Of a stretch of DNA of 60,777 nt, positions 1-60,777 are shown piece by piece. How positions within the stretch are numbered: position 1 is the stretch's first letter; the number at the start of each line of letters is the position of its first letter. Origin of the DNA: a virus; IMG/VR virus record IMGVR_UViG_3300045988_022004, one strand, 5' to 3'. The translations under genes and the position numbers were made by a program. The notes under the pieces are model-generated. The model did not search any database and had not been told where the DNA came from. It was given only the letters and a program-made list of their open reading frames with translations.

Positions 1-89
1 GTTTTTTTGTTTCTTTTTCTCAAGCTGGACTGCTTTAGTTCTTTCTCTTCGTTTATAATTTTGTTTTTCAGCCCCACTCTTTTTAGAAA
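1..89. repeat. 89-bp terminal direct repeat, identical to 60689..60777. It marks genome closure: either a circular-assembly overlap or a short terminal redundancy.
   Basis: Bases 1-89 recur exactly at 60689-60777. An ORF crossing the junction stays in frame. Confidence 0.95.
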
Positions 90-273
90 AGCTTTTTATA
101 AACTTCTCACCAGCTTTAGCCGATGATCCAAGACTTTGATACGGATCTTTCCCAGATCCCCATTTGTATCTTCCGGATCGTCTTGGCAATCCGTAGTGTT
201 CCAGATGATCGTTTAAGAGTTCTTGATTATCGACTAAGAAATCTCGAACGTCATCCGCTGAGTAATTAGCCAT
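1..273 (-). CDS. 5' part (91 codons) of a junction-spanning gene. The product is a basic protein carrying the N-terminal motif HYGLPRRSGRYKWGSGKDPYQ. It continues at 60688 down to 60395, for 188 aa in total.
   Basis: The ATG at 273-271 overlaps the upstream stop. The frame is open to base 1 and continues in frame from 60688 into track ORF 60395..60613. Confidence 0.8.
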   Translation of the reverse strand, partial: MANYSADDVRDFLVDNQELLNDHLEHYGLPRRSGRYKWGSGKDPYQSLGSSAKAGEKFIKSFSKKSGAEKQNYKRRERTKAVQLEKKKQKN

Positions 274-640
274 CGTCGCTCTTTCCTTTCTCGTCATCTT
301 CTGAAATAGGATAGTAAAGCATGTACAATCTCCATTCCATTTCCCTAAGTTGCTCTTTCAAACTGTCCATTAACGAACCACTTGTCGGCGGATCAAATAA
401 CAGACGAGTTTTAATATACACGTAATCTTTTATCAAACTTAACTTTTGGGTATCCTCTTCAAATTCGCTCCAGGCATTGTCTACCCCTGTAATTCTGTAT
501 CCTTCTTTTGGTCCAACTCCCAAATGAGTAAGGGTTGCAAATGCTGAATTGATGTGAATCGTTAAATCCAAGTCAAACTGCTCGAAGTCATCAGGACATC
601 CAACAAGCTGCTTGATAGTTTTAAGAATGCTCTGTTCCAT
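266..640 (-). CDS. Hypothetical protein with an acidic C-terminus. It has a weak resemblance to gp6-type head-tail connector proteins.
   Basis: Track ORF 266..670. The internal ATG at 640 follows GAGGAGG with a 6-nt spacer and avoids overlap with the HNH gene. Confidence 0.6.
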   Translation of the reverse strand: MEQSILKTIKQLVGCPDDFEQFDLDLTIHINSAFATLTHLGVGPKEGYRITGVDNAWSEFEEDTQKLSLIKDYVYIKTRLLFDPPTSGSLMDSLKEQLREMEWRLYMLYYPISEDDEKGKSDDG

Positions 641-651
641 TGAATTCCTCC

Positions 652-1083
652 TCAATGTTTCCAAGGGCATGTGTCGTTTGGTCTCCTTATAACAGGCCCA
701 CTACGAATATTTGTATCGTGTCCGTAGTGTATTGCATTATGCGTTTGATGAGTTGTTGTCACAACGTTGTTCATGTCGAATATCATTGGGTCTCGGTTGA
801 GAACCATCTCTTTGGTAATTGGATTTATGTGATGTATCAACGGTCGGTTCTCTATCTCGTATCCTTCAACACCTAAATCACAACCGCCATCTCTGACAAT
901 TACTCTATGCCGAAACTCTCTCCATTCGCTCGATGAATATAATGCCTGATTAACCCATCGATCATAGCCGAATGTCTCGTACCCAACTGAACCTGACAGC
1001 ATTAAATATTGCAGTCGTTCTTCAAACGTAAGATACTTGATCATTTCCATATATGATCGTGACATAAGACTTGATCTACTCAT
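652..1083 (-). CDS. HNH endonuclease, of the type associated with packaging modules.
   Basis: Motif reading: GGCDLGV...IHHINPIT...NNVVTTTHQTHNAIH (H-N-H with Cys and His ligands). It lies close to the terminase genes. The start was chosen at ATG 1083. Confidence 0.75.
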   Translation of the reverse strand: MSRSSLMSRSYMEMIKYLTFEERLQYLMLSGSVGYETFGYDRWVNQALYSSSEWREFRHRVIVRDGGCDLGVEGYEIENRPLIHHINPITKEMVLNRDPMIFDMNNVVTTTHQTHNAIHYGHDTNIRSGPVIRRPNDTCPWKH

Positions 1084-1402
1084 CTTCGATACCCTGGTAT
1101 CTACGCATTGCTTCAATTGCTGCAGCATACCTCTCTTCGCTCTTAGCAGAAGCTTCCAACGAATCGATTTTGGCTTTAGTCTGCTTGGTTTCTTCTCTGA
1201 GCTTGTCCTGTTCCAGCTGCTCTCTTGAAGAACCGAGTTTTAAGAAATGTGTAATGACCTGTGATGAGGCTGTGCCTTCACGTAACTGCTTTTCAGCAGC
1301 ATCGAGTGAGAGATTGATCAAGTACTGTTCCCTGTCTTCAGGAGTCATAGGAACCCTTGAACGCTTCTTTGCGGAAGTGGCTGTCGCTGCTCTTCTTCCC
1401 AT
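1076..1402 (-). CDS. Small basic coiled-coil protein; candidate small terminase subunit or DNA-binding packaging protein.
   Basis: 108 aa with an Arg/Lys-rich N-terminus. It is the first gene after a long structured intergenic region and lies upstream of HNH and TerL. The call rests on position only. Confidence 0.35.
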   Translation of the reverse strand: MGRRAATATSAKKRSRVPMTPEDREQYLINLSLDAAEKQLREGTASSQVITHFLKLGSSREQLEQDKLREETKQTKAKIDSLEASAKSEERYAAAIEAMRRYQGIEDE

Positions 1403-1641
1403 ATACTTTCGTCTCCTTTCTAATATCTTTTGCCGAGACGTCGAATACTTTACGTACTCTCTATAAGAGATCTAGGTATGTTTTAATAACCCTGAAAGGA
1501 GTCTTCAACTGAAAGAGGGTCCTTCTATGTGCGACAAAAGAAGACCAAGATCCCTTATAGAGAGGGCGTAAAGCTGTCAATCTAAAATCCATTTTGACAG
1601 GATTTTGACCCCCGGAGAATTTTTAAGGAGACCGGCGATGA

Positions 1642-1673
1642 CGGAGGGGGTGCTATTTTGACGACCCCCTCCG
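1642..1673. repeat. GC-rich perfect 10-bp inverted repeat (CGGAGGGGGT / ACCCCCTCCG) with a 12-nt loop.
   Basis: Read directly from the sequence. It sits in the 383-bp non-coding gap 1403-1785 and is flanked by three ATTTTGAC copies. Confidence 0.8.
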
Positions 1674-1749
1674 GGTGCTAGCTGAGACACTCGAACGCTA
1701 TTTAGAGTCTTCATGTTTGTGAAAGCTCTAAAAACATTCAAATCTCAGC

Positions 1750-1822
1750 TTTTGTTTACTTGTTTCTATGGATTTTTGGTTTTGTTTACTTGTTGCTATG
1801 AATCTTTGGTTTTGTTTCTCCG
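1750..1822. repeat. About 2.4 tandem copies of a 30-bp unit (TTTTGTTTACTTGTTTCTATGGATTTTTGG).
   Basis: Units lie at 1750-1779 and 1780-1809, with a partial unit at 1810-1822. The repeat duplicates the last codons and stop of gene 1786..2124. Confidence 0.85.
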
Positions 1823-2124
1823 TTTACACGAGTTACTCTAAAGTATTGGCCCATGAAATCATTATTGAGAATCTTGTTGATAGCAATAGCCAAACACTCT
1901 TCGTACTCAGCATCGCTCATATCTGATGTGTCAGTATCAAAGTATCTAGCTAAGTATCCTGAAGTGCAATAGCCTTTTGACTCGTCAAACCTGTACCAAT
2001 TGTCGAAATCAACAAAAGGATCAAAAGGGTTATCCACTGTTGTGATCCATATATGTAATGTATCATTACGATCAGCAGGACTTTGCGTTGCTAACTTAAG
2101 TGATCCATCTTCTGCATTGCTCAT
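1786..2124 (-). CDS. Hypothetical protein containing the motif NPFDPFVDFDNWYRFDE..GY.
   Basis: Track ORF; its ATG is preceded by AGGAAAGGAG. Confidence 0.7.
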   Translation of the reverse strand: MSNAEDGSLKLATQSPADRNDTLHIWITTVDNPFDPFVDFDNWYRFDESKGYCTSGYLARYFDTDTSDMSDAEYEECLAIAINKILNNDFMGQYFRVTRVNGETKPKIHSNK

Positions 2125-2141
2125 TCCCTAATTCTCCTTTC

Positions 2142-4841
2142 CTATAAATATTTATTGATAGTTGATACAGAAAGTCCAGTTGCTTCAGCGACTTCAGCTT
2201 GTGTATAGCCGAAGTTAAGCATAGACTTGATTCGTGAAACTTGTGAAGCATTAACTGTAACAGCTTTTCTAGGTGAAGCGAATTGCTTAACCTTGTCTGA
2301 ATCGGCATTGTTAAGTATTTGCTCAAGTTTTGATGTACTGATTGCACCAGCTTGAATTGCTTGCCATTCTCTTTCAGATATGTCTACCTGAACATTAGAC
2401 TTAGATGCACCAACCTTTGCTCTAGCTGCTGTTAAAGCCTGCTGACCAGCTCGTTTGATTTCATCTGGTGTCCAATCAGGATTGGCTTCCTGCTTCTTCT
2501 TTAATGTCTTATTAGCTAATATCTGCGCCTGTCTTTCTTTTGGCGCGTTTTGTAGCGCCCTATTAAGCTTAGCGTTAAGACTTGCAACTTCAGTTGAATA
2601 CACTTCTTTAGCTTTAGCATTCATTTCGATGTTCTTAGTTGCAACCATGTTCTTTCTAGCTATGTTAGCCATAGACTTAAGGGAGTTGGCATAGTCGGCA
2701 TATGCAACCTCTTTTGGATTCGGATCTTTAGATAACAAGGTACGGGCATCCGTAGTAGCTGCCATCTTTGTTGTTTTTGTGGTAGCCAGTTTTTCTCCTC
2801 TTGATTCCCATGTCCCATCCTTATTTCTTTTCCAGTCCGTATAGGTACGCCCTGTAAGCTCCGGATGTACTTCACCAGTCTTAGGATCAATGTCCTTCAA
2901 ACGAATCTGTTTTGCTTCAGGAACATAGGCTACTGACTTAGACCGGGATAGGAGTGTGGATGCACCAGCATCACTGGCACCCTGGTACTTTCTTTTTAGC
3001 TCGGCTATACGGTTCTCTTCAAAGGACCGCTTATAGTCCAAGCCATGTTTAGGAGCATCGATTACAACCATTGAGTGACGTACTGCTCTTGCAATTTCCT
3101 CAGGCTTTGCTCCTTTCAATGTCATATCAGTAATAAGGTTGGAGATCTTACCCATTTCCAATCCTTTACGTTTCTCTGGAAGTTTTGCTGTAACTCCTTC
3201 AATTCCACGGTACGCAATCTTAGGGTCGAAATCCTTTAAACCAATATATGCACTAATATCAGAAGTAGTTATTTTAACTTTTGATCTTGGCGAGTTAGAC
3301 GGAATTACTACTGCCGTATCTCCGTCAAAGTCAGCTCCTGATAATCTTTCTGCAACCTTAGAGTTAATACCAACTGCATCGATTGCATTACCAAGCATTG
3401 ACTTTCCTTGTGGATTCTTATTGTTTACTTTAAGCTCTGGAATCTCGAATGTACCACCATGTGGGAAACGAACAAGACATACAGTTTCTCCATTCTTGTA
3501 CGATGGTGCATATATTTCGTTGTCTTTTAGAGAAGAAACAGGTAAGATTACTTTAGAGCTTTGCCTTGGAAGTGCTGCTGCTTTAAGATCTACTGCCTGG
3601 CTGTCGCAACCCTCAGCAAAGTCTGCTAACAACTTCCGTTTAACAACCGGGTTTGTCATTTTGAGTATCTTATCAAGCTCATCCTGGCGATTGTCAATCG
3701 ATTGCTTAAGCTGCTTTTTGATCAATGGGAGCTGCTGTTTTGACAGGAACTGAGAAGCAAGGTTCTTAGAATAATGATCCCAATCGCCTTCCTCTTTCAG
3801 CTTGTTGATAGCTCCTAACTTCTCATTGCCATCCTTATCTTTGTAATGGTACTGACCATTTGCTTTAATTGTTGCTCCAAACGGATTATCCGGATCGTCT
3901 TTCATTTTCTTGAAGACATCCATTTTTGGTACATCACTTGTCTTGTTGGTATTGAATATTACATCAACGCCTTTTGGCATGTCGTCTGAATAGATTGCCA
4001 TACCTTTCAGATAGTGAGTACCATCAACAGCGATTCTTACCTGTGCGTAATGTGAATCGCCAAGGTCGAGATCCTTAACGCCTCTTCGAAGTTCGATAAC
4101 TCCATCTTTCTCCAGACCACCTTTGTCACCATATCTTACAGCAACTCGACTTGATGAGATACTTGTAGGGTATTCCGGAGCCCAGAAAGTAGTTCCGCCA
4201 TCATTGGAATACTTGTTTACTGGCTGGATCTTATCAGTATGCTGCTGAACATCTTTCCATTCAGTTCCTGGAGGGCAAAGAACTTTAGTAGTTGTATACT
4301 GCCCTTTTTGATTGATCTGTGGAACTCTTACAGAATGTACTACATATCCGGCTTCTTTTAAGATCTGAAGAGAAACATCCAATCTTGTTTTGGTGATTCC
4401 CATCTCTCTTTCGACTCCAGTACCAACATCGATGAAGTTCTTGGTTCCAACTTTCTTAGCTAAGGTTTCGGCTGCATTGATGCATGCGTCTTTCTTAAGC
4501 TTTTCACCTTGGTTCAATAACGATCGAACTGTTGATTCTTTCGATGTTGAATTGAACATAAGTTCGGCTATTTTTACATTAGAGTATCCATGCTCTTTTA
4601 ATTTCATAGCTCTGTTGATTCGATCGACCTTTTCGGCATTGACATAAATCGACTGTTTATTTCTAAACTCAGTTGTCTTCATGCCCATGAATGCAGCAAT
4701 CTCTTTCTCACTCTTGCCACGAGCTTTCATTTCCTGAACGGTTTTCAAGAACTCTGCATTGTGCTGATATGGGTTGTCGCCAGAACCCCATGGGTATCTC
4801 CCCGAATGTCGAGGAGTACCATAGTGTGCTAAGTAGCTCAT
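2142..4841 (-). CDS. Single-chain double-psi beta-barrel (DPBB) RNA polymerase-like protein of the YonO / RNAi-RdRP / crAss-vRNAP type. It carries HTH-like modules and an N-terminal HYGTPRHSGRYPWGSGDNPYQ motif.
   Basis: aa 454-512 read VCLVRFPHGGTFEIPEL...ERLSGADFDGDTAVVIP. This is an R-x-P strand followed by a DxDGD metal loop (nt 3318-3332). HTH-like segments occur at aa 40-108 and 875-899. Confidence 0.6.
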   Translation of the reverse strand: MSYLAHYGTPRHSGRYPWGSGDNPYQHNAEFLKTVQEMKARGKSEKEIAAFMGMKTTEFRNKQSIYVNAEKVDRINRAMKLKEHGYSNVKIAELMFNSTSKESTVRSLLNQGEKLKKDACINAAETLAKKVGTKNFIDVGTGVEREMGITKTRLDVSLQILKEAGYVVHSVRVPQINQKGQYTTTKVLCPPGTEWKDVQQHTDKIQPVNKYSNDGGTTFWAPEYPTSISSSRVAVRYGDKGGLEKDGVIELRRGVKDLDLGDSHYAQVRIAVDGTHYLKGMAIYSDDMPKGVDVIFNTNKTSDVPKMDVFKKMKDDPDNPFGATIKANGQYHYKDKDGNEKLGAINKLKEEGDWDHYSKNLASQFLSKQQLPLIKKQLKQSIDNRQDELDKILKMTNPVVKRKLLADFAEGCDSQAVDLKAAALPRQSSKVILPVSSLKDNEIYAPSYKNGETVCLVRFPHGGTFEIPELKVNNKNPQGKSMLGNAIDAVGINSKVAERLSGADFDGDTAVVIPSNSPRSKVKITTSDISAYIGLKDFDPKIAYRGIEGVTAKLPEKRKGLEMGKISNLITDMTLKGAKPEEIARAVRHSMVVIDAPKHGLDYKRSFEENRIAELKRKYQGASDAGASTLLSRSKSVAYVPEAKQIRLKDIDPKTGEVHPELTGRTYTDWKRNKDGTWESRGEKLATTKTTKMAATTDARTLLSKDPNPKEVAYADYANSLKSMANIARKNMVATKNIEMNAKAKEVYSTEVASLNAKLNRALQNAPKERQAQILANKTLKKKQEANPDWTPDEIKRAGQQALTAARAKVGASKSNVQVDISEREWQAIQAGAISTSKLEQILNNADSDKVKQFASPRKAVTVNASQVSRIKSMLNFGYTQAEVAEATGLSVSTINKYL

Positions 4842-5404
4842 TCAATGCCCTCCTCTTTCTTGACTGATACAATGATCTTATCAAACGATTTAATCTTGTC
4901 CATGATAGGTAATATAATTTCAGGTGTTGGAGTCTCTTTAAGAATTTCGTTATTTTGATAGATTCTCAATTCAATTCCAATATCGCCTGGTTTGATTCCA
5001 TACTCTAAGCAGAACAGTGCAGTGTAGATTTCCAACTGCTGCATGTGAGCAGGAATATCGCCTGTCTTTAAATCATGGATTCTGAGATAGTCTTTTGCAA
5101 ACTTAATTGCGTCAGCTGTACCAAAACAATTCTCAGAATAATACAACACCTGCTCTGGTGTCATTCTGTACCCAATTGCATCATTGACATGCATGTTGAG
5201 TGTTAACGGTGATCTTGGCAATCTTTGCCGAAGCTTAATACATTTTGCTGCAAACTCATGCAACTCAGTTCCTTGCTGAGCTTTCAGAAATCTTCGGTAT
5301 GTGTTTTCAAGTTTCTCAGCATCATAGTTTATCCAATGATACTTGCTAGCTCCGAGATATGCGTGATCTCCTTCTTTTACTTGCGAATGCTTCCTGAATT
5401 CCAT
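4838..5404 (-). CDS. PD-(D/E)xK family nuclease (RecB/Cas4-like, phage exonuclease type).
   Basis: GASKYHW near the N-terminus; D..AIKF...IHDLKTG (D-x(n)-D-x-K). The ATG at 5404 follows AAAAAGGAGA. The track start at 5461 is an upstream extension. Confidence 0.55.
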   Translation of the reverse strand: MEFRKHSQVKEGDHAYLGASKYHWINYDAEKLENTYRRFLKAQQGTELHEFAAKCIKLRQRLPRSPLTLNMHVNDAIGYRMTPEQVLYYSENCFGTADAIKFAKDYLRIHDLKTGDIPAHMQQLEIYTALFCLEYGIKPGDIGIELRIYQNNEILKETPTPEIILPIMDKIKSFDKIIVSVKKEEGIE

Positions 5405-5672
5405 TATATATCTCCTTTTTGTTTTGAGGGTAAATGAAACTTCCGTATTGGCCCATTTCATTTGCCTTGTTTACATAGTAATCCTGATTAGGTCTGTGAC
5501 TAGCGTCGGCATCTCTTTTTACTTCAAGTAACGCCCATCCTTCTTTTGCTAACAAAACCAAATCAGGAATGCCCTGTTTATAATTAGGGTCGTTCTTTAA
5601 AATAATAGAATCTGGAAATAACTCTTTTAATTCCGAAATTATATCGGACTGAATTTTGTTTTCTTTATTCAT
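5346..5672 (-). CDS. VRR-NUC domain nuclease.
   Basis: GIPDLVLLAKEGWALLEVKRDADASHRPNQ matches the G-x-PD...E-x-K...Q pattern. Confidence 0.6.
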   Translation of the reverse strand: MNKENKIQSDIISELKELFPDSIILKNDPNYKQGIPDLVLLAKEGWALLEVKRDADASHRPNQDYYVNKANEMGQYGSFIYPQNKKEIYNGIQEAFASKRRRSRISRS

Positions 5673-5807
5673 TGTTCTCCTTTCGTAGGGCCGGAGGTAA
5701 ACGTAATGGCAGAATTTATTTTATACAGTTGCAGAACTTTAATCAATAAAAAGAGCCCCACGAAAAGATGAGCAAAAGGAAAAGAGGCAGATTCGTCTCT
5801 CTCCCCT

Positions 5808-5832
5808 ATAATAAGCTATGTTTTTTTCGCGA
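5808..5832 (-). promoter_or_regulatory. Promoter-like cassette P1: TCGCGA-N13-TATTAT on the minus strand.
   Basis: It has the same geometry as 15 other copies. It lies directly after the helicase stop and is followed by a leader of about 135 nt before gene 5346..5672. Confidence 0.45.
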
Positions 5833-5834
5833 GG

Positions 5835-7040
5835 CTATTTTATGAAAGCAGACTCATTGAAATTCTTTTTCTGAGCTAGAGCTCTAGTGATACGAAGTTC
5901 AATTGGACTTCTGCATTTCAAATGAAAGTACTTAAGTTCTTTGTATGGAGTTGTAAGTCTGTCGATTCTTCCGCTAGCCTGCTTCATCATTTTATATGAG
6001 TAGTTCTGAGAATAGAAGACCATCGTATCAGTCTTTATACAATTCCATGCTTCCGACCCAGCATTGTATTGAACAAGGTAAATCCATTTTGAATGATCGA
6101 ATGGTTCTAGATCATGCCTGTGTCCATTCAGTTCAGCGATTGCTACATCTTCGCCGAAGCCTATGTTTTTTATTATTTCCAATTCATAATCGAAATTGTA
6201 GAATACGATAAGTTTGTTATGTTCTTCGAAAATGTTTCGCAATGCTTCAGCTCTACTTTCATCAGCATAGCAAATCTTTCTTAGCTTGTAACATAACTCA
6301 CTAATGTTTTCTATTGGTTCGTTCTTCTCATAATCCCACCTGTCTTTCATAAGATTCTTATAAGCTTCTTTATCAAATGAGCACCAAACATCTTCGTGAT
6401 GTTGAACTGCTGGATTTTGATATGGCATGTCTACTAAGACTCTTCGTCTCAATCTGTTTAATCTTTCAGTTCCAATGATTCTTTCAATCTGCGGAAACTT
6501 ACTGAATCTCGAATATACACAATGCTCTGCTGTGAATTCACTTTTGTTCTTGTAGAATCCATTGGCAATAAACACTGGCATGTAATCCATAAAATTATCG
6601 CCAGGAGTTGCCGACAGCAATATCCATTCATTGGACTTTGCAATCTTTAGGAATGCTTTAGTCCAAGCGCCATAGCCAACTACTCGTTGTTCGTCAAAAA
6701 TAAAGAAGCTGTTTTTAACATCTGCATACTTCTTAATATTGTTCCACGAATCAATAACAACTTTATGATCGTAGATTTTTGTTTTATCGTCTGGTGTTAA
6801 GTGAAACCAACTCATGTCCCCAATCCATTCACCGCTATCTCTCTTTTTGGCAGTTGTTATAATATATAAATCTTTTGGATTAACCATTTTAGTCATTGGT
6901 TCAACGGTTCCACCATTTCGAATGAAGTAGTACGCGAGTCCGGTAATAGATTTACCAGACCCTGTACCACCACAAAGTATACAGCCGTTATGCATTTTCT
7001 TTATTGCACTTCTTTGGTGCGGTTTCAGCTTTAATCCCAT
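5835..7040 (-). CDS. SF2 (DEAD/SNF2-like) helicase.
   Basis: Motifs read by eye: GGTGSGKS (Walker A), IFDEQR (motif II), LSATPG (motif III), QASGRIDR (motif VI). Confidence 0.75.
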   Translation of the reverse strand: MGLKLKPHQRSAIKKMHNGCILCGGTGSGKSITGLAYYFIRNGGTVEPMTKMVNPKDLYIITTAKKRDSGEWIGDMSWFHLTPDDKTKIYDHKVVIDSWNNIKKYADVKNSFFIFDEQRVVGYGAWTKAFLKIAKSNEWILLSATPGDNFMDYMPVFIANGFYKNKSEFTAEHCVYSRFSKFPQIERIIGTERLNRLRRRVLVDMPYQNPAVQHHEDVWCSFDKEAYKNLMKDRWDYEKNEPIENISELCYKLRKICYADESRAEALRNIFEEHNKLIVFYNFDYELEIIKNIGFGEDVAIAELNGHRHDLEPFDHSKWIYLVQYNAGSEAWNCIKTDTMVFYSQNYSYKMMKQASGRIDRLTTPYKELKYFHLKCRSPIELRITRALAQKKNFNESAFIK

Positions 7041-7041
7041 A

Positions 7042-7497
7042 CTAATCTAAATCAGCGTATTTTTCGGCGAACTTGTTCTCACGAATTGTAACATACATGG
7101 AATCTACATATGCTGTAATTCCGGAACGACCAGACATCTCCCATTCGTAAGGGCGAATTGAAATATCACAATTTACAATGTCAACGACATCGAGCTGCGC
7201 TACTGTGTTCTCATCCAGTAAGTTTTTATGATTACCAACAATAAGCCATACCTGAGTGTATCTGTTCATGTTAAGCTTTACAGGGAGCGTCCATTCCTGT
7301 TCTGAGGAATCCGCCCCTTCAGGAAGAGGACGTTCTTTGACGTTCCATCCCTCATTGCTTAATTCATCAGCCATTACCGGATCATCGATTACAACACTGA
7401 ATCCTCTTTTACCAGGATTGTATTTGTCTCTTTCTCCTGAGAAGTTCTTCCAAATAATAAGTGCACCTTCAATATTAATGTTGTTTACGTTTGCCAT
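7042..7497 (-). CDS. Candidate OB-fold ssDNA-binding protein, T7 gp2.5-like.
   Basis: 151 aa. ISIRPYEWEMSGRSGITAYV resembles the gp2.5 core. It has an acidic C-terminal tail (KFAEKYADLD) and lies between the helicase and polymerase genes. Confidence 0.45.
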   Translation of the reverse strand: MANVNNINIEGALIIWKNFSGERDKYNPGKRGFSVVIDDPVMADELSNEGWNVKERPLPEGADSSEQEWTLPVKLNMNRYTQVWLIVGNHKNLLDENTVAQLDVVDIVNCDISIRPYEWEMSGRSGITAYVDSMYVTIRENKFAEKYADLD

Positions 7498-7512
7498 GAT
7501 AGACCTTCCTTT

Positions 7513-10500
7513 CTATGCTGCCATTTCGGCATGTTCATCAATTGCAAATTTTTCAAAGTCAGTAAATTCAGAAATTGTCTCAATTGCTTCATCAGCAAGT
7601 TTGTCATAGTAAGACATATCGATCTCATCCTGAATATTGTTTATTAATACATCTTCTGATTCTAACCAACGATATCCCTTTGTTCCAGACGGAGCGAAGT
7701 ATTTGTCGTCTTTCATGCGGAACAACTGAGCACCGCCGCATCCTTCTTTAACAGGACAGAATCTTCCTACTTTACCAACGAACTTGTAGTCATGTTCTCC
7801 TTCAGCGAGATTCTCATTGAAGTCAAGATCCAGTTCACCACCATTGCTAACTGCAATTGTCTGGCACAAGTCATCAAATTCAATCTTCTCGTGAGTGAAG
7901 AGTTTCTTCTTTACATATGGCACCGCAAACTGAGTTCCAGTTGCTGTCCATCCTTCACCTTTCTCATATGCAATGTAGACCGCATTGTTAACTAAGCAGA
8001 TCTTCTCGTACTCAGCTTCGATCTCAAATGTATATCCATATTTCTTTCCAAAGTCATAAATAAACTGCTCAACTTCTGGAGTTGGATTATCAATCTTGAT
8101 AGAATCTGTTTTGATGTGAACTACGTGAGCCCCAAGTTTCTCAACTTCACCCTTAAGTGTTGCCATAAAGAGTGATCCACGCTTAGCAACAATATTATCA
8201 ATGTTTCTTTCATCCTTAAATAGATTAGTGAAATGAGCTGAAGTTAATCCATATACAGAATTGATAACAATTTTCAACGCCTTGGCTAACTTATCCAGTT
8301 CGTCATTAGCAACATTCACAAATCTAGCAAATGCTCCGCCAAACAGAGTTTTCAGTGCTTCGATGTCACGATGCTTAATTGCAATACGAGCATCAACCAA
8401 ATCCTTGAATCTAGCAGTATACTTCTTACCAAACAGATTGAGTGCAATTACTGAATGGGGATGCATTGATGCTATATCAAATGTTTTGACATTTCTGTAC
8501 ATTCCAGGATCAGCAATTACTAATCCGCCTTCGTTGAGCTTGATTCCTCGATAAGTCGATACACCGTGATCATATACATAGCCTTCAAACTTATTCATTT
8601 CGTTGTATGTTTCATTGCCGTCCATGTCGACAGAGATACCTGTAGAAAGATCGGTGTATATGAATTCTCGCTGTGGGTTCTTGTCTTTACCAAAGATCAG
8701 TTTACCAGACAACATGTTGTTCGTGTCGTTTGGACATCCACCAGCAATCTCAGCCAGTACACATCTTGCTTCAAAGTCTGCAATGTTAGCTTCAAATGTT
8801 GCTTCTGTTGCAATGACATCGTTGTCGCAGTATTCTGCAACCTTAGGCCACAGCTCTTCTGGTACAGGCTGATCCCAAGGTAAAGCCCATTCCTGATGGT
8901 GAATACCTAATTCGATTTCCCACTTCTTTAAGCTCTGTTTCTTAGCACAGAAGTCATAGACATCTGTATAGCTCAGGTTGTATGCTGATCCAAAGAAAGC
9001 ATTCGGACTCTTAGCAATAATATCTTGTGAGAGCTGGAACAAAGCTTCCAACGAATATCCCATCATTCTTGCATATAGGATGTGGTTATCATATCTTCGA
9101 CAGTTAAATCCAACAAGTTTCATTTTGAGGAACTCTTCAACCTCAGCTGATGATGGATTGATCATTCTTGTACAAGGCCCAGGTTCACCTCTATATTTCC
9201 AGTTAACCAATAACAGGTTTGGGAACACCTCAATATCAAAGAATACAATTCTGTCATCCTTTGGAGAGTCTGCTCCAGCAACATCATCCGAACAATAATG
9301 AATCTTTCCAACCTGCTCGAGGCAGTAGTCTGCATGATTTGTACTTGACGCTGCGAATGCTACAATATCATTACGCATGTCTGTTACGTCGTAGTGCTCG
9401 CCTGACTCGTATGCATCATCCAGAATCTTTTTGATAAAGTCAACGCTTGGTTTAGTTCCAGGATGACTTTCTTTCCGAAGATTCTTTTTGATCAATGCTC
9501 GAATCATCTTCTCGCTAGCAACTACTTTAAAGTCTACCATATTTTCACTCCTTTTCTTTAAAGGTAATCCCGAAGATATAGTAGCAATAGCTAAGGTGTT
9601 GCAAGCTGTTACAATTCTTCGCAATGCTCCTTTGCCACTATAAACTTTGATTTCGATATTGTCGCTATATACATTATCAAGTTGCTTCGGGTCACCACTG
9701 TAATAGTAATGCAGATGAACTCCTGCACCACTCTTTGAGAACTCAGCATATGTAGGCGGCCATTTTGACGCCGCCTTTAAGTTCAGTTCTTTAGACTTAT
9801 TGCCATCGGCATCTTTTAGATCAAAGTCAATCACAATCAAGTTCTCTGGAACTCTAACATAATGTAACTTGCTAGTGTCCAGATCTTTAAGAGTGGTTCC
9901 AACTCGATCCCACGCTTTTGATGGCGCATCGCCTTTCGCATATTGAGCCGGACAGTTCTTGCACGCTTCGTCTAGAATCGATTTAGTGCTATCCATTTTA
10001 AGCCATGACTCTTTGGCCTTATCTGGTGTAAGCTCTTTTTCAGTGAACTTATCTTTCTTGAAGCCTTTGTAATAGCTTCTAACTCTTGTTCCATCATCCA
10101 ATGTTGCTCTGTCAAGGAATTCTTCAAAGTAATCCTTTAAGTCTTCCCTAAACTTATACATAGGCATCTTATTCGGAAGTCCAGTATTGTCACAGTACTC
10201 TTTGTAGAGACTATATGCTGCTTTTAATGTTGTACCATTATCCTGTTCAAAGAACGGATAGCAGCTCTCGACAAAGTTGAAGAATACATCGGTTTTAAAC
10301 ATCATGTCTAATGGCTTATATCCATCATAATAATGCTTACCATATTTCTTATATACTTTCATACAATGATTAGCTATAGCTCCAAGTTCATACTGAACCT
10401 GCCCCATGCATTCCTGATAAGTATCTGGATCAAGTAACTCGCCAGTTGGCTTGACATCTATAAGACGTCTAATAATACCCGACTTTGCATCAGTGATTTT

Positions 10501-11343
10501 GACTGGTCGGTTCGTTCCCATAAACAGCATACTGTTAACTCGCATTGGATACTCTGCTTTATATTTTTCAGAAATGCCAATTTCCTCATGAGCAATTATA
10601 GAATTAAGAAGGGTGTTATCTTCAATTCTACTTAAGTCACCGTCGTGCTGTATCATTACCAGCGGATTATCTTTGAACACTGCTGTTGCAAACGATTTTG
10701 ACGAGTTGGCTAAGTCTTTAGCATTAAATGTTCCGCAATATCCATCAAACAGCATTTGGATAATATTAAGGATTGTTGACTTACCGGTTCCAGCTTCGCC
10801 ATAGAATACTAAGAACTTCTGAATCTTTTTAGAGTCGCCAGATATTACTGATCCAATGGCCCACTCGATCTTTCGCCGTTCTTCCGAGTCGTACAGTGTT
10901 GAGATGATTTTCTCATAGCCTGGTATCTTACCTTCTTTGATGTCATATGGTAAGGTCTTGGAACGATAGTCCTCTTTGCTTGTCTTCTGGTTTAGGAATG
11001 TAATATCAGAATCTAACTGTATTGGAGACGATGGGCTAAGCTGGCAATACTTCTTGTACTTTTCCCAGCGTCCATTATCAAAGTCCCTTAAATAGTCCTT
11101 TTCAATTTTGCTGGTTGTAGTTTTGCAAACCTTTTCAAACGTTTCATCAACTAAACGATCCACATAATCAATAACATCATATTCATCAGTAGACCATCTG
11201 TTCTTCTTCTCATCCCAGATAGCATAGAACGCCTTACCTTTGCATAACAGATTATCGACTTCTTTAGAAACAGCGAACGTCGGGTGAATGACCGTTGCAT
11301 CCCTAGACTTGACATATGAACTCTTAATTGTTACAAAATTCAT
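7513..11343 (-). CDS. Fusion replicase: SF3 (D5/P4-type) helicase, then AEP primase-polymerase, then family B DNA polymerase.
   Basis: 1276 aa from ATG 11343; the track start at 11388 is a TTG.
- SF3 helicase: Walker A GEAGTGKS (nt 10777-10800), MIQHDGD, MGTN.
- AEP primase: VIDFDLKD and SGAGVHLHYYY (about nt 9700-9840).
- PolB: FFDIEVFPN, NCRRYDNHIL, YCDNDV, DIASMHPHS, KIVINSVYG, HIKTDSI. Confidence 0.85.
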   Translation of the reverse strand: MNFVTIKSSYVKSRDATVIHPTFAVSKEVDNLLCKGKAFYAIWDEKKNRWSTDEYDVIDYVDRLVDETFEKVCKTTTSKIEKDYLRDFDNGRWEKYKKYCQLSPSSPIQLDSDITFLNQKTSKEDYRSKTLPYDIKEGKIPGYEKIISTLYDSEERRKIEWAIGSVISGDSKKIQKFLVFYGEAGTGKSTILNIIQMLFDGYCGTFNAKDLANSSKSFATAVFKDNPLVMIQHDGDLSRIEDNTLLNSIIAHEEIGISEKYKAEYPMRVNSMLFMGTNRPVKITDAKSGIIRRLIDVKPTGELLDPDTYQECMGQVQYELGAIANHCMKVYKKYGKHYYDGYKPLDMMFKTDVFFNFVESCYPFFEQDNGTTLKAAYSLYKEYCDNTGLPNKMPMYKFREDLKDYFEEFLDRATLDDGTRVRSYYKGFKKDKFTEKELTPDKAKESWLKMDSTKSILDEACKNCPAQYAKGDAPSKAWDRVGTTLKDLDTSKLHYVRVPENLIVIDFDLKDADGNKSKELNLKAASKWPPTYAEFSKSGAGVHLHYYYSGDPKQLDNVYSDNIEIKVYSGKGALRRIVTACNTLAIATISSGLPLKKRSENMVDFKVVASEKMIRALIKKNLRKESHPGTKPSVDFIKKILDDAYESGEHYDVTDMRNDIVAFAASSTNHADYCLEQVGKIHYCSDDVAGADSPKDDRIVFFDIEVFPNLLLVNWKYRGEPGPCTRMINPSSAEVEEFLKMKLVGFNCRRYDNHILYARMMGYSLEALFQLSQDIIAKSPNAFFGSAYNLSYTDVYDFCAKKQSLKKWEIELGIHHQEWALPWDQPVPEELWPKVAEYCDNDVIATEATFEANIADFEARCVLAEIAGGCPNDTNNMLSGKLIFGKDKNPQREFIYTDLSTGISVDMDGNETYNEMNKFEGYVYDHGVSTYRGIKLNEGGLVIADPGMYRNVKTFDIASMHPHSVIALNLFGKKYTARFKDLVDARIAIKHRDIEALKTLFGGAFARFVNVANDELDKLAKALKIVINSVYGLTSAHFTNLFKDERNIDNIVAKRGSLFMATLKGEVEKLGAHVVHIKTDSIKIDNPTPEVEQFIYDFGKKYGYTFEIEAEYEKICLVNNAVYIAYEKGEGWTATGTQFAVPYVKKKLFTHEKIEFDDLCQTIAVSNGGELDLDFNENLAEGEHDYKFVGKVGRFCPVKEGCGGAQLFRMKDDKYFAPSGTKGYRWLESEDVLINNIQDEIDMSYYDKLADEAIETISEFTDFEKFAIDEHAEMAA

Positions 11344-11522
11344 ACTTTTCCCTTTCCTGACCATTTGGGCACAAAAATGTGCTTTCAAAAACTTTTATAT
11401 ATTTTCATACTTTTCTAAAAAGTTTTTTAAACTATATAAAAAATGGGTTTTTGGCCAATAAGGGCTTAAAATACCCCTAAAAAGCCACTTTTTCACCAAT
11501 TTTTGAAATTCACTGGTCAAAT

Positions 11523-11759
11523 TTATTTTGCGTTTTCACCCGTTAAAAAGGCATATAATTGGTCAGCAGAAGCCCCTCTAACCACTGAAATCAGTTGCAA
11601 TTTCCCTTTTTGGTCATTTTTGGCACATTCTCCAGCGACCGATAACCAGCTTTCCTGCTTCCCATCAGACGGATTATACTGCAAAATCAGCAGTTTTCCA
11701 CCCTCCGAATTAGGTAAAACCTTACTAACATAGTCCTCATTGTTCTTCGTATTTCCCAT
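11523..11759 (-). CDS. Hypothetical small protein; MGNTK...QYNPSDG paralog A.
   Basis: Track ORF. It shares its start region and the QYNPSDG motif with 11791..12006. Confidence 0.65.
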   Translation of the reverse strand: MGNTKNNEDYVSKVLPNSEGGKLLILQYNPSDGKQESWLSVAGECAKNDQKGKLQLISVVRGASADQLYAFLTGENAK

Positions 11760-11790
11760 AATATCTACCTCAACTTTCTTTTATTTCTAC

Positions 11791-12006
11791 CTAAATCGCC
11801 TTATTATTTACGATGATATCGTGTATTTTATCGGCCTGATTACCTTTCCAACATGCTACAGCTCGCAATCCAGCGCTTTTGCCATCCTCAATTTTCTCTT
11901 TGGCAACAGTAAAGTAGCTAGGACTAGCGCCATCGGAAGGATTGTATTGACATATAAACATCTCAGATTTATCCATATTAGGAATAAATTTCTTCGTATT
12001 TCCCAT
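11791..12006 (-). CDS. Hypothetical small protein; MGNTK...QYNPSDG paralog B.
   Basis: Track ORF. Its 5' region is duplicated (GAGGTAGATATTATGGGAAATAC). Confidence 0.65.
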   Translation of the reverse strand: MGNTKKFIPNMDKSEMFICQYNPSDGASPSYFTVAKEKIEDGKSAGLRAVACWKGNQADKIHDIIVNNKAI

Positions 12007-12016
12007 AATATCTACC

Positions 12017-12436
12017 TCAACTTTCTTTATTTTCTGTATTAACTGCTACTACTTTCTTATAATCGGCACCCGTAGCTAATACCTCTTTACAATCTACGCA
12101 CCCTATAAAATGCCCGGAACGCTGCTGCACTCCTTCAATCTTATTCTTAGCGTCCCTAATGTCTCTAACCGGATCTGGCATAACCTTACCATCATCAATG
12201 GTTGCTCTATTTTTGTATACTCTGGCGTGATCCCAGATTAACTCATTCTTACCAAATGCTTCCGCCAAAATAGTAAGTAGTTTGACATCATTCCTCCGCT
12301 GTTTGGAAGTACCCTCAAACGGCTTCCCTGATTCTTTCTCCATTGTTTCAAGGTTCTGTGTAACACGTACCAAGGCTTCCAAAACCATGTCGTGCTGAGC
12401 CGCTAAACTGAATCCCATAAATTCTTTCTTTGTCAT
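12017..12436 (-). CDS. Hypothetical protein.
   Basis: Co-oriented track ORF in a tightly packed operon. Confidence 0.65.
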   Translation of the reverse strand: MTKKEFMGFSLAAQHDMVLEALVRVTQNLETMEKESGKPFEGTSKQRRNDVKLLTILAEAFGKNELIWDHARVYKNRATIDDGKVMPDPVRDIRDAKNKIEGVQQRSGHFIGCVDCKEVLATGADYKKVVAVNTENKES

Positions 12437-12684
12437 TCTTCGTCCCTCCCTAAATCTTTAACCCAATCTAATTCACCTGCAGCGAACGCAAAAGCAATAG
12501 CGCTGAGAACGTCGATGGCTGAATCAGAGAACGCACCAGCCGGTCCGTTCTTCACTAAATATCTAGTAGCATTTAACACACTACCGCGGCATTCATCGCA
12601 AGTAAACATACCTTCTACACACCGCTCTACTTTTACTTTTTTGAGCTCTTCCTCTGTCATTTTCATAACTGTAGGTCTTTTCAT
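12433..12684 (-). CDS. Hypothetical protein.
   Basis: Co-oriented track ORF; its stop overlaps the next gene's start by 4 nt. Confidence 0.6.
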   Translation of the reverse strand: MKRPTVMKMTEEELKKVKVERCVEGMFTCDECRGSVLNATRYLVKNGPAGAFSDSAIDVLSAIAFAFAAGELDWVKDLGRDEE

Positions 12685-12722
12685 TGTAATTACCTCCTTA
12701 TATATGCTTTTATTGCAATAGA

Positions 12723-13277
12723 CTATAAATGGATCTCTTCCTTATAATTTGCATTGAGATACTCACACATCTGATCCCAGATCTGCATACGTCTCAAGTT
12801 CTTTTTAGTTCCTTTGACCCACCATAAACCGCCTTCTCCATCCTGCTCATACTTACGTGCAGCGCATCTTTTGAGGATAGTTTCATCGTCTTCAGAGCAG
12901 TCCAGATAAAGGCCAAGCGAGTCGATCATAACGTTAAACCAATGCGGCGTACGGTCTCCAAATTCATCATTGCCCATGATAGAATCTTCGCAACGGATAG
13001 CCAAGCCAACCATCATTTCAAGCCATGAACACTGTTTATCAAGTAATGCTTTTCTGACTTCTGGATAGCTATAGCCACACTCGTATGCGAACGTTGAACG
13101 AAGATCGACACCGTCTGCAGCTCGGTTAGCGTCAAGTTTATGGGACCATTCAAAGTCGGTTGAGAACAGCCATTTGAACCCCTGAATGTGCTCATTTTTC
13201 GCTGGATCAACGGCGATTTTGCTTAAAAGCCACTCGAAATAGTCCATTTTGACCCTATTTTTGTCGATTTTTGTCAT
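12723..13277 (-). CDS. Conserved-looking hypothetical phage protein (FEWSHKLDANRAADGVDLR motif).
   Basis: Co-oriented track ORF of 184 aa. Confidence 0.65.
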   Translation of the reverse strand: MTKIDKNRVKMDYFEWLLSKIAVDPAKNEHIQGFKWLFSTDFEWSHKLDANRAADGVDLRSTFAYECGYSYPEVRKALLDKQCSWLEMMVGLAIRCEDSIMGNDEFGDRTPHWFNVMIDSLGLYLDCSEDDETILKRCAARKYEQDGEGGLWWVKGTKKNLRRMQIWDQMCEYLNANYKEEIHL

Positions 13278-13371
13278 TTTTTTCCTTTCTAGACTGTTTT
13301 TCAGCCTCTTTTATAGCTTTTTCATACCTGTAGACGCTATGCAATGTGTCTGGATAATATTCTTTTATCAT
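13255..13371 (-). CDS. Possible 38-aa micro-ORF (MIKEYYPDTLHSVYRYEKAIKEAEKQ...).
   Basis: Its ATG overlaps the upstream TGA (ATGA) and follows GGAGGTCACATT. It is not in the track because it is under 60 aa. Confidence 0.3.
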   Translation of the reverse strand: MIKEYYPDTLHSVYRYEKAIKEAEKQSRKEKNDKNRQK

Positions 13372-14027
13372 AATGTGACCTCCTCTAGGAATTCATCATA
13401 AGTCATGTCCTCGTACTGGATACAGTCGATCTTGATGCCTTCGCGAGCGTTCTTCACGTACAAAGTATCAACCTCGAACTCGCCAAATGAGTCTAAGTTC
13501 TCTTCACCAAGAAGCTCGATACCGTCCATAATTTCTTCAGTACCATCCTCTGAGTATACCTTGTTCTCCTTAGGTAAGTAGTTCCATACAACTCTCTTAA
13601 GACCATCATCTTCCATATAGTCGGAAGGATCGATGATCACTGGACCAATAGCAGCTCCAACTCTCTTTTCTACGTCAATCTCGTCGATTTTCTCGATATC
13701 TGGAGTACGGATCTTGGCATAATTGATCCTTTCGAGCTTTGCATCGGCCTCATCTTTGCCTGTATCTACGCTGGAAATGCTCTTTTCTGTCGCTGTGGAG
13801 TACCTTTTCAGTGCTTTTTCGGCATCTTCTTCCAGGTTTTTCTCCATTTCCTTCAGATCTTCGCTCTTTTCTTCGGCTTTTTCCTTGTGTGCAGCCTCAT
13901 AATCAGCCTTAAACTGGCTAATTTCATTGTCAATGTAGGTCTCACAGGCCTTTTTCATTCCAAAATACATTGCTGTAGCACCACCAGCAGCTCCTAATAT
14001 AAAACTTAATACTACTTTTCCACTCAT
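13368..14027 (-). CDS. Membrane-anchored acidic protein.
   Basis: Hydrophobic N-terminal segment (VVLSFILGAAGGATAMYFGM), followed by an E/D/K-rich region. Confidence 0.65.
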   Translation of the reverse strand: MSGKVVLSFILGAAGGATAMYFGMKKACETYIDNEISQFKADYEAAHKEKAEEKSEDLKEMEKNLEEDAEKALKRYSTATEKSISSVDTGKDEADAKLERINYAKIRTPDIEKIDEIDVEKRVGAAIGPVIIDPSDYMEDDGLKRVVWNYLPKENKVYSEDGTEEIMDGIELLGEENLDSFGEFEVDTLYVKNAREGIKIDCIQYEDMTYDEFLEEVTL

Positions 14028-14222
14028 TTATTTTTCCTCCTTATTTGGACTAAGATCAACACCTAAGATATACTTCTTTTTAGTGTACGGATTGTCCTGA
14101 CAATTAAACCTGCATGCTCCCTGATTTCTTACCTGAATATAACATTCATCAAAGTAAGGACATGACCGCTCCTCTTCAGTATATGTACGATCGTCCCTAG
14201 ATGTATGTTCAAACTCCTGCAT
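14028..14222 (-). CDS. Small Cys-rich protein.
   Basis: Track ORF containing CPYFDECY...ACRFNC. Confidence 0.55.
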   Translation of the reverse strand: MQEFEHTSRDDRTYTEEERSCPYFDECYIQVRNQGACRFNCQDNPYTKKKYILGVDLSPNKEEK

Positions 14223-14232
14223 AATAACCTCC

Positions 14233-14415
14233 TTATATTTTGACCATCCACGATATAATCATGGCCGCAGCGAAAAATACAATTATAAGATACGATATAA
14301 TATCTATGTCATGCTTCTTGAAGATGGTCTTTATAGTGTGTATTATAGCAGCTACAATAGCACCGCCTAAAAGAAATAAGCTTAAAACTCTGAAGAATAT
14401 AAATATGTATACCAT
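14233..14415 (-). CDS. Small two-helix membrane protein; paralog of 14426..14605.
   Basis: Hydrophobic 60 aa. It shares the I/LKxIFKKHD motif and has the GGAGGTCAAAATG start context. Confidence 0.6.
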   Translation of the reverse strand: MVYIFIFFRVLSLFLLGGAIVAAIIHTIKTIFKKHDIDIISYLIIVFFAAAMIISWMVKI

Positions 14416-14425
14416 TTTGACCTCC

Positions 14426-14605
14426 CTAGTCCAATGGAATGAACCATGATACTCCTGAATAGATGAATACGAAGATAATAAAAGCTAATGTAATAGTCAA
14501 TCCCACATCGTGTTTCTTAAATATCTGTTTTAATGGATTCATAATTCCTACGCCAACAAACCCACACAAAATGAGTATGTTTAAGCCTCTTACAAGGATA
14601 ATCAT
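14426..14605 (-). CDS. Small two-helix membrane protein; paralog of 14233..14415.
   Basis: The track ORF starts at TTG 14614. The ATG at 14605 aligns with the paralog's start. Confidence 0.55.
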   Translation of the reverse strand: MIILVRGLNILILCGFVGVGIMNPLKQIFKKHDVGLTITLAFIIFVFIYSGVSWFIPLD

Positions 14606-14606
14606 A

Positions 14607-14756
14607 CTATTCAACTCTGATCACCGTCCCTGTCTGAGCGTTAACATAATACTTATGGTGCTTGTAAGTTACAAAGTCACCGTCAAATGCACCGCCAGTA
14701 CTAAAAAGTTTGCGCATGATTTCTAGTTTTCTAAACCAATCGATAATTCTCTTCAT
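14607..14756 (-). CDS. 49-aa hypothetical protein (MKRIIDWFRKLEIMRKLF...).
   Basis: ATG preceded by AGGAGGAATTAAA; stop is a TAG at 14607. It is not in the track because it is under 60 aa. Confidence 0.45.
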   Translation of the reverse strand: MKRIIDWFRKLEIMRKLFSTGGAFDGDFVTYKHHKYYVNAQTGTVIRVE

Positions 14757-14787
14757 TTTAATTCCTCCTATTTTCGAAAAATGAAAG

Positions 14788-14866
14788 GAGATGCAAACGG
14801 GATATGAACCCGCATCTCTGGTATAGGGAAATACCAGTGCACTGCTATTGTGCTATTACGCATCTC
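14788..14866 (-). ncRNA. Promoter-proximal structured leader of about 79 nt. It can fold as a cloverleaf (tRNA-like) or, alternatively, as a terminator hairpin.
   Basis: GAGATGC (14866-14860) and a second GAGATGC (14818-14812) can each pair with GCATCTC (14794-14788). Three internal hairpins are present. One has a T-arm-like GGTTCATATCC. A U-rich tract follows. Confidence 0.4.
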
Positions 14867-14871
14867 TTCTC

Positions 14872-14896
14872 ATTATAACATGTGTTTTTTCTGCGA
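14872..14896 (-). promoter_or_regulatory. Promoter-like cassette P2: TCGCAG-N13-TATAAT, with a TGT extension.
   Basis: Consensus geometry. The predicted transcription start falls at the first base of the structured leader. Confidence 0.5.
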
Positions 14897-14897
14897 G

Positions 14898-15164
14898 TTA
14901 TTCTGGTTTGTTCATAGGGAAGTTGTCATCCCTAGACATTTTGATCCAGTTGTAGAATCGCTCGAAGCAATTCGGACAAAGATCTATAACTGCTGGCATA
15001 TCAGTAAGCTTATCACCACTCTGTGTGCTTAACTGGGAAGTTGACGCCGGAAACTTGTTTTCTCCAGCCTTGTTTTTCCACCAGACAGTGATTCCATCAT
15101 ATACAGGGTTCTCCTTTTCACTGTATACATTACCACATAAATCGCATTTACAAATTCCTCTCAT
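14898..15164 (-). CDS. CxxC...CxxC zinc-ribbon protein; paralog 1 of 3.
   Basis: CKCDLCG ... CPNCFERF, shared with the next two genes. Confidence 0.7.
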   Translation of the reverse strand: MRGICKCDLCGNVYSEKENPVYDGITVWWKNKAGENKFPASTSQLSTQSGDKLTDMPAVIDLCPNCFERFYNWIKMSRDDNFPMNKPE

Positions 15165-15415
15165 TATTTTTTCTCCTCCTTAATACTTTTTACCAAGTCA
15201 CAGAATCGCTCGAAGCAATCAGGACAAATATCCATAACCTCTGGAACATCTTTCATCGATTCACCATTTGGAGCAACGATATTATATTTTCTGTCCCCGT
15301 GCATAGTAGTGTCTGTCTCTTTGTCGAAATACCAGACCATGAGTCCATCATAGTTCTTATTCTCACCTCTGTGATATATCTTACCACAAATATCGCATTT
15401 ACAAAATCCAATCAT
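15164..15415 (-). CDS. CxxC...CxxC zinc-ribbon protein; paralog 2 of 3.
   Basis: CKCDICG ... CPDCFERF. Confidence 0.7.
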   Translation of the reverse strand: MIGFCKCDICGKIYHRGENKNYDGLMVWYFDKETDTTMHGDRKYNIVAPNGESMKDVPEVMDICPDCFERFCDLVKSIKEEKK

Positions 15416-15591
15416 TTCGTTTCCTCCTTAACCATTTTAATCCAGTTGCAGAATTTCTCAAAGCAATCTGGACAAATATCTATCATTTCTGGAACATCAG
15501 TAATGTATTTGCCTTCTGGAGTACACAGTTTTTTCATCATCACATTGTGGTATATACTACCACACACATCACACATACAATATCCTCCCAT
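15412..15591 (-). CDS. CxxC...CxxC zinc-ribbon protein; paralog 3 of 3.
   Basis: CMCDVCG ... CPDCFEKF. The ATG at 15591 follows GGAGGTAATTGAA. The longer track ORF overlaps the upstream gene. Confidence 0.65.
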   Translation of the reverse strand: MGGYCMCDVCGSIYHNVMMKKLCTPEGKYITDVPEMIDICPDCFEKFCNWIKMVKEETK

Positions 15592-15604
15592 TTCAATTAC
15601 CTCC

Positions 15605-16075
15605 TTAAAATTCTTTATAGTATTTTGACGTAAGTTTCTTGATTTTCTTAATAAACGTCTTACTTTTGCTGCTTTTAGCATAATTCGTTTTGTTAGTATA
15701 TTCTTCGAAATCAATGTCATCCTCGCCGCAATAACACCACGTAGAAGTAACATACATAGTGCCATGAACTATTGCCCCGTAAGCATTAGAAGCTGCATAA
15801 TCAACCTTCCAAGTAATTGTCTTGTAGTCATCAAGAATTCCCAATGCTGCATATACATCGAAATTATCCTTGCTAAGTGTATATTTAACACTACTAATTT
15901 TTCTTATTTTGAATGAGTCTGGGTCCCACAGTTCATTATTCTGGAAGACAGCTATTGTGTAAGCTAAATTCTTTTCATCCTTAGTGTATTTAGTTTTGGC
16001 ATTTACTGGTTGAACCATACCTAAGCAAATAGCAACTGCAAGTAACAAATATAATCCTTTAGTAATTTTCTTCAT
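15605..16075 (-). CDS. Secreted protein with a signal peptide.
   Basis: The N-terminus MKKITKGLYLLLAVAICLGMVQPVNA has n-, h- and c-regions ending in an AxA-type site. Confidence 0.6.
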   Translation of the reverse strand: MKKITKGLYLLLAVAICLGMVQPVNAKTKYTKDEKNLAYTIAVFQNNELWDPDSFKIRKISSVKYTLSKDNFDVYAALGILDDYKTITWKVDYAASNAYGAIVHGTMYVTSTWCYCGEDDIDFEEYTNKTNYAKSSKSKTFIKKIKKLTSKYYKEF

Positions 16076-16092
16076 TTTAATTCCTCCAATTT

Positions 16093-16500
16093 TTATTCTG
16101 ATTTTTTATTCTGCTCTTCTTCACGTCTCTGGCGCATGAAGTCATCAAGCTGAACAAGTATTTTTCTTTCAATGGTGTCCCCGATGCCCGGTATGCTTGT
16201 TAGCCTGTTATACTTGACCCATCCAGACAGCTCTTTAATATTTTTAGCTCCTCTTTTAACTAAAAATTTTCTAGTTCTAGGAGTAATTGACTGAAGGTAT
16301 CTAAGATCATACGGATCTTTATAGACCTCTTCGCCACGAAATAATCGTACCTTAGTAATTATCTCGTATATTCGCTGTGTAGAGACATATTCATCCATTG
16401 CTATCATACGAACACTATCGCCATTCCGCCAACGTTTAAAGATGGCTAAGTCACGTTCGGTTACGGTCCAATTTCCCATTTTTCTCTTTTTGTCGCACAT
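16093..16500 (-). CDS. Putative transcription factor: a sigma region-4-like HTH plus a helix-hairpin-helix resembling the RNAP alpha C-terminal domain.
   Basis: GDSVRMIAMDEYVSTQRIYEIITK (HTH); NIKELSGW...LTSIPGIGDTIERKIL (HhH). Confidence 0.4.
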   Translation of the reverse strand: MCDKKRKMGNWTVTERDLAIFKRWRNGDSVRMIAMDEYVSTQRIYEIITKVRLFRGEEVYKDPYDLRYLQSITPRTRKFLVKRGAKNIKELSGWVKYNRLTSIPGIGDTIERKILVQLDDFMRQRREEEQNKKSE

Positions 16501-16516
16501 AGAAGTACCCTCCTTT

Positions 16517-17203
16517 TTAATTGATTACTTTCTTTATAGCAATATCAATCGTATTCTGTATTGGTGTAGCAGTATCTTTAGCCTTTTCAAGATCGCTCTT
16601 TGTTACAGAGATGCTGAAGACCAAGTTATTTTTGCTGGATTCGAAATGAATTCCTACGGCTGTCATATAAACCTCTAATTCGACGCCTGTTTCTGATTTA
16701 ATAGAATTTAGATCTTTATAGACGGCAGCAACAGAATCAAACATATTTGTTACTATGTCATGCTCTACACTATCATCTTTAGAGAAGTTAATTTCAGCAC
16801 TGTTGGTCGTGACGTCAACCTCTGCTATCGGGACAGACTCAGACTTAATTGTTTTGATGTAATTGTAGATCTCTACTAAATGCTTGGCTACATTTCTTGT
16901 GCCGCATTCTTTTTGATCCTCATCGAGTTTGAACATCAAGAACAGGCTCATACTCTCAGGTTCCTTGTATAACCCTACATCGTTGATGCCATAGATCTTA
17001 GACTTTAAATCTTTGATTCCGAATATTTCCAGGATTTCTTTTTCTGCATCGATTCCCAAACGATCTAAGAGCTCAAACCATATCATATTGCCCGTTAAAA
17101 CTCCATAGTTGCTTTTTACAAGCTCATTCAGTCTGTCCACCAGCACAGCAACAGAAGTTTTTCTATATATTACTAAGTCAGTTCTTAAACAAACTTCTTT
17201 CAT
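16517..17203 (-). CDS. Hypothetical protein; paralog of 17217..17759.
   Basis: Shared N-terminal half (GVLTGNMIW..., EILE.FGI.DL..KIYGI..V.LYK.P). Confidence 0.65.
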   Translation of the reverse strand: MKEVCLRTDLVIYRKTSVAVLVDRLNELVKSNYGVLTGNMIWFELLDRLGIDAEKEILEIFGIKDLKSKIYGINDVGLYKEPESMSLFLMFKLDEDQKECGTRNVAKHLVEIYNYIKTIKSESVPIAEVDVTTNSAEINFSKDDSVEHDIVTNMFDSVAAVYKDLNSIKSETGVELEVYMTAVGIHFESSKNNLVFSISVTKSDLEKAKDTATPIQNTIDIAIKKVIN

Positions 17204-17216
17204 TTTGACTCCTCCT

Positions 17217-17759
17217 TTAATCCATCATTTTCTTTATAGCATCATTAAGCGTATTATCTATTACCATTGTGATGTCTACTGCTTCATCGAGCTCGAATTT
17301 CGGTATCATGATACGGTATACAAGATGGCCCTTAGAAGACTCAATGTTTATGCCATCAGTTGTGATAGTAGCAGCTATTTTGACACCTGTCTGTTCCTGA
17401 AGTGAATTCAGTTTTGCATAGATTTTTGCAAATGCTTCAGCTTCTAACTCTACGTCGGCGTCGAAGTCTCCTTCGTTTTCAACATTGAACTGGAATAGTA
17501 AGTGATCGTTTCTAGGATCTTTATATAAGTCTACTGATTTGATACCATATATTTTGTCCCCTAAATCATGAATACCGAAAGCCTCTAAGATCTCTAATTC
17601 AGCCTCAATATTCAAGCCGTGAAACATTTTGTTCCATATCATGTTGCCAGATAAAACACCATCGGTGCTACTAATAAGTATCTTAAATCTTTTGAGCACT
17701 GCGCTAACAGCATCTCTTTTGCACATGGCTAAGTTACACTTTAAGTAAATCTTTTTCAT
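17217..17759 (-). CDS. Hypothetical protein; paralog of 16517..17203.
   Basis: As for 16517..17203. Confidence 0.65.
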   Translation of the reverse strand: MKKIYLKCNLAMCKRDAVSAVLKRFKILISSTDGVLSGNMIWNKMFHGLNIEAELEILEAFGIHDLGDKIYGIKSVDLYKDPRNDHLLFQFNVENEGDFDADVELEAEAFAKIYAKLNSLQEQTGVKIAATITTDGINIESSKGHLVYRIMIPKFELDEAVDITMVIDNTLNDAIKKMMD

Positions 17760-17895
17760 TTTTCTTCTCCTTTCTTACAAACAGATTTGCCAGGCATTTA
17801 CTGCACAGACTTCGTGCTGGTATACCTTGAAACCATTCTAACTCTGTGAGTTCATTTGGATCGCATTCCTCACCGCATCCATCACATCTATACAT
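17734..17895 (-). CDS. Small zinc-ribbon protein.
   Basis: MYRCDGCGEEC...CSKC. The ATG at 17895 follows GGAACGGAGAC. Confidence 0.5.
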   Translation of the reverse strand: MYRCDGCGEECDPNELTELEWFQGIPARSLCSKCLANLFVRKEKKNEKDLLKV

Positions 17896-18250
17896 TTTTG
17901 TCTCCGTTCCTAAACTTGTATCCTGAGTTGCTAAACGAACCAGCGCCATAAATTTTGTCTAGCATCTGTTTAATCTGCTCAGCTGTCATTTTTGGATTGT
18001 CAGTGTCAAAGTATCCAGTAGGTCTTCCAATGTAGGCTATAACTGGTTTTCCTTTGAACTTGAGCTGGCCATCCATAGTCAGACTTGTGTTGTATTCATA
18101 AACCGCATGATCCTGGAAATAATCAATAGCAGCATCCATATCATCATGACTAACAACAATACAGTCTGCGTCTGGATAATGATTATATGCCGTAGCAATG
18201 TTAATCGAAGCAGTTGCTATACCTGTTATTTTACGATTTGTTCTATTCAT
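17888..18250 (-). CDS. Hypothetical protein.
   Basis: Track ORF with the GGAGTCAAAATG start context. Confidence 0.65.
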   Translation of the reverse strand: MNRTNRKITGIATASINIATAYNHYPDADCIVVSHDDMDAAIDYFQDHAVYEYNTSLTMDGQLKFKGKPVIAYIGRPTGYFDTDNPKMTAEQIKQMLDKIYGAGSFSNSGYKFRNGDKNV

Positions 18251-18347
18251 TTTGACTCCTTCCTACGGTCCTAGACCGCCCTTAGTAGCACCACTGCTGC
18301 CAAGGGTAATCTAATACACCGTCTCTAAACATTATTTGTTCATCGAT

Positions 18348-19316
18348 TCATCTCGGTGATACTTCTCCGTAGATGCAACCATCACAATTGAAATCGATCA
18401 GTAATACTCTCTCATTTTCACCGGTCTCCTCGTTCGGGATCATAACCCACTTGGTAAGGAATGTTACATTGTTGTCATACTTACCGTACTCTGGGTCTTT
18501 CTGACTACGATATTTCCATCCGTGAGTCAGACCAATGTCAGTAGGCTTTAAACCGATCATACGGTATACATCATTCAGTGTAAGGATGCCTTCACATTTT
18601 AACCGGGTATCTGCTTCCTTCTCACGCTGAGCGAGCATAAATTCATTCTGCGGATTGTCATTGAACCATTCAGTAGAGTTCTCTTTTGTGAAGAGTCGTG
18701 CGTACGGTGAGCCGCCGAAGTTTCTGATAATCTCCTGCTCTTCAGTTACTTTCTTTTTCTCACCTGTCTCTGGGTCTGTCTCAGTCTTCTTGACTGTCTT
18801 CTTCTCTGAACCGTACAGCATTTCCTTGTCAACTTCTTCACCATACTTGTTAATTACATTTTGACGGTATGTCTGGTAAGCCTTAGCGATTGCTGCACAA
18901 GATGCTGCTAATGCTGCCTGACGCTGCTTCATAATGTGATGAGATCCGAGAATAAGACCAATAGATACTGCTTCAAGAATGACAGGTCCTGCATAGAGCT
19001 TAATATACTCCAGTGCTGTCTTACGCTTTAAGAGAACCATGTCATTGGTTGCGTCTTCTCTTGTGTAAGCCTGATCAAGAGATTCTGGATCTTCTTCATA
19101 CTTTGCTGCTGTCTCTACAATCTTCTGCTTTGTTGCTTCCTCATTACTCTTTACTGCTGCCACTTTAAGAGTAGCTTTCTGTGTCATGATCAGAGCTCCA
19201 ATGCCTACTCCAATACCTGCAAATAACATGATCTCCGGAGAGTTCATTTTGGTCCAGGCCTTAGTATGACCTACTACTGTTGATAAACTTGTTACTGCTG
19301 TGTCTAATGCTTTCAT
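18348..19316 (-). CDS. Two-TM membrane protein; family member 1 of 3.
   Basis: Two hydrophobic helices followed by AALAA...YxxYRxxV, shared with 22164..22994 and 23011..23838. Confidence 0.65.
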   Translation of the reverse strand: MKALDTAVTSLSTVVGHTKAWTKMNSPEIMLFAGIGVGIGALIMTQKATLKVAAVKSNEEATKQKIVETAAKYEEDPESLDQAYTREDATNDMVLLKRKTALEYIKLYAGPVILEAVSIGLILGSHHIMKQRQAALAASCAAIAKAYQTYRQNVINKYGEEVDKEMLYGSEKKTVKKTETDPETGEKKKVTEEQEIIRNFGGSPYARLFTKENSTEWFNDNPQNEFMLAQREKEADTRLKCEGILTLNDVYRMIGLKPTDIGLTHGWKYRSQKDPEYGKYDNNVTFLTKWVMIPNEETGENERVLLIDFNCDGCIYGEVSPR

Positions 19317-19334
19317 TTATTTGTCCTCCTTATT

Positions 19335-20636
19335 TTAGAAATATGCATACCATTCTTCGCCATTTAAACGATCATCATCATTCTCTGCTGACTCTAATAT
19401 CTTATGAGTGTAGACGAAATCCAAAATATACTTTCCGTCTTCGGTGCGCGGTTTGAATCTTGAAAAGAGATCCTTCCACGGAAGCTTAACAATAAAAGTA
19501 TCTGTGTCCTCAGGAATAATGAAATTCGCATCAGCGAGAATATCGCGAATAGAAAATGTCTTTTTGCCAAGCTTATTAAAGAAGTTTGCAATGAACATAT
19601 CTCTAACCAGTTCGCTGGTAAATACAATTGATGTACATGTTCCAGCATACATATTCATAGAATAGTATACTTCTGCATGTCCTGAAATCTTTGACTCATA
19701 GATAACACATGGACCATGATCAGTCTTGATATTCTTTGATGTCTCAGTACTGGAATCTTTGTAATAGAACACTAATGCATACTTTCTATCTTTTTTAGTT
19801 AATGCAAAGCTTGTAAAGATGTCCTTCCACTGTACTTTTTCTGAAAAGCAATCAGTTTCTTCTGGCAGAGGTATAGAGATATCTGATAAAACATCTCTGA
19901 TAGAAAACGGCTTGTATGTAGCACTGGTAAGCTTTTTAAAGAAGCTATTAGAGAATCGTTTTCTAGCAGCTCTACTGTTAAACAGAATTGTTGTGCACAT
20001 ACCTGGATGCATGTTTGCAGAATAGAACACGTCGACAGAACCAAGATCATTCGATTCATAGACAATTCGCGAATCCGGCGCTTTATAGTTGAATATCAAT
20101 TCATACTTACCGTCATCTTCGTTAATAGAGAAACTATCAAGAACTCTGTCCCAGTACACAAGATCATCCCAATTATTCCATTTGTTTCTTTTTGTGAACT
20201 TGAATTTCATCTCTAATGAAACATCTGCAATAGAAAACTCGGTATATCCTTCGCTAATTATATCGTAAAGTACACTCTCGAATTCTTCTGCAGCGTCCTT
20301 CGTTTCAAAGATTAACTTTGTAGGCATTCCGTTAGGATTCGTTCCTGCGAATATCCATACGCGTCCGTATTCGTTCGAATACCATGTATCCCACAGTTTC
20401 TCTGCTGCATCGCATACTGCGTCCATATCTGTGATCAGATAGTCCAGATAATTCCGAGCTTTCTTCAGATCCTCGACTCCATTTTTCTTCTGGAATCTAA
20501 GCAGATACTTTAAAGTATTCCATAACATTGCAGCCCGCTTTCCTGGCAGGTCCTTGACTACATCATTCAGAATATCAATAGCTTCAACACCTGCAATATT
20601 CTGATAATGCTCTGGATGATTTATATTGTCTGACAT
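19335..20636 (-). CDS. DUF3310-like N-terminal domain followed by three internal repeats of about 95-105 aa.
   Basis: HPEHYQN...EAIDIL...NTLKYLLRFQKKNGVEDLKKARNYLDYL, then a thrice-repeated motif (V.VFYSANM..G.CT.I.F.S...FS.RD.L.D....). Confidence 0.6.
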   Translation of the reverse strand: MSDNINHPEHYQNIAGVEAIDILNDVVKDLPGKRAAMLWNTLKYLLRFQKKNGVEDLKKARNYLDYLITDMDAVCDAAEKLWDTWYSNEYGRVWIFAGTNPNGMPTKLIFETKDAAEEFESVLYDIISEGYTEFSIADVSLEMKFKFTKRNKWNNWDDLVYWDRVLDSFSINEDDGKYELIFNYKAPDSRIVYESNDLGSVDVFYSANMHPGMCTTILFNSRAARKRFSNSFFKKLTSATYKPFSIRDVLSDISIPLPEETDCFSEKVQWKDIFTSFALTKKDRKYALVFYYKDSSTETSKNIKTDHGPCVIYESKISGHAEVYYSMNMYAGTCTSIVFTSELVRDMFIANFFNKLGKKTFSIRDILADANFIIPEDTDTFIVKLPWKDLFSRFKPRTEDGKYILDFVYTHKILESAENDDDRLNGEEWYAYF

Positions 20637-20649
20637 TTTCTATTCCTCC

Positions 20650-20877
20650 TTATGCTCTCTGCATTTTAATTGAAATAACCGTAAGATCCTTTCCACACTG
20701 TGGGCACAATACATAATACTCAAATAATTTTGGAAGTTTTTGTAATACTTGGCGCGCATATCCATCAGGTGTCTTGTGTGGACGACTCTGAATATCTTCT
20801 TTCTCATAAGAGAACTTACAACCGCAGCTATTGCATTCGGCCACGGTTTTAGTTCCTGGTTCAATAATTTTGATCAT
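20650..20877 (-). CDS. Zinc-ribbon protein; paralog pair member A.
   Basis: MIKIIEPGTKTVAECNSCGC...CPQCG. Confidence 0.65.
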   Translation of the reverse strand: MIKIIEPGTKTVAECNSCGCKFSYEKEDIQSRPHKTPDGYARQVLQKLPKLFEYYVLCPQCGKDLTVISIKMQRA

Positions 20878-20879
20878 TT

Positions 20880-21068
20880 CTATTCCTCCTTGTTTACTTT
20901 GTGCTGCTTACCACAACGTGGACATTCGATGTAAGATATAACCGCCTGCAATTTTCCCATACCATAAAGCTTGTCTTTTTTAATATCTTTTTCATCATAA
21001 GAGAATCTGCATCCACAGTTTTCACACTCACCGATTGTCTTGGTTCCACGCTCAATAACTTTAATCAT
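20880..21068 (-). CDS. Zinc-ribbon protein; paralog pair member B.
   Basis: MIKVIERGTKTIGECENCGC...CPRCG. Confidence 0.65.
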   Translation of the reverse strand: MIKVIERGTKTIGECENCGCRFSYDEKDIKKDKLYGMGKLQAVISYIECPRCGKQHKVNKEE

Positions 21069-21706
21069 TAGTCAAGCTCCTCCAATCTTGGCATCTCTAA
21101 TACGTATCCGCCATTTCTAGACTTTCTGATATGTGCTCCGCCAAGCTCATACCATCCGTAACGGAAGTCGTTTGCCTGCGTAGGAATATCAAGTGATTCG
21201 AATACATCACCGACTGATACTGAATCGTACTTGTCAAGATACTCAGTCAAAGTATCCAGTAATGTGTCTGCATCTGCTCTGCTATCGAATATAAGATTAT
21301 CCATTTCGTATCTAGCCCTACCTCGAGGAGCCGATCTACGTCTACTGCGGCTGTCGAATCTATCATCGTATGGTATTCTCTCGATACTTGTACGACTAAT
21401 GTTGCTACGTCCACGTGATCTGCGTCTGGTATCACCGTAGAATGCCATATTGATAGCACCTTCAACCATATCGACAAATGTATCTTTTAATGCTGGAATA
21501 AGCACATCATTGAAGATATATGATCCAACACCTCCTGATTCATCGCTTAAGAACGTCTCTCCGAATTTCTGACTCAGGGATTTTTTCTGAGTTGTTACCC
21601 TGTTCTTTACTACTTTTTCAATCTTCTGACGCTCTTCAGCTTTAGTAGGCTTTCTCTTTGTAGCCTTAGCGCCAGTTGTGATTGAGTTACTTTCAAGTCT
21701 TTCCAT
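21068..21706 (-). CDS. Hypothetical protein with an Arg/Ser-rich centre.
   Basis: The ATG at 21706 has the GGAGTCAAAATG context. The track's upstream extension runs through a terminator hairpin. Confidence 0.65.
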   Translation of the reverse strand: MERLESNSITTGAKATKRKPTKAEERQKIEKVVKNRVTTQKKSLSQKFGETFLSDESGGVGSYIFNDVLIPALKDTFVDMVEGAINMAFYGDTRRRSRGRSNISRTSIERIPYDDRFDSRSRRRSAPRGRARYEMDNLIFDSRADADTLLDTLTEYLDKYDSVSVGDVFESLDIPTQANDFRYGWYELGGAHIRKSRNGGYVLEMPRLEELD

Positions 21707-21731
21707 TTTGACTCCTTTCTTAAACAAAAAG

Positions 21732-21759
21732 TCTAAGACCATGTTTCCATGATCCCAGA
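21732..21759 (-). terminator. GAAA-tetraloop hairpin with a U-tract (GNRA hairpin family, copy 1).
   Basis: 12-bp stem including G-U pairs, GAAA loop, followed by CUUUUUGUUU. Confidence 0.5.
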
Positions 21760-21784
21760 CCCAAGATTCCAAACCTTTTAATTC

Positions 21785-22099
21785 TTACTTTTTTGTGTCT
21801 TCTTCGTCACAATCATCATCCAGCTCTGGATCTTCATCCTCTGCTTCACGATAATCTGCGTCCTTCGAATCCTTCAGTCTCTTCAGGTCGGCTTTCTTTT
21901 CCTTAGCTTTCTCGACCAGCTTCATGCCTCCCTTAATTGCTGCTTTACCCAGCGTATAAGTTCCGACAGCTGCCAGAGCAATTAAGCCAATTCCAAGTGT
22001 ACCTAATGAATCGTCTTTAGTCTCCTCAGTTACAGGCGTCGTAGAAACAACGTCCTCTGATACCATAACCTCTGTGTTCTCGTTCTGTAATTCTGACAT
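21785..22099 (-). CDS. Acidic protein with one TM helix.
   Basis: The ATG at 22099 follows AAGGAGGAC. Hydrophobic stretch GTLGIGLIALAAVGTYTLG; D/E-rich C-terminus. Confidence 0.6.
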   Translation of the reverse strand: MSELQNENTEVMVSEDVVSTTPVTEETKDDSLGTLGIGLIALAAVGTYTLGKAAIKGGMKLVEKAKEKKADLKRLKDSKDADYREAEDEDPELDDDCDEEDTKK

Positions 22100-22136
22100 A
22101 ATTTTGTCCTCCTTAAAATTTTTTTGTATATCTCTC

Positions 22137-22161
22137 ATTATAGAATATGATTTTTTTGCGA
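22137..22161 (-). promoter_or_regulatory. Promoter-like cassette P3: TCGCAA-N13-TATAAT.
   Basis: Consensus geometry, immediately after the stop of 22164..22994. Confidence 0.5.
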
Positions 22162-22163
22162 GC

Positions 22164-22994
22164 CTACATTATCTCACGATAATCAAATCTTGGGTTTGCA
22201 AAATATCCAACAGTCAGGCATGGCTTCCCGTTTCGTAACGTCGAGTCGAACTGAACATCCAGATAAGTGTCAGGAGTCCATCCTACATCATCACCAACTT
22301 CCACATGGTTTGCGTCTACTTCGTCGTAGAATTCATTCAGAGATATAAACATTTCTCCAGAGAGGAATCGATCTTTGATCCTGCTAACCGCCTGCAATAC
22401 ATCATTTCTTGTTGAGTAGAATACGTTGCCGGTGAACAGATCAATACAAACTTCTTTTCCGTCAGGAGCACCTTCAAACTTAGATTCTGGGATCTCCTTT
22501 ACCTGCTCGTCTCTAGCAGCCTTGGTAGCTTTGGCATCAGTCTTCGGGGATACCTTGGCTACGTTTCTACGGTATCTGTCGTACGCATTTGCTGTAAACT
22601 CATACATTGCTGTCATGGCAGTAAGTCTAGCTGTGCTGATCTTATACGATCCAACGAATGCCGAGATACTTAATGCTCCCAAAATTACTGTAGGGACATA
22701 GCACTTCCAGCAAGACTTTACAATCTGCTTAGGTCCAAGTTCTTCAAATCTATAAGCCATATCGGATTTTGCTACAGACATTGGGAGTTCCTCGTATTCA
22801 ATCTCTCCCCTTTCATACCTGTTCGCAATCTCGTCATCCATTTTGTCGATTGCTAATGGTGTAGCTTTGACCGCACTTATTACAGTAGCAGCCAGCCCTC
22901 CAATTCCAGCGATCATAAGAAGCATAGGCGCATTCTTATCGGCAACTACTGGAATCTTGTTTGCCTCCTTGATTAAGTTGTTTAAAAAGCTCAT
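22164..22994 (-). CDS. Two-TM membrane protein; family member 2 of 3.
   Basis: See 18348..19316. Confidence 0.65.
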   Translation of the reverse strand: MSFLNNLIKEANKIPVVADKNAPMLLMIAGIGGLAATVISAVKATPLAIDKMDDEIANRYERGEIEYEELPMSVAKSDMAYRFEELGPKQIVKSCWKCYVPTVILGALSISAFVGSYKISTARLTAMTAMYEFTANAYDRYRRNVAKVSPKTDAKATKAARDEQVKEIPESKFEGAPDGKEVCIDLFTGNVFYSTRNDVLQAVSRIKDRFLSGEMFISLNEFYDEVDANHVEVGDDVGWTPDTYLDVQFDSTLRNGKPCLTVGYFANPRFDYREIM

Positions 22995-23010
22995 TTTGTT
23001 TTCTCCTTTC

Positions 23011-23838
23011 TTATATCATGCTTGACTGATACTCTAAATCTTTGAACCAGCCTTTGGCTTCTCGTTTCTCTGTTTTTGTTGCCATAAATAATCCATGCGG
23101 TAAGTCGAGATATCTTATATAATATCCTTCGCTATTTTCAAACGGTACTAACTGAATATCAATCCATTCGTCAGTCTTATCATTTTCATCCATATCAATC
23201 TTAGACCAACCAACGATGTCTCCAAAACATGTCGGATTTAAATCAAGATCATATCTAAACTGATTCAAAGTCACTGTCTGATTTGGATTCATGACTAATT
23301 TCCTATTTAGTTTTAGTATAGCAGATTCTACTGTTGCTTTATCGGCATAGAATCCTTGGTCTGTCAGGCTGTCAATGAAGAATATCAATCCAGTAGTATC
23401 TACGAATTTTGATTCCTGCTCAGATACTGTTTTCGTTATTGGTGTTCTGCTTGCCTTCCAAATATCTTCTTCTTTTTCTTTACCTACCTCGTGTACTACT
23501 TCGTCTCTATATCTTTTAAAGTTCGCCTGTAAAAGACTCATAGCACCTGCTAATGCAGCGAGCTGTTTCTTATTTAAGAAGTTTGATCCAAAGATGCACC
23601 CTATTGTAGCAGCGCCAACTACAATAGACGGAGCATAAATCGGAGCTACAACCTTTACTTCTTCAATAAACGTAAGCTCTCTATGCTTCTTTTTCTCGAC
23701 CTCATCGATTTTAAGTGTCGCCTTTATAGATGCCTTATTAGTAAGCATATTAGATACGACTACGCCTATAGCCGCACCTATAGACAAGATAGTAGGCATG
23801 TTTCTTTTAATAAAATATCCCACCTGTTCAGTGTTCAT
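23011..23838 (-). CDS. Two-TM membrane protein; family member 3 of 3.
   Basis: See 18348..19316. GGAGTCAAAATG start context. Confidence 0.65.
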   Translation of the reverse strand: MNTEQVGYFIKRNMPTILSIGAAIGVVVSNMLTNKASIKATLKIDEVEKKKHRELTFIEEVKVVAPIYAPSIVVGAATIGCIFGSNFLNKKQLAALAGAMSLLQANFKRYRDEVVHEVGKEKEEDIWKASRTPITKTVSEQESKFVDTTGLIFFIDSLTDQGFYADKATVESAILKLNRKLVMNPNQTVTLNQFRYDLDLNPTCFGDIVGWSKIDMDENDKTDEWIDIQLVPFENSEGYYIRYLDLPHGLFMATKTEKREAKGWFKDLEYQSSMI

Positions 23839-23862
23839 TTTGACTCCTTTCTAGAAAAGCTT

Positions 23863-23886
23863 AAAGGCCATGTTTCCATAGCCTTT
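23863..23886 (-). terminator. GAAA-tetraloop hairpin (family copy 2).
   Basis: AAAGGCUAUG-GAAA-CAUGGCCUUU, then AAGCUUUUCU, then RBS and ATG. Confidence 0.5.
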
Positions 23887-23896
23887 AGCCGATCAC

Positions 23897-24172
23897 TTAA
23901 TGATTCTCACAATGTTTAATGTTGAAATCCACTAATGCTTTGAGGACTTCTGGGTTCTTTACATTCTCATTGATCATCAGGTTGAAACAGCAATTCATTC
24001 CCTGGTCGAATCCTTTATGGTACATCGATTCCATGCCATTTGCAATGCCATGTCCAATACGATTACCAATCAGATAACAACCAGCTAACCATGCTACTGT
24101 TTCAATCTGATCTTTATGATCGTGCACAAACTCCTTTACTCCGTTCAACTTCTGTTTAGTTTCTTCTTTCAT
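23897..24172 (-). CDS. Hypothetical protein with one TM helix.
   Basis: Track ORF; ATG follows GAAAGGAG. Confidence 0.6.
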   Translation of the reverse strand: MKEETKQKLNGVKEFVHDHKDQIETVAWLAGCYLIGNRIGHGIANGMESMYHKGFDQGMNCCFNLMINENVKNPEVLKALVDFNIKHCENH

Positions 24173-24207
24173 TTTAATACTCCTTTCGTGTTAAACAATA
24201 AGTTCTC

Positions 24208-24259
24208 ATTATAATACATGATTTTGTTGCGAAAGAAGAGAGGACCTGAATTAGTCCTC
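24208..24259 (-). promoter_or_regulatory. Terminator-promoter cassette P4: hairpin GAGGAC-N8-GUCCUC, U/C tract, TCGCAA-N13-TATAAT-GAGAAC.
   Basis: Hairpin at 24240-24259, TCGCAA at 24227-24232, -10 box at 24208-24213. Confidence 0.55.
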
Positions 24260-24406
24260 ATCCTCTTTTGAGTCGGTTGACTCTATAGCTTTTACTCTTT
24301 CATCGACTGCTTTATCGATATGCATCTGTGTTAAACAGATTCCTAAGAATCCTGCTATCGCTGTGCATCCGATCTGTCCAATCTTTAACAAAGTTTCTTT
24401 GCTCAT
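24251..24406 (-). CDS. 51-aa membrane micro-protein ending in EDED.
   Basis: MSKETLLKIGQIGCTAIAGFLGICLTQ...KEDED. ATG follows AGGAGGTGATAAA. The stop codon lies in the hairpin loop. It is not in the track. Confidence 0.5.
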   Translation of the reverse strand: MSKETLLKIGQIGCTAIAGFLGICLTQMHIDKAVDERVKAIESTDSKEDED

Positions 24407-24419
24407 TTTATCACCTCCT

Positions 24420-24444
24420 ATTATATACTATGATTTAGTTGCGA
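24420..24444 (-). promoter_or_regulatory. Promoter-like cassette P5: TCGCAA-N13-TATAAT.
   Basis: Overlaps the last codons of 24428..24667. Confidence 0.45.
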
Positions 24445-24667
24445 GACGGTTGAGTTCATTCATCATGATGTGTATGCCTTCAAGCCTGCCTGTTAAACGT
24501 TCTGTTTCCTTAATAATTTTCAGTCCTTCCGCTGATTCTTCATCTGGCAATGCTTCTGCTTCCTTATTTAATTCTTTTGCTCTTGCTAAGATTTTCTCTG
24601 CTTCTCTGTTAGCAAAGTCAATCATAACTAATAACTTATTGGTTTCTATGATTTTTTCTACTGTCAT
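24428..24667 (-). CDS. Coiled-coil protein; paralog of 27645..27875.
   Basis: Shared ...AKELN...ALPD..S.EGLKI..ETE.L.G..EGI... Confidence 0.6.
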   Translation of the reverse strand: MTVEKIIETNKLLVMIDFANREAEKILARAKELNKEAEALPDEESAEGLKIIKETERLTGRLEGIHIMMNELNRLATKS

Positions 24668-24684
24668 ATTTAACTCCTTATAAT

Positions 24685-24759
24685 TTACTTGTGATCACGT
24701 CTATCGCATACTATCATGACTATAAACACGGTTAAAACTGCTAATAAGAATGTATCCAT
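24685..24759 (-). CDS. Possible 24-aa hydrophobic micro-ORF (MDTFLLAVLTVFIVMIVCDRRDHK).
   Basis: ATG follows AGGAGTAGTTATT; it fills the 24668-24770 gap. Confidence 0.3.
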   Translation of the reverse strand: MDTFLLAVLTVFIVMIVCDRRDHK

Positions 24760-24770
24760 AATAACTACTC

Positions 24771-25433
24771 CTAATAAATGTCGATGTGGTCCACTTCGCT
24801 TTGCCATTGTGGGTAGGCGTACGCACAACTGCCATGTTTCTTAACTTCTGATGATAAGCTTGACTCGTTTACTACGAATTCTACAATCGATCCATTTGCA
24901 TTTTGACGTCTTGTAGAATCGGTATCTTTGTCTGCTTTACAGTCAGCAAGTATACCTGTTATAGTTGTACCATTCTTAAGCACAATATCAATGTATTGTC
25001 CAACCTTAGTGGTATAGTATGATCCTACGGCAATACACCATCGTCCGTCGTACGTCCAAATGCCAGATGAATCGAGTCGATATTTTGGTTTCATTTCGTG
25101 CTGGTCCGTCCCTACACTCGTAATACAATCTGCATCCATGTATGAGAAGAATCCATTTTGATCCGGAACTGATTTTGTCTCACCGATAGGAGATCCTACA
25201 ACGGGCGTATCATTTTCTTCCACACTAACAGTCGGTTCAAAGTGATACGGTGCCATGTAAGTATTTTCTAATTGAGCAGTCTTTTTCTGCAGCTCTTTTA
25301 CGATTCGGTTAGTTTCTTCTTGCTGCTGTTTGTATTCATATTGCGCCCATACCAGAAGCGATACAAATATTATGATAAAGATTATGAATAATTTATTTTC
25401 CTTTTTCAACCTCTTCTCTCCTTTTAGCTTCAT
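24771..25433 (-). CDS. Membrane-anchored exported protein; possibly a RlpA/3D-like beta-barrel acting on the cell wall (weak).
   Basis: N-terminal TM helix (LFIIFIIIFVSLLVW). C-terminal IAVGSYYTTKVGQYIDIVLKNGTTITGILADCKA. An alternative TTG start at 25409 follows AAAGGAGAG. Confidence 0.5.
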   Translation of the reverse strand: MKLKGEKRLKKENKLFIIFIIIFVSLLVWAQYEYKQQQEETNRIVKELQKKTAQLENTYMAPYHFEPTVSVEENDTPVVGSPIGETKSVPDQNGFFSYMDADCITSVGTDQHEMKPKYRLDSSGIWTYDGRWCIAVGSYYTTKVGQYIDIVLKNGTTITGILADCKADKDTDSTRRQNANGSIVEFVVNESSLSSEVKKHGSCAYAYPQWQSEVDHIDIY

Positions 25434-25731
25434 TGTATTCTATTGGAGTTGCAGACCAGCAATACCAATTGTCTTGTACACGCCGACCAGCATGAACTCT
25501 ACAATCTCCTGCACCATGATTATATTTATCTGGTTTGCATCTCTCACAATAATAGTCACAGTCTTTACAGAAACATTTTGCTGTAGGACCTCCTTTGAAC
25601 CTGCTCTTTAGTTTCTTCTGATATCTACGTTTTTCTGCTGCTTCCTCAGCAAGTGTAGTAAGTACTGCTATCGCTGCAACGACAATTATAAATACTGATA
25701 CTACCCCAATACTTGCAAATATCTTAATCAT
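25393..25731 (-). CDS. TM-anchored Cys-rich protein.
   Basis: N-terminal TM helix, then CFCKDCDYYCERC...C. GGAGTCAAAATG start context. Confidence 0.6.
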   Translation of the reverse strand: MIKIFASIGVVSVFIIVVAAIAVLTTLAEEAAEKRRYQKKLKSRFKGGPTAKCFCKDCDYYCERCKPDKYNHGAGDCRVHAGRRVQDNWYCWSATPIEYNEAKRREEVEKGK

Positions 25732-25755
25732 TTTGACTCCTTTCTAGAAAAGCTT

Positions 25756-25779
25756 AAAGGCCATGTTTCCATAGCCTTT
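25756..25779 (-). terminator. GAAA-tetraloop hairpin (family copy 3).
   Basis: Same sequence as 23863-23886. Confidence 0.5.
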
Positions 25780-25796
25780 AGCCTTAACTTTTGTTC

Positions 25797-26225
25797 TTAG
25801 ATCTTTGTCTTTGGGAAGATCCCAGGAAATGCCTTACTGAGTATTGCGCCTCCGTTACCTTCGAAAACCATAACCCCGATGCTCAAACCAGTCCAAGCTG
25901 CCAGCGTCAAGCCAGACTTGATCATTTCTAACTTTGAGTTAGTTTTGGATAGTAGCAGTTCACGCTCTCTAATGTCAAGCTCCCGTTCTTTGTGGCTCAT
26001 CTCTTTTTCAGATAAGCGTTCTTTACTAAGGATCTCTTTCGTTTTGAGATCGTACTCCTGTTTGAGTTTATCCTCTTCTAACTTCAATTTGTAGAAATCG
26101 ACCAAGTTTCCGGCAATAGCGTTTCGCTCGTCTCCGATTTTCTCATCAAAGAGTTTATTGTCCTCCTCGATAATTGTCTGTTCCAACACTTCTCTTAAGT
26201 CTGTAGTTCCTTCTTCTCTTGCCAT
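25797..26225 (-). CDS. Coiled-coil protein with a C-terminal TM helix.
   Basis: Track ORF. Confidence 0.6.
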   Translation of the reverse strand: MAREEGTTDLREVLEQTIIEEDNKLFDEKIGDERNAIAGNLVDFYKLKLEEDKLKQEYDLKTKEILSKERLSEKEMSHKERELDIRERELLLSKTNSKLEMIKSGLTLAAWTGLSIGVMVFEGNGGAILSKAFPGIFPKTKI

Positions 26226-26258
26226 TTTAAACTCCTTTCTAATTTACAACAAGTTCTC

Positions 26259-26283
26259 ATTATAAGCTTTGTTTTATTTGCGT
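26259..26283 (-). promoter_or_regulatory. Promoter-like cassette P6: ACGCAA-N13-TATAAT-GAGAAC.
   Basis: The -10 box overlaps the stop codon of 26260..26508. Confidence 0.45.
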
Positions 26284-26508
26284 TTCTGGCATTCGTCGCA
26301 CTTCGAAGGTTACAGTATCTGACTCATACATTTTCTTGAGAGAATCTTTATCTTTAACCTCCAGAGCACAATAATATGCATCGTGGTCCTCATCGTCCCT
26401 AGCCATTTTGATAATTCCAGGACAAGTGGATTTCAGTGCTCTCTGGCCAACATGCACACCTACACAGTACGCAATAGTTACTAATATAATACACAGAATA
26501 ATATTCAT
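26260..26508 (-). CDS. Small protein with an N-terminal TM helix.
   Basis: The ATG at 26508 follows AAGGAGGGGATCAAA. Confidence 0.6.
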   Translation of the reverse strand: MNIILCIILVTIAYCVGVHVGQRALKSTCPGIIKMARDDEDHDAYYCALEVKDKDSLKKMYESDTVTFEVRRMPETQIKQSL

Positions 26509-26921
26509 TTTGATCCCCTCCTTAAACAATTGTACAGACTGATCTTACATCCTATTGTGTCGCCGTCTTCGTTTGCTATAGTTTCGACATTTCTTCCATA
26601 AGGATTTCTTCGAACGACTTCATAGGCGAATCTTTCGTATGCCTTTTTGAATTCTTCTGAAGAAAATTTTGTCCCCTGCATAAATCGCTTCCCATAAATA
26701 TCGGATTTATAGTAATATTTACTATGTTCTTCACAATCTTTCACCGCCTTTTCGAATGCATGTACCTTATAGTATTGGTACCACTTATAATAGAAGTAGA
26801 AGCTTACACGTCCTGTCTCAACGACAATTGTGCATATAGGCCATCCATTGCTATCAATCGTGTTCTTTACGATCTCTGGTGCATGTCCAACCGCAGCCAC
26901 ACTTACACTAGTTTTTAACAT
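26505..26921 (-). CDS. Hypothetical protein.
   Basis: Track ORF with a 4-nt stop/start overlap. Confidence 0.6.
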   Translation of the reverse strand: MLKTSVSVAAVGHAPEIVKNTIDSNGWPICTIVVETGRVSFYFYYKWYQYYKVHAFEKAVKDCEEHSKYYYKSDIYGKRFMQGTKFSSEEFKKAYERFAYEVVRRNPYGRNVETIANEDGDTIGCKISLYNCLRRGSK

Positions 26922-27373
26922 TATTTTCCCTCCTTCATACTTTTAAACAGGATCTCGAAGCTGTCATCATTGAACTCAATTGCATGAGCAATATCTTTTG
27001 CAACAGCTCGAGCGTCTACAGGCATATTTGGCAACTTACCTGACACTAACGGACTCTTACCAATTGTCTTCATAACAGTATTCAGGTCAATGTATTTTGA
27101 CATCTTTACAGCTTTAAAGCCAGATAAGTCAACGATACCAGTTACAACATGGATATCAAGTATATTGTTGTCCAGATACACCATCTTCTTATCGATATCT
27201 TTTCCAGAGAATGGAATAATCATACTCTGATCATTGTCCCGATATAAGAATACAGCAGACAACAGGTCTCCACAATCCGGAACTAACCGAATAGAATTGC
27301 ACTCAGATGCAACCTTACTCTCATGAAACTTTCCATCCAAACCAATAAAATCCTCTAAATACTTTGCTACCAT
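26921..27373 (-). CDS. Hypothetical protein.
   Basis: Track ORF; ATG follows AAAGGAGGAAAC. Confidence 0.65.
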   Translation of the reverse strand: MVAKYLEDFIGLDGKFHESKVASECNSIRLVPDCGDLLSAVFLYRDNDQSMIIPFSGKDIDKKMVYLDNNILDIHVVTGIVDLSGFKAVKMSKYIDLNTVMKTIGKSPLVSGKLPNMPVDARAVAKDIAHAIEFNDDSFEILFKSMKEGK

Positions 27374-27410
27374 TTTTTGTTTCCTCCTTTAAAATAAAAA
27401 TATAAAAAGA

Positions 27411-27430
27411 AGAAGCCCGTGAAGGCCCCT
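27411..27430 (-). terminator. Rho-independent terminator candidate.
   Basis: 7-bp stem including G-U pairs, followed by UCUUUUUAUAUUUUUAUUUU. Confidence 0.5.
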
Positions 27431-27431
27431 C

Positions 27432-27608
27432 CTATTTTTTGTGATGCTTTTTCCAAATGTGTCTGATAATAACATAAATTATTAAACCAGCTACTATAAC
27501 ATCTCCGAAAGACAGCAGTAATGAAATACCTCCTGCTAAAAGCAGTAATACTCCAACTACTATCACTCCTAATAAAATAGCTCCTAAAATCAATAATGTA
27601 ATCATCAT
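27432..27608 (-). CDS. 58-aa two-helix membrane micro-protein (MMITLLILGAILLGVIVVGVLLLLAGG...).
   Basis: ATG follows AAGGAGGAATGT. It replaces the implausible overlapping track ORF 27367..27639. Confidence 0.55.
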   Translation of the reverse strand: MMITLLILGAILLGVIVVGVLLLLAGGISLLLSFGDVIVAGLIIYVIIRHIWKKHHKK

Positions 27609-27627
27609 ACATTCCTCCTTTCATCTC

Positions 27628-27652
27628 ATTATAGCACATGAGATTTATGCGA
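27628..27652 (-). promoter_or_regulatory. Promoter-like cassette P7: TCGCAT-N13-TATAAT, with a TGC extension.
   Basis: Overlaps the last codons of 27645..27875. Confidence 0.45.
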
Positions 27653-27875
27653 GGCGCTCGAGTTCTTCCATGACAAGGTTAATACCTTCAACTTTACCGG
27701 CTAAGTGTTCAGTCTCGACAAGAATTTTTAATCCTTCTTCCGAACTCTTATCTGGCAATGCTGCCATTTTTACATTCAATTCTTTTGCTCGATTCAATGC
27801 TTTCTCCATTTCCATGTTTACGAAATCATACAACAGGACTGTCTTGTCACGTTCAATAATGTCTTTTACTTTCAT
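27645..27875 (-). CDS. Coiled-coil protein; paralog of 24428..24667.
   Basis: ATG at 27875 in the GGAGTCAAAATG context. Confidence 0.6.
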   Translation of the reverse strand: MKVKDIIERDKTVLLYDFVNMEMEKALNRAKELNVKMAALPDKSSEEGLKILVETEHLAGKVEGINLVMEELERLA

Positions 27876-27900
27876 TTTGACTCCTTTCTGCGAAAAGCTT

Positions 27901-27924
27901 AAAGGCCATGTTTCCATAGCCCTT
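27901..27924 (-). terminator. GAAA-tetraloop hairpin (family copy 4).
   Basis: AAGGGCUAUG-GAAA-CAUGGCCUUU. Confidence 0.5.
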
Positions 27925-27929
27925 ATGCT

Positions 27930-28094
27930 TTAATCCTCCTTATCATTTTTCTTAGTTTTCTTCTTGAATGGAAGTTTAATAATTCCTAACCACATGAGTT
28001 CTCCAACTGTGATCACCATCGAAATCAATGATCCGATAAGTGTCATTTTGAACCATCCTCCGTAAGTAATTGGTTTACTAAATAATCCTTTCAT
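27930..28094 (-). CDS. 54-aa membrane micro-protein (MKGLFSKPITYGGWFKMTLIGSLISMVITVGELMWLGII...).
   Basis: ATG follows AAGGAGGTAATTATA. It is not in the track. Confidence 0.5.
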   Translation of the reverse strand: MKGLFSKPITYGGWFKMTLIGSLISMVITVGELMWLGIIKLPFKKKTKKNDKED

Positions 28095-28129
28095 TATAAT
28101 TACCTCCTTATGATAATAGTTTATTTCTC

Positions 28130-28186
28130 ATTATAATATATGAGATTTTTGCGAGAAAAAGAAAGAGCCAATGTTTCCATTAGCCC
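28130..28186 (-). promoter_or_regulatory. Terminator-promoter cassette P9: GAAA-loop hairpin (family copy 5), U tract, TCGCAA-N13-TATAAT-GAGAAA.
   Basis: Hairpin at 28165-28186, TCGCAA at 28149-28154, -10 box at 28130-28135. Confidence 0.55.
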
Positions 28187-28193
28187 ATCCTAG

Positions 28194-28304
28194 TTAAAAT
28201 AGCAAAGCTCCTAATCCAAGCCCAATTCCTACCAGTGCAATTACCGGTCCCAGAATTGCCAATGTAATAAATACCTTTACTATGTTTGCTAAGAATTCTT
28301 TCAT
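28194..28304 (-). CDS. 36-aa hydrophobic micro-protein (MKEFLANIVKVFITLAILGPVIALVGIGLGLGALLF).
   Basis: The ATG at 28304 follows AAGGAGGAGCTAAA. The upstream part of the track ORF is leader sequence. Confidence 0.5.
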   Translation of the reverse strand: MKEFLANIVKVFITLAILGPVIALVGIGLGLGALLF

Positions 28305-28325
28305 TTTAGCTCCTCCTTTCTTCCT

Positions 28326-28377
28326 ATTATAGGAGAAGAATTTATTGCGAAAGAAGAGAGGACCTGAATTAGTCCTC
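28326..28377 (-). promoter_or_regulatory. Terminator-promoter cassette P10.
   Basis: Hairpin GAGGAC/GUCCUC at 28358-28377, TCGCAA at 28345-28350, TATAAT at 28326-28331. Confidence 0.55.
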
Positions 28378-28608
28378 ATCCTCACTCTTAATGACTTTCA
28401 TTTTTCCTTTCTGCACAAGTCTTTTTAAATCCTTATCCGTATACCCGAGTGCTCTAAGAGCATTTTCAGCCTTGGCTATTTCCTCTTCTACTTTGGCAGT
28501 TTCTTTTTGCCTTTCGATAAGGATCTTGTCAAGTCTTTCATTCTCCTCTCTTAACATCTCCAGTATGGGATCTGATTTCTTCTTTGTGCGTATAAAAAAT
28601 CTAAACAT
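28369..28608 (-). CDS. 79-aa coiled-coil protein ending in EDED.
   Basis: The ATG at 28608 follows GGAGGTGATTAGT; the track start is a GTG at 28617. Confidence 0.6.
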   Translation of the reverse strand: MFRFFIRTKKKSDPILEMLREENERLDKILIERQKETAKVEEEIAKAENALRALGYTDKDLKRLVQKGKMKVIKSEDED

Positions 28609-28622
28609 ACTAATCACCTCCT

Positions 28623-28673
28623 ATAAAGAGATATGAATTTCTTGCGAAAAGGAAACGGGCTTTGAATCGCCCG
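28623..28673 (-). promoter_or_regulatory. Terminator-promoter cassette P11, with a weak -10 box.
   Basis: Hairpin CGGGC/GCCCG at 28656-28673, TCGCAA at 28642-28647, CTTTAT at 28623-28628. Confidence 0.35.
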
Positions 28674-28684
28674 CGTCCCTAGAC

Positions 28685-28903
28685 CTATTTAGTTTTCTTC
28701 TTTGATTTTCTAGAATCATACCACATCTGCAGTTGGCCATACTCCCATACGCATGCACCATATCCAACTATGCTAAGTGCTAATCCGATATAGAGACCTA
28801 CATTGTAGATCATCCAGAATCCGATTATCATTAGTAATGTTGGTGCACATACAAAGCTCAAAGCTGCCAACAGTGCAAATGCTCGTTCAATCTTTCTTTT
28901 CAT
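28685..28903 (-). CDS. 72-aa two-TM membrane protein.
   Basis: Track ORF; ATG follows TAGGAGGTAAC. Confidence 0.6.
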   Translation of the reverse strand: MKRKIERAFALLAALSFVCAPTLLMIIGFWMIYNVGLYIGLALSIVGYGACVWEYGQLQMWYDSRKSKKKTK

Positions 28904-28930
28904 ATTAGTTACCTCCTAAATATAATCTTC

Positions 28931-28981
28931 ATTATAACCCATGAATATATCGCGAAAAGAAAGAGACCTTGATTAAGCCTC
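28931..28981 (-). promoter_or_regulatory. Terminator-promoter cassette P12.
   Basis: Hairpin at 28963-28981, TCGCGA at 28950-28955, TATAAT at 28931-28936. Confidence 0.55.
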
Positions 28982-29152
28982 AATCTCGCTTTCGTTCATT
29001 TCATTTACAATTCTGTCATATGCTCTTAAACCAGTGTCCTTGTCGCATGTTCTTTTTAATACCTCGTCAGTTCTTCTATCAACCACCAAGTATCTTTCAT
29101 TTTCATCCTGAACAAGTGCAATAGTTCCGTTACTTTTTACAAAATTATACAT
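28973..29152 (-). CDS. 59-aa hypothetical protein ending in EIEA.
   Basis: The ATG at 29152 follows AAAGGAGTGATTTAT. Confidence 0.55.
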   Translation of the reverse strand: MYNFVKSNGTIALVQDENERYLVVDRRTDEVLKRTCDKDTGLRAYDRIVNEMNESEIEA

Positions 29153-29168
29153 ATAAATCACTCCTTTC

Positions 29169-29221
29169 ATTATACGAATAGAAAATATTGCGAAAAGAAG
29201 AGAGGACCTGAATTAGTCCTC
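29169..29221 (-). promoter_or_regulatory. Terminator-promoter cassette P13.
   Basis: Hairpin at 29202-29221, TCGCAA at 29188-29193, TATAAT at 29169-29174. Confidence 0.5.
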
Positions 29222-29398
29222 ATCCTCGTCATCATAACTAAACCTTATTGCTACTAAATATGCAATAATTCCGCATCCAAATGATGCTATTGGATTCATG
29301 ATTCCTGTCATAGTCAATACTGCAATTACAAGTACTGCTACTGGGAATATCATAATTACCCATCTTCCATCTTTGAATGTATTTAATAATTTTTTCAT
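29213..29398 (-). CDS. 61-aa membrane protein ending in DEDED.
   Basis: Track ORF with two hydrophobic helices. Confidence 0.6.
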   Translation of the reverse strand: MKKLLNTFKDGRWVIMIFPVAVLVIAVLTMTGIMNPIASFGCGIIAYLVAIRFSYDDEDED

Positions 29399-29436
29399 AT
29401 CTGTGTACCTCCATAATTTTGTTTAGTATAGTTCTC

Positions 29437-29489
29437 ATTATACTAAAAGAATTAAATGCGAGGCAAAAGAAAGAGGCCTTGATAGCCTC
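29437..29489 (-). promoter_or_regulatory. Terminator-promoter cassette P14.
   Basis: Hairpin at 29473-29489, TCGCAT at 29456-29461, TATAAT at 29437-29442. Confidence 0.5.
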
Positions 29490-29652
29490 AATCATCGTAG
29501 TGATATACCCATCTATAAACTCTAATGAGTAATGCTATTGGGAATAACACAATTCTTATGGGTGTATATACGAATTTATTTATCCTGTTCCGTTTCCGGA
29601 CCCAATCCTTATATTCATCCGATTTCATCCATTCCGAATATGTTTGTGCCAT
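29488..29652 (-). CDS. 54-aa membrane micro-protein (MAQTYSEWMKSDEYKDW...IRIVLFPIALLIRVY...).
   Basis: ATG follows AAGGAGGTAACTATT. It is not in the track. Confidence 0.5.
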   Translation of the reverse strand: MAQTYSEWMKSDEYKDWVRKRNRINKFVYTPIRIVLFPIALLIRVYRWVYHYDD

Positions 29653-29688
29653 AATAGTTACCTCCTTAAATATAATGGTTTATCTCTC

Positions 29689-29740
29689 GTTATATGACGT
29701 GAGATTTTTGCGAAAAGAAAGAGACCTTGAATTAGGCCTC
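29689..29740 (-). promoter_or_regulatory. Terminator-promoter cassette P15.
   Basis: Hairpin at 29721-29740, TCGCAA at 29708-29713, TATAAC at 29689-29694. Confidence 0.5.
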
Positions 29741-29926
29741 AATCTCCTTTAAATAATTCTTATGTAATTTTTTCATACGATATATGAATTTTACCATATT
29801 CAACACAGATCCAGATACTCTGTAAAGACCATCGTCGTCAACGCTTTTATACTCAATGCTATGACTCTTACAATAAGTCTTAAACTGTCCATCCAATTCA
29901 TCTGCAATTTCAATATATCCTTTCAT
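29732..29926 (-). CDS. 64-aa hypothetical protein ending in EIEA.
   Basis: Track ORF; ATG follows AAGGAGGAAAATGAT. Confidence 0.6.
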   Translation of the reverse strand: MKGYIEIADELDGQFKTYCKSHSIEYKSVDDDGLYRVSGSVLNMVKFIYRMKKLHKNYLKEIEA

Positions 29927-29961
29927 ATCATTTTCCTCCTTATAAATAAGTATTATTTCTC

Positions 29962-30016
29962 ATTATAAGATATGGAATTTTTGCGAGGTAAAAGAAGAGG
30001 CCCTGAATCAGGCCTC
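29962..30016 (-). promoter_or_regulatory. Terminator-promoter cassette P16.
   Basis: Hairpin GAGGCC/GGCCUC at 29997-30016, TCGCAA at 29981-29986, TATAAT at 29962-29967. Confidence 0.55.
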
Positions 30017-30277
30017 TACTCTTTGATCATCAATAATTTTGAAGTATTCAATTTTAATGTCCGGATAGCATTCTGTTATATACTTTCTTATTTTGAGATA
30101 TGTTCCATAGTGCATCTTGCAATTCAATACCCATTCTCCATTGATGAATAATACATCTGCCGATTGTATCTTACCTTCAGTGTATCCGCACCAATCAAGT
30201 ATTCCTGATATTCGTCCCAAGATATAGTCGTTAACATCATTCTCTTTGATTATAATTTGATATAACATTTTATCCAT
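30008..30277 (-). CDS. 89-aa hypothetical protein ending in VEA.
   Basis: Track ORF; ATG follows AAGGAGGATTTTAT. Confidence 0.6.
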   Translation of the reverse strand: MDKMLYQIIIKENDVNDYILGRISGILDWCGYTEGKIQSADVLFINGEWVLNCKMHYGTYLKIRKYITECYPDIKIEYFKIIDDQRVEA

Positions 30278-30313
30278 TATAAAATCCTCCTTAAATATAA
30301 TTATTTAGTTCTC

Positions 30314-30338
30314 ATTATACTCGGTGAAAATTTAGCGA
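30314..30338 (-). promoter_or_regulatory. Promoter-like cassette P8: TCGCTA-N13-TATAAT-GAGAAC. It is the first promoter after the late/lysis operon.
   Basis: Consensus geometry, 83 nt downstream of the holin stop. Confidence 0.5.
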
Positions 30339-30377
30339 AAAAGAAACACTCCATGAATATCCAGCGATAATGTAACG

Positions 30378-30408
30378 TCCCTAGACCCTCGCATAGAAAG
30401 TCTAGAGA
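30378..30408 (-). terminator. Hairpin with a TC(C/T)CTAGAC / GTCTAGRGA stem at the end of the late operon.
   Basis: Stem of 8 of 9 bp with a 13-nt loop, directly after the holin stop. The same stem sequence occurs at 33034-33065. Confidence 0.4.
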
Positions 30409-30420
30409 CATATATGCATA

Positions 30421-30645
30421 CTACTGCCTTTTTGCCGAAGCAGCTTTGCGTTTGTTATGCTGGCTGGTGCTAATACCGAGCAGAGCACCAAGAAAAGTAT
30501 CTACTGCAGTAATAGTTCCTACGACCTGGTCTCCATACGGAAGACCCCAGATGGTAGCAAGTGTAAAATACAGAGTACCAATCGCTGGTAAGGCAATCAA
30601 TGCAATCCATTTAAGAATATCATACTGTTTATTTGTTAACTTCAT
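30421..30645 (-). CDS. Holin, resembling the Dp-1/phi-LC3-type small two-TM holin family.
   Basis: MKLTNKQYDILKWIALIALPAIGTLYFTLATIWGLPYGDQVVGTITAVDTFLGALLGIS with a basic tail. The ATG at 30645 follows GGAAGGAGAAAG. It is the last gene of the late operon. Confidence 0.6.
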   Translation of the reverse strand: MKLTNKQYDILKWIALIALPAIGTLYFTLATIWGLPYGDQVVGTITAVDTFLGALLGISTSQHNKRKAASAKRQ

Positions 30646-30973
30646 TTTGACTTTCTCCTTCCGATATTGGTGGTACGGTAAATATTTTGAGTCGGTTGAC
30701 TCCCTCCATAACCCTCTTTGCTGAGCCATTTCCGCCTAGTGCTTTGTACGGTTCGTAAAGATAGTCGCTCAGATTCTCATATTCATCTTTGGTGATCCAT
30801 CCGCGTTCGATGTATGTCATTCCTAACGCTACAATGCGGTCATGGGCCAGTCCAATGAGCATCTGACTTTGTAACGATTTTTTGTCATCTTTTTTCTGGA
30901 GCCAAGCCCAGAATCCCGAGGATGCAATAACCGAGCACAACACAGTAATAATTATCGATACGATGCTTTCCAT
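30629..30973 (-). CDS. Protein with an N-terminal TM helix, in the lysis-cassette neighbourhood.
   Basis: Hydrophobic N-terminus (IVSIIITVLCSVIASSGFWAWL); adjacent to the holin. Confidence 0.55.
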   Translation of the reverse strand: MESIVSIIITVLCSVIASSGFWAWLQKKDDKKSLQSQMLIGLAHDRIVALGMTYIERGWITKDEYENLSDYLYEPYKALGGNGSAKRVMEGVNRLKIFTVPPISEGESQNEVNK

Positions 30974-30983
30974 AATTTCCTCC

Positions 30984-31367
30984 TTATGCGATTACTCTAT
31001 CAAGTTCATAAGGAATAAACATCCATGCGTCATTACCTAATACAGAATAAGCTATTGAAAATATCTTAGTTCCATAATCGGCTATAAAGTTGCAGACCCA
31101 TTCTTCAGCCCATATCCAATATTCTGGCTTTACAACCTTATGAATATCGTCTAGCAAACTGTAACTAACAAGAGCACAATGACCTAGCTCATGGATAAGA
31201 ACCTTCATAAGGAGTGCACCAGATAAGCTCCTCGACATGAATATAGTTGCAAGGTTTGAGTCTGTGGTGGCTAATGTCATTTTTCCAGTCCTATCCATAA
31301 GCATTTTGTCATTTGGGTTTACGAACTTTATCCTCCATAAATATCCATTCATTGAGAATCTGTCCAT
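30984..31367 (-). CDS. Small HExxH zinc metallopeptidase (ImmA/IrrE- or SprT-like minimal fold).
   Basis: The VLIHELGHCAL motif in a 127-aa protein. Confidence 0.5.
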   Translation of the reverse strand: MDRFSMNGYLWRIKFVNPNDKMLMDRTGKMTLATTDSNLATIFMSRSLSGALLMKVLIHELGHCALVSYSLLDDIHKVVKPEYWIWAEEWVCNFIADYGTKIFSIAYSVLGNDAWMFIPYELDRVIA

Positions 31368-31381
31368 AATCGCAGTTCTCT

Positions 31382-32014
31382 TTAGATACTCATGCTGTCT
31401 ACTAATGTAGAAAGTTCGGTTTTCATTCTGCGTTTCAATTCAGGGCTGGCTTCACTCCAAATGTCACGCATAGAGATAATGGCCTTCTCGACATGTTCTT
31501 CTCCATGCTGTTCCATTCTCTCTTTATCTTCTGATGATCCAGTTTTTGTATAATGTTTTCTTGCATCAGACCAAGAATCATATGCAGCCCCATAAGTGCT
31601 GACTGGTTTATTCATCATTTTTGGATCATTTTGATCAATGTAACCGTAACGAAGTTTCATCTGATCTGCAAACTCTGTTGGATCTCCAGTGAGATACTGC
31701 TGCATAATGTAGTCTTCACCTTCTAAATATGGCATATATCCATATCTGGTTCCATGCCCAGTTGAAGCATATCTACCACTAGAAGCATAACGATTTGGGT
31801 TGTAACCGTAAGATCCATCGCCCATAGCCTCTACAATCGACTTATAATATTTCGACTGCATGCAGTAGTTCTCAGCTTCATAAATATCTTTGATCATATC
31901 GACAACTTCGCCCATTTCATGAGCATCTACGCACTCAATTCCATGAGAAAGCTGTTCTTTGACCGAATCTACAAGAGTTGCCTTAATAGAACAGAGATCT
32001 TTCATCTTTTCCAT
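31382..32014 (-). CDS. Hypothetical Tyr/Gly-rich protein.
   Basis: Track ORF with the central stretch GSYGYNPNRYASSGRYASTGHGTRYGYMPY. Confidence 0.6.
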   Translation of the reverse strand: MEKMKDLCSIKATLVDSVKEQLSHGIECVDAHEMGEVVDMIKDIYEAENYCMQSKYYKSIVEAMGDGSYGYNPNRYASSGRYASTGHGTRYGYMPYLEGEDYIMQQYLTGDPTEFADQMKLRYGYIDQNDPKMMNKPVSTYGAAYDSWSDARKHYTKTGSSEDKERMEQHGEEHVEKAIISMRDIWSEASPELKRRMKTELSTLVDSMSI

Positions 32015-32029
32015 TTTGACGACACCTCC

Positions 32030-32434
32030 TTAGGCAAGCCTACGAACAATAAAAGCGCTGTTAGCAGCGACAGTTACGTCCGCAGTACCATTATTAGTTA
32101 CGGTTATACGATCGTAGTCCCCGCAGCAATTCTTGATTAAAGTTGAAGTAGCTACGTTATTAGAAGCGTTAGCGGCTCCAGGAGTAGCAACCATAGTTGT
32201 CTCTGCCAGGGTTACGCCACCTAATTGAAAAGCAAGCTGCACTGGAGTGCCTGCAACGGCACCCGAGATGTTACCAGCAAAAGAAGCTTCATAAATACCA
32301 TTAGCTCTCATTTTGACAGATCCTGTGTTTTCCCTATGGCACTCAGCACAGCCTGTTTTGAGAAGAACTTTGTCAAAGGTAATGGACTGACCCGCAGGTA
32401 TTACCTGGGCAGTAGTATTTGATAATTCAATCAT
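32030..32434 (-). CDS. Stand-alone beta-rich domain resembling the BclA C-terminal / C1q-TNF-like trimeric head.
   Basis: 134 aa, rich in A/T/G/N/V. The pattern is IPAGQSITFD...NGIYEASFAGN...LAFQLGGVTL...ITVTNNG...AFIVRRLA. The assignment is by pattern only. Confidence 0.3.
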   Translation of the reverse strand: MIELSNTTAQVIPAGQSITFDKVLLKTGCAECHRENTGSVKMRANGIYEASFAGNISGAVAGTPVQLAFQLGGVTLAETTMVATPGAANASNNVATSTLIKNCCGDYDRITVTNNGTADVTVAANSAFIVRRLA

Positions 32435-32453
32435 TTTATAATACCTCCATACA

Positions 32454-32481
32454 AGGGAGAGCCAATTTCTAGACCCTCCCT
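32454..32481 (-). other. Intergenic hairpin: AGGGAG / CUCCCU stem with a 16-nt loop containing GGUCUAGA.
   Basis: Read directly from the sequence, between 32499 and 32434. Confidence 0.4.
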
Positions 32482-32498
32482 AATCATTTTGACGTTAA

Positions 32499-32978
32499 TT
32501 AGCAGCAACCGTTATTAGTTGATCCGCAGTAGCATCCAAACCCGTAATTAGCATATGGATTTGGTACTGTAAATGCCGGAACAGCAGCTGGACGTAACTG
32601 ATTAACGAGATACTGGTTCTGAGCACACTGAGATGCTGTAAGCTCCAGTTTGTTAATAGCAGCCTGCTGGCTAGCGATTGTCTGATCTTTTGCATCCATC
32701 TGCATTTTGACCATTTCATCATGCAGAGCGCGATAGTTGGCATTATCATTGTCAATAATGTCTCTTGTCTGATTTTGAATAGCGTTAGTGATAGCGCATG
32801 TATTTGTAGCCATATCATACTGAATCTGAGCCTGACCCTGACGGTTCTGGCAGCAGCAATCAGCTAACTGTGTCTGGATAGCATTTGTTGACTGTAAATT
32901 TGCGATATTGGAAGCATTAGCACTGTCACTAATAGCATTCTGAAGAGCGTTAGTAGACTGAAGCAGGCTAGTGTTCAT
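32499..32978 (-). CDS. Q/N/A-rich coiled protein with an internal CCC and a C-terminal Cys cluster (GFGCYCGSTNNGCC).
   Basis: 159 aa from ATG 32978. It has three NA(L/I)QN-type repeats. The track's TTG start at 33104 runs through the leader hairpin. Confidence 0.55.
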   Translation of the reverse strand: MNTSLLQSTNALQNAISDSANASNIANLQSTNAIQTQLADCCCQNRQGQAQIQYDMATNTCAITNAIQNQTRDIIDNDNANYRALHDEMVKMQMDAKDQTIASQQAAINKLELTASQCAQNQYLVNQLRPAAVPAFTVPNPYANYGFGCYCGSTNNGCC

Positions 32979-32992
32979 AGCATAGAATCCAT
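32975..32992 (-). promoter_or_regulatory. 5-codon upstream ORF (MDSML) whose TGA overlaps the ATG of 32499..32978.
   Basis: AAAGGAG-N10-ATGGATTCTATGCTATGA. The ATGA overlap suggests translational coupling. Confidence 0.35.
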
Positions 32993-33033
32993 AGCAAAAC
33001 AGCTCCTTTCTTATTTTGATTGAAATGTTCTTA

Positions 33034-33065
33034 TCCCTAGACACAAACGAGTAAAAGTCTAGGGA
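33034..33065 (-). other. Perfect 9-bp hairpin TCCCTAGAC-N14-GTCTAGGGA in the leader of 32499..32978.
   Basis: Read directly from the sequence. Confidence 0.6.
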
Positions 33066-33144
33066 TGTTATTAAATTTTCTTTTAACGTCGCTTGGACGA
33101 TCAAAAATTACTGCAATGGAATCACCTCCCTAAACCATTTTGAT

Positions 33145-33483
33145 TTATGTCAAAGACTCGCTGGTAGCCTCTGATTCGGATGTAACAATTGGATCGTTCT
33201 TGTAGGCTCTGATGGTGACATCATTAGATAACCCATCATGGATCTCAATAACATTGTCCAGTTTGAACCCGTCGAATGTAGTGACATTTTCATTGTCGTC
33301 TGTGATCTCCATATGAGAGATATTGTCGGCATTGCGGGCCGTAGAAGCGATTCTGTCAAACACTGCTGGGGATTCATATGTTGAAGTAATGTTCAGATAA
33401 GTTCTACCTGATTGATTCTGAGCATACTCTCTTGTAAATTTGCGAATATCAACTGTCGTTCCGTTTCCGAATTTAAGTTTCAT
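33145..33483 (-). CDS. Hypothetical protein.
   Basis: Track ORF; its start overlaps the radical-SAM gene's stop by 11 nt. Confidence 0.6.
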   Translation of the reverse strand: MKLKFGNGTTVDIRKFTREYAQNQSGRTYLNITSTYESPAVFDRIASTARNADNISHMEITDDNENVTTFDGFKLDNVIEIHDGLSNDVTIRAYKNDPIVTSESEATSESLT

Positions 33484-34810
33484 TTTGATCCTCCTTACTT
33501 AATTCTTTAAGCATATTAAGTTCTTCCTCTCCAATAATAGGAATGGCCCATTCATCTGGGCAGTATATTTTGAATCTCTGTTTCCAATGTTTCTTACGAT
33601 ACCACTTATTCCAGAAGTATGCATTTGCAAGAGATCGGGTCTTGTGCATATCGCAAATATAAGTACAACGAGAATCTGGAGTTCCATTTTCTTGGTAGTT
33701 GTACGCAGAGCACCAACTGCAACCCTCGGCTATAGGGCAATAGAAGCATTCGTCACTAGACTCTGTTCTTCTGTTGATCTTATTCAGACATTCAACGCAT
33801 TGCTTGTCGCATGTTCTCTGTGCAATCCCGAAATTTACGTGGCCAATTCTAAGCGGTTCTCGAGATGTTCCTAGACTGCTCTCCATATATCTTATACATG
33901 GATAAAGCCATCCGTCTGGGTCCATCGCCAGCATGAAGCCAGTTCCTCCACACCAGTTTTCGACATCCGTTTCTTCCTTTGGTTTGAAGAAGTCATTCTC
34001 GAATAATGCCATGAAATGGTCGTCGGCTAAGTCATTTTCAAGCCAATAATCGGCTAACATTTTGAGCTGCTCATAATAGATTTTTGCATGCTCCAATGTC
34101 CATCCCTTTTCATAAACGACGTTCGCATTGATATCTTTGTATCCAAGTTCTACCATATGTTTAATCGCCGAGAATAGATGCTGCACATTACCTGGTGCTA
34201 TGGTGATCTTAGAGCCCATATAGTATCCTCTTGATATCCAATCACGAGCTCCAGCTACTGCCACATCATAAGACCCAGTACCATCTGGAAAGACTCTACA
34301 AGCATCATGCAGAGCCTTATTTCCATCGATGGTAATTGAGAAAGAGAGATTATGCCGCCATTTGTTCAGGAACTTCTGAACCTTAGGCTCAAAATATAAT
34401 ACACCATTTGAGCAAATCGAAATACAAAATTTTGTTGCCCATGGGTGCATCAACTCGATAGCCTTATCATAGAAATACGTGCAAATCTGATCAATAAGAT
34501 CCACGCATAAGAAAGGCTCTCCGCCAATAAACTCAATGATAATGCCAGGTGATGTAGAGGCGTCGATGTAGTTACCGAGGCGTTCATCTCCAGTAAGAAG
34601 CATATCAATGAGTTTCTTTGCATCTTCGAATTTCATTTTTCTCTTACCTTTGTTTATCTGATAGCAGTAAGTACAGCATAAATTGCACTCGTCTGTTACT
34701 TGAAAGGTCACGGTACGAGATAAAGTTCTTCTGTCAGATGCATTATTTGTAATAATTGTCTCAGGATACAACCTTCCGATCATATCCTGAAACTGTTCGA
34801 ACTTCTTCAT
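33473..34810 (-). CDS. Radical SAM enzyme with a C-terminal SPASM-type auxiliary cluster domain (peptide-modifying / anSME-like class).
   Basis: CNLCCTYC (CxxxCxxC, nt 34664-34687), FIGGEPFL, WCGGTGFMLAMDPDGWLYPC, and CFYCPIAEGCSWC...C. Confidence 0.8.
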   Translation of the reverse strand: MKKFEQFQDMIGRLYPETIITNNASDRRTLSRTVTFQVTDECNLCCTYCYQINKGKRKMKFEDAKKLIDMLLTGDERLGNYIDASTSPGIIIEFIGGEPFLCVDLIDQICTYFYDKAIELMHPWATKFCISICSNGVLYFEPKVQKFLNKWRHNLSFSITIDGNKALHDACRVFPDGTGSYDVAVAGARDWISRGYYMGSKITIAPGNVQHLFSAIKHMVELGYKDINANVVYEKGWTLEHAKIYYEQLKMLADYWLENDLADDHFMALFENDFFKPKEETDVENWCGGTGFMLAMDPDGWLYPCIRYMESSLGTSREPLRIGHVNFGIAQRTCDKQCVECLNKINRRTESSDECFYCPIAEGCSWCSAYNYQENGTPDSRCTYICDMHKTRSLANAYFWNKWYRKKHWKQRFKIYCPDEWAIPIIGEEELNMLKELSKEDQNET

Positions 34811-34814
34811 AGGC

Positions 34815-35144
34815 TTAGCCCTCTAATACGGTAATGTGTACGAGGTGCTCTGAAAAGTCTGTTACTGCCCATCTGAATTTAACATCTTTTCCTTCATGCT
34901 CCAGAACACGAGGCTGTAAAGACTTTTCTAACTCAGCTTTAGCAATGTCGTAGGAACACTCAGCCTCTTCAAGCAGTTTGTGATAATGCTTAAATGGTAC
35001 TGAGTCCAGCACTGAAGCATCCGTATCATCTTTCGCCGACTCAAGCATATGAGCTACAACGTCTTTTCTAGTCATAACCTCGTATGCAAGTCTCTGTAAA
35101 TAGTCAGCTGTTTCCTTGTTAAGTTCTAATGTAAAGTTTTTCAT
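34815..35144 (-). CDS. Hypothetical acidic helical protein; possible partner or chaperone of the radical-SAM enzyme.
   Basis: Track ORF between the Cys-rich gene and the radical-SAM gene. Confidence 0.55.
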   Translation of the reverse strand: MKNFTLELNKETADYLQRLAYEVMTRKDVVAHMLESAKDDTDASVLDSVPFKHYHKLLEEAECSYDIAKAELEKSLQPRVLEHEGKDVKFRWAVTDFSEHLVHITVLEG

Positions 35145-35217
35145 ATTGGTTAACTCCTTTTCTTTTAATTCATTTTATATTTCTGTTATTTCGAATAGCA
35201 CTTCGATATAGGATCTA

Positions 35218-36285
35218 CTATCCTGAGACTACAGCTCCAAATGCTTGAGCTTGACAGGTACCAGTGCACGTTGCTGAACATGTGGTAGCGCATGCGTTTT
35301 TACACTGACCGCTACACCCATTACTACACCCATCACAATTTCCAGTACATGAACCGTAACATCCAGAACCACATCCTGAACATCCACCACAGCCTCCAGA
35401 GCAGCCAGCACAACCTTGGCATCCAGTTGTACATGACGATTCGCAGCTGGCCGAACACCCACTACACCCACTACAGGATAAACTACACGAGCCAGAGCAT
35501 GCGCCATCACATGAGGAACAAGTTGATCCGCAACCGCTACAACCGCTACAACCGCTACATGACGAACATGATGAGCATGAGCTAGCACACCCCGTGCAAC
35601 TATAGCATGTTGCGCATGACGAACCTTTACCACTTGCTGAACATGAACTAGAACAAGATCCTCCACATCCAGCGCACCCAGAACAACTCTGGCATGATCC
35701 ACTGCACCCATTGCATCCACTGCACCCATTGCTACATCCGTCACAGCTACCAGTACATCCACTACATCCAGTTGTACATGTGCCAGAGCATGAGGAACAT
35801 TCGCTACACCCACCACCGCAATTACCGCTGCATCCGCCGCATCCGCTTGATCCACTGCCACCAGATCCTCCAGATCCAGTACATCCACCAGAGCAGCTAC
35901 TACAGCCGCTACATGTATTACCGCACGTCCCTACACATAGTCCAGAGCATGCTCCACGACATGAAGAGGTAGCCCCATCGATTGGCTCTTTAGACAATGT
36001 GTCAGTGTAAGATAGTAACTCGTTGTTGAACGATGACGGAATCTTAGATCCTGTCTTAAGATCGGCAGTATTCAAATTGCCATGGTCCTTAATATTCAAC
36101 AAAGGCTCGATTACTTTTTTGCCTTGGTCAGCGGTGACTTTGGTTCCAGATGTAGGAGTTGTGGAGAAGTCGTACGATGCAGATGCGAACCCAGTCATAG
36201 AACCATTGTATGCTCTACGCTGCATTTCCGTTTTTACCTTAGCTTTTAGAGAGTTTACCTCTGCCGCGGTAAGAAAATTAGGCAT
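35218..36285 (-). CDS. Hyper-cysteine repeat protein: a 108-aa N-terminal domain followed by about 235 aa of (C-X2-3)n made of C/S/G/T.
   Basis: The ATG at 36285 follows AAGGAGGTTGAAGATA. There are 63 Cys after residue 108, for example CSGCSGCSGCGSTCSSCDGACSGSC. Confidence 0.7.
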   Translation of the reverse strand: MPNFLTAAEVNSLKAKVKTEMQRRAYNGSMTGFASASYDFSTTPTSGTKVTADQGKKVIEPLLNIKDHGNLNTADLKTGSKIPSSFNNELLSYTDTLSKEPIDGATSSCRGACSGLCVGTCGNTCSGCSSCSGGCTGSGGSGGSGSSGCGGCSGNCGGGCSECSSCSGTCTTGCSGCTGSCDGCSNGCSGCNGCSGSCQSCSGCAGCGGSCSSSCSASGKGSSCATCYSCTGCASSCSSCSSCSGCSGCSGCGSTCSSCDGACSGSCSLSCSGCSGCSASCESSCTTGCQGCAGCSGGCGGCSGCGSGCYGSCTGNCDGCSNGCSGQCKNACATTCSATCTGTCQAQAFGAVVSG

Positions 36286-36416
36286 TATCTTCAACCTCCT
36301 TTTCAAAAGATTTATCTGATTTTTCCTCCAGGGGATTTTTTACATTTCGTTTTTCGTTATCTTTTGTAAAACGATCATTTCCCGATAAATACATTATCCA
36401 TATCCCCCATTTTGAA

Positions 36417-38801
36417 TTATCCCCATATCGCTGCTAATGGTACCCAGGCAGAACCATTGTAAAACCTAGCTACACCTGACGTATCAATCCATAGAAGCTT
36501 TGTATTAGATGGGGCTGAAGCGCCGTAAGAAGTTCCACCAGACGATAGCTCGGTTACAGTTCCATCTTCAGCAACATGCTTCATAGCATTTCCATTACCA
36601 GAGTCAATCCATAAAGTGCTCCTTTTGGCGTTTGGCTTTGAATCTGATTTAACAACGTCAGAACCATATATATCTAAAGCTCTAGTTGGAGTCCATTTAC
36701 TTCCGGTCCAATATTGTATGAGACTTCCACTAGATGGGTCAATCCATAAATCTCCAACTTTAGGATTAGTAGGAGCGTTTACCCCATAGCTAACGCCTCC
36801 AGACTCTGCTGATTTCTTGATTGACTCTAACAGATATTTACCATTAGGAGCATCTGCGTGGAATGACTGAACATTTCCTGGAGAGATTATATGAGTAACC
36901 GAATCGAATGATTTTAGATCGAAATTAGGAAACTTTGTATCTTCGGTGATCTTCATAGTAGAGGATTGGTATGGGGCGAATACTGTTGTGTCGGAATCGT
37001 CAAGAGTTACCATGATGTCCGAAATTGTAGCATTAACATTTGAAGCTGGGTTATTATGTTGAATCGCAATAATGACATGATGTTCGCTCCAATCATAAGC
37101 ATCATGTTTTAAAATATCAGAAAAGTTTTTAACATATACATTTGTATTTGTAAAAACTTGAATGTACGCTTCAACATTAGTTACACTTTTTTTAGCGCTT
37201 ATTTTTAGGTCATGTCCCGCTTTTAGCATTCTCAAAAGAAATGCATTACATTCATCCGTACTAATAATGAAAGCTAAAAATGATTTTTCAGTTGTTCCTT
37301 CGATTTTAATCATTCCTTCTTTTAAAGCTGTAAATGTGAGACCATTATTATTCGCAGTTTTCTGAGCATACGGATAAGAAAGAATATTCTTCCCGTATGT
37401 CTTAATATCATATCCAGAATATGGGACGAAATCGTCTATTGTAGCTTCTAGATCAGTTGTAACCATTGGCTTAAATATAAGATTTGTCACTGTTGTTCCC
37501 TTATTAATATATAACCGATAATTTAAATAAGGATAAGCATCATTTATAATTACCCCATTTCCAATATCAGATGCTACAGCTTTCAATTCTGAATTTAATT
37601 CGGAACTATTATAATAACAAACGTCAATTCGGTAAGTGTCTTGGCTTCCATTTATAGGGCAACCTAGCATCTTACATCCCCCAACAGTATTTTCAAATGG
37701 GACCGATTGCGAGCTATTACCTTGTAAATAAAACACATAGTTTTCACGTGCAGTGCCATCCAGTTTCAGCGTACCATCATTGATTTTAGTCATTTTTATC
37801 CCATAACCACTATGCGCTGCGAATGGTGGTTTTAATAAATTCCTCATGGCATTACCTAACATTAACGGAGCTTCGACAGTACCTGTTAGATCTGTTTTCG
37901 TTGACTCGATAAGAGACACTTTCTCTTTGCCTAGCTTTTCTGTTTCCAGAGTAAGTTTAGCACCAAGGTCGCCTTCGAGTTTGTTTTTCATATTCTCAAA
38001 CCACTTATCGAACTCGGCCTGAGATGATTTTTCCCACTGCTGGAATGTTGACCAGTTAGCATCGTAAGCGGCTTTAATCGTAGCAAACCACTGGTCATAG
38101 CCGTTCTTAATACTATCATACCATTCCTGATAATCCGATTTTGAAGTTGCTTCCCAATCAGCAATCTCTTTCTTAGCGGCAGCAAGCCAAGCCTGATAAT
38201 CCTGTTTCTCGCCATTCATCCAGGTATTGAAATTTGCGGTATTCTCCTCTACAAACTTATTCAAGATATCTTTCCACTGAGGTATAAGCTGTTCGATGCT
38301 AATTACCTCAAGAATACCTGTAACAAACGGGCAAGCGCTCGTCCCTACACAGTTCTCAATATCTGCCTGCCTAATGGACGTAACCTCTTTGCCAACCTTA
38401 ACGTAAGCCAACGGATACTGATGAACTTCCTTAGTATTTGTCAGTGCTGGCTTGGTAGGTGTAGAAGATGGCGTTCCTTTAATTAGTTTAATGCTGTTTG
38501 CTCTTACGGCCTCAACAGAGTTTATCTCCAAAACAATTGCGTCAATTCGGTCCATAAGAATCTCTGATGGTGGAATTGTCACTGGGTAAAGCGCATCGTT
38601 GTAACTCCAAGTATGATTGAACCATGCTCGGCCAGTTCCAACTGTTACGTTCATCTGGTTGCTTTGCTTAACGACCATACAGTCACCAATAGATGCAAAA
38701 ATTCCATCTCGAATTAAGCCATCAAATAATCTTGAAATGTCGGTAGCATCATATAATCTATCATGATCTACGGAATTAAAAAATCCAGATGCAAAACTCA
38801 T
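36417..38801 (-). CDS. Tail fibre / receptor-binding protein.
   Basis: 794 aa directly after Tal. The N-terminus FFNSVDHDRLYDATDISRLFDGLIRDGIF is typical of Firmicutes phage fibre proteins. The C-terminus has a threefold ...LWID...W.P repeat. Confidence 0.65.
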   Translation of the reverse strand: MSFASGFFNSVDHDRLYDATDISRLFDGLIRDGIFASIGDCMVVKQSNQMNVTVGTGRAWFNHTWSYNDALYPVTIPPSEILMDRIDAIVLEINSVEAVRANSIKLIKGTPSSTPTKPALTNTKEVHQYPLAYVKVGKEVTSIRQADIENCVGTSACPFVTGILEVISIEQLIPQWKDILNKFVEENTANFNTWMNGEKQDYQAWLAAAKKEIADWEATSKSDYQEWYDSIKNGYDQWFATIKAAYDANWSTFQQWEKSSQAEFDKWFENMKNKLEGDLGAKLTLETEKLGKEKVSLIESTKTDLTGTVEAPLMLGNAMRNLLKPPFAAHSGYGIKMTKINDGTLKLDGTARENYVFYLQGNSSQSVPFENTVGGCKMLGCPINGSQDTYRIDVCYYNSSELNSELKAVASDIGNGVIINDAYPYLNYRLYINKGTTVTNLIFKPMVTTDLEATIDDFVPYSGYDIKTYGKNILSYPYAQKTANNNGLTFTALKEGMIKIEGTTEKSFLAFIISTDECNAFLLRMLKAGHDLKISAKKSVTNVEAYIQVFTNTNVYVKNFSDILKHDAYDWSEHHVIIAIQHNNPASNVNATISDIMVTLDDSDTTVFAPYQSSTMKITEDTKFPNFDLKSFDSVTHIISPGNVQSFHADAPNGKYLLESIKKSAESGGVSYGVNAPTNPKVGDLWIDPSSGSLIQYWTGSKWTPTRALDIYGSDVVKSDSKPNAKRSTLWIDSGNGNAMKHVAEDGTVTELSSGGTSYGASAPSNTKLLWIDTSGVARFYNGSAWVPLAAIWG

Positions 38802-38825
38802 ATTTTTCCTCCTTTATCTTATTCT

Positions 38826-39965
38826 TTAAGAGCCGACTGGTATTCTGTTATCATCGGCGCTTACAAAGTCTGTAAAAGTAGGGTATGAAGTTTCCCCACT
38901 AGAATCTTGGGACATAATAAATTCCGACACGGTCGACGTCCCCTTAATACCATAGTCGTTTTCTATCTGTACTATATCCCCCATTTTGAAATCTCTTCCA
39001 TACACAAACATAGTATGAGGATCGACGTCCCCGTCCATAGATATTGTATGTGGCTTCTCAGCTAGAGCCTCTTTGCCCTTCTGAGCAACTACTTTTAATC
39101 GTTCGGCGTCGCTCATCTTATGGTCCTCATCCTCAGATGTTATAGATCCCGCGTCAACATATATCTCACATCTATGCATTCCGCTTAATTGTTTCTGGGA
39201 TTCCCCATCCCTAGTTACTTCTTTAGTAATCTTCAATGGATTCCCTGATAACGTCTGTGTATCTCCATCCTCCCCAACAGTTAATGCAACATTCGCGTAA
39301 TCTTCTTTACTGTCAAGATAAGATGTGTTATTTAAGTTTTCAAATGACGGACTGAATACAACATATGGAGTTAATTGCTGTGCATAAGATCTATCGATAC
39401 CTTTGTACAGCTCAAACTCGAATTGTTTATTTTCATTTAGTGTAATTTTAAACCCAATTTGTTTCTCGACACAAAGTGAGTTTATTGCCTCGTATAAGTT
39501 TTCATGTTGCTCATATTTAGCGTCAATTGTTAAAGCAGTTATTCTGCTGTCTGTACTCTTCTTGAATACAAAGTTAGAAATCTTTCTTTCTGATTTTGAC
39601 GGCGATATGATAGCGTCATTTATTAGCTTCTGTACGCCATCTTGGAAATTGCCACTCAGGGTAGTATTGTCCCAGATGATCCTACGCTTCAATAAGCTCT
39701 CAAGGGAATAACCTATTACTTTAATTGTAGGTCCTTCTGTGGCATTTGTTTCTAGAAGCATTCCCTGAATAATCATCATGTGAACTGAACTATCATTTTG
39801 AAGATAGTAATCGTTGACTAGATAAGGGAATACCCCATCCATATCCAAAGTGAGGTATAGTTCAAAGTCCCCATTTTCTTGATACCTATCAGTCCAAATG
39901 AAGGACTTGAACCTGTCAATGATGGCTACTTTTTCAAACCGTGAGTTTAATATTGTAGCTTCCAT
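38826..39965 (-). CDS. Tail-associated protein (Tal; prophage-tail endopeptidase N-terminal type).
   Basis: Follows Dit. The N-terminus ILNSRFEKVAIIDRFKSFIWTDRY is typical of siphophage Tal proteins. Confidence 0.65.
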   Translation of the reverse strand: MEATILNSRFEKVAIIDRFKSFIWTDRYQENGDFELYLTLDMDGVFPYLVNDYYLQNDSSVHMMIIQGMLLETNATEGPTIKVIGYSLESLLKRRIIWDNTTLSGNFQDGVQKLINDAIISPSKSERKISNFVFKKSTDSRITALTIDAKYEQHENLYEAINSLCVEKQIGFKITLNENKQFEFELYKGIDRSYAQQLTPYVVFSPSFENLNNTSYLDSKEDYANVALTVGEDGDTQTLSGNPLKITKEVTRDGESQKQLSGMHRCEIYVDAGSITSEDEDHKMSDAERLKVVAQKGKEALAEKPHTISMDGDVDPHTMFVYGRDFKMGDIVQIENDYGIKGTSTVSEFIMSQDSSGETSYPTFTDFVSADDNRIPVGS

Positions 39966-39981
39966 TATTTACCTCCTTAAA

Positions 39982-40890
39982 TTATACTCCTTCATAGATT
40001 GTATCATTTTCAATCTTGAACTGAATACTCATTGCGCCTTCTGTAGCATTGTAAATGAAGATGTTATCTCCTTTTGACAGCTGAAACCAACTAGATCCTT
40101 TGCCTAGACAGTTTAGAATGTTTGTTGTCAGTCCAGCTCTCAATAATGTAACTGACTTTTCTCCTCGCTTAGTGTTAATGATAATATCATCTCCAGCACC
40201 ATATGCTTGTCCAGTTAAGGTCTGTATAAAGTCAGTATTTATCCTCATAACTTCACGAGTTCTAGCATTATAGATTACGATATCTTTTACCGTATCTAAT
40301 GCATGAATCGTTATTATTATGCCAACCGAAGCATCTCCTTTGTACGTTACTATATTCTCGTACATATGCACAATATCGCCGAAGTTTATGAGCTTTTCAG
40401 TTAACGAGTTGTTTTCAAATGGAAATTCAAATTTAGGATTGACGCCACTAAATAATGTAAGCGTCTTTCCATTAGTTGCATAAAAGTATGGATCTGGACA
40501 AATTACGGAAATCTGAGTTGCTTCGTGTTCCTGGAATATTGCAGGTTCATTTGACTCGACGTAACCGAAAGCGTCAAGAGATCTCTGATCCGTTACAAAT
40601 GTCAACGTGACGTATCTCTTGATAGGGAAATACTTATATGTAGTATGTCTAATAGTTTCGATGTCCGTTCCGAATCTAAAGTCCAGATCCATAACAATGT
40701 TTCTAGTTTCAAGCTTAGCACTATTGTATAATGCTCCGTCGCCGGTCGCTATCTCACTAGTATTGATCGTGGCCTTTACAGGCCCTAATCCATCGATGTT
40801 TGTTATAGCTAGACCCGAAACCTCAGGCCTAGCTAATTCCATTTCTAGGGATTCCCCTAAATAATTAGTAACAATTACTTTCTTTATCAT
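39982..40890 (-). CDS. Distal tail protein (Dit).
   Basis: Directly after the tape measure gene. Contains VTNYLGESLEMELARPEVSGLAITNIDGLGPVKATIN. Confidence 0.75.
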   Translation of the reverse strand: MIKKVIVTNYLGESLEMELARPEVSGLAITNIDGLGPVKATINTSEIATGDGALYNSAKLETRNIVMDLDFRFGTDIETIRHTTYKYFPIKRYVTLTFVTDQRSLDAFGYVESNEPAIFQEHEATQISVICPDPYFYATNGKTLTLFSGVNPKFEFPFENNSLTEKLINFGDIVHMYENIVTYKGDASVGIIITIHALDTVKDIVIYNARTREVMRINTDFIQTLTGQAYGAGDDIIINTKRGEKSVTLLRAGLTTNILNCLGKGSSWFQLSKGDNIFIYNATEGAMSIQFKIENDTIYEGV

Positions 40891-43800
40891 TTAAGAGCCC
40901 CCTTTAACTGACTAAACTGATTCTTTGTCTGTCGATATATCTCTGTATTAGATAATGCAACAGGGGAATTGTTTGTCTGATTGAATGTGTAGTTATTAGT
41001 TACATTGGTACTAGATCCTTTTAGAGCGCGACCAGTTTTACCCCTTCCGCCGTTCTGCAATGCCGCTAAGGCTTTGCTAAGACCGCTACCTTTGCCAAAC
41101 ACACTTCCGGCTATTCCACTAGCTATAGAAGCTGCCAAACCAGCGCTAGTTCCAGCTGCAGAAGATCCTGTTGCTGTTGCCACTGTACCGGATACTATAC
41201 TTGAAAGATTTGACGTATTTACATTAGCAGATAACGTAGGCATTCTTATCTTCGATAATACAGCGTTTACGGCATCTACTAAAGCTTGAGCAGCACTTAC
41301 AGCTGAAGGTATTGCACCTTTTATTCCGTTAGCGAATGAATTACCGAGTGAAGTTCCTTTTGATCCGGCTTTTCCACTGCCTTTTCCAAATTCAGACAAC
41401 GCTTTATTGACTACAGCTTTACAAGAGGCTTCTACAGTTGACAATACTGATGAAGATGAGAGTCCGATAGCAAAGCGCGTACCCATAGATTCTCCAGCAG
41501 ATTTAAAAGCTTTCTTGAAGTTTGTCTCTACGTAATTCGTGAAAGTAGAGCAAGCGTTCTTAGCAGATTTCTTTGCTGACTTTGCAACGCTGTCTGCAGT
41601 AGAGTCAATTCCAGCTTTAAATTGTCCTCCAGCTTTCTTGCCAGAAGACTTAAATGACGTATTTGTGTTAAGTGCTTCGCCAAATGACTTAGCAACTGCA
41701 TTAACTGTCTTTGTCGCTGCAGACCCTTTTAGATTTCTAGATGATCCTTTCTTAGAAGAGGTGGCTTTACCGGTAGCGGCATCAATCATTCCTTGATACA
41801 TAGAATTAACAGCTCCTAAACCTGCTTCTTTGTATGAGTCTGATACTTCTTTAGAAACTTCTTCGTTCATAGACAGTGTGTCTTTGTAATACTGATTTAT
41901 CTGTTTCTTTTCTTCAGGCGTCATTTGAAAATACGCGTCAACAATATCTGCGCCATCTAATCCTTTGTTGATTAACTCTTGAAGTAATCTAGGATCTAGA
42001 TCTTTCGATAGCACTACAATTTCGTCTCGCCATTTCTTAACAGATTCCATATTATCTTTTGCCTGCTGTAATATCTGATCTTTAGTCATTTGCATCTTCT
42101 CTTTGAATACTGCATTTGTTCGTTCAATCTGATCAGCCGTAGCAAGTCTGAATCCTTCGATATATGGTATTGCTTGTGTTCCTAGACTTTTAAGATAGTC
42201 AAGGAGCCCATCTGCGAAATTCATCTTTCGTAGTTCCTCGATACCTTCGATAACTCTCTTTTCAGCATTAACCTGAGACCACATACGGTCTATGATGGTA
42301 TCATTGCCAAGATCATTAACGACTTCTTCATATCTGGTAAAGTAATCCGTAGAACTTGAAATATCAAAGTTTGCGAATGATGTAAAACTGTCAAGGCTGC
42401 TCTTTACAGATTCTGCCATAGACTTAGCAGTATCTTCGATTTTCTTCTTCGCATCATCCCAATCATTATTAATTTTCTTGAGATTCTTCTCCATTTCTTT
42501 GGCTGCTTCTGAAACAGCATTAGGGATTTCTTTTACGTCCTTCTTAACCTCTTTCGCAGTTTTCTTTACATTCTTCTTAGCCTTCTTCTTAGCTGCCTCT
42601 TTTTCCTTCTTTAAAGCAAACGACTTAATAATATCATTAGCTCCAGACTTTTGAAGTTTAAGATTCTTAACGTATACATTGTTGATTTCTTTACGCTCTT
42701 CGTCTGAAAACGTTAGCATCTCTAATACTTTACTAAGATTTCCAGGTCCTTCATCAACCAATTCCTGAACAAGGCGAATATCCCAACCTTGGTTGAGCAT
42801 CTTCTTTATGGAATTCTTCCATTTAACAGCATCTTGATAGGTTTTCTTATAAGAAGCAATAATGTCTTCTTTGCTTTGTTTACTGGCTTCTGCATAAGCT
42901 GTATTCGCTCTATCGATTTCTTCTTTCGAAGCATTAGCGAATAGCTTAATGTACGCATAACCAGACTCACCCATACCTTTAAGAGTGTCGATAAGTCCCT
43001 TGCTAAGTCCCTTCTTTGCCGCCTGCGCAAGATTATCTTTCATTTCCTGATAACCTTCAACCTGACTTTCCATGTTCTTAAGAACAGTACTCATTTCGTC
43101 GTCCATAGAATCAGAGAACTCTGAGAATATATTTCTAGAGTTATCGAATGCAATATTCGTAAACTTAGTATATTCTTTTATTGAATTAATGATGTTGTTT
43201 CTATATTCTTTGAACGTTGAGTTAATGTTAGATTGTATGCTTTTCTGATCTTCTTTCAGCTGTTTTACAGCATTTTTGATTGCTGTGTTATTTTCCTTAA
43301 TGGCTGAATTAAGATTCTTTTTATTAAGCTTCTTACCTGATGCGCTAAGGCCCTTCTTCAAACGATCCTGTGTTTTAAGAAGCTTCTTCAAAGCTGCTTC
43401 GTGCTGTTTAACGGACTTTGTATCTTCTTTATACTGATCTGATTCCTTATACAGGGCAATAGCAAAATTCTTGATAGTTTTTTCGGCAGTTTTAGTAGCT
43501 TTACTAAGTGTCTTAAGCTTAGGTGTTGTCTTAAGCAGCTCTTTTCCTAAACTCTTAGAAATTTTAGTAATCGTCTCATACGGAGTTTTATTGAATGAGC
43601 TTACAGCCTTATCGAAAGTCTTTCCAAACTGATAAGCGACCTTAATGATTTTGGTCATCTTTATCTTTGCTTTCTTACTGTTCTTTTTAGACTTACTTGC
43701 GATCTTCTTAGAAGTTGCATCGTATGCGCTAGTTACGCCAGCTCCAGTTTTGTTAGCATTTTTGATAATATCTTTTGTCGTTTTATCCATTTGATCAGAG

Positions 43801-46800
43801 AATGTACTGTTACCGGAATTAAGAATACCATTTACAGTGTTCATGATCTTGTCGACATCAGAATTTCCAACTGATTTATTAATCGATTTCTTTATCCCCT
43901 TAACGTATCCGCTAACTGCTTTTTCTGCTTTCTTAGCGCCATCCTTTATACCTTTTCCTGCGCCTAGCAAAGCCCCTCTTCCAGCGTCGATACCTGCAAG
44001 TTCAATGTCTCCAGCTGTTGATTTAACACCTTTAACAAAACCTTCTCCAGCATAAACACCAACTTTATTGGTTTTCTTGGAAGGGGAATGCTCGTCAAGA
44101 GATTTCTTGCTCTTCATGCCCTTAAGTAATTGATTTCCTAAGGAAACGCCAGTAGAGTATACATCCGAACTCTTGTTCTTCGCCCCGCTCATAAATCCTA
44201 TAGCCGCGTTAGCTCCAGCTGTACTAAAATCTTTAGAATTAGATCTCATGCCGCTAGCAAGATTCTTAGCTAATGACGAACCTGCATCTTTGAATTTTGA
44301 ATTGTAATCCTTGAATGTGCTATTAGCGGTACTAAGAGCGCTATTTACCACTGAATTAAATCCATCGGTAGTATCTGTATCCGATTTAAATGCATCAGTG
44401 ACGTATTTCAAGAACTTCTTAGCTACGCTTGATGACGGAGACTTCATATCTTCGCTGTTATTTTTCATTCCAGTGGAAATCCACCCAACAACCTTAGAGC
44501 CAACCTTTTCAAAGTCCCCCGATTTTGATTCAAATCCATTCTGTACGGATTTTAGAGAAGTCTTACCCAAAGCCTTAAATGCTTTGTTCATATCCTTGAC
44601 TTTCTTGTCCAGTCCACCCTTAACACCGTTCAGAGAATTGATGAAATCGGACAATTGCTTAGCGATAGTTCCTGCGTTAGATGTATCAGCTCCTTTTATT
44701 GTAGTTGAAAAGCTGACAAAACTCTCACCAAATGATACAAGGTTCTTTCCGAACTTCTTTAAGCTCTCCTTGTTTCCACCAAAGAGTATGCTTTTAGCAG
44801 ATGTCGCTTCTGGAAGGTCATCGTTCAACTTCGCAACAGATGTAGCAGCAGCCGATGTAGCTGTTATAGTTGAGGTATCGATTCCGGATACTGTTTTAGA
44901 GTATTTAGCAAATGATTTACCAAATGAGACCATACTCTTACCGAAAGTCCCTAAGTCCTGAGAACCTCCGACAAACCATTCTTTCATGCCATCCAAACTC
45001 GGTATTGTTCCAGCTAATTTTGTAATTGTCATTGCTGCTGATGACGTTGCCTTTATCGATTCAGTATCAACTTTAGATACAGTGTCAGAGTATTTAGCAA
45101 ATGATTTACCAAATGAGACCATACTCTTACCGAAAGTTCCCAAATCTTCAGAGCCACCAACAAACCATTCTTTCATGCCGTCCAAACTAGGAATGGAGTT
45201 GGCAAATTCTGTTATTGTCATTGCGGCCGCAGATGTTGCTTTTACGGTTTCTGTATTAACGCCGGCCACTAGACTAGAATAAGTAGCAAATGCTGCTCCA
45301 AACGGTATAAGAGATAAACCGAATAAAGTTAAACTTTTAGATCCTGTTAATAGCTGTTTTAATCCACCAGCTTCAGGTATAGCATTTGCTAAATCAGTCA
45401 ATGTTTGTGCCGCAGAAGATGTTCCTTTGATTACCCCAGGATTTATGTTAGCAACTTCCGTAGCATACATTGCAAATGCTGCTCCAAATGGTATAAGAGA
45501 TAATCCAAAATCAGCGAGATCCTTTGTCCCGGCTAATAGCTGCGCTAATCCTCCAGATCTTGGTATGGCTTTTGCCAACTCGACTAGTGTTTTGGCCGCT
45601 ACAGCAGTGCCCTTAACTGTTTCTGGATTGACATTTGCTACTTGATCGCCATATGCTTTCATACCAGCGCCAAGATACAGTAACTGATAAGCAAATTTCT
45701 TAATTGGATCTTGGCCAAGGTTAATAAATGTTGAGATAGCATTCACAATCTCAGCTCCAGCTATTTTGACAATGCATCCTGCTAGTACAGACATAGACGA
45801 TCCTATCTCTGGTTTGACTTTACCCATCGTAGCCAAGAATGGCTGCAGTTTCTTTGCAAAGTCCGATAAGTTAGTAGCTATTTGCGGTAGTCCATCTGTG
45901 ATTCCCTGGCCAACACCGGATATAATTCCGCCGACTAACTTTCCTAAGCCTTCGCCTAGAAGTTCCATTATCTGAACTCCACCATTCATGAAATCCTGGA
46001 ATCCAGGTATCTTATTAAGACCTCCTAGTACGGCTATAATTGCTGCGAGTCCAGCAACAAATATAGAGAAACTCTCTAATGCAGATACGGCTCCAGGAAA
46101 TGGAATGGCTTGCAATATTAGCATAGATGCCGATACAGATAATAGAACCATACTTAATCCGGCTGACGCTGCTAACGATCGCTTCCAATCTAATTGAGCT
46201 AACAGCGCAATGACCCCAGTGATTTCCAAAAGAATTGCGCCAGCTAAAAGAACACTAGGCTGTACTTTTTCGACGCCAGAGAATCCTTTTAAACATAATG
46301 TAAATACACTTAAAAGCAATGATATTGCTGCTGATCCTGCTATAACTCCAGTTGGATCTAATTGAGCTAACAGCGCTATAACTCCAGCTATCTCTCCAAC
46401 AACCAAGGCAGCCACTATTACTGACTTCTTAGCGTCGATTGACACATCACCGGCTTTTATCATGGCAGACATACATAATATTATAGAATCTACAGCTGCG
46501 GTCGCTCCTGCCATTTTCGATTGATCTAGACCAGATAATACGGCAATAGCTGCAGTCAATATCAATATAGATCCAGCAACCGTTACCATCATCACACCGG
46601 CTCTAGCGGCATATTGACCAGCTTTAGCTGAAGCTTTTATTAGAGTACCAATAGGAATCATTAAAGCTATCAGATCGGCTATACATTTTGCAGTCGTCTT
46701 AAGGTCGTACCTTTGAAGCTTTTCGAATGCTTTTAATAAAACATGCAGACTAACTGTAAAACTAAGGAGCAGAACACCTGCTTTTGCGGCATTTGGTCCA

Positions 46801-49682
46801 GCTTTAGCAGATGCTTTAAATAGCAGCATCATTGTTCCGAATACCACTGCAAATTGTTTCCATCCTTTTTTCATGGAACTAAAGTCCATTTTGGAAATTT
46901 TAGACATCGCTTTTGCTAATCCATATATAGCCGCTACTGAAGCCAATAATGTAATAGCTCCTCTAGTACCACCTAGAGCATTTGCTTTTCCAACTGCGAT
47001 CATAAGTACTGATAATGATCCAACGGCTAATACCAATGCCCCAATTGTACTTCCGGCATCATCTATATAATACCCGGATAATTGTTTAAGGGCTTTAACC
47101 ATAAGTAGCAACGAAGCTGCTAATGCTACAATTTGAAGAGCTCCAGCAGCTGCTAATTTGGAATCAGCGCCCATTGTATATTTAGCTAATGCTCCAGAAC
47201 ATATAGTAATTACTCCAACTAAACCAGTAATTACTCCAATGTTAATAGCCATAGACTTGTTAATGGTCACATTTTGAAGTTTTTCTAATGCTATTGTCAT
47301 TAGCAGAATGCTTCCAGCAATAGAAATGACCATTGCAGATACACCAGAAAATCCTTTTGCTAACTTTTCTGTAGAAATAGAACCAATTGTATAAGCAAAT
47401 GCTGCTAATGCTGTTCCTAATATACCTATTAAAACAACTGCTCCTTCTACACGATCCTGAGGTAGCATGGTAAGTAAAGCTATAGACCCAACCAATATAG
47501 CGATTGCTTTCGCTATCTTAATAACTATATCAGCTTTGATTGAGTCTTGCCAGGTTTTAAGTGTTAAAGCTCCCTGGTTCATAAGCTTAATAAAACTATT
47601 ACCAATCGCTGCTGGCAAGGCAAATAAACCACCGAACCTATCGGTAAGCACTGATAATAACTTAGAGAGATTATAAAGGGCCTTTACAGAAACCCCTCCT
47701 AACAATATGGTTAAGATGTTAGCTGTATTAACCTTTCCAGATTTATCTTCAACGAAAGAAAATACACCATTAAATGTATCAATCATCGTTTTCTTAAATC
47801 CGTCTGCCTGATCGGTCCAACCTTTAAAATATCCTGTTATCTTAGACCTAAGAGAATATAATTTCGAAGTAAAAGAATCTATCGAATCTCCTGCTCCACC
47901 AAAACTCTCTTTGGCAACCGCTCCTATTCCAAGGATGGTACTGAGTAAAGCTTTGAAATCTATATGCCCAACTTCTTTACAATGATCGATAAACTCATCA
48001 ATCAGTTTTCCTGCATTTTCGCCAAAGTCTTTTATATCTGGCCACAGTGTTTTAACTATTAATTCGTCTAACAGTTTTATTACTTCCTGTGTACCTTTCC
48101 AATTCCATATCGCTTTTGCGAAATACTCAATGTTTTTGATTGAAAACGCTATTGCTGATGATATCAGATTAACGCCTTTGGCCACTACATCAGATACCTT
48201 CGCAAACTTGTCAAATTGAACGATTCCATCACCGAGAACTGCAGTAAGATCAAGTACACTATTTACAGATACTCCCAATAATTTAGAAATAATCTGTAAA
48301 GAGATTTTAAGTCCTACGCCAAGAACATTTTTAACAATTTTTATAATTGTAAACAGACCCTTTAAAGTTCGATATAATTTATCGACTTTATCTCTAGACA
48401 TTATCAGTTTCTTAGTAAAGACTTCGAATGCATCAGTTATACTCTTTATTTCTTTTGCATTCTTTTCTGGGAATATAGCCCTATAAGCAACTCTAAAGGT
48501 ATCTAATATCCCTACCGCAGATGCCATTACATTAACAAATGAACGCATTAAAGAATTTCGTCCACCCATTTTCTTCCAAGCATCTAGAGTAGCATTCTTA
48601 GCGGCAAATGTTTTTACGATGTAGTTACCGATTATATTGTCTAAGAAGCCCCAAAGTTTTTTAGATTCTTCGAAGTTACCAAATATCGTTTCCCATGTAT
48701 GTTCCCATCCAGAACCGATAGCTTCTTTCCAAGCTGCGAACATCTGCCCAGCATCTTTAAATTCTGAAGCCGCAGCATATGCTTTTTGACCAAGTTCTGT
48801 TGTTTCATCGGTATATTTGCTAAGCGTCTGAACAAGAACATCAGTAGTCATCCACTGATACTGAAGGTTATCATTCCAGTTCTTTGTAGCATTAAATGCG
48901 TCGGATGTAGCTCCTTTAGCATTCGTAGTTGTTGTATAATAGTCCTCGCCTTTTTTGACGACTGTACCTAGAGCAACGGCAGTATCAAGCAAGTTCTGTT
49001 TGAAATCCATTGTAGCCATATTCGCAACTTCGATTGATTTCCAGTCGATAAGTTTTACGTATCCAGCCGATAATGCCTGAGCAAAGTTATACATTGCGTG
49101 GGACGCCTGTTCTGCATTTGCACCAGAAATTGCTGCTTCGTTTGATACACCTTTGATTGCCGCAACTGCGTCTTTTAACCCAACACCAGCATTCGTAAAT
49201 TTTCCAATATTTGCGGTCATGTCTGAGAACGAATAAATAGTTCTATCCGAGTACGTATTAAGTTCGTCAAGATACTTATTTACCGTAGACAAACTTTCTC
49301 CAGTGGACATAATAATTGTCTGAATAGAGTTCATCTTTAATTTATATTCGTTCCAACCATCGGACATACCATCAAAAGCTAAAGCCGATACTATTTTTTT
49401 GCCTGCGTCAACAGCTGCATTTGTAAGTCGATTCAACACACTCATAACTACGGTATCCATAGCTGAGAATTTGACTTGAACTGCTTCTACCGCTCTGCCC
49501 ATTCCGTCCATGTTGAACTTTTTAGTCTCATTTTGAAATTTAGCAAGACTCTTTCCAGACTCACTAAAGTCGATGCTTTTCTTAAGAGCTTCTATAGATT
49601 TTTGACTTTGACGAATTTTTTTCTCGAATTGTCCATTCTCAAATTGCATTCGAACAACGTCGTCTTCAACAACTTTACCCAT
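40887..49682 (-). CDS. Tape measure protein, 2931 aa.
   Basis: The ATG at 49682 follows AAGGAGGTCACTGGATA. It has coiled-coil regions, a central block of many hydrophobic helices, internal repeats, and sits between the chaperones and Dit. Confidence 0.9.
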   Translation of the reverse strand: MGKVVEDDVVRMQFENGQFEKKIRQSQKSIEALKKSIDFSESGKSLAKFQNETKKFNMDGMGRAVEAVQVKFSAMDTVVMSVLNRLTNAAVDAGKKIVSALAFDGMSDGWNEYKLKMNSIQTIIMSTGESLSTVNKYLDELNTYSDRTIYSFSDMTANIGKFTNAGVGLKDAVAAIKGVSNEAAISGANAEQASHAMYNFAQALSAGYVKLIDWKSIEVANMATMDFKQNLLDTAVALGTVVKKGEDYYTTTTNAKGATSDAFNATKNWNDNLQYQWMTTDVLVQTLSKYTDETTELGQKAYAAASEFKDAGQMFAAWKEAIGSGWEHTWETIFGNFEESKKLWGFLDNIIGNYIVKTFAAKNATLDAWKKMGGRNSLMRSFVNVMASAVGILDTFRVAYRAIFPEKNAKEIKSITDAFEVFTKKLIMSRDKVDKLYRTLKGLFTIIKIVKNVLGVGLKISLQIISKLLGVSVNSVLDLTAVLGDGIVQFDKFAKVSDVVAKGVNLISSAIAFSIKNIEYFAKAIWNWKGTQEVIKLLDELIVKTLWPDIKDFGENAGKLIDEFIDHCKEVGHIDFKALLSTILGIGAVAKESFGGAGDSIDSFTSKLYSLRSKITGYFKGWTDQADGFKKTMIDTFNGVFSFVEDKSGKVNTANILTILLGGVSVKALYNLSKLLSVLTDRFGGLFALPAAIGNSFIKLMNQGALTLKTWQDSIKADIVIKIAKAIAILVGSIALLTMLPQDRVEGAVVLIGILGTALAAFAYTIGSISTEKLAKGFSGVSAMVISIAGSILLMTIALEKLQNVTINKSMAINIGVITGLVGVITICSGALAKYTMGADSKLAAAGALQIVALAASLLLMVKALKQLSGYYIDDAGSTIGALVLAVGSLSVLMIAVGKANALGGTRGAITLLASVAAIYGLAKAMSKISKMDFSSMKKGWKQFAVVFGTMMLLFKASAKAGPNAAKAGVLLLSFTVSLHVLLKAFEKLQRYDLKTTAKCIADLIALMIPIGTLIKASAKAGQYAARAGVMMVTVAGSILILTAAIAVLSGLDQSKMAGATAAVDSIILCMSAMIKAGDVSIDAKKSVIVAALVVGEIAGVIALLAQLDPTGVIAGSAAISLLLSVFTLCLKGFSGVEKVQPSVLLAGAILLEITGVIALLAQLDWKRSLAASAGLSMVLLSVSASMLILQAIPFPGAVSALESFSIFVAGLAAIIAVLGGLNKIPGFQDFMNGGVQIMELLGEGLGKLVGGIISGVGQGITDGLPQIATNLSDFAKKLQPFLATMGKVKPEIGSSMSVLAGCIVKIAGAEIVNAISTFINLGQDPIKKFAYQLLYLGAGMKAYGDQVANVNPETVKGTAVAAKTLVELAKAIPRSGGLAQLLAGTKDLADFGLSLIPFGAAFAMYATEVANINPGVIKGTSSAAQTLTDLANAIPEAGGLKQLLTGSKSLTLFGLSLIPFGAAFATYSSLVAGVNTETVKATSAAAMTITEFANSIPSLDGMKEWFVGGSEDLGTFGKSMVSFGKSFAKYSDTVSKVDTESIKATSSAAMTITKLAGTIPSLDGMKEWFVGGSQDLGTFGKSMVSFGKSFAKYSKTVSGIDTSTITATSAAATSVAKLNDDLPEATSAKSILFGGNKESLKKFGKNLVSFGESFVSFSTTIKGADTSNAGTIAKQLSDFINSLNGVKGGLDKKVKDMNKAFKALGKTSLKSVQNGFESKSGDFEKVGSKVVGWISTGMKNNSEDMKSPSSSVAKKFLKYVTDAFKSDTDTTDGFNSVVNSALSTANSTFKDYNSKFKDAGSSLAKNLASGMRSNSKDFSTAGANAAIGFMSGAKNKSSDVYSTGVSLGNQLLKGMKSKKSLDEHSPSKKTNKVGVYAGEGFVKGVKSTAGDIELAGIDAGRGALLGAGKGIKDGAKKAEKAVSGYVKGIKKSINKSVGNSDVDKIMNTVNGILNSGNSTFSDQMDKTTKDIIKNANKTGAGVTSAYDATSKKIASKSKKNSKKAKIKMTKIIKVAYQFGKTFDKAVSSFNKTPYETITKISKSLGKELLKTTPKLKTLSKATKTAEKTIKNFAIALYKESDQYKEDTKSVKQHEAALKKLLKTQDRLKKGLSASGKKLNKKNLNSAIKENNTAIKNAVKQLKEDQKSIQSNINSTFKEYRNNIINSIKEYTKFTNIAFDNSRNIFSEFSDSMDDEMSTVLKNMESQVEGYQEMKDNLAQAAKKGLSKGLIDTLKGMGESGYAYIKLFANASKEEIDRANTAYAEASKQSKEDIIASYKKTYQDAVKWKNSIKKMLNQGWDIRLVQELVDEGPGNLSKVLEMLTFSDEERKEINNVYVKNLKLQKSGANDIIKSFALKKEKEAAKKKAKKNVKKTAKEVKKDVKEIPNAVSEAAKEMEKNLKKINNDWDDAKKKIEDTAKSMAESVKSSLDSFTSFANFDISSSTDYFTRYEEVVNDLGNDTIIDRMWSQVNAEKRVIEGIEELRKMNFADGLLDYLKSLGTQAIPYIEGFRLATADQIERTNAVFKEKMQMTKDQILQQAKDNMESVKKWRDEIVVLSKDLDPRLLQELINKGLDGADIVDAYFQMTPEEKKQINQYYKDTLSMNEEVSKEVSDSYKEAGLGAVNSMYQGMIDAATGKATSSKKGSSRNLKGSAATKTVNAVAKSFGEALNTNTSFKSSGKKAGGQFKAGIDSTADSVAKSAKKSAKNACSTFTNYVETNFKKAFKSAGESMGTRFAIGLSSSSVLSTVEASCKAVVNKALSEFGKGSGKAGSKGTSLGNSFANGIKGAIPSAVSAAQALVDAVNAVLSKIRMPTLSANVNTSNLSSIVSGTVATATGSSAAGTSAGLAASIASGIAGSVFGKGSGLSKALAALQNGGRGKTGRALKGSSTNVTNNYTFNQTNNSPVALSNTEIYRQTKNQFSQLKGALK
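44690..45700 (-). repeat. About six tandem 62-63-aa (186-189 bp) repeats inside the tape measure gene.
   Basis: Two adjacent units are near-identical (SLDGMKEWFVGGS(E/Q)DLGTFGKSMVSFGKSFAKYS); their DNA is offset by 189 bp. The boundaries are approximate. Confidence 0.75.
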
Positions 49683-50056
49683 TATCCAGTGACCTCCTTC
49701 CAAGCATCTTTAGCTAGCCTATCAAATACCGGTTTTAAAGCCGGGTTAATATAGTCAACCCCCTGAACATATCCACCATTTCTAGTTCCATGCCCATATT
49801 GTAGAATAATAGCTATATTCACATGGTTCACTACATTAGAATTTTTAAACACTAAACTTATAGATCCGTTATCGCGCACTATTTCATAATACCACGATGC
49901 AGCTGTTACTCCTGTTGATACCGGAGTTGCAGCCTTGAGGGCGGCTACGCCTTCACGTCCGTACTTATTTAATATACCGACGTTAACGCCTTCCAAAAGC
50001 TTTTCGAAATAATTATCGAGCTTTTTAAAATTGCCCTCAAGTTTGCATCTGATCAT
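49682..50056 (-). CDS. HK97 gp10-like tail-completion / neck protein.
   Basis: ATPVSTGVTAASW...ILQYGHGTRNGGYVQG.DYINPAL pattern. Confidence 0.5.
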   Translation of the reverse strand: MIRCKLEGNFKKLDNYFEKLLEGVNVGILNKYGREGVAALKAATPVSTGVTAASWYYEIVRDNGSISLVFKNSNVVNHVNIAIILQYGHGTRNGGYVQGVDYINPALKPVFDRLAKDAWKEVTG

Positions 50057-50070
50057 GTCATTCTCCTTTA

Positions 50071-51000
50071 TTACACTAATTCAGAAATTTCTACAAATCC
50101 TGTATACTTCTTTCCCTTAATAGTTACTACGCACAGTAACCATACCGACTTTTTGTACTTGTTGAAATATCCGTAGCACTCAACCTTTCTTCCAGCAGGA
50201 ATCTCAACCATTAGCTTTTTGTTCCATCCGGCATCAATACGCATAGGTGTTTTATTAGAAGTTTTATAAGCCTTCTTATAAGAATCACTCACATAAGCTG
50301 CTGAACATGTAGTAGTAGCCAGACCACACGGAGTGTTGATTACTGCGTTTACTTCTTTTATAACCGCTGTAACATTGTAATGCTTTGCTTTAAGATTCGA
50401 TTTGTAATCTTCTCCCCATTGACCAGCGATCACTTCTCTTGCTACTGTTTTAATATCTTTACCAACACGGCGATGAGTGCTAGTGCTAATCTTTGACTGA
50501 TCCACATCGTATTTCGGTGTGATAAATCCTCTTATGAATTTACCATTGATGCTGACTGTCCTCTTCTTAACAGAATCTTTATAATTACCTTCTGTTACGA
50601 CAAAGTAGCCTTCATTCCTGTTAACATAGGTAACCATTCCCACATGCTTTGGTGTTCCTTTGTTGTCTCCAATCCCATTATCCTTCCAATCATAAAGACA
50701 CGCATCTCCAATTTTAGGGATGTAACCATCATTCTCTTTCCAGCAACCAATTTTCTGAGCCTTTTTAATAAGATAATAACAGCTGCACTCAACTGGCATG
50801 ATATCAGTATATCCAAGGGCAATTGCTACTGCAGACCAAGTTGTAGCGCACCACGCCATTCCAGGCTTCATAGTAACACCTCTTGGTTTCGTTTTCTGTT
50901 TGTTGTAAATATCAAGAATGGATTTATAAGATCCATCTTTTTCGTTTTTGCCAACCCAAGAATTAATAAGGTTAACAGCCGCTTTTCGTGTTCTGGCCAT
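50071..51000 (-). CDS. Peptidoglycan hydrolase: cysteine peptidase (CHAP / NlpC-P60-like) plus a C-terminal SH3b-like wall-binding domain.
   Basis: GMAWCATTWSAV (Cys), PKHVGMVTYV (His), VVTEGN, and a C-terminal beta-rich stretch of about 70 aa. The ATG at 51000 follows AAAGGGGTGACATT. Confidence 0.65.
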   Translation of the reverse strand: MARTRKAAVNLINSWVGKNEKDGSYKSILDIYNKQKTKPRGVTMKPGMAWCATTWSAVAIALGYTDIMPVECSCYYLIKKAQKIGCWKENDGYIPKIGDACLYDWKDNGIGDNKGTPKHVGMVTYVNRNEGYFVVTEGNYKDSVKKRTVSINGKFIRGFITPKYDVDQSKISTSTHRRVGKDIKTVAREVIAGQWGEDYKSNLKAKHYNVTAVIKEVNAVINTPCGLATTTCSAAYVSDSYKKAYKTSNKTPMRIDAGWNKKLMVEIPAGRKVECYGYFNKYKKSVWLLCVVTIKGKKYTGFVEISELV

Positions 51001-51004
51001 AATG

Positions 51005-51565
51005 TCACCCCTTTGTGTGTAATTCTTTTTTTCTTCGTTCATTTTCTTTCTTTTGCCATCTACGGATTTCTTCATTGGTCATTTTCTTAGGAGGATTTGT
51101 TTTTACTGCGTACAACTCTATGAGCATAAAAACGCGTCTAATATTCCATTTCTCACAGGGATCAAATGGTATTCTAGCCATAGCTAAGTAAGCATATATT
51201 AGCTCGCTTGTTAATGTCTCCGGTTTCCCTTTATCGTCATCACCAATTGTAAAAACCCTAGATGCTGTAGCTGGGTCATCGATATAGTCAATTATTTTTT
51301 TAAGTAAACTATCATCAAGTCGCTTAAAAAACTCAACCTTATCAAAAGACCCAACTATCATACAGTACATATAATCAAGAAACTCTTCGTCGGTTAGAGT
51401 TCCCTCATCCATAGATTTCAATAATGGTTTATGCCATACTTGCTCCCATTTTGAAATTGCTATTAGGGAATGCTCGAGCTTAATCTTAGTAGGTTTTACA
51501 ACCTTCCCAAAAGTTTGAGTTTCTTGATCAAACGGCTCATATCCAGGAAGAATTAATTCGAGCAT
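51005..51565 (-). CDS. Tail assembly chaperone-like protein (Gp15-like).
   Basis: Called from its position between the major tail protein and tape measure genes. It has its own RBS. Confidence 0.4.
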   Translation of the reverse strand: MLELILPGYEPFDQETQTFGKVVKPTKIKLEHSLIAISKWEQVWHKPLLKSMDEGTLTDEEFLDYMYCMIVGSFDKVEFFKRLDDSLLKKIIDYIDDPATASRVFTIGDDDKGKPETLTSELIYAYLAMARIPFDPCEKWNIRRVFMLIELYAVKTNPPKKMTNEEIRRWQKKENERRKKELHTKG

Positions 51566-51575
51566 TATTATCTCC

Positions 51576-52082
51576 TTAGTTTGCTTCTTTCACAGCGTCA
51601 TCTGTAGCAGCTACAGATCCTGCTACTTCTGCCATTGCTGCTGAAATCGCCTTTCTCTGAGCATCGCTTAATGTAGCATCGTCATAGACTCCAGATTCTG
51701 CTGCTTTCTTGATCTTGTCATTTACTTCGTCAGGCATGATATTAAGCAGAAACTCGGAAGCTTTTGCTTCATCCATACAAATTTCCATAAAGAACTTGTC
51801 ATATGCTGCAGTAGCCTTGAACTCTGCCAGTGCTTCAGGAGTCTTTGTAAATGTACGGCCGTCAAGAGATTTGATTCCGTAAGATGCATCAATAATCTTC
51901 TCAAAAAGATTCATGATATCCGGCTGAGACTGTTTCTGCACCATAAGGCTCATATATGATGTTAAGCCCCCGTTAAGGCTTGTTTCCAATTTTAAAATTT
52001 CACTCTGAGTAAGATTGAAGTAGAAATCTTCAGATCTCTCATTTCCGTCAAAGTCCTTGTAATTGATAGTTTTGATAAACAT
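51576..52082 (-). CDS. Tail assembly chaperone.
   Basis: Called from position after the major tail protein. Acidic, 168 aa. Confidence 0.5.
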   Translation of the reverse strand: MFIKTINYKDFDGNERSEDFYFNLTQSEILKLETSLNGGLTSYMSLMVQKQSQPDIMNLFEKIIDASYGIKSLDGRTFTKTPEALAEFKATAAYDKFFMEICMDEAKASEFLLNIMPDEVNDKIKKAAESGVYDDATLSDAQRKAISAAMAEVAGSVAATDDAVKEAN

Positions 52083-52111
52083 AATTTAGTCTCCTTTCAT
52101 TCTTAAAAATC

Positions 52112-52138
52112 CCAGTCTGCATATTTCAGCAGACTAGG
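52112..52138 (-). terminator. Rho-independent terminator candidate after the tail tube gene.
   Basis: CCUAGUCUGC-loop-GCAGACUGG stem followed by GAUUUUUAAG. Confidence 0.5.
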
Positions 52139-52145
52139 AAAAACT

Positions 52146-53203
52146 TTATTCTGTTTTAAGTGTTACACCTGTAAGTAAGTATTCTTTTGTTTCTGTCGCG
52201 CCTTTGTTAGTTGCTTTAATCAAGATGGACTGCTTATTAGCGTCCTTGATCTTAAGAACTGCCTGATGATCAGACTGGAGAAGTTTAGATGGGCCAGATG
52301 TTCCATTTTTAACTTCAACTGTTAATGATTCAGGGAAACCACTCTTTGGAGCAATGTCAAGAGCGATGTAATTACCACTCTGTTCGTCGACTTTACTGCT
52401 GAATCCAGTATAGCCCGTCACATAGTTAAGAGTACCAGAAATTACTCCGGTACTCTCATTCACCTTGATATTTGACTGAAGGTCAGCTGCCTTCTTGCCA
52501 AACAGGTCGTCTTCTCCTATAATAGGAGTTGCAGAGACGTCCAGTGACGGGTCAGTTATTTTAAAAGTTTAATGATCTCATCTGGAAGAAGCAATTTAGC
52601 TTCTGTATCTTCTGTTCCATACAAAGCATCCTCGATCTTCTTCATCTTGGTAGCTTCGACCTTTGTAGAATCGATCTCGAGGTGCGCTGTTGGCTTAAAG
52701 CCATCAACTGTAACTGGTGTTGTTGAAAGCTCCCAGCTAAATGAAATTGCCTCTGGAGAATCATTTACTGACTGGAAACCTTTCTCTGATGGAGAAGCCT
52801 TAGCTCCGTAAATGATGTGAATCTTGTAACCATAATCATTGCTCTTAACATCGTTGCCAATCAACGTGCGATAAGAGAAACCAAATGTATCTCTATTCTG
52901 CTGACCAATAGTAACTCCCTTGCTAATCTCAGCTGTTCCATTGCATCTTTCGAATGCTTCTGGATAAGTGTAAGCTTCAATTGTAGCTCCAAACTCCTCT
53001 GCTGACATAAGGCTAAGATACTTCATGTTATCAGCATATACAGCAGATGCTTCTGCTCCGGATGGAGATTCTGTAACTGCAGTGAGGCCGTTCCATGCAG
53101 AACCAGCGCCATATTCACCATCAACAACTGGATAAATAACGCCATGATCCACACCGGTCTCGTACTTACGTTCTCCGGTTTTGTCCCATGTTAATTTAGA
53201 CAT
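52146..53203 (-). CDS. Long isoform of the major tail protein (about 352 aa), made by a -1 frameshift that adds a 137-aa Ig-like C-terminal domain.
   Basis: The downstream frame is open from 52568. Slipping -1 on T_TTA_AAA joins K215 to ITDPSLDVSATP... Confidence 0.6.
52556..53203 (-). CDS. Major tail (tube) protein, short isoform.
   Basis: 215 aa, starting MSKLTWDKTGERKYETGVDHGVIYP. Called from its position after the connector genes. Confidence 0.75.
   Translation of the reverse strand: MSKLTWDKTGERKYETGVDHGVIYPVVDGEYGAGSAWNGLTAVTESPSGAEASAVYADNMKYLSLMSAEEFGATIEAYTYPEAFERCNGTAEISKGVTIGQQNRDTFGFSYRTLIGNDVKSNDYGYKIHIIYGAKASPSEKGFQSVNDSPEAISFSWELSTTPVTVDGFKPTAHLEIDSTKVEATKMKKIEDALYGTEDTEAKLLLPDEIIKLLK
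52559..52565 (-). promoter_or_regulatory. -1 programmed ribosomal frameshift heptamer T_TTA_AAA, immediately before the TAA stop.
   Basis: It fits X_XXY_YYZ in the zero frame (CTT TTA AAA TAA). The -1 frame continues for 137 codons. Confidence 0.6.
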
Positions 53204-53215
53204 GTTTTTCCTCCT

Positions 53216-53551
53216 TTAAAATATAATTACAAAGACCGAATGATACAGTCCATCTGATAAGTAAGATCTGTTAAATCTTGCCGTGGGTATTTCCACTATC
53301 TTATCGACTAATGTGTTATCCGGGTCTTTAGTTACCACTTCTACTGAGTATTCTTTATCAATACTATAATTCTTGTTATCTGCCGATCGAATATTGTAAT
53401 CATCGACAGAGTATATTACTGCCGGGTATTTGATGTTCTTTATAACTTTTTGCCCAGCACCGGATACATTGGAAGGTGGCTGGAAATATACATTGGCGCC
53501 CTTCCCAACAATATCTTTTAAATATCTATCGAAATCAAGTCTCGTCCTCAT
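53216..53551 (-). CDS. Head-tail joining protein (neck).
   Basis: Small ORF between the capsid and tail tube genes. Confidence 0.5.
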   Translation of the reverse strand: MRTRLDFDRYLKDIVGKGANVYFQPPSNVSGAGQKVIKNIKYPAVIYSVDDYNIRSADNKNYSIDKEYSVEVVTKDPDNTLVDKIVEIPTARFNRSYLSDGLYHSVFVIIF

Positions 53552-53867
53552 TCCAAAGCTCTCCCAATGTTATAATAAGTCTAGGGGACTGTGAAGCATC
53601 AACTTCTGTTGCCTTCCACTTAGCCCCCATAAACTCAACCCATCGCATATCAACGAAATGATCGCGTATATAGGCATCACCGATAACACTTATCTGATTA
53701 GAGATTGAAATGTTACTATTGATCTGCTGCGAATCCTGAAGACGTCTCGTATTACGAAGAATATCTCCTCGATAGATACGTTCCGTTATTTGCTCAGTCC
53801 AAACTGATTGAGCTACTTCTACTTGCTCAGCAAAGCCGATCTTGCCGTACCATCTATTCACGATCAT
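53535..53867 (-). CDS. Head-tail connector / head closure protein.
   Basis: Small ORF directly after the capsid gene. Confidence 0.5.
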   Translation of the reverse strand: MIVNRWYGKIGFAEQVEVAQSVWTEQITERIYRGDILRNTRRLQDSQQINSNISISNQISVIGDAYIRDHFVDMRWVEFMGAKWKATEVDASQSPRLIITLGELWNEDET

Positions 53868-53882
53868 TTCCTCCCATTTTGA

Positions 53883-55745
53883 TTAGTTGCCGCTCTGACC
53901 AGCTACCTTACTAAGGTCTGCTGTTGCAATCTTTGTCTCGATAGCAATAGCTGATAATGGTTTAATCAGTGCTCCAGAGATACGTGTCTCGATAAGGTAC
54001 TTCTGAGCGTTGTAGTCAATGTCGAAATCGTCGAACATATTGATAGCGCCGCCCTTGTCCGCACCAATGTTGTAGTCCTGCAGGTTTACAATGATACCCT
54101 GAAGAGCCAGTGTGTCAGTCTTGTCTACACGTGTGAGACCTTCCATAACCGGAACAGAAACAATCTTGGATACACGGCATGCTGTAGCCAGCTTCTCAAT
54201 GTTGTCGTAGATGATACGTCCGTTCTTATCCTTCAGCAGTAAGCACTCTGTAATGATTGACTCTGGAGCGAACAGTTTTGGATTACCCGAACCCTTGTAC
54301 TCGATACGTGCTCTTACGCAGGCCTCGATAAATGCTGTAGCCTTCTCAGCTGCGGTTGTTTCTTTCGTGATTGCAATAGGATACTTGATTGTGTAGAGAT
54401 CAGCATCTTTCCAGATAGGACGAATGTTGTCCTCTTTGATGTGATCATCGCTGGATGTAAGACGTCCATCACCAACCAGGACTGCTCTTGCAATTTCCTC
54501 GTTCAGCATCATTCTCATTTCTGCTTTAAGCCAAACGATTACATCGAAATCTGTAATATCGATAACATCATCACGGTCAATCTTCTGCTTCTTGTAGATT
54601 GTCTGCGGAGTGGTTGTTCTCTTCAGTAATGAGAATACTTCCTCCTTCTTGAGCTTACCTTTGATATAACCTCTTGCCCGGGCTTCGTCCTCTCTCAGGT
54701 CTGCGAACGTAGACTTGATTCTTGAGAATGGTGTGTGGTGTACTCCGTTCATTACTTCGGTTACCCATCCCTGATCTCTTGCAATGAAATCTGGCGGTGT
54801 GTTTAAATTTTTGGCATCCGGGAACAGGTACTCAATATTTGTAATACCATGAGCAAGGAATGATTCTTTCATAGAACCATATCTCTTACCGTCCTCGATA
54901 ATCTCCTGCATTTCGCTGTGGGACAGAACGTCTCTGTTGTCTGTATTGTTGCCTTCGAATAAGTTATGTGCGATTGCACCCATGTCGTCATCCTCCTCTT
55001 CATATTCTTCGGAATCGTCATCATCTTCGTCAGGATCTTCGACGTCCTCATCATCCTCTTCGTCAGGATCTTCGACGTTCTCATCATCCTCGTCTTCATA
55101 CTCTTCGTCCTCGTAATCATCGTTTTCGAGAGCACTAGGGTCTTCCGCTAATGCGCTTCCTACAGCTGCGTAGAAAGCATCTTGCTGTTCTGGTGTCATC
55201 GTATCGACGACATCTTGAATACTCTTGTTAGCCACTTCGTCTTCTCCTTCCTCATTAGAGTGCATAAGTTCAAGATACTCTCCTGAGTAAATATACGCCT
55301 CATAATCATCATTGTCGATTGTATCGCCATGCGCTAAGGCAACATCTTCAATATATGCGCCTGGATTTGCTCCTGCAAGAACAAGGCTTAATTCCTTAAT
55401 TTCGCCATGCTGAACATACGGTCCACGCTGCTGAAGATGATTCGCCCAAATACTAAGCGAATCCATATCTCCATGCTGAACTGCATACCTAGCGATCCTA
55501 GCATTATCCGAATCATTGAAGTATCCGTAGGCATACACGCCTTCATCACGGCATTCCATATAAGCATGTCCAAGCACGCTATTGACACTGTTGTGATCAT
55601 GGTTATACACCAACGGTACTTTAGTGCCATCGATGTCGTCGAAAGCACCATGCTGAATAATTCTTCCGTCAGCACAAAGGATACCAAACTTTGTAGCCCA
55701 GCCCTTAAAGTCGCAATCGGCATACTTTGAGCGTTTAGCTCCCAT
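53883..55745 (-). CDS. Fusion of an HK97-type prohead protease, a poly-acidic linker and the major capsid protein.
   Basis: N-terminus: VPLVYNHDHNSVNSVLGH...DSLSIWAN (His/Ser protease motifs). A D/E-rich linker of about 50 aa spans about nt 54990-55140. The C-terminal region of about 370 aa is capsid-like. Confidence 0.75.
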   Translation of the reverse strand: MGAKRSKYADCDFKGWATKFGILCADGRIIQHGAFDDIDGTKVPLVYNHDHNSVNSVLGHAYMECRDEGVYAYGYFNDSDNARIARYAVQHGDMDSLSIWANHLQQRGPYVQHGEIKELSLVLAGANPGAYIEDVALAHGDTIDNDDYEAYIYSGEYLELMHSNEEGEDEVANKSIQDVVDTMTPEQQDAFYAAVGSALAEDPSALENDDYEDEEYEDEDDENVEDPDEEDDEDVEDPDEDDDDSEEYEEEDDDMGAIAHNLFEGNNTDNRDVLSHSEMQEIIEDGKRYGSMKESFLAHGITNIEYLFPDAKNLNTPPDFIARDQGWVTEVMNGVHHTPFSRIKSTFADLREDEARARGYIKGKLKKEEVFSLLKRTTTPQTIYKKQKIDRDDVIDITDFDVIVWLKAEMRMMLNEEIARAVLVGDGRLTSSDDHIKEDNIRPIWKDADLYTIKYPIAITKETTAAEKATAFIEACVRARIEYKGSGNPKLFAPESIITECLLLKDKNGRIIYDNIEKLATACRVSKIVSVPVMEGLTRVDKTDTLALQGIIVNLQDYNIGADKGGAINMFDDFDIDYNAQKYLIETRISGALIKPLSAIAIETKIATADLSKVAGQSGN

Positions 55746-55763
55746 TTTGAATTCCTCCTTTAC

Positions 55764-57008
55764 TTATTGTTCTTCTGTTTCCTCGTCAGCAGAATCTGTA
55801 TTATACATCTGATCCAATTCAGCATTAGACGCTGAAATATTGTTGTTCGTCAACATGTCTGCCTTCGGATCATCTACTGGCCTTAAACCAATTACTTGAC
55901 GGAACTCATTGGATGTCATGATACAGTTTCTTGTGAACTTGTCAGCAAGCTCTGCAAGATTTGTAGTAGATACCAGTTTGAATGGGTCCCTGAAATATTT
56001 AATGGCATGTCCTTGTGTGCGTGCTGTCTTTGTTAAGAACTTTCTGTTCATTTCATCAACGACCGCAGCGAGTATCGGTTCGATTATACGATTGTAATAA
56101 TTGTTCATCGTATTCTCGTCTGCTGTACCATTAAGAATCTCCATTGTCATTCCTAACTGAGAGAATAACAAATTCGTGAAGTACTCAACCTGTTTAAGCA
56201 GATTGTTTTCAATCGAACGATTAAGCTGAGTGACATGCTCGGTTGAGTCTATGTAAGCGACTCCATATTTAGAGCTTGCCAATTGTTCAGCAAGCTCTTT
56301 ACGACGTTCTCTAGCCTGAGCTTTTCTTGCTTCAGACTTAATCGTGTATGGCAACTGAATAATCAAATCAAGTTTATCAGACCCGCTTCTATCGTCTATG
56401 AAATCGAGAATCGACAGTTTCCGTTTAAGTCGATGAGCTGTCGAATTCTGTTCATTCATGATTGCATAAAATGGATTCTCAACTATCGCTACTGTTTTCT
56501 TTGGTAGATCGAGTTCCTCGAATTGTCCAGTATGATCATTGTATATTCGCACTCTGACAGCGCGAGGATACCAATTGATTATCTTAGCTGTACGCATCGA
56601 TTGAATATCATAAACGTTTCCATGTACAGGGTCCATAGTCGTATCGACAGGAACTATAGCCACACATCCTTCGTCAAGAAGTTTCAGTACAATATCCTGT
56701 TTAAATGCACGAGATGTCTGATCAATATTAGCTTCTGTTGTAAGACAATAGTTAAGCCCATCTTCCACATTATCCGTAAACCTTTTATTATCATCCAACA
56801 TAACATGCTCTATATCGACTGCAGCAACGTCTGTTGACATCTTATTGTATATCGTTGTAATAATCGATCGTTCGTTTCCCATCGTCAGTCTAGGACGAGA
56901 TGGGTTATCATAGCTAACTGCACCAAGACCAGTTCCATACGAATATGGTGTCGGATCTTTGTTCATAAATGCATTCCAGCCATGCTTTAATCTGTTAATA
57001 AAACCCAT
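55764..57008 (-). CDS. Portal protein.
   Basis: 414 aa with an acidic C-terminus, located between the TerL region and the protease-capsid gene. Confidence 0.7.
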   Translation of the reverse strand: MGFINRLKHGWNAFMNKDPTPYSYGTGLGAVSYDNPSRPRLTMGNERSIITTIYNKMSTDVAAVDIEHVMLDDNKRFTDNVEDGLNYCLTTEANIDQTSRAFKQDIVLKLLDEGCVAIVPVDTTMDPVHGNVYDIQSMRTAKIINWYPRAVRVRIYNDHTGQFEELDLPKKTVAIVENPFYAIMNEQNSTAHRLKRKLSILDFIDDRSGSDKLDLIIQLPYTIKSEARKAQARERRKELAEQLASSKYGVAYIDSTEHVTQLNRSIENNLLKQVEYFTNLLFSQLGMTMEILNGTADENTMNNYYNRIIEPILAAVVDEMNRKFLTKTARTQGHAIKYFRDPFKLVSTTNLAELADKFTRNCIMTSNEFRQVIGLRPVDDPKADMLTNNNISASNAELDQMYNTDSADEETEEQ

Positions 57009-57019
57009 ATGCTATCTCC

Positions 57020-58078
57020 TTATTTAGTAAGGTAATTCAGATAAGCCTTTCCAGCTCTCTTTGCTCTGTTGAAAGTGTTACGTGCTTTTCTAACTTTCTT
57101 CTTTGCTGCTTTGTATGCTTTATTAGCATCTCTAGAAACACTGTTAATTTTCTTCTTTGCTGACTTGTATGCCTTATTGACATCTTTAGAAACGCTGTTG
57201 TATTTCTTCTTAGCCGATGAAATGTATGGTCTAGCGTCATTACTCAGCTTCTGACCAGCTCTACTAAGCTTATACTCTGCTTTTGATTTAACTGAGTTTG
57301 CCTTGTTACGAACTTCTGCAGAAGTAACCACACGGTCTCTAGCAGTTGACGTAGCTTTTCTGGCTGTCTTATAAGCACCAGTCTTCTTAACATCTCTAGC
57401 AAGTTTCTGTCCAGCTCTGGTAATCTTATACTCGCCTTTAGAAACTATTGATCTTGCTTTTGCTCTTGCGGCATTTGCTGTAGGTGACTTGGCTGCCTTA
57501 CTTACAAGATATTTTGTAGCTGCCATTTTGGCTGCAGCATCCCTAGTAGCTACTTTTGTAGCAAACTTAGCAGCTTTCTTGACTTTCGTCGATGGGGCAT
57601 TCTGCTTTTTGACGTTAGCTGCAATTTGCTTCATCTGCCTATCCTGTTTCTTCTTAAGCATATCAGCATTTTTCTTAGCTATGGTATGTGCATTCATTGC
57701 TCTTACACGTTTTTGAAAATCCTTTTCATGCTGAGCCTTCTGTGCCTGGATTGCATCAGTAGGTCCCTTGTAAAGGTTAGCTTTCTTACGCCGTTCCATT
57801 TCTACATGCTTTTTCTGCTGAACAGGCCCCTGCTTTACCCAAGAAGTAGGTGTGCCAGTTTCACTAACCTGCTTATCTTTAAAAGCATAATGCTTCTGAG
57901 CCTTCTGTGCACGCATTGCAGATGTCGGACCTTTATATGGCGCAGATGATTTTTTTACATCTTCTGGGTAAACGTACTTACCATTTTTTATGTACAAGTA
58001 TTTGTGCTTTTTCCAGCTATGCTTGAGAACAGTGTTACCATCCTCGTCTGTGGCTTTATAATATACGGAATCGCTCAT
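57020..58078 (-). CDS. Highly basic Lys/Ala-rich repeat protein.
   Basis: 352 aa from ATG 58078. It has three kinds of internal duplicate: YKGPT.A.QAQKAQ, SK.EYK..RAGQKL and KKK.NSVS.D.NKAYK.AKKK. Confidence 0.65.
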   Translation of the reverse strand: MSDSVYYKATDEDGNTVLKHSWKKHKYLYIKNGKYVYPEDVKKSSAPYKGPTSAMRAQKAQKHYAFKDKQVSETGTPTSWVKQGPVQQKKHVEMERRKKANLYKGPTDAIQAQKAQHEKDFQKRVRAMNAHTIAKKNADMLKKKQDRQMKQIAANVKKQNAPSTKVKKAAKFATKVATRDAAAKMAATKYLVSKAAKSPTANAARAKARSIVSKGEYKITRAGQKLARDVKKTGAYKTARKATSTARDRVVTSAEVRNKANSVKSKAEYKLSRAGQKLSNDARPYISSAKKKYNSVSKDVNKAYKSAKKKINSVSRDANKAYKAAKKKVRKARNTFNRAKRAGKAYLNYLTK

Positions 58079-58079
58079 A

Positions 58080-58637
58080 TTACCATCCTTTCTGTTTCTT
58101 TCTAAATTTTTGAACGTATTGCTTTCCACGTATGGAAGCTAACTCAGTATCCACTGTTTTCTTCTTTTCTGCAGTTTTTGTTGTTCGCCGTTTGATAGAT
58201 TCGGCTTTCTTGGTATACTTAGCTGCTTTCTTTCCATAACGATTTGCTTTCTTTCTAGCTCGTTCAGCTTTTTGAAGATTACCAGTGTATCCTATATCCG
58301 TAAGAGCATGATCACGCTTAATACGTTTTGACTCTTCTTTTTCTTTGAACTTAACTCGTTTGGCCATAGCTTCCGAAGCTTTTCGTTCATAATTCGAGAT
58401 ACGAGATTTTGTCTTCGCAGAGTTTTGTTTCTTCATTTGAGAGGCAAGCCGATTGGATTTTGATTCGAGGTGTGACGCTCTTCTTCCGGAATGCTGGTAC
58501 GGTTCTTTTCCTGATCCATACTTATAACGACCAGATCTTCTTGGCAAACCGTAATGCTCAAGATGGAGACCATCTAAGTCTGAATGAACTAGTGATATTG
58601 TTCCATCCTCATTCTTTACTTTTACGTACATAGCCAT
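58080..58637 (-). CDS. Basic protein with the HYGLPRRSGRYKYGSGKEPYQ motif.
   Basis: Track ORF; motif at nt 58494-58556. Confidence 0.7.
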   Translation of the reverse strand: MAMYVKVKNEDGTISLVHSDLDGLHLEHYGLPRRSGRYKYGSGKEPYQHSGRRASHLESKSNRLASQMKKQNSAKTKSRISNYERKASEAMAKRVKFKEKEESKRIKRDHALTDIGYTGNLQKAERARKKANRYGKKAAKYTKKAESIKRRTTKTAEKKKTVDTELASIRGKQYVQKFRKKQKGW

Positions 58638-58642
58638 TACTC

Positions 58643-60385
58643 CTATTCAAATGCGTCTTTGTTTACTTTATAAGCAACAAATGCATCCATCAATGCTGAT
58701 ACATTATCGATTTTGTCTTCGTAACGTTTCTTATACAGCTTTCTGTTTCCGTTTGTATCTTCCAATGTTATACAATGACCCATACAGAAACTCATCAAAG
58801 ATTCGTCGAATATCAACATTCTCATTTCTGATAATTTCTTAATTTCTCCGAGAGGAACTGTTTCAGTTCTAACACCCTGCGGAACTTTCTCAATACCAAA
58901 TGATCCATTCTCCTGAGCCCATCTTTCAATAAACTCTTTGGCATTATACGGATCGTATCCTAACGAGCAAACATCGTATTGTGAATCTATTATGAATTTG
59001 TCTAGATCTTCATATACGTCTTGCACATTAATGATACTTCCTTCCATAACAATAAGAGTACCTTCATCGATAAACTCTTGGTACTTTTGTCTCATTGCTA
59101 AGTTCAACTTACTAAGTGTAAGTGTAGTTATGTAACTTCTAACTTTAACGCCAAACATTCCATTTCGCAATGGGAATAAGAATGTAAATGCACAGAAGTC
59201 ATCACCTTGGGAAAGGTCTGCTCCCATCGAACACTGCATTTTCCAAAAGCTTCTGCGATGATGTGGAAGCGTTTCTTCGTATGAGAAGAAATATGTGTAT
59301 CCCTCCATAGGAATTCCGAAACGTTTTGCCAGAATATCATTTCTTGTAGCAGGTGCTTTCTCAGCTCGTTCAACATCTTGCTGGATTGTCTCATAGCTGA
59401 CTGTGATCGGTAGGTTAGGATTAGCCTTAGGCCACATGTCCGGGTCTCCAACTTCATCCACGCTGTCAAGCCTGTAATACCAAATACTAGTGTGCCAGTT
59501 CTGGTATTCACCTTTGAGAATATCCATCAGTTCCATTTTGATGGCATCTCCACATCCATTACGGACGGTACCTTCCGAACTTACAGCTAAGATTACATAT
59601 CCATCTATTTTGGCTGCACCCTGCTCAATAGCACCAATTGGATCTTCTCTCAATTCACCTGAGAGCCACTCATCAACTGTTGCTACCTTTACTCGTAATC
59701 CCTGAAGCTTATTAATACTCAGGGGTCTTATCTCTAGTAACGAATCTGTAAGAAAGTTCTGTATACCCTTTTTGGTACATGCAAGCTTAACGCGGTTCGC
59801 TTTGGAACCGGTAGTATTTTGAATAGAGCCTTCTGTCAAGAATTTGAACATAGGTCCTCTCGATCTTGCTATGGCAGTGCTAATTGCACTTGTAACCTCT
59901 TCGGCCTGTTTCATTGTTGGGGCTGTTGTGATCTGATGTGTCGTTGTTGTATCGACTGTCAGAAAATAAGCTTGCACTAAACTCTCGTATAACGATTTTG
60001 CATTACTTCGAGAAATAATAAGATACTGTTTGTTGACAAGGCGCTTTTTGACTGATTTCCTTACGAAATGTCCGCCTCGTCCAGAAGCATTTGGTTCGTA
60101 TACGGTTTTCTCAACGTAATAGAACCAACCAAATAATTGCTCTCCCCAAAGTTTAAACGTATCCAACAGTTCCAAGTCGGACCCGTCGGTCAAGACCATT
60201 TCGGATTCACAGAAAGCAATCCAACCTTCTACAGCATTGTCATCATAGTATACACCGGGGTTAGCTATCAGCCAATCAATACGGTTCATCTCCATAGAGA
60301 TCTCCCTGTTAACAGGGATCTCGCCATTCAGAACTTTATCTCGGAACTCCCCGTAGTACCTAGGCGTTGCCGTATTGCTTAGCAT
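58643..60385 (-). CDS. terL: Terminase large subunit (Terminase_1-like).
   Basis: 580 aa. Contains ISRSNAKS, ATVDEW (Walker B-like), GADLSQGDDFCA, GYDPYNAKEF and KIDNVSALMDA. Confidence 0.85.
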   Translation of the reverse strand: MLSNTATPRYYGEFRDKVLNGEIPVNREISMEMNRIDWLIANPGVYYDDNAVEGWIAFCESEMVLTDGSDLELLDTFKLWGEQLFGWFYYVEKTVYEPNASGRGGHFVRKSVKKRLVNKQYLIISRSNAKSLYESLVQAYFLTVDTTTTHQITTAPTMKQAEEVTSAISTAIARSRGPMFKFLTEGSIQNTTGSKANRVKLACTKKGIQNFLTDSLLEIRPLSINKLQGLRVKVATVDEWLSGELREDPIGAIEQGAAKIDGYVILAVSSEGTVRNGCGDAIKMELMDILKGEYQNWHTSIWYYRLDSVDEVGDPDMWPKANPNLPITVSYETIQQDVERAEKAPATRNDILAKRFGIPMEGYTYFFSYEETLPHHRRSFWKMQCSMGADLSQGDDFCAFTFLFPLRNGMFGVKVRSYITTLTLSKLNLAMRQKYQEFIDEGTLIVMEGSIINVQDVYEDLDKFIIDSQYDVCSLGYDPYNAKEFIERWAQENGSFGIEKVPQGVRTETVPLGEIKKLSEMRMLIFDESLMSFCMGHCITLEDTNGNRKLYKKRYEDKIDNVSALMDAFVAYKVNKDAFE

Positions 60386-60394
60386 TTACATCAC

Positions 60395-60688
60395 CTACTT
60401 CTTTTTCTTTTTCGTGCTCTTTGTTTCAGCTTTAACTGCTTCATTGATCATCTTCTGAGCGGCAGCATTGAGTTTACCCTTGATATAAACTTTTCCTTGT
60501 TCTTTTACAACTTCTGTAACTGCAGGAACAATAATATCTTTCATAGCTTTATCAACTAACTTCTTTGGCAACGGCTGCTTTTGTGGATGATTTTTAAGAT
60601 ATGTAGCTTCCATACTATCTCTAGTATTTATTCGTCTAAGCTCTTCATCGGATAAAGTTTTTACATATGCTTTTTCATTTCTGTATTT
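60395..60688 (-). CDS. 3' part (97 codons plus stop) of the junction-spanning HYG-motif gene.
   Basis: In frame with 273..1 across the closure point. Lys-rich C-terminus. Confidence 0.8.
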   Translation of the reverse strand, partial: KYRNEKAYVKTLSDEELRRINTRDSMEATYLKNHPQKQPLPKKLVDKAMKDIIVPAVTEVVKEQGKVYIKGKLNAAAQKMINEAVKAETKSTKKKKK

Positions 60689-60777
60689 GTTTTTTTGTTT
60701 CTTTTTCTCAAGCTGGACTGCTTTAGTTCTTTCTCTTCGTTTATAATTTTGTTTTTCAGCCCCACTCTTTTTAGAAA
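60689..60777. repeat. Second copy of the 89-bp closure repeat.
   Basis: Identical to 1-89. Confidence 0.95.

Follow-up and report, generated by a model that had tools for sequence, protein, structure and literature searches.

Two-barrel RNA polymerases on a single chain have been described from eukaryotes and from phages. QDE-1 of Neurospora and plant RDR2 have double-psi beta-barrel (DPBB) B followed by barrel A and share eight active-site residues. QDE-1 is a eukaryotic RNA-silencing enzyme that makes dsRNA and is without HTH arms or promoter specificity. YonO of the Bacillus prophage SPbeta, also a single chain (~100 kDa), transcribes the SPbeta late genes. Its aspartate triad is essential for RNA synthesis and a D-to-N mutant is inactive. 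In phi14:2, a crAss-like phage, gp66 is a two-barrel enzyme of the QDE-1-like clade, delivered with the virion as an early transcriptase, and its gene presumably sits among virion genes. The non-virion RNAPs P23-45 gp64 and P74-26 gp62 are single-chain two-barrel phage enzymes as well, smaller at ~590 aa and without HTH fusions; the P23-45 paper assigns them to another structural sub-clade than that of QDE-1 and gp66. The P23-45 two-barrel RNAPs start transcription at repeated phage-specific motifs before early genes, and the virion RNAP gp96 is fused to the TMP.

The closest described proteins are those of the phage-1706-type family, named 'YonO-like' by Ruprich-Robert and Thuriaux (2010). 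Koert et al. (2021) described its HTH-RdRP architecture in the actinobacteriophage-Lactococcus-Faecalibacterium supercluster, with an HHpred probability of 95.7% to RdRP when the family alignment was used. They likewise reported the HTHs and found the HTH protein to be the sole supercluster-wide conserved protein with DNA-binding domains. A literature search found no biochemically characterised member of the phage-1706-type/phrog_4291 family.

The window analysed here is a stretch of viral DNA of 60,777 nucleotides. Its features are listed in Table 1. The 899-aa ORF noted in a sequence-only reading, which gave no strand, is present on the minus strand. The whole ORF product matches phrog_4291 (E=0, 1191 bits), with aa 3-899 aligned to positions 11-905 of the 909 in the profile, and is a gut-metagenome member of the already described phage-1706-type family, not a discovery. 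It has the same domain order, HTHs at both ends, DxDGD loop and genome position, and nothing essential differs. By tblastn, 250 phage records match the polymerase, 13 of them from Lactococcus; phage 1706 itself appears when the P092 homolog is the query. Identity to GenBank phage proteins is at most 50% (44-50% for the actinophage proteins among the matches listed), and metagenomic proteins are 94% identical. When a profile of 33 close homologs is searched, 4,109 representatives of clusters at 50% identity reach E<=0.001. New relative to the 2010 and 2021 descriptions are a 29-bp promoter-like element, the sharing of an N-terminal peptide with other proteins and a hint of association with the virion.

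Table 1. Features of the window, with positions, strand and the basis of each assignment
Feature	Position	Strand	Basis or remark
cos region	1609..1672	minus	matches physical ends of linear Correa, Kardashian and Schwartz33 records
cos left-end sequence CCTTAAAAATTCTCCGGGGG	1609-1628	minus	
cos right-end sequence CATCGCCGGTCT	1629-1640	minus	
cos hairpin GGAGGGGGTCGTCAAAATAGCACCCCCTCC	1643-1672	minus	
Small conserved gene, phrog_4303	1786..2124	minus	conserved position, always 3' of polymerase gene
899-aa ORF, predicted HTH-fused single-chain two-barrel RNA polymerase, phrog_4291	2142..4841	minus	ATG start, full-length profile match
C-terminal HTH, aa 865-899	2145..2249	minus	exceeds Pfam cut-offs for HTH_3 and HTH_7
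Helical region after barrel A, aa ~556-634	2940..3176	minus	model helices 556-575, 580-599
Predicted second barrel DPBB-A (beta-prime-like), aa ~425-515, with R458-x-P460 and DFDGD	3297..3569	minus	model strands 428-514
Predicted catalytic Mg-binding loop D504-F-D506-G-D508	3318..3332	minus	invariant in 33 + 50 homologs
Predicted first barrel DPBB-B (beta-like), aa ~230-350	3792..4154	minus	model strands 233-350; invariant residues
Candidate winged HTH, aa ~143-190	4272..4415	minus	helices 143-163, then beta-hairpin 167-189
HTH-2, aa 85-110, GYSNVKIAELMFNSTSKESTVRSLLN	4512..4589	minus	S103, R106 invariant in 33 close homologs
HTH-1, aa 42-64, GKSEKEIAAFMGMKTTEFRNKQS	4650..4718	minus	model helices 45-51, 56-83; T56, R60 invariant
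N-terminal peptide, aa 6-26, HYGTPRHSGRYPWGSGDNPYQ	4764..4826	minus	invariant, predicted disordered
Cas4/RecB-type exonuclease, co-operonic neighbour	4838..5461	minus	phrog_3953, E=5e-75; synteny in all relatives
VRR-NUC-type endonuclease, first gene of operon	5346..5672	minus	phrog_93, weak Pfam VRR_NUC, synteny
29-bp element, weaker variant TCGCGAAAAAAACATAGCTTATTATAGGG	5804..5832	minus	PWM from other phages only, 16.6 and 12.6 bits
29-bp element, replication module	14868..14896	minus	
Small-gene region with 13 copies of 29-bp element	22133..30338	minus	mostly terminator-promoter-RBS-gene cassettes
29-bp copies	22133-22161, 24204-24232, 24416-24444, 26255-26283, 27624-27652	minus	
29-bp copies	28126-28154, 28322-28350, 28927-28955, 29165-29193	minus	
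29-bp copies	29433-29461, 29685-29713, 29958-29986, 30310-30338	minus	
Basic protein of 185 aa lying between TerL and portal, polymerase-type peptide LEHYGLPRRSGRYKYGSGKEPYQ	58080..58637	minus	peptide HMM
Basic protein of 196 aa just upstream of TerL, 5' part, with LEHYGLPRRSGRYKWGSGKDPYQ	1..297	minus	peptide HMM
196-aa basic protein, 3' part of same junction-spanning ORF	60394..60688	minus	circular junction

Predicted fold and active site

The AF2 model of the 899-aa protein (pLDDT 79, pTM 0.70) has two beta-rich modules on one chain, at aa 233-350 and then at aa 428-514, so that the two DPBB domains proposed earlier are both present in the prediction, in B-to-A order. The best PDB match of the full-length model in Foldseek is QDE-1 (E=5.6e-9). 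The full-length model also matches the AR9 nvRNAP 7s00_d (probability 0.99, 153 columns, rmsd 5.6), in support of barrel A. A search with the core modelled alone gives 25 PDB matches at E<=0.001, every one of them a two-barrel RNAP; QDE-1 is matched over the whole 501-residue core (E=2.4e-11, ~525 columns, TMq up to 0.45). Plant RDR2 (E=6.7e-8), the P23-45/P74-26 non-virion RNAPs (P74-26 gp62 and 8f72, the related entry for gp64, both ~1e-6) and beta-prime rank after it. The TM-scores are modest, at 0.39-0.45, and all come from predicted models. By its modelled fold the ORF product is very probably a two-barrel RNA polymerase, and this fold and the invariance of its catalytic loop agree with the central claim of the sequence-only reading, a single-chain DxDGD two-DPBB polymerase fused to HTH modules.

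That reading had named YonO, RdRP and the crAss virion RNAP together as relatives, of which the QDE-1/RDR enzymes are the closest, with YonO marginal and gp66 weak. Identity to QDE-1 is nevertheless only ~13%, with no HMM-level match. Membership of the crAss virion RNAP type was rejected, since its structure 6vr4_A is matched at E=0.024 compared with 5.6e-9 for QDE-1 and gp66 is a protein of 2,166 aa. It also has no HTH arms. Homology to YonO over the whole protein was not found by BLASTP (E=0.32). An hhalign comparison of a 50-sequence profile with a 26-sequence YonO profile aligned aa 434-524 only (E=0.017, probability 2.7%), and in both searches this segment pairs with YonO 469-552, in barrel A. 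YonO differs from the polymerase in having no recognisable HTH arms and in ending in a Cys4 cluster. YonO homologs also carry Pfam RdRP matches, whereas HMMER found no match to RdRP (PF05183) at E<=1 in the polymerase and none among the 120 homologs listed.

The active-site motifs of barrel A lie in VCLVRFPHGGTFEIPEL (aa 453-469) and SGADFDGDTAVVIP (aa 501-514), which places the aspartates at D504, D506 and D508, as numbered previously. S501-G-A-D504-F-D506-G-D508, R458 and P460 show no variation in 33 close or 50 diverse homologs, and conservation of the DFDGD loop is thus borne out. The barrel-A signature, R-x-P followed after ~45 residues by D-x-D-G-D, aligns to ILRSPH...DNDGD of YonO, whose RxPH...DxDGD motifs have the same spacing to within a few residues (46 from R458 to D504 here, 45 in QDE-1 and 43 in YonO). 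In barrel B, D246-G247, R269 and K279-G280 are invariant in the 50 diverse homologs and resemble D249-G250, R266 and K271-G272 of YonO, to which they may correspond residue by residue. The barrel-B signature of QDE-1 has one acidic and two basic residues, D709, R738 and K743. All eight active-site signature residues are invariant in the 50 diverse homologs. D504, D506 and D508 on barrel A would hold the catalytic Mg2+, and D246, R269, K279, R458 and P460 would complete the universal eight-residue active site. Ten residues are invariant in aa ~556-634 in the same homologs (M563, G564, N568, L569, D572, A586, M591, D595, K598 and H599), and this region may occupy the position of the bridge helix/trigger loop in the canonical domain order, which was taken from the P23-45 paper. 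It is likely that the protein is catalytically active.

HTH modules, N-terminal peptide and genome position

Three or four HTH modules would frame the polymerase core, two HTHs and a winged HTH on the N-terminal side and one HTH at the C-terminus. The C-terminal module passes the Pfam cut-offs for HTH_3 (25.4 bits, cut-off 23) and HTH_7 (24.4 bits, cut-off 23.8). It includes the extreme C-terminus, GYTQAEVAEATGLSVSTINKYL (aa 878-899), in which S893 and T894 are invariant in five phages of four host genera plus the gut metagenome. Pfam support for the N-terminal modules is weak overall (E=0.003-0.04), with matches of HTH-1 to HTH_38 and Sigma70_r4_2 and of the candidate winged HTH to HTH_5 and MarR_2 (E=0.03-0.04); these modules are helical in the model, and the N-terminal HTHs conform to the pattern G-x-S-x-x-E-I-A...S-x-x-T-V-R. 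Modules at both ends had been expected, but their description as sigma-region-4-like was overstated. Sigma70_r4_2 is below its gathering score at the C-terminus (24.3 bits, cut-off 25.7) and reaches only E=0.22 at the N-terminus, and generic HTH families score as high or higher. The C-terminal module should therefore be seen as a generic tri-helical HTH, not demonstrably sigma region 4.

The N-terminal peptide has eight invariant residues (H6, G8, S13, G14, R15, G19, G21 and Q26), and pLDDT is below 50 for aa 1-24. An HMM of the peptide matches two other window proteins, both flanking TerL (E=6e-11 and 6e-10), and both of these match the N-terminus of phrog_4291 (E=2e-10 and 1e-8). One is encoded across the circular junction, where window positions 60689-60777 repeat 1-89.

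In the window and its relatives, the polymerase gene comes next to last before the right cos end, preceded by the genes for the VRR-NUC and Cas4-type nucleases. In P092 and 1706 it is also penultimate, but the upstream neighbours carry no nuclease annotation. The contigs of three relatives end at the cos region. No other large gene stands between the polymerase gene and cos with the packaging genes, and yonO is likewise just upstream of late/packaging genes. No Pfam match was found for the small phrog_4303 gene, whose type was called 'conserved hypothetical protein' by Koert et al. (2021). Among the ~38 ORFs scanned, mostly non-structural, there is no sigma factor or RNAP-subunit-like gene, in agreement with the sequence-only reading. 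The TMP of the window is ordinary and, in contrast to that of gp96, without a polymerase fusion. A weak Mor-like activator ORF is present at 16093-16500.

The 29-bp promoter-like element

The motif TCGCAA-N13-TATAAT has seven exact matches in the window, all on the minus strand, compared with 0.06 expected. It is part of a single 29-bp element, TCGCA-N5/6-T(T)ACA-N5-TATrAT-GAGA. At least 16 copies of a promoter motif not resembling that of sigma-A had been reported; the count here is 15 in-register copies, on the coding strand only. The upstream boxes and their spacing are indeed unlike a sigma-A promoter, as 5 bp separate the TTACA box from TATAAT, a distance that does not fit -35 geometry, a -35 box at 16-18 bp is absent and most copies are without TGn. 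The -10 box, in contrast, is a perfect sigma-A consensus.

The weaker copy at 5804 lies 991 bp ahead of the ATG of the polymerase, in the upstream gap that precedes the endonuclease-exonuclease-polymerase operon, and copies in the equivalent position are found 949 bp before the polymerase in Correa and 946 bp before it in Schwartz33 (weak). Terminator-like hairpins number 17 in the small-gene region, compared with 4.6 +/- 1.9 expected. Matches of sigma-70 type are not enriched in this region (33, with 33.7 expected), and the coding strand has 16 sigma-70-type promoters, compared with 24 for the empty strand. No copy of the element was found in the 30-kb late module or in the left ends of relatives, and no conserved late-promoter motif was found in those left ends.

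The element is in register in all six relatives examined, which are phages of Arthrobacter, Streptomyces and Gordonia, two Lactococcus phages and a closer gut-metagenome relative with one copy. Unbiased motif discovery recovers it in the window and in the five named-host phages, across a GC range of 33 to 60%. With the PWM from the window, all 6 Correa sites and 9 of the 11 Kardashian sites are recovered, and a PWM built solely from actinophages recovers 14 window sites, all on the coding strand, with ~0 in shuffles. Conservation extends over ~29 bp, spacer and discriminator positions included, across hosts of two phyla. The recognition helix of HTH-2 reads E-S-[ST]-[VI]-R in the window and likewise in Correa, Kardashian, Schwartz33 and 1706 (ESSVR), while in P092 the helix is PGSVT and the TCGCA box is missing. 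Phages 1706 and P092 share the host species L. lactis yet differ in the upstream box, and their -10-like boxes are TATAGT and TATAAT. From this one lineage contrast, the recognition helix appears to co-vary with the TCGCA box. Phages of widely different bacteria carry the promoter-like element together with this polymerase, which is of the ancient two-barrel type.

Middle promoters of T4 combine a MotA box near -30 with a sigma-70 -10 box and have no -35 box ('sigma appropriation'). The 29-bp element has a box at -31/-26, centred near -29 and 13 bp before TATAAT, and so has a MotA-like geometry. It differs from the T4 promoters in the third box, TTACA, in the GAGA after the -10 box and in its cross-phylum conservation. 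The ~38 ORFs scanned gave no homolog of MotA or AsiA.

Proposed role of the polymerase

The best explanation is that the protein is an active single-chain two-barrel RNAP of the QDE-1/RDR/YonO clade that uses the 29-bp element; taken as a whole, this could prove right or wrong with equal probability. The enzyme would be the phage's own DNA-dependent transcriptase. Boxes spaced by about one helical turn would be recognised by its HTH arms, TCGCA by HTH-2, and a sigma factor would then not be required. Both the DNA template and the assignment of HTHs to boxes are inferred. The comparative evidence makes it plausible, at an even chance, that the elements are the targets of the enzyme, for which initiation by the P23-45 two-barrel RNAPs at repeated motifs is a precedent. 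The elements head 13 terminator-bounded small-gene units, one unit of the replication module and the polymerase operon itself.

Since the polymerase operon is behind a copy of the element, another source of the first polymerase is needed. It may come with the virion, or host RNAP acting at the perfect TATAAT may prime a positive-feedback loop. Virion delivery, for which gp66 is a precedent, is suggested by the annotation label 'structural protein' of the 1706 homolog ORF75 and by the N-terminal peptide common to both TerL-flanking proteins, but is doubtful. As the late module and left ends are without the element, the late genes would need another route, or read-through across cos.

The main rival, possible but rather unlikely, is a division of labour like that of YonO. 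The protein would be an active RNAP, but the host sigma-A holoenzyme would read the elements via TATAAT, perhaps helped in MotA-like fashion by a phage factor at TCGCA/TTACA. The polymerase, itself an early or middle product, would transcribe the late structural genes, either from some other promoter or by read-through that resists terminators and crosses the joined cos. Nearly all copies have a perfect -10 consensus, and the intrinsic-terminator cassettes, with a hairpin plus T-run bounding the units, are typical of host RNAP; both count against reading by the phage enzyme, as does the MotA-like geometry of the element. A division of labour would also solve the time-zero problem without packaging in the virion, and it fits the element upstream of the polymerase operon, the late module without a copy and the yonO-like location of the gene before cos. 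Correa has an extended -10, TGCTATAAT, preceding its first late genes, and the Mor-like ORF also fits. Against it, a host holoenzyme would be reading copies with no -35 box and mostly no TGn, and would not account for conservation of spacer and discriminator in hosts of two phyla or for unlike elements in two phages of L. lactis. Nor is there a small DNA-binding protein conserved supercluster-wide, and no shared late-promoter motif was found in the left ends.

It is improbable that the enzyme, rather than transcribing mRNA, makes primers or origin transcripts, or RNA from single-stranded DNA like QDE-1, with the HTH arms directing it to the origin or cos region. Its gene ends a replication/recombination module with exonuclease, endonuclease, ssDNA-binding/annealing protein and helicase genes nearby. 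QDE-1, the closest solved structure, works as both a DdRP and an RdRP and takes part in dsRNA production, and RNA amplification or other polymerisation roles were considered by Ruprich-Robert and Thuriaux (2010). The phage already encodes a primase-polymerase, however, a lineage-conserved promoter element would be left without a conserved reader, and the characterised phage members, YonO and the P23-45 enzymes, are transcriptases. That the protein is a DNA-binding regulator only, its barrel region a degenerate relic, is hardly credible: most GenBank records among the matches listed are labelled 'helix-turn-helix DNA-binding domain protein' and Pfam finds HTH alone, but the eight active-site residues and the DFDGD loop are invariant in the 50 diverse homologs of a family of >4,000 clusters, and the conserved polymerase core takes up ~600 of the protein's 899 residues.

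The polymerase, its family and its predicted fold

The sequence-only reading had assigned an 899-aa ORF of the window to a DxDGD polymerase fused to HTH modules. The ORF is intact from its start codon, and the peptides quoted from it, VCLVRFPHGGTFEIPEL (aa 453-469), SGADFDGDTAVVIP (aa 501-514) and GYTQAEVAEATGLSVSTINKYL (aa 878-899), lie at the claimed positions. The PHROGs family phrog_4291, 'RNA-dependent RNA polymerase', spans the whole protein (E=0, 1191 bits). Full-length homologs are found in 250 phage records at 44-50% identity, and at 39-44% in Lactococcus phages (tblastn). Their sources are Arthrobacter, Gordonia, Streptomyces, Lactococcus, Curtobacterium, Rhodococcus, Microbacterium and Faecalibacterium phages and gut siphovirus contigs, and their annotations are inconsistent ('HTH DNA-binding domain protein', 'RNA-dependent RNA polymerase', 'hypothetical', 'structural protein'). 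A profile search of 1.84 billion cluster representatives gave 4,109 matches at E<=0.001; the family, of more than 4,000 sequence clusters, includes gut Firmicutes phages, dairy Lactococcus phages and hundreds of SEA-PHAGES actinobacteriophages.

The DFDGD loop is conserved, as had been expected of a catalytic site: S501-G-A-D504-F-D506-G-D508, R458, P460, D246-G247, R269 and K279-G280 are invariant throughout two alignments, one of 33 homologs and the other of 50. The C-terminal HTH is the sole Pfam detection, HTH_3 and HTH_7 passing the cut-offs and Sigma70_r4_2 being slightly under; neither RdRP nor RNAP was matched in this search. Searches of PDB sequences, both with the single sequence and with a 33-sequence profile, returned HTH-like and spurious matches and no polymerase. 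A comparison of folds was needed.

In the AlphaFold2 model (pLDDT 79, pTM 0.70) a disordered N-terminal tail comes first, followed by a helical region with HTH repeats (aa 29-134), a winged-helix-like unit (aa 143-189), a first beta module (aa 233-350), two long connector helices and a second beta module carrying R-x-P and DFDGD (aa 428-514). A conserved helical region, a small beta domain with long helices and the C-terminal HTH complete the chain. This is the order of the single-chain two-barrel RNAPs: N-terminal domain, DPBB-B, connector, DPBB-A, bridge helix, trigger loop. With the full model, the only PDB match at E<=0.001 in Foldseek is the eukaryotic silencing polymerase QDE-1 (E=5.6e-9), weaker matches being RNAP beta-prime chains, gp66 of the crAss phage phi14:2 (0.024) and AR9 nvRNAP. 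When a core-only model was used (aa 205-705, pLDDT 78), 25 out of 25 matches at E<=0.001 were two-barrel RNAPs. These include 14 QDE-1 chains (2.4e-11 to 7.5e-10, approximately 525 aligned columns, TMq 0.39-0.45), maize and Arabidopsis RDR2, P74-26 gp62, the related phage gp64 entry 8f72 and beta-prime chains. Both of the proposed DPBB domains therefore have a counterpart in the model, and the reading of the protein as an HTH-fused single-chain polymerase is supported by the model, the Foldseek matches and the invariant residues. The modelled protein very probably has the two-barrel fold, nearest to that of QDE-1 and RDR, and it is likely to be an active RNAP.

The proposed likeness to YonO, the two-barrel RNAP of SPbeta, holds for the active site and fails as sequence-level family membership. 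BLASTP against SPbeta YonO is not significant (E=0.32), its best local pairing being LVRFPH...ADFDGDTAVVI with ILRSPH...FDNDGDKALII, and a 50-sequence family profile aligned with a 26-sequence YonO profile (hhalign) over barrel A only (aa 434-524 with 469-552, E=0.017, probability 2.7%). However, the invariant residues of YonO (D249-G250, R266, K271-G272, R492, P494 and D535/D537/D539) mirror D246-G247, R269, K279-G280, R458, P460 and D504/D506/D508. The polymerase therefore has the eight-residue active site that defines all two-barrel RNAPs. YonO is a proven DNA-dependent RNAP in which the aspartate triad is essential, and it transcribes the late genes of SPbeta.

The identity of the family is already known as a prediction (2010, 2021), and the window contributes a new member. 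Ruprich-Robert and Thuriaux (2010) placed the Lactococcus phage 1706 protein among five 'YonO-like' families and termed the role of these families 'an enigma'. Koert et al. (2021) described the same protein as the signature gene of an actinobacteriophage-Lactococcus-Faecalibacterium supercluster, with an HHpred probability of 95.7% to Pfam RdRP, the DxDGD motif and HTH domains at either end; promoters and transcription are not discussed there. A literature search found no biochemical, transcriptomic or proteomic study of the 1706-type family. The Lactococcus relatives P092 and 1706 are both of this type, 1706 ORF75 having 48.6% identity to the P092 homolog. For the family the label 'HTH DNA-binding protein' is incomplete, and 'RNA-dependent RNA polymerase' is probably misleading.

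Gene order and the 29-bp element

The recognisable genes of the window are all on the minus strand. Along this coding strand packaging and head genes are followed by tail genes, including a 2,938-aa tape measure protein (TMP), lysis genes and a 9-kb region of small genes. Nucleotide metabolism and replication genes (primase-polymerase, ssDNA-binding/annealing protein, helicase) come next, and then a VRR-NUC endonuclease, a Cas4-type exonuclease, the polymerase, the small conserved gene phrog_4303 and a 380-bp gap before packaging. Two closer metagenomic relatives share this order, and five GenBank phages share its outline. The possibility of a second polymerase, fused to the TMP as in phage P23-45, was considered and rejected, the 2,938-aa ORF being an ordinary tape measure protein.

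The pattern TCGCAA-N13-TATAAT has seven exact copies, all on the coding strand, where 0.06 would be expected. With mismatches allowed, there are 15 in-register copies of a 29-bp element with the boxes TCGC (positions 1-4), T(T)ACA (11-15), TATrAT (20-25) and GAGA (26-29), spaced by about one helical turn. TTACA is only 5 bp from TATAAT, and the geometry is therefore not that of a -35/-10 promoter. Most copies have an RBS and start codon within 11-34 nt downstream, and at least eight are directly preceded by a hairpin and T-run. Terminator-like sites number 17 in the small-gene region, where 4.6 +/- 1.9 would be expected. Sigma-70-type promoters occur there at chance frequency (33 versus 33.7), and are not enriched near the polymerase gene (12 versus 13.1) or overall (16 on the coding strand versus 24 on the empty strand).

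Three identical copies of one terminator hairpin each stand directly upstream of an element, which suggests that terminator-promoter cassettes have spread by duplication or recombination. A second hairpin occurs twice.

Locations of features in the window and in related phages
Feature	Location	Strand	Description
Terminal direct repeat	1-89 = 60689-60777		exact, 89 bp
cos site	1609-1672	minus	GC-rich hairpin GGAGGGGGT...ACCCCCTCC, then CATCGCCGGTCT joined to CCTTAAAAATTCTCCGGGGG
Polymerase ORF	2142..4841	minus	899 codons, ATG start
Polymerase N-terminal peptide	4764-4826 (aa 6-26)		HYGTPRHSGRYPWGSGDNPYQ; mostly invariant in family, predicted disordered
29-bp element, weaker copy	5804-5832	coding	gap before endonuclease-exonuclease-polymerase operon
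29-bp element	14868-14896	coding	one copy
29-bp elements	small-gene region	coding	13 copies
Basic ORF 1 flanking large terminase (TerL)	297..1 + 60688..60394	minus	196 aa, just upstream of TerL; spans circular junction, missed by ORF listings
Basic ORF 2 flanking TerL	58080-58637	minus	other side of TerL
135-aa ORF	16093-16500	minus	weak Mor family match
phrog_2152 paralogs	18348-19316, 22164-22994, 23011-23838	minus	two in tandem
Terminator hairpin GAGGACTAATTCAGGTCCTC	24240-24259, 28358-28377, 29202-29221	minus	identical copies
Hairpin TAAAGGCTATGGAAACATGGCCTTTA	23862-23887, 25755-25780	minus	two copies
Radical SAM domain protein	33473-34810	minus	between tail and lysis genes
P092 elements with tRNA-like sequence	L007:20083-20140, 20471-20530		gactttagctcagaggtagagcg
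Correa gp07	L013:420-1427		peptide-bearing
Correa gp09	L013:3211-3720		peptide-bearing
Further relative (L004), two proteins	L004:14514-15242, 16995-17567		peptide-bearing
1706 ORF75	L015:46485-49574 = EU081845.1 52082-55171		polymerase homolog; original GenBank label 'structural protein'

Unbiased k-mer and dyad discovery found the same 29-bp element, in the same register and on the coding strand of the small-gene region, in the window and in five named phages.

Consensus of the element in the window and in five phages
Genome	GC	Consensus
Window	39%	TCGCAaaaaa.tCat.t..TATAATGAGA
Arthrobacter phage Correa	45%	tCGCGtaAAtTACAcGGGCTATAATGaaa
Streptomyces phage Kardashian	60%	TCGCA.g.T.TACAtGgCcTat.ATGAGA
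Gordonia phage Schwartz33	54%	TCGCA..aatTACACGtCCTATAaTGAGA
Lactococcus phage P092	33.5%	tTTTAagTTTTACATACCCTATAATGAaA
Lactococcus phage 1706	33.6%	yCrCAwsTTTTACATAyrCTATAGTAGAA

Cross-scans with position weight matrices (PWMs) are decisive that this is one element across the phages. The window PWM recovers, in register, 6 out of 6 Correa and 9 out of 11 Kardashian sites; the Kardashian PWM finds six window sites, all in register with the window's own copies, and a combined Correa and Kardashian PWM finds 14 on the coding strand and a single match on the opposite strand. After dinucleotide shuffling approximately no matches were left, and 50 kb of SPbeta, used as a control, gave a single weak match. 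The polymerase gene has a copy 946-991 bp upstream of it in the window, in Correa and in Schwartz33. The element is absent from the 30-kb late module, from the cos gap and from the left ends of relatives, and a search for a late-promoter motif in the cos gap and the left ends of three linear relatives gave no second common motif. In P092 two copies are followed by an identical tRNA-like sequence without an RBS and ORF; the element may drive tRNA genes in this phage.

Candidate readers of the element and possible virion delivery

The supercluster-wide genes listed by Koert et al. are those for packaging and head, helicase, HNH endonuclease, RecB-type exonuclease, the HTH protein and a single small hypothetical. 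Within this conserved set, recognisable DNA-binding domains are therefore confined to the polymerase. The host species of phages 1706 and P092 is the same, and their elements differ: the -10-like box is TATAGT-AGAA in 9 out of 9 listed 1706 copies and TATAAT-GAAA in P092, and a degenerate TCGCA box is kept in 1706, whereas P092 is without one. The recognition helix of the second HTH (HTH-2, aa 85-110) is ESSVR in 1706 and PGSVT in P092, and E-S-[ST]-[VI]-R is present in all four TCGCA-type phages. The C-terminal HTH helix S-x-S-T is invariant in all phages compared. This one lineage contrast is suggestive that host sigma-A cannot account for the differences between phages of a single host. There is a precedent in the two-barrel RNAPs of P23-45, whose initiation sites are repeated phage-specific motifs ahead of early genes. 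Autonomous recognition of the element by the HTH arms of the polymerase has substantial support from these sequence comparisons and is judged an even prospect.

Against this link, the -10 box is optimal for sigma-A, the terminators resemble those of the host, and the operon of the enzyme itself lies behind a copy of the element, so that the first molecules would have to come from elsewhere. The MotA-dependent promoters of T4, with a geometry resembling that of the element, also count against it. In the main rival, a YonO-like scheme, the element is used by host RNAP and the late genes are left to the phage enzyme. This is considered fairly unlikely; the contrast between 1706 and P092 weighs against a host reader. 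A possible late-gene activator relevant to such a scheme is encoded by the 135-aa ORF, with weak matches to the Mor family (PF08765, E=4.5e-4), HHH_5 and phrog_532 'late transcriptional activator' (E=3e-4).

A source of first molecules may be indicated by the N-terminal peptide of the polymerase. Its pattern, HYG..R.SGRY.WGSG..PYQ, recurs in two small and strongly basic proteins whose genes flank that of the large terminase. Their ORFs match the N-terminal positions of phrog_4291 (E=2e-10 and 1e-8) and an HMM of the peptide (E=6e-11 and 6e-10), and the TerL-flanking proteins of relatives have a related (L)AHYGV.GMKWG peptide with weak matches to Pfam DUF7211. A literature search found nothing on the DUF7211/GMKWG peptide. 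The common peptide could be a targeting or partner-binding motif. The internal proteins of T4 carry N-terminal capsid-targeting sequences, and by analogy the peptide could be a capsid-, portal- or terminase-targeting signal. RefSeq copies of the 1706 ORF75 record have the label 'RNA-dependent RNA polymerase'. In the original record 'structural protein' is also applied to eight other products, two of which (orf62 and orf71) are likewise outside the morphogenesis module; this pattern suggests detection in virions. With the recurrence of the peptide, the label makes virion delivery of the polymerase conceivable, and such delivery would be a possible answer to the time-zero problem.

These features can be joined in a cross-phylum, sigma-independent system. 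Each end-fused HTH module would read one box, the boxes being about one helical turn apart; the peptide common to the terminase-adjacent proteins would target the polymerase to the virion; and the carried enzyme would, from its own 29-bp promoter, transcribe the early genes and its own operon. Taken whole, this joint reading is unlikely. If true, it would show a new way for a two-barrel RNAP to recognise promoters and would add a class to the virion RNAPs, found in ordinary siphoviruses of approximately 60 kb that the human gut and soil actinobacteria commonly harbour.

Two-barrel RNAPs transcribe all cellular genomes, and require sigma or general transcription factors to find promoters. Promoter finding by minimal single-chain phage RNAPs such as YonO is an open question (Forrest et al. 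2017). The built-in HTH readers and a short, strongly conserved, synthesisable candidate promoter make it directly testable, often in cultivable hosts (Arthrobacter, Gordonia, Streptomyces, Lactococcus). The interest rests on polymerase, candidate promoter and cultivable relatives together, rather than on the identity of the protein. Confirmation would provide an orthogonal transcription system of compact size and add a case to the virion-delivered polymerases; should the element be read by the host, the result would be a cross-phylum case of sigma appropriation.

Genome ends and further features

The window represents a whole phage genome, assembled as a circle and comprising 60,688 unique bases. 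Its nucleotide sequence is new: there were just two fragmentary matches, to human-faecal phage contigs. The junction of GGAGGGGGTCGTCAAAATAGCACCCCCTCCGTCATCGCCGGTCT and CCTTAAAAATTCTCCGGGGG corresponds to the joined right and left physical ends of the linear Correa, Kardashian and Schwartz33 genomes, and the contigs of three relatives terminate in the 380-bp gap. The gap, 3' of the polymerase gene, was considered as a late promoter region and rejected because it holds the cos site. This location of cos makes the polymerase gene penultimate at the right end. Since the site matches the ends of Arthrobacter, Streptomyces and Gordonia phages, cross-phylum conservation extends to the packaging signal as well as to the polymerase and the promoter element.

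The 8-mer TCAAAATG has 38 copies on the coding strand of the window and none on the other, and GTCAAAAT has 27 on the coding strand. About a dozen of these repeats are in RBS-to-start contexts (AGGAGTCAAAATG) and the rest are within genes, with two in the cos gap. The repeated 8-mer could reflect a preferred start context, or it could act as an orientation-dependent (Chi/KOPS-like) signal. No tRNA genes were found in the window. The radical SAM domain protein (phrog_1802, E=2e-64) is in an unusual location, and there are three paralogs of phrog_2152 (E=1e-47 to 4e-54).

Follow-up and report, generated by a model that had tools for sequence, protein, structure and literature searches.

Why would a phage provide each gene in a run of tiny genes with what looks like its own promoter and terminator, and what reads these signals? 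The question is raised by segment 27,628–30,408 of IMG/VR record IMGVR_UViG_3300045988_022004, a viral sequence of 60,777 nt (hereafter the window) in which all genes are coded on the minus strand. The phage is an uncultured gut siphovirus of roughly 60 kb and shares a supercluster with Lactococcus phage 1706, Faecalibacterium phage FP_oengus and several actinophage clusters. A reading made from the sequence alone had likened the segment to the promoter-early stem-loop (PeSL) elements of other phages. The answer that we favour, and hold to be reasonably likely, is that these are PeSL-type cassettes built on a promoter of the phage's own two-barrel RNA polymerase.

Anatomy of the array

The repeated plan claimed for the array – hairpin, T/C tract, box, leader, Shine–Dalgarno sequence (SD), one small gene – is borne out by motif, hairpin and ORF counts (Table 1). 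Eleven genes of 36–89 aa, each behind a strong SD, run on the minus strand from the holin to 27.4 kb, separated by nine full and two degenerate copies of TCGCAA-N13-TATAAT-GAGAA; five of the 11 cassette ORFans have membrane-like segments. With up to two mismatches allowed, TCGCAA-N13-TATAAT has 22 matches in the window, where shuffles give 9.4 ± 2.8 (22 equalled in 0 of 100), and all 14 matches with at most one mismatch lie on the minus, that is, the coding strand. The outlying copies previously listed (24208, 24420, 26259, 22137, 14872 and 5808) were recovered in six cases out of six, the last with two mismatches and with same-position copies in Arthrobacter phage Correa and Gordonia phage OhMyWard. 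A 36-aa ORF (30301–30411) that overlaps the whole first element is probably not a real gene.

Terminator-like sites are similarly in excess between 21 and 31 kb (17 versus 4.6 ± 1.9 expected, 13 of them on the minus strand), with hairpin folding energies of -12 to -25.6 kcal/mol and z-scores of -2.1 to -6.1. The stems, put at 5–6 bp by the sequence-only reading, actually measure 6–11 bp and fall into two families. Hairpin plus T/C tract looks like an intrinsic terminator and may act as one. In five genes the stop codon lies inside the hairpin loop, and the 5' arm is therefore translated, the proteins ending in EA or ED. The idea that every gene is individually framed holds as far as hairpins go, since, of the 12 boundaries between holin and g41, just one (J to K) lacks a hairpin and the other 11 have one, but three boundaries are incomplete. 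In both J and its paralog (24428–24667), the following promoter sits inside the last codons.

Table 1. Features of the window, all on the minus strand, in the direction of transcription (promoter copies and hairpins are predictions)
Feature	Position	Remarks or basis
Holin-end long hairpin	30377..30409	just past holin stop, closes structural/lysis block; -22 to -25 kcal/mol, z -4.1
Promoter copy 1	30314..30338	TCGCTAAATTTTCACCGAGTATAAT, then GAGAA; small hairpin and T-tract 5' of it, 30339-30362
Gene A, 89 aa, soluble ORFan	30008..30277	ends VEA, stop codon in hairpin loop
Hairpin of A, terminator-like	29996..30017	then TCTTTT; -14.7 kcal/mol, z -3.2
Promoter copy 2	29962..29986	0 mismatches
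Gene B, 64 aa	29732..29926	ends IEA
Hairpin of B, terminator-like	29721..29740	site scan, folding
Promoter copy 3	29689..29713	TATAAC variant
Gene C, 54 aa	29488..29652	ORF, SD
Hairpin of C, terminator-like	29473..29489	site scan, folding
Promoter copy 4	29437..29461	motif scan
Gene D, 61 aa, 2 membrane-like segments	29213..29398	ends DEDED
Hairpin of D, terminator-like (GAGGAC..GTCCTC)	29202..29221	site scan, folding; its 40-nt unit repeated at 28358-28377 and 24240-24259
Promoter copy 5	29169..29193	SD starts 2-3 nt past TATAAT
Gene E, 59 aa	28973..29152	sole cassette found at two positions among relatives
Hairpin of E, terminator-like	28963..28981	site scan, folding
Promoter copy 6	28931..28955	motif scan
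Gene F, 72 aa, 2 membrane-like segments	28685..28903	in 28/29 arrays
Hairpin of F, terminator-like (GCGGGC..GCCCGT)	28655..28674	site scan, folding
Degenerate promoter copy	28623..28647	TCGCAA intact, CTTTAT instead of TATAAT, merges into SD
Gene G, 79 aa	28369..28608	ends SEDED
Hairpin of G, terminator-like	28358..28377	site scan, folding
Promoter copy 8	28326..28350	0 mismatches
Gene H, 36 aa, 1 membrane-like segment	28194..28304	in 26/29 arrays
Hairpin of H, terminator-like, second family	28165..28186	contains ATGGAAACAT; z -5.0
Promoter copy 9	28130..28154	0 mismatches
Gene I, 54 aa, 1 membrane-like segment	27930..28094	ORF, SD
Hairpin of I, second family	27903..27922	GGGCTATGGAAACATGGCCT; -21.2 kcal/mol, z -6.1; repeated at about 25755-25780 and 23862-23887
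Truncated element	27881..27896	TTTTCGCAG (TCGCAG box) joined straight to AAAGGAG (SD of J), without TATAAT
Gene J, 76 aa	27645..27875	paralog at 56% identity
Promoter copy 10	27628..27652	overlaps J 3' end; without hairpin
Gene K, 58 aa, 2 membrane-like segments	27432..27608	ORF, SD
Array-closing strong terminator-like hairpin	27408..27433	site scan, folding
g41, next gene past array	26921..27373	has SD, without motif copy
Outlying promoter copy	26259..26283	5' of gene 25797-26225
Outlying promoter copy	24420..24444	AGGAGG directly 3' of TATAAT
Outlying hairpin and promoter copy	24208..24259	identical to D/G type unit
Outlying promoter copy	22137..22161	0 mismatches
Outlying promoter copy	14872..14896	directly 5' of tRNA-like gene
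tRNA-like gene	14793..14859	Rfam RF00005, 35.8 bits; begins about 10-13 nt past TATAAT; no ARAGORN call
ssDNA-binding protein	7042..7497	homolog in relatives annotated 'single strand annealing protein'; recombination role possible
Variant promoter copy	5808..5832	5' of exonuclease-RNAP operon
Exonuclease, Cas4/DUF2800-type	4838..5461	recombination role possible
Two-barrel RNA polymerase, QDE-1/YonO-type, 899 aa, C-terminal HTH	2142..4841	proposed promoter reader

The repeated signal and its probable reader

The first reading of this DNA implied a host sigma-70-type promoter, which fits neither the make-up nor the distribution of the signal. The conserved unit, of about 31 nt, is TCGCA-N6-(A/T)CA-N5-TATA(A/G)T-GAGA and not a sigma-70 -35/-10 pair. 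At 45 distant loci it occurs 243 times on the gene strand and twice on the opposite one, and the ACA triplet, GAGA and T-tract are conserved in these distant copies though not part of the search. It was found in Streptomyces phage Scap1 (61% GC), Arthrobacter phage Correa and Lactococcus phage 1706, and Gordonia phage OhMyWard has 12 copies versus 0 on the opposite strand (0.07 in shuffles), whereas 596 Gb of bacterial and archaeal genomes gave only 10 matches, each single and unrelated. Judged by sequence, the signal is specific to a phage lineage and shared across phages of Actinobacteria and Firmicutes. Its promoter function, start site and timing of use are points that we infer, as are the recombination enzymes considered below.

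That the cassettes are nonetheless a classical PeSL or moron array, with ordinary host sigma-A (sigma-70-type) early promoters of poor -35, intrinsic terminators and host RNA polymerase as the sole reader, is unlikely. TATAAT is a perfect -10 hexamer, the sequence upstream of the element is T-rich, the first-expressed genes have no other visible promoter family, and two genome announcements on cultured Gordonia relatives already noted the repeated motif as a 'sigma-70 -10' (Vardy, Conley). However, a spacing of 13 nt makes the TCGCAA box unsuited to be a -35, a scan for canonical sigma-70 promoters found no enrichment (33 versus 33.7 expected) and none in intergenic positions, and the 31-nt composite with its TCGCA, ACA and GAGA parts is kept across phages that infect Streptomyces, Arthrobacter, Gordonia, Lactococcus and gut hosts and is essentially absent from bacterial genomes. 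Moreover, the SD starts at most 5 nt past TATAAT in 66 of 497 elements, with a peak at distance 0, where AGGAGG directly follows TATAAT in 35 unique elements, and transcription beginning about 7 nt downstream would leave such an SD outside the mRNA; alternatively, read-through transcripts could serve for translation of the genes concerned.

The reader is probably the phage's own polymerase. This protein is a full-length match to phrog_4291 with an invariant DFDGD loop, and its AlphaFold model (mean pLDDT 79) shows a QDE-1/YonO-type two-barrel fold, the top Foldseek match being QDE-1 (2j7n; E = 3e-7, probability 1.0), with beta'-type subunits and the crAss phi14:2 virion RNAP next in rank. Such an enzyme, known from the literature as a signature of the supercluster, is encoded by all phages found with the signal. 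Transcription would start at the purine immediately 3' of TATAAT, which would thus play the part of TATA (-4..-1) in T7-type promoters. Because the polymerase gene lies downstream of the motif copy at 5808, this model requires either that the virion bring the enzyme in or that the host carry out some of the first transcription. Entry with the virion is possible; the only hint in that direction is that the polymerase homolog in Lactococcus phage 1706 is annotated 'structural protein'.

Mot-box promoters have a box centred near -30, 11–13 nt from the -10, and TAnnnT is recognised by housekeeping sigma factors of Firmicutes and Actinobacteria. Since TATAAT is a perfect sigma-70 -10, host RNAP aided by a conserved phage activator is a possible, if rather unlikely, reader. 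On the model of T4 MotA/AsiA, host RNAP would then act on TATAAT and the phage factor on the TCGCA/ACA boxes, replacing -35 recognition, and the elements would be analogues of the 'PmSLs', middle-promoter variants of PeSLs described in phage nt-1. The geometry is Mot-box-like, universal recognition of TAnnnT would account for use across host phyla, the lineage has HTH proteins, and the protein at 16093–16500 has a weak Mor/late-activator-like match. Against this, SDs adjoining TATAAT disfavour a start 7 nt downstream, the lineage-wide GAGA right after TATAAT is what an initiation region typically shows, no protein resembling MotA or AsiA was identified, and the factor would be needed before any phage gene expression.

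Cassette shuffling among relatives

Within a 6.5-kb hyperplastic region (about 23.7–30.3 kb) 3' of the lysis genes, modularity is highest in the 2.8-kb array. Alignment to 20 of 20 full-length relatives holds to 30.3 kb, where coverage falls sharply, to return at 23.7 kb, and the holin-to-g41 distance varies among relatives from 1.0 to 3.7 kb despite holin identity of at least 94%. The PeSL-like swapping at cassette boundaries that had been proposed is supported by this population, 29 related arrays displaying 25 compositions built from 26 cassette families. With long-block (HSP) ends scored in a zone of -60 to +75 around the TCGCAA box, 91.5%, 94.4% and 89.9% of breakpoints lie at the element versus about 45% in the null (top randomisation 50–58%), although some of this enrichment is built in, as HSP ends necessarily fall at the border between common and cassette-specific sequence. 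Blocks start at a median of -7 and end at +28 relative to TCGCA. At the junctions, promoter, leader and gene move jointly while hairpin and T-tract remain with the upstream gene. Exchange affects promoter, leader, gene and terminator as one unit, with crossovers in the T-tract and promoter core. The same trend, if weaker, is seen in seven cultured Gordonia genomes (38–53% versus 22%). Gain and loss, as anticipated, and also replacement are abundant, whereas reordering is limited to one cassette in one genome.

Could the elements be purely regulatory, the mosaicism stemming from random illegitimate indels, selection for intact transcription units and, in part, chimeric metagenome assembly? The order of cassettes departs little from a single pan-order, and differential deletion, together with ordinary homologous exchange in the flanking sequence, could accordingly account for much of the pattern. 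One IMG/VR dataset (3300045988) supplies most of the arrays, and repeat-induced assembly chimeras could have inflated apparent mosaicism, a concern that independent-sample contigs and isolate genomes lessen without eliminating. Yet all four presence/absence combinations occur in 56 of 91 informative cassette pairs, identical promoter, leader and gene units stand behind differing upstream neighbours, joined cleanly within the shared 15–35 nt, one cassette has been relocated, two boundaries carry degenerate 'half' elements as in PeSLs, the enrichment extends to isolate genomes and the phage encodes an exonuclease/annealing pair, all of which makes a purely regulatory role quite improbable.

It is very improbable that the hairpins serve, in the manner of integron attC, as structure-specific sites of recombination at which a site-specific recombinase moves cassettes with the box being incidental. 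An imperfect inverted repeat does bound each cassette, and an array of small ORFans is superficially integron-like, but a scan of about 40 proteins yielded no integrase or recombinase, stem sequences vary between cassettes, about half of the motif copies lack a hairpin, and it is the T-tract and promoter core, not the hairpin, on which breakpoints centre. Furthermore, integron cassettes have no promoter of their own, whereas these have one each.

Probable PeSL-type cassettes on a phage-lineage signal

The array agrees in most respects with the published definition of PeSLs, for which degenerate 'half' elements have also been reported. It differs in that classical PeSLs carry a host sigma-70-type -35/-10 promoter and the array a phage-lineage signal. 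In the reading that we favour, each unit would consist of (i) TCGCA-N6-(A/T)CA-N5-TATAAT and GAGAA, read by the single-chain two-barrel polymerase and not by a host sigma factor, (ii) a short leader and strong SD, (iii) one ORFan of 36–89 aa and (iv) a hairpin with T/C tract, whose 5' arm often codes the final residues and stop codon and whose T-tract adjoins the next promoter. All cassettes share 35–60 nt at both ends (hairpin 3' arm, T-tract and promoter core), and homologous or single-strand-annealing recombination at these repeats, for which host RecA or the exonuclease/annealing pair of the phage are candidate executors, would delete, insert or replace cassettes within one genome and between co-infecting relatives. 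Such exchange would leave the expression of neighbouring genes undisturbed.

Anatomy of the post-holin array

All genes in the window are on the minus strand and, in the direction of transcription, terminase (~60.3 kb) and structural genes are followed by the tape-measure and holin genes, the mini-gene array, replication-type genes and finally the gene for an 899-aa protein. The array consists of 11 genes of 36-89 aa (cassettes A-K), five of which have membrane-like segments; a PHROG search with the cassette proteins found no family, except one marginal excisionase-like match (E = 7e-4) that was disregarded. The motif that recurs at their boundaries, TCGCAA-N13-TATAAT, has 22 matches in the window at up to two mismatches versus 9.4 +/- 2.8 in shuffled sequences, and its copies with at most one mismatch are all on the minus strand (14 of 14). 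Nine full copies fall within the array and degenerate ones mark two further boundaries, and every outlying copy listed in the sequence-only reading was recovered in the window scan.

The hairpins are no less conspicuous. An independent scan found 17 terminator-like sites in 21-31 kb versus 4.6 +/- 1.9 expected, and 11 of the 12 array boundaries have a hairpin (predicted folding energies of -12 to -25.6 kcal/mol, z-scores of -2.1 to -6.1). The composite elements are almost certainly real and non-random. Two families of hairpins, which had previously been missed, are found in the array, and a 40-nt unit made of hairpin and T-tract occurs as three near-exact repeats in the window. In five genes the stop codon lies inside the hairpin loop (the proteins ending in EA or ED), so that the 5' arm of the hairpin encodes the C-terminus, and in gene J and a paralog the following promoter is embedded in the final codons.

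Features of the window and their positions
Feature	Position	Strand	Remarks
Non-coding stretch with GC-rich inverted repeats (e.g. CACCCGGAGGGGG..CCCCCTCCG)	1440-1790	(-)	Separates the RNAP operon from the first late genes; likely cos/ends region, since its position is that of the physical genome ends of cultured relatives
TTGACA-N15-TATAAG	1554-1580	(-)	In the non-coding stretch, directed at late genes (first ATG 1402); sole near-consensus host-type promoter noticed
899-aa protein	2142-4841	(-)
~400 nt with no convincing ORF	5405-5807	(-)	Flanked by a variant motif (5808-5832) on its upstream side and by the exonuclease-RNAP operon downstream; possibly a long leader or non-coding RNA; no Rfam match at gathering threshold
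tRNA-like gene	14793-14859	(-)	Rfam RF00005, 35.8 bits vs gathering score 29; unusually long anticodon arm; starts ~10-13 nt after a motif copy; no tRNA called by ARAGORN, unlike Rfam
Small cysteine-rich paralogs, two runs	14898-15591 and 20650-21068	(-)	One run of three (MxGxCxCDxCGxxY..), other of two (MIKxIExGTKTxxECxxCGC..); resemble tandem duplications of zinc-ribbon-like genes
Paralogous DUF6353/phrog_2152 proteins, 275-322 aa	18348-19316, 22164-22994, 23011-23838	(-)	Conserved throughout the supercluster; annotated as membrane proteins in some relatives
Motif copies	24208, 24420, 26259		In the hyperplastic region
Paralog of gene J	24428-24667	(-)
Full motif copies (nine)	27628-30338	(-)	In the array
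Degenerate motif copies	28623-28647 and 27881-27896	(-)	Two further array boundaries
Holin	30421-30645	(-)
TCGCAAATTTACAAGAGAGTATGCT	33421-33445	(-)	Late region, 5' part of gene 33145-33483; fits the distant-relative motif form (TCGCAA..TTTACA) with a poor TATAAT; possibly fortuitous or a weak internal promoter
Variable segment in the structural block	36600-37800		Within a probable tail fibre or receptor-binding protein of 794 aa (36417-38801)
Second structural variable segment	above 40800		Distal end of the 2931-aa tape-measure gene

Exchange of cassettes among relatives

Using the protein immediately upstream of the holin, 33 related IMG/VR loci were retrieved, in which holin identity is at least 94% and yet between 1.0 and 3.7 kb separate the holin from g41, the next conserved gene. 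When 29 arrays were split into ORFs and the proteins clustered, 26 cassette families emerged in 25 distinct combinations, nearly all cassettes being preceded by the motif. Cassette order is colinear among arrays, cassette E (found at two positions) being the sole exception. As many as 56 of the 91 informative cassette pairs occur in all four combinations of presence and absence, for which a single nested deletion series is an insufficient explanation. Across 20 full-length relatives, conservation collapses at exactly 30.3 kb and returns at 23.7 kb, which makes the array the upstream portion of a 6.5-kb hyperplastic region that contains 12 of the 15 motif copies in the window. Variability is also seen at two segments of the structural block (see the table), where 2-12 of the 20 relatives align.

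Aligning relatives had been proposed as the check for swaps at the boundaries, and swaps were found, with 90-94% of breakpoints at the element versus a null of ~45%. In this test, long high-identity blocks were retained from all-against-all BLASTN of the arrays, and a zone of -60 to +75 around the TCGCA box was defined. Depending on the threshold, 91.5% (>=200 nt, >=85% identity), 94.4% (>=250 nt, >=90%) or 89.9% (>=300 nt, >=95%) of breakpoints fall in this zone versus ~45% at random positions, the highest randomisations reaching 50-58%. Relative to the TCGCA box, the median block start is -7 and the median block end +28, so that adjoining blocks overlap on the promoter core. A listing of junctions shows that TCGCA, spacer, TATAAT, leader, Shine-Dalgarno sequence (SD) and ORF travel with the downstream gene, and that hairpin and T-tract remain with the upstream gene. 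An example is cassette F, whose promoter is identical in a genome where the cassette follows D and in one where it follows E.

A single IMG/VR dataset supplied most of these arrays, and chimeric assembly at repeats could exaggerate their variety, but contigs from other samples and isolate genomes argue that the mosaic pattern is real. In seven isolates of Gordonia cluster DJ, which have 6-9 motif copies per post-holin region, 38-53% of breakpoints are at the element versus 22%, above all 300 randomisations at two thresholds, an enrichment that is weaker than in the gut cluster. As judged from these alignments, cassettes are very likely exchanged in nature at element boundaries, the residual doubt stemming from assembly artefacts and a bias built into the breakpoint test. 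A search for cassettes A and E in other phages, by a method that detects close relatives only, had matches in the close cluster only.

As to how exchange might occur, the sequence common to the junctions (3' arm of the hairpin, T-tract and promoter core) is 35-60 nt long. Among the products of the window are an exonuclease of the Cas4/DUF2800 type, with 47% identity to the 'exonuclease' of relatives, and a protein homologous to their 'single strand annealing protein' (33% identity, E = 1e-20). Such a pair could recombine across 35-60-nt repeats, host RecA being the alternative. An integron-like array was considered as well. Integrons have an integrase gene, attC-type sites and promoterless cassettes; here, no recombinase or integrase was found among the scanned proteins, the hairpins are cassette-specific, the cassettes have their own promoters and breakpoints fall in the promoter core rather than in the hairpin, which led us to reject this possibility.

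There is also a likeness with morons (Hendrix and colleagues) and the SPO1-type host-takeover module, which are single genes or small operons with their own promoter and terminator, lying between other genes or grouped where the early region begins, and encoding small accessory proteins. The anatomy of the cassettes (single gene, own promoter and terminator) would fit a moron; no integrase was found among the scanned proteins and no prophage copy by motif scan of 596 Gb of genomes. Morons are scattered and use host promoters, typically in temperate phages. The SPO1 module uses sigma-A early promoters and is not known to exchange cassettes at shared boundary repeats.

A candidate promoter and the two-barrel RNA polymerase

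What kind of signal is the motif? A scan for canonical sigma-70 promoters found 33 versus 33.7 expected and missed nearly all motif copies, no canonical promoter was found at an intergenic position on the whole transcribed strand, and the TCGCAA box, 13 nt from TATAAT, cannot act as a -35. A normal sigma-70 -35/-10 reading was therefore rejected. A promoter of which the hairpin is part (N4-style) was rejected too, since about half of the copies have no hairpin and hairpins track gene ends. For the late genes, the host-type promoter in the non-coding stretch raises the possibility that they are transcribed by host RNAP, as in P23-45.

The motif reaches well beyond the close cluster. A search of IMG/VR gave 118 matches, most with 3-12 copies on a consistent strand. 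Many carriers are distant relatives (25-50% protein identity) in which motif-preceded small genes again follow the holin, and motif-bearing contigs have lineage proteins in common. In 45 distant loci, 243 copies are on the gene strand versus 2 on the opposite strand, and positions outside the search pattern are conserved as well, giving TCGCA-N6-(A/T)CA-N5-TATAAT-GAGA with a T-rich upstream region. In 596 Gb of bacterial and archaeal genomes, a more specific version of the motif had only 10 hits, all of them unrelated single copies with no homologs or related genes nearby, and no prophage turned up. The sole hint to the host is a Lachnospiraceae MAG, one contig of which encodes an RNAP with 84% identity. 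Searches for the nearest cultured phage, by DNA and by terminase, found distant relatives alone. On this evidence, the motif is most probably a promoter.

The other protagonist is the 899-aa protein, which matches phrog_4291 over its full length, a family annotated 'RNA-dependent RNA polymerase'. Around 250 cultured phages have a homolog (44-50% identity), always at the same genome end, among them phages of Arthrobacter, Gordonia, Streptomyces and Faecalibacterium, and Lactococcus phage 1706, where it is annotated 'structural protein'. A preprint on this supercluster, which has no promoter analysis, assigns the protein to putative RNAPs of the YonO/crAss type, noting its DxDGD loop and helix-turn-helix (HTH) domains, and the promoter of YonO was explicitly left undetermined in the YonO paper. 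The catalytic loop is present as ADFDGDT, invariant in 4 and in 35 aligned homologs. Searches of the PDB by sequence (single sequence or 4-sequence profile) matched the HTH domains alone, and a predicted structure (mean pLDDT 79, pTM 0.66) and Foldseek were thus needed. The best solved-structure match is the Neurospora RNAi polymerase QDE-1 (2j7n, E = 3.3e-7, probability 1.0), followed by beta'-type subunits of multisubunit RNAPs and then the virion RNAP of crAss-like phage phi14:2 (6vr4). The invariant loop and the modelled fold both confirm the assignment of the protein as a two-barrel RNAP. Some homologs are on 140-275 kb contigs, which suggests that some family members are integrated or reside in much larger elements (no integrase was seen in the window).

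The two are found together in cultured phages. Streptomyces phage Scap1, with a GC content of 61%, has 6 motif copies, 5 of them within 1.4 kb directly after the holin, Arthrobacter phage Correa has 5-7 and Lactococcus phage 1706 has 3. In Gordonia phage OhMyWard, all 12 copies are on the gene strand (shuffles give 0.07), each with a hairpin and T-tract upstream and a conserved leader. In Scap1 (22653-24085) and OhMyWard (7232-10023), the conserved block extends well beyond the presumed start site (GAGACCCCTACGAAAGGA...), and many small genes have near-identical 5' leaders, which may be a shared translation or RNA-stability signal. Since the motif is common to phages infecting Actinobacteria and Firmicutes, dependence on the sigma factor of one host is impossible. 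By genome comparison, the motif tracks the lineage carrying the polymerase, and it has the attributes of a phage-RNAP promoter, being long and rigid, keeping to one strand, including a conserved initiation region and being restricted to phages that encode the polymerase.

The main rival is that host RNAP may use the -10-like hexamer with the help of a phage activator bound to the upstream boxes, MotA style. What bears on this is where transcription starts. Among 497 unique elements with SD and start codon, the SD starts within 5 nt of TATAAT in 66, and the distance peaks at 0 (TATAAT|AGGAGG...) in 35 elements that precede several unrelated genes in close and distant relatives. With a sigma-70 start, ~7 nt downstream, the mRNAs of SD-abutting elements would have no SD; this geometry would fit a T7-type arrangement in which transcription begins immediately after TATAAT. 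We consider it likely that a phage-encoded factor, rather than the host alone, reads the motif, and lean slightly towards that factor being the two-barrel RNAP itself.

The exonuclease-RNAP operon itself is preceded by a motif copy, which Correa and OhMyWard have at the same position. An RNAP gene behind the motif would require either virion delivery or some host transcription. Virion delivery is hinted at by the annotation of the phage 1706 homolog, but we regard it as rather unlikely. A tentative joint reading, which we put forward as possible, is that the motif is the long-sought promoter of the very large family (at least 8000 database members) of QDE-1/YonO-type single-chain RNAPs in siphoviruses of Actinobacteria and Firmicutes, and that the virion brings in the polymerase, which transcribes the post-lysis cassettes before other genes. 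These would then be host-independent, plug-and-play early genes recombining at the polymerase's own promoter, their expression being independent of host promoter specificity.

Precedents and implications

The nearest mechanistic precedent is Thermus siphovirus P23-45, in which a conserved phage-RNAP promoter (AT-rich, used by the virion RNAP) lies upstream of the first expressed small genes, and for which motif-polymerase co-occurrence was also used as an argument (PMC10770324). As in P23-45, phi14:2 and T7-type phages, the motif here is long and rigid, keeps to one strand, recurs upstream of early small genes and is confined to polymerase-encoding phages, with a conserved block that reaches the initiation region. 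In contrast to these systems, the polymerase here belongs to a QDE-1/YonO-like branch with HTH domains, the promoter is a candidate read from sequence, and virion packaging is only hinted at. The motif itself has been seen before, in the Gordonia cluster DJ phages Vardy and Conley, as a 43-50-bp intergenic motif (five copies by MEME) whose TATAAT was read as a sigma-70 -10 (PMC9671010, PMC10868162). It is the same motif, in the corresponding post-holin region with its many small membrane proteins and terminators, but those announcements make no link to a phage RNAP, cross-phylum conservation or cassette exchange.

The array had first been likened to the promoter-early stem-loops (PeSLs) of T4-type phages. 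These are defined by a sigma-70-like early promoter and a stem-loop terminator, located between ORFans in hyperplastic regions and at indel boundaries, and mini-circles detected by inverse PCR (PMC2839356, PMC4122927). Most of the likeness stands: (i) promoter and stem-loop form composite elements between small ORFan genes, ending in SD and start codon, (ii) the elements concentrate in a hyperplastic region, (iii) they bound insertions, deletions and replacements between close relatives, (iv) degenerate 'half' elements are found near indels and (v) the stem-loop is just upstream of the promoter, as in phage PST. What does not stand is the host sigma-70 early consensus (-35, ~17 nt, -10). The 2014 paper admits a 'PmSL' variant on Mot-type middle promoters (PMC4122927) that similarly has no -35 but an upstream box and a -10; however, the promoter here is neither sigma-70 consensus nor Mot-type but a 31-nt lineage-specific signal, probably read by the phage two-barrel RNAP. 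Other differences are that the 5' arm of the hairpin is often coding, and that the carrier is a 60-kb siphovirus of the 1706/actinophage supercluster rather than a T4-like myovirus, which makes the elements analogues, not homologues. The evidence here is population-scale (29 arrays) and purely computational, whereas PeSL mini-circles were demonstrated experimentally and stem-loop and promoter function was shown with reporters (PMC2839356, PMC4122927). The array is thus probably made of PeSL-type exchangeable cassettes in an unrelated, very large siphovirus lineage, with a promoter that is probably that of the lineage's two-barrel RNAP.

Shuffling at composite terminator-promoter elements was documented only in T4-like myoviruses, and a PeSL-like motif was suggested for one haloarchaeal myovirus. 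The present case, observed across a population, concerns an unrelated lineage of siphoviruses with high abundance in the human gut, which argues that cassette shuffling is a general, convergent route to renewing the host-takeover/anti-defence repertoire without breaking the expression of neighbouring genes. The boundary element supplies a large family of phage two-barrel RNAPs with a concrete promoter candidate, and the motif offers a simple rule for picking out ORFans with independent expression across thousands of phage genomes from metagenomes. Owing to the presence of the same motif and architecture in easily grown phages of Gordonia, Arthrobacter, Streptomyces and Lactococcus, both the shuffling and the promoter claims are directly testable, and the joint reading of promoter and virion RNAP, if true, could help explain how this lineage has crossed phylum boundaries.

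Follow-up and report, generated by a model that had tools for sequence, protein, structure and literature searches.

Introduction

Single-chain two-barrel RNA polymerases are regarded as models of the enzyme from which all cellular RNA polymerases descend. To our knowledge, how these enzymes find their promoters without a sigma factor is largely unknown. In the prophage SPbeta, YonO serves the late genes through a single promoter that lies immediately downstream of the gene for YonO and whose sequence is undefined (PMC5467207). For Thermus phage P23-45, promoters were assigned to the two-barrel polymerases by the co-occurrence of motif and polymerase, and the start sites were then mapped (PMC10770324). 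The phage group to which the present genome belongs, common to phages of Actinobacteria and Firmicutes, has been described previously (10.1101/842583). A polymerase-like protein bearing helix-turn-helix (HTH) modules was noted there as a putative signature gene, with promoters not mentioned, and the group with HTH modules was found to be shared by Lactococcus phage 1706 and actinophages and to be separate from YonO (10.1101/842583). Our own searches of the literature (for the motif, YonO-like enzymes, Arthrobacter cluster AM and the phage 1706 polymerase) returned no description of the putative promoters considered below.

Genome setting

Hundreds of members of this phage group have been sequenced, and their hosts are Arthrobacter, Gordonia, Streptomyces, Lactococcus, Faecalibacterium and uncultured gut bacteria. 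The window, by which we mean the whole stretch of 60.8 kb of viral DNA analysed here, carries all of its genes on the minus strand, and protein searches confirmed that it is related to phages of Arthrobacter, Gordonia, Streptomyces and Lactococcus. It is essentially a complete phage genome, and a polymerase identical to its own is encoded by a 60,953-bp IMG/VR record that has direct terminal repeats. Gene order runs from terminase, portal, capsid and tail (60.4 to ~33 kb) through a series of very small genes (30.4 to 22 kb) to the replication genes. At its far end, this arm closes with genes for an endonuclease, an exonuclease and a polymerase-like protein of 899 aa; the polymerase gene is located just upstream of the structural genes.

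A 29-base signal with fixed spacing

Upstream of the early and replication genes of this gut phage, the window holds 16 copies (15 strong and one weak) of a 29-base signal, TCGCAA-N13-TATAAT-GAGA, all of them read on the minus, i.e. the coding, strand (Table 1). They range from 5804 to 30338 and are thus confined to the non-structural arm, with none in the structural arm. A preliminary description of this DNA had counted sixteen such sites, of which 29962..29986 is one copy, and had stressed the exact spacing of 13 nt between the two hexamers; both statements hold. With up to one mismatch allowed per hexamer across the whole window, 15 TCGCAA/TATAAT pairs with a spacer of 13 were found on the minus strand, as opposed to only 0-7 pairs for any other spacer of 9-20 on either strand. 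With up to two mismatches, 22 matches were observed, while 9.4 ± 2.8 were expected from shuffled sequence. A weight matrix trained on the 15 strong copies gave these scores of 28.9-40.4, compared with 0.8-15.4 for the best scores in 20 shuffles, which served as background. The weaker 16th copy (28619-28647, TCGCAA-N13-CTTTAT-AGGA) is borderline by this measure, its score of 15.8 lying close to the shuffles. One further match at 33421 (TCGCAA-N13-TATGCT) was taken as a chance occurrence, being intragenic and below the score threshold.

In the logo of the window copies, C, G and C at -30, -29 and -28 and C at -19 are invariant, and there is a strong preference for A at -18 and T at -15. The hexamer is a perfect TATAAT in 13 of the 16 copies, and TATAAC and CTTTAT are found in otherwise intact ones. 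The upstream variants listed before (TCGCGA, TCGCAT, TCGCAG, TCGCTA and ACGCAA) are all present, the TGn extension was correctly limited to two of 16 copies (14872 and 27628), and the GAGA-type sequence after the hexamer was likewise confirmed, each base of G-A-G-A occurring in 12-13 of 15 copies.

Table 1. Putative promoter copies in the window, together with the tRNA-like RNA and the polymerase discussed in the text
Feature	Coordinates	Strand	Sequence	Score	Context
Copy 1	30310..30338	-	TCGCTA-N13-TATAAT-GAGA	32.2	First copy of the arm; upstream of 89-aa gene 30008-30277
Copy 2	29958..29986	-	TCGCAA-N13-TATAAT-GAGA	39.2	After terminator 30017-29996; would drive 64-aa gene 29732-29926; copy named in the preliminary description
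Copy 3	29685..29713	-	Hexamer TATAAC, without the last T needed by sigma-70	35.5	After terminator 29740-29721
Copy 4	29433..29461	-	TCGCAT variant	31.5	After terminator 29489-29473
Copy 5	29165..29193	-		29.1	Ribosome-binding site AAAGGAG 2 nt and start codon 16 nt after hexamer
Copy 6	28927..28955	-	TCGCGA variant	30.8	After terminator 28981-28963
Copy 7 (weak)	28619..28647	-	TCGCAA-N13-CTTTAT	15.8	AGGAGG adjoins hexamer; terminator 28674-28655 just upstream
Copy 8	28322..28350	-	AGGA after hexamer	33.8	After terminator 28377-28358
Copy 9	28126..28154	-	Closest to consensus	40.4	After terminator 28186-28165
Copy 10	27624..27652	-	TCGCAT	37.4	Overlaps stop codon of upstream gene; no upstream terminator
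Copy 11	26255..26283	-	ACGCAA variant	32.5	No upstream terminator; would drive 142-aa gene 25797-26225
Copy 12	24416..24444	-	AGGAGG right after TATAAT	30.9	Within 3' end of upstream gene; start codon 13 nt after
Copy 13	24204..24232	-		39.7	After terminator 24259-24240
Copy 14	22133..22161	-		39.8	Heads block of replication and core genes
Copy 15	14868..14896	-	TCGCAG	35.8	Structured tRNA-like RNA 5 nt after hexamer
Copy 16	5804..5832	-	Variant class TCGCGA-N13-TATTAT-AGGGGAGAG	28.9	Ahead of endonuclease/exonuclease/RNA polymerase operon
tRNA-like RNA	14793..14866	-		Rfam tRNA 35.8 bits (gathering score 29)	Oversized anticodon loop; would be transcribed from copy 15
Single-chain two-barrel RNA polymerase, 899 aa	2142..4841	-		phrog_4291, E=0	Proposed promoter reader

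Conservation of the signal and co-occurrence with the polymerase

When viral contigs were scanned for exact matches to the composite motif, at least 102 stretches came up, most of them carrying several copies on the same strand. The architecture common to the family reads TCGC-N8-CA-N5-TnTAAT-GAGA. In Arthrobacter phage Correa, TCGCGT-N13-TATAAT-GAGA occurs between genes at least seven times, with CA at -19/-18, and Streptomyces phage Rima (59% GC) has five copies of TCGCAA-N13-TATAAT-GAGA. In six metagenomic genomes (four high-GC and two mid-GC) the copy number ranges from 4 to 13, and every copy is on the coding strand. A relative from the human gut keeps the same frame and has TATTAT or TTTAAT as its hexamer. 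In Lactococcus phage P078, ten copies keep CAT-N4-TATAAT-GAGA, and the TCGC half is replaced by a different, contiguous upstream half. The variant promoter of the polymerase operon (copy 16) has its own counterparts: the equivalent promoter in relatives combines a degenerate upstream element with a purine-rich GGGAGAG-type sequence after the hexamer, and variants resembling copy 16 were seen in Correa and three metagenomic relatives. Overall, the motif is kept across phages with less than 50% shared protein identity, and orthologous copies in close relatives differ only at non-conserved spacer positions.

Among the matches listed, 39 motif-bearing contigs were at least 40 kb long, and 37 of them encode a polymerase homolog; of those at least 90% complete, 24 of 25 do so. 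These counts were taken over motif-bearing contigs, and the close relatives compared all came from the polymerase-bearing group. Motif and polymerase occur together regardless of the host, be it in Arthrobacter, Streptomyces, Lactococcus (with the variant motif) or gut phages.

The hexamer compared with a sigma-A -10 element

The preliminary description had denied the sites a sigma-A -35/-10 geometry, and rightly so. In the window copies there is no TTGACA-like box 16-18 bp upstream of the hexamer and no conserved base upstream of TCGC, the would-be -35 positions being occupied by T-rich terminator tails or unrelated sequence. Neither are canonical -35/-10 pairs enriched in the window, where 55, 60 and 53 were found and 62.5, 56.6 and 53.3 expected.

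On the other hand, the same description had treated TATAAT as a true -10 box, and this part probably does not stand. We anchored family promoters on TCGC-N8-CA-N5-[hexamer]-GA[GA]A and dropped the matches to the fetch pattern, which left 112 copies for an unbiased look at the hexamer. Conservation of its positions 1-6 was T 94, A 64, T 96, A 78, A 71 and T 92 per cent, so that the least conserved position across the family is position 2. TCTAAT, TGTAAT, TTTAAT and TATAAT are mixed within single genomes, in copies that are otherwise intact: in one genome, TCTAAT occurs five times, TATAAT three times and TGTAAT once, and another locus has six TGTAAT. In total, 36% of the unbiased family copies are broken at essential -10 positions. 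In sigma-70-type recognition, two hexamer bases, A at position 2 and T at position 6, are flipped into pockets of region 2 and are the least replaceable. Given the low conservation of position 2 and genes that start 0-5 nt after the hexamer (see below), the hexamer probably does not serve as a sigma -10 element of any kind. Host polymerase may nevertheless also fire the TATAAT-bearing copies, since those hexamers are an ideal sigma-A -10 box.

These data bear directly on the simplest alternative, in which host sigma-A holoenzyme alone would use the sites as -35-less promoters, with a perfect -10 box and GAGA as a discriminator for sigma region 1.2, and TCGC and CA would be operators of a later regulator or have no function. 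A GGGA-type discriminator can indeed support promoters that have no -35 box, TATAAT is followed by GAGA here, and the sites precede early genes, which normally do not depend on a phage protein. However, while a shared TATAAT could be explained by host sigma-A, the TCGC, CA and GAGA shared by phages of Actinobacteria and Firmicutes at exact spacing could not. Besides, the TGn extension is rare, the window's own TATAAC and CTTTAT hexamers join the family copies in breaking essential -10 positions, and genes begin too close to the hexamer. We therefore regard this alternative as very improbable. The reader other than sigma-A that had been proposed before is supported by the same conservation of TCGC, CA and GAGA among phages of both phyla that share the polymerase.

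Where transcripts could start

Nine of the 16 copies have a hairpin-plus-T-run terminator immediately upstream, the other seven do not, and in 14 of 16 a strong ribosome-binding site and start codon follow within 13-38 nt. The close association with terminators, along with repeated small-gene cassettes that could have carried the sequence along passively, might be taken to mean that the repeats are no promoters at all and instead represent terminator tails, repressor operators, or recombination or packaging signals that resemble promoters. Yet the seven copies without a terminator keep the motif, so that TCGCAA is not merely a terminator tail, an explanation that we ruled out. As for the remaining versions of this idea, all copies lie on the coding strand, most of them at a short distance from start codons, orthologous copies vary only in the non-conserved parts of the spacer, some copies directly precede tRNA(-like) genes, and the motif is kept despite the low shared protein identity noted above. 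We attach next to no probability to it.

The tRNA(-like) genes also hint at the position of the start site. The RNA at 14793..14866 has a cloverleaf-like fold (z = -5.8) and starts ~5 nt downstream of the hexamer in copy 15 (14868). ARAGORN called no tRNA in the window, and, in view of the abnormal anticodon loop seen by Rfam and folding, we do not call it a functional tRNA. In four relatives, tRNA(-like) genes called by ARAGORN start exactly 4 nt after the hexamer. Ribosome-binding sites, too, may come very close: they lie 0-5 nt after the hexamer in eight of 212 family promoters, and AGGAGG is found immediately behind the hexamer in the copy at 24416 and in the terminator-insulated one at 28619. 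If transcription began 6-8 nt downstream of the hexamer, these RNAs and ribosome-binding sites would be truncated; if it began at the G of GAGA, they would stay whole. We treat this indirect evidence as supportive only, and it would place the start close to the hexamer, at the G of GAGA. Cases with a ribosome-binding site adjoining the hexamer are few, and some of them could be served by read-through transcripts.

The polymerase and other candidate readers

The polymerase carries the catalytic motif GADFDGD at residues 502-508, corresponding to the metal-binding DxDGD loop and invariant in 27 homologs. Its sequence had no match at E <= 1 among solved structures, and a fold search was used. With an AlphaFold model built on the 27 homologs (pLDDT 78), Foldseek returned QDE-1 (E 1e-7) and the non-virion polymerases gp64/gp62 of Thermus phages, with a probability of 1.0; plant RDR2, a crAss-like virion polymerase and bacterial beta-prime were further matches. 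Judged by its modelled fold, the enzyme is a genuine two-barrel polymerase. HTH modules are predicted at both of its ends, at about residues 45-125 in the N-terminal part and about 823-898 in the C-terminal part, and the model shows helical, HTH-like modules at residues 28-134 and 823-898. The C-terminal HTH of P078, a phage without TCGC, resembles that of the TCGC-type phages, and since the two are indistinguishable, no specific module can be tied to a specific element of the promoter.

The N-terminus of the polymerase also bears a conserved disordered peptide, HYG-PR-SGRY-WGSG, which in this clade is found on two terminase-adjacent proteins as well. A virion polymerase fused to the tape measure, as in P23-45, was considered and dismissed: the 2938-aa tape measure shows a TMP domain only.

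Sigma-region-4-like HTH matches were found solely inside the polymerase, at its C-terminus and, more weakly, near its N-terminus. A six-frame search of five complete family genomes for sigma region 2 (PF04542, Sigma70_r2; E <= 1) gave no hit while control genomes were positive, a search that a very divergent sigma factor of the T4 gp55 type would escape. In the same number of complete family genomes, the window's included, there was no homolog of MotA (PF09158, MotCF) or AsiA (PF09010) at E <= 1, a search to which analogues without homology would be invisible. Neither did we find an RNA polymerase of the T7-like DNA polymerase I fold, the two-barrel enzyme being the only polymerase-like gene. 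The Mor-like HTH protein 16093..16500, which the preliminary description had suggested as a reader, is not conserved in the family and hence unlikely to read a family-wide motif. What the family does have in common among its non-structural genes are three DUF6353 paralogs, phrog_4079, phrog_4678, a single-strand-binding/annealing protein, a primase-polymerase, a helicase, an exonuclease, the polymerase and phrog_4303. Within this core, the polymerase is the sole recognisable DNA-binding transcription protein. A divergent sigma factor or an adaptor could hide among six of the core proteins (the three DUF6353 paralogs, phrog_4079, phrog_4678 and phrog_4303).

It is on such a hidden factor that the main competing explanation turns, in which the phage would redirect the host core polymerase. 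The hexamer would be read by sigma-A or by a divergent, gp55-like phage sigma factor, and TCGC and CA by a MotA/AsiA-like adaptor that replaces the -35 contact, leaving only the late genes to the phage polymerase. TCGC is indeed placed like a MotA box, ~13 bp upstream of the hexamer, most hexamers in the window are perfect, and classical intrinsic terminators flank the promoters. YonO provides the precedent of an enzyme that transcribes late genes from a promoter beside its own gene, and the six core proteins have no known function. Against it stand the missing homologs of Sigma70_r2, MotA and AsiA and the fact that Mor-like 16093-16500 is not conserved family-wide. Any of the four bases may stand at position 2 of the hexamer in intact promoters, which a sigma-70-type reading of the -10 box forbids, and tRNA-like genes begin only 4-5 nt downstream. 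Nor would it solve the bootstrap problem, for early genes would still need a phage protein. All in all, we consider a redirected host core unlikely.

Late promoters were sought as well. The structural arm and the region after the probable cos site gave no shared late-promoter motif in the window and three relatives, and a relaxed scan returned the known copies plus one chance-like match at 52543.

Discussion

We judge it moderately probable that the reader of the 16 elements is the phage's own single-chain two-barrel RNA polymerase (2142-4841), for which they would serve as promoters. The preliminary description had named the phage's own DPBB polymerase as one of three options, and it is this one that is favoured by the co-occurrence in 37 of 39 contigs (among the matches listed), the GADFDGD motif, the predicted fold and the HTH modules. 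The enzyme would bind a tripartite signal of ~30 bp on one face of the duplex, made up of TCGC, CA 11 bp downstream and the A/T-rich TnTAAT, with the duplex contacts probably supplied by the fused HTH modules. The hexamer would then melt and transcription would start at or next to the G of GAGA, which would place the hexamer at about -6 to -1 and not at -12 to -7. From each promoter, a short early transcript would run to a hairpin-plus-T-run terminator, while the variant promoter (5804-5832) would drive the operon that holds the polymerase gene itself. After circularisation, transcription from the latter may read across the probable cos site into the structural genes.

Several points count against this assignment to the phage enzyme. 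First, the polymerase gene is itself preceded by a putative promoter of this type and comes last in the arm, which creates a bootstrap problem; the first polymerase molecules might come from weak use of TATAAT copies by the host, or the enzyme might be delivered with the virion. Second, the flanking hairpin-plus-T-run terminators are of the kind that host polymerase obeys. The mostly perfect TATAAT hexamers of the window and the six core proteins without an assigned function weigh in the same direction. By analogy with YonO, the one single-chain relative characterised in bacterial phages, a polymerase encoded just upstream of structural genes could instead be a late-gene enzyme.

A more far-reaching version of our preferred reading, which we put forward tentatively as a possibility, is that of a self-sufficient polymerase. 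Its fused HTH modules would act as sigma, and it would read TCGC, CA and TnTAAT and start right after the hexamer. Carried in the virion, possibly by way of HYG-PR-SGRY-WGSG, it would transcribe the whole non-structural arm from the first minute without host polymerase. Phages of Actinobacteria and Firmicutes would then share one portable promoter code.

As we read it, the feature is a set of promoters specific to a phage polymerase, and for the family of that enzyme the literature searched contains no promoter description. An uncharacterised enzyme family would thereby gain a directly testable promoter, in the form of a 29-bp consensus with testable positions. A defined consensus would also explain the minicassette of the early genes, consisting of terminator, promoter, ribosome-binding site and gene, and could lead to a compact, host-orthogonal transcription system for both high-GC and low-GC Gram-positive bacteria. 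The signal also holds a caution for annotators, as a perfect TATAAT is no proof of a sigma-A promoter.

How does the signal compare with known phage promoters? The middle promoters of T4, with a MotA box at -30 and a sigma-70 -10 element, likewise have no -35 box and carry an upstream element ~12-13 bp from a TATAAT-like hexamer, but the present phage has no MotA/AsiA homolog, position 2 of its hexamer varies, and genes begin 0-5 nt after it. The promoters of T7, T3 and SP6 resemble it in being multi-copy, near-identical within a genome, on one strand and ahead of phage genes, and, if the phage's own polymerase is the reader, in needing no sigma factor. In T7 and SP6, moreover, an A/T-rich, TATA-like block leads into a purine-rich start (TATA-GGGAGA in T7, TATA-GAAGA in SP6, TATAAT-GAGA here). 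The two-barrel enzyme is, however, unrelated to the T7 family, so that this is a likeness of function and not of family membership; besides, those promoters consist of 23 contiguous bases, whereas the present signal covers ~30 bp with partly free spacers, and its start site is one that we infer.

Closer in terms of the enzyme is YonO of the Bacillus prophage SPbeta (PMC5467207), which is also a phage-encoded, single-chain, two-barrel DNA-dependent RNA polymerase with its gene just upstream of structural genes. Yet YonO has one late promoter, with no multi-copy motif described, compared with 16 copies here. P23-45 (PMC10770324), the closest characterised case, differs in that start sites and ChIP were measured, while the present system is known from sequence alone, and in having gp64 as a non-virion and gp96 as a virion polymerase, whereas here there is one polymerase with HTH modules fused at both ends. 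Otherwise P23-45 is similar: it encodes a two-barrel polymerase, the Thermus-phage enzymes gp64 and gp62 rank near the top of the structural matches to the present one, and in both systems a phage-specific, conserved motif stands ahead of early genes and is present only alongside the polymerase.

Shared peptide and other proteins

Three proteins of the window, the polymerase (the 899-aa single-chain two-barrel RNA polymerase) among them, have in common a 25-residue peptide, (H)YG-PR-SGRY-(W/Y)GSG-PYQ. At the polymerase N-terminus this peptide is kept throughout the family, and in the window's clade it is also found at the head of two small proteins on either side of the large terminase gene. 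One of the latter, the 185-aa product of ORF 58080-58637, matches positions 1-143 of the profile for the polymerase family. The peptide may represent a shared partner-binding or virion-targeting element.

With 2938 residues, the tape measure protein is very long for a siphovirus of 61 kb; TMP_3 was the sole domain detected in it, and no polymerase domain was found. Besides, the DUF6353 paralogs belong to the few non-structural genes kept in all ten family genomes compared (10/10), and the tail genes and the early region have a radical-SAM-domain gene between them.

Features of the window and equivalents in related phages
Feature	Position	Strand	Remark
25-residue peptide, polymerase copy	4770-4841	-	disordered N-terminus
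25-residue peptide, second copy	58490-58570	-	
25-residue peptide, third copy	about 136-210	-	ORF wrapping round window ends
Variant operon promoter	5804-5832	-	
Equivalents in related phages	L013 about 37260; G011 34473; G019 4087; G022 22098		
GC-rich palindromic non-coding element	about 1600-1700	-	downstream of polymerase and 112-aa gene 1786-2124
Tape measure protein, 2938 residues	40887-49703	-	
Three paralogous DUF6353 proteins (275, 276, 322 aa)	23011-23838, 22164-22994, 18348-19316	-	
Radical-SAM-domain protein, 445 aa	33473-34810	-	phrog_1802, E 2e-64
tRNA-like RNA	14793-14866	-	immediately 3' of promoter copy 15
A/T-rich non-coding gap, 134 nt	11389-11522	-	upstream of primase-polymerase gene
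Three terminator hairpins	29221-29202, 28377-28358, 24259-24240	-	

Promoters, terminators and a tRNA-like RNA

In every genome examined (the window, Arthrobacter phage Correa [L013] and the related G011, G019 and G022), the promoter ahead of the endonuclease/exonuclease/polymerase operon forms a distinct sub-class, with a degenerate version of TCGC upstream and, past the hexamer, a purine-rich stretch of the AGGAGGGAGAG type. This sub-class may be a differently timed or late promoter.

The RNA behind promoter copy 15 matches the Rfam tRNA model (35.8 bits) and adopts a predicted cloverleaf fold (z = -5.8); its anticodon loop is oversized, and ARAGORN rejects it as a tRNA. In four relatives (L063, L069, L070 and L071), tRNA-like genes whose anticodon loops are odd (called 'tRNA-???' by ARAGORN) occupy the corresponding promoter-proximal place, 4 nt past the hexamer. 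The RNA may be a non-canonical tRNA that has been conserved, or else a decoy.

In the early region, three terminator hairpins share one and the same sequence (GAGGACTAATTCAGGTCCTC plus a T-run) and the small genes adjoining them have similar C-terminal ends, a pattern that points to duplication as the way in which the terminator-promoter-gene minicassettes spread.

Probable cos site and possible replication origin

The palindromic element downstream of the polymerase consists of a G-run, a matching C-run, then CATCGCCGG and CCGGGGG, and it is conserved at the equivalent position in G010, G011 and G022, three distant genomes of the family. Since its position corresponds to the genome end in phage Correa, it is probably the cos site. 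The gap that precedes the primase-polymerase gene may be an origin of replication or a protein-binding array. Among its sequence words are GTGGC and TGGCCAA, which recall GTGGCCA, a word repeated in the non-coding region of phage Correa (about 37000-37350).
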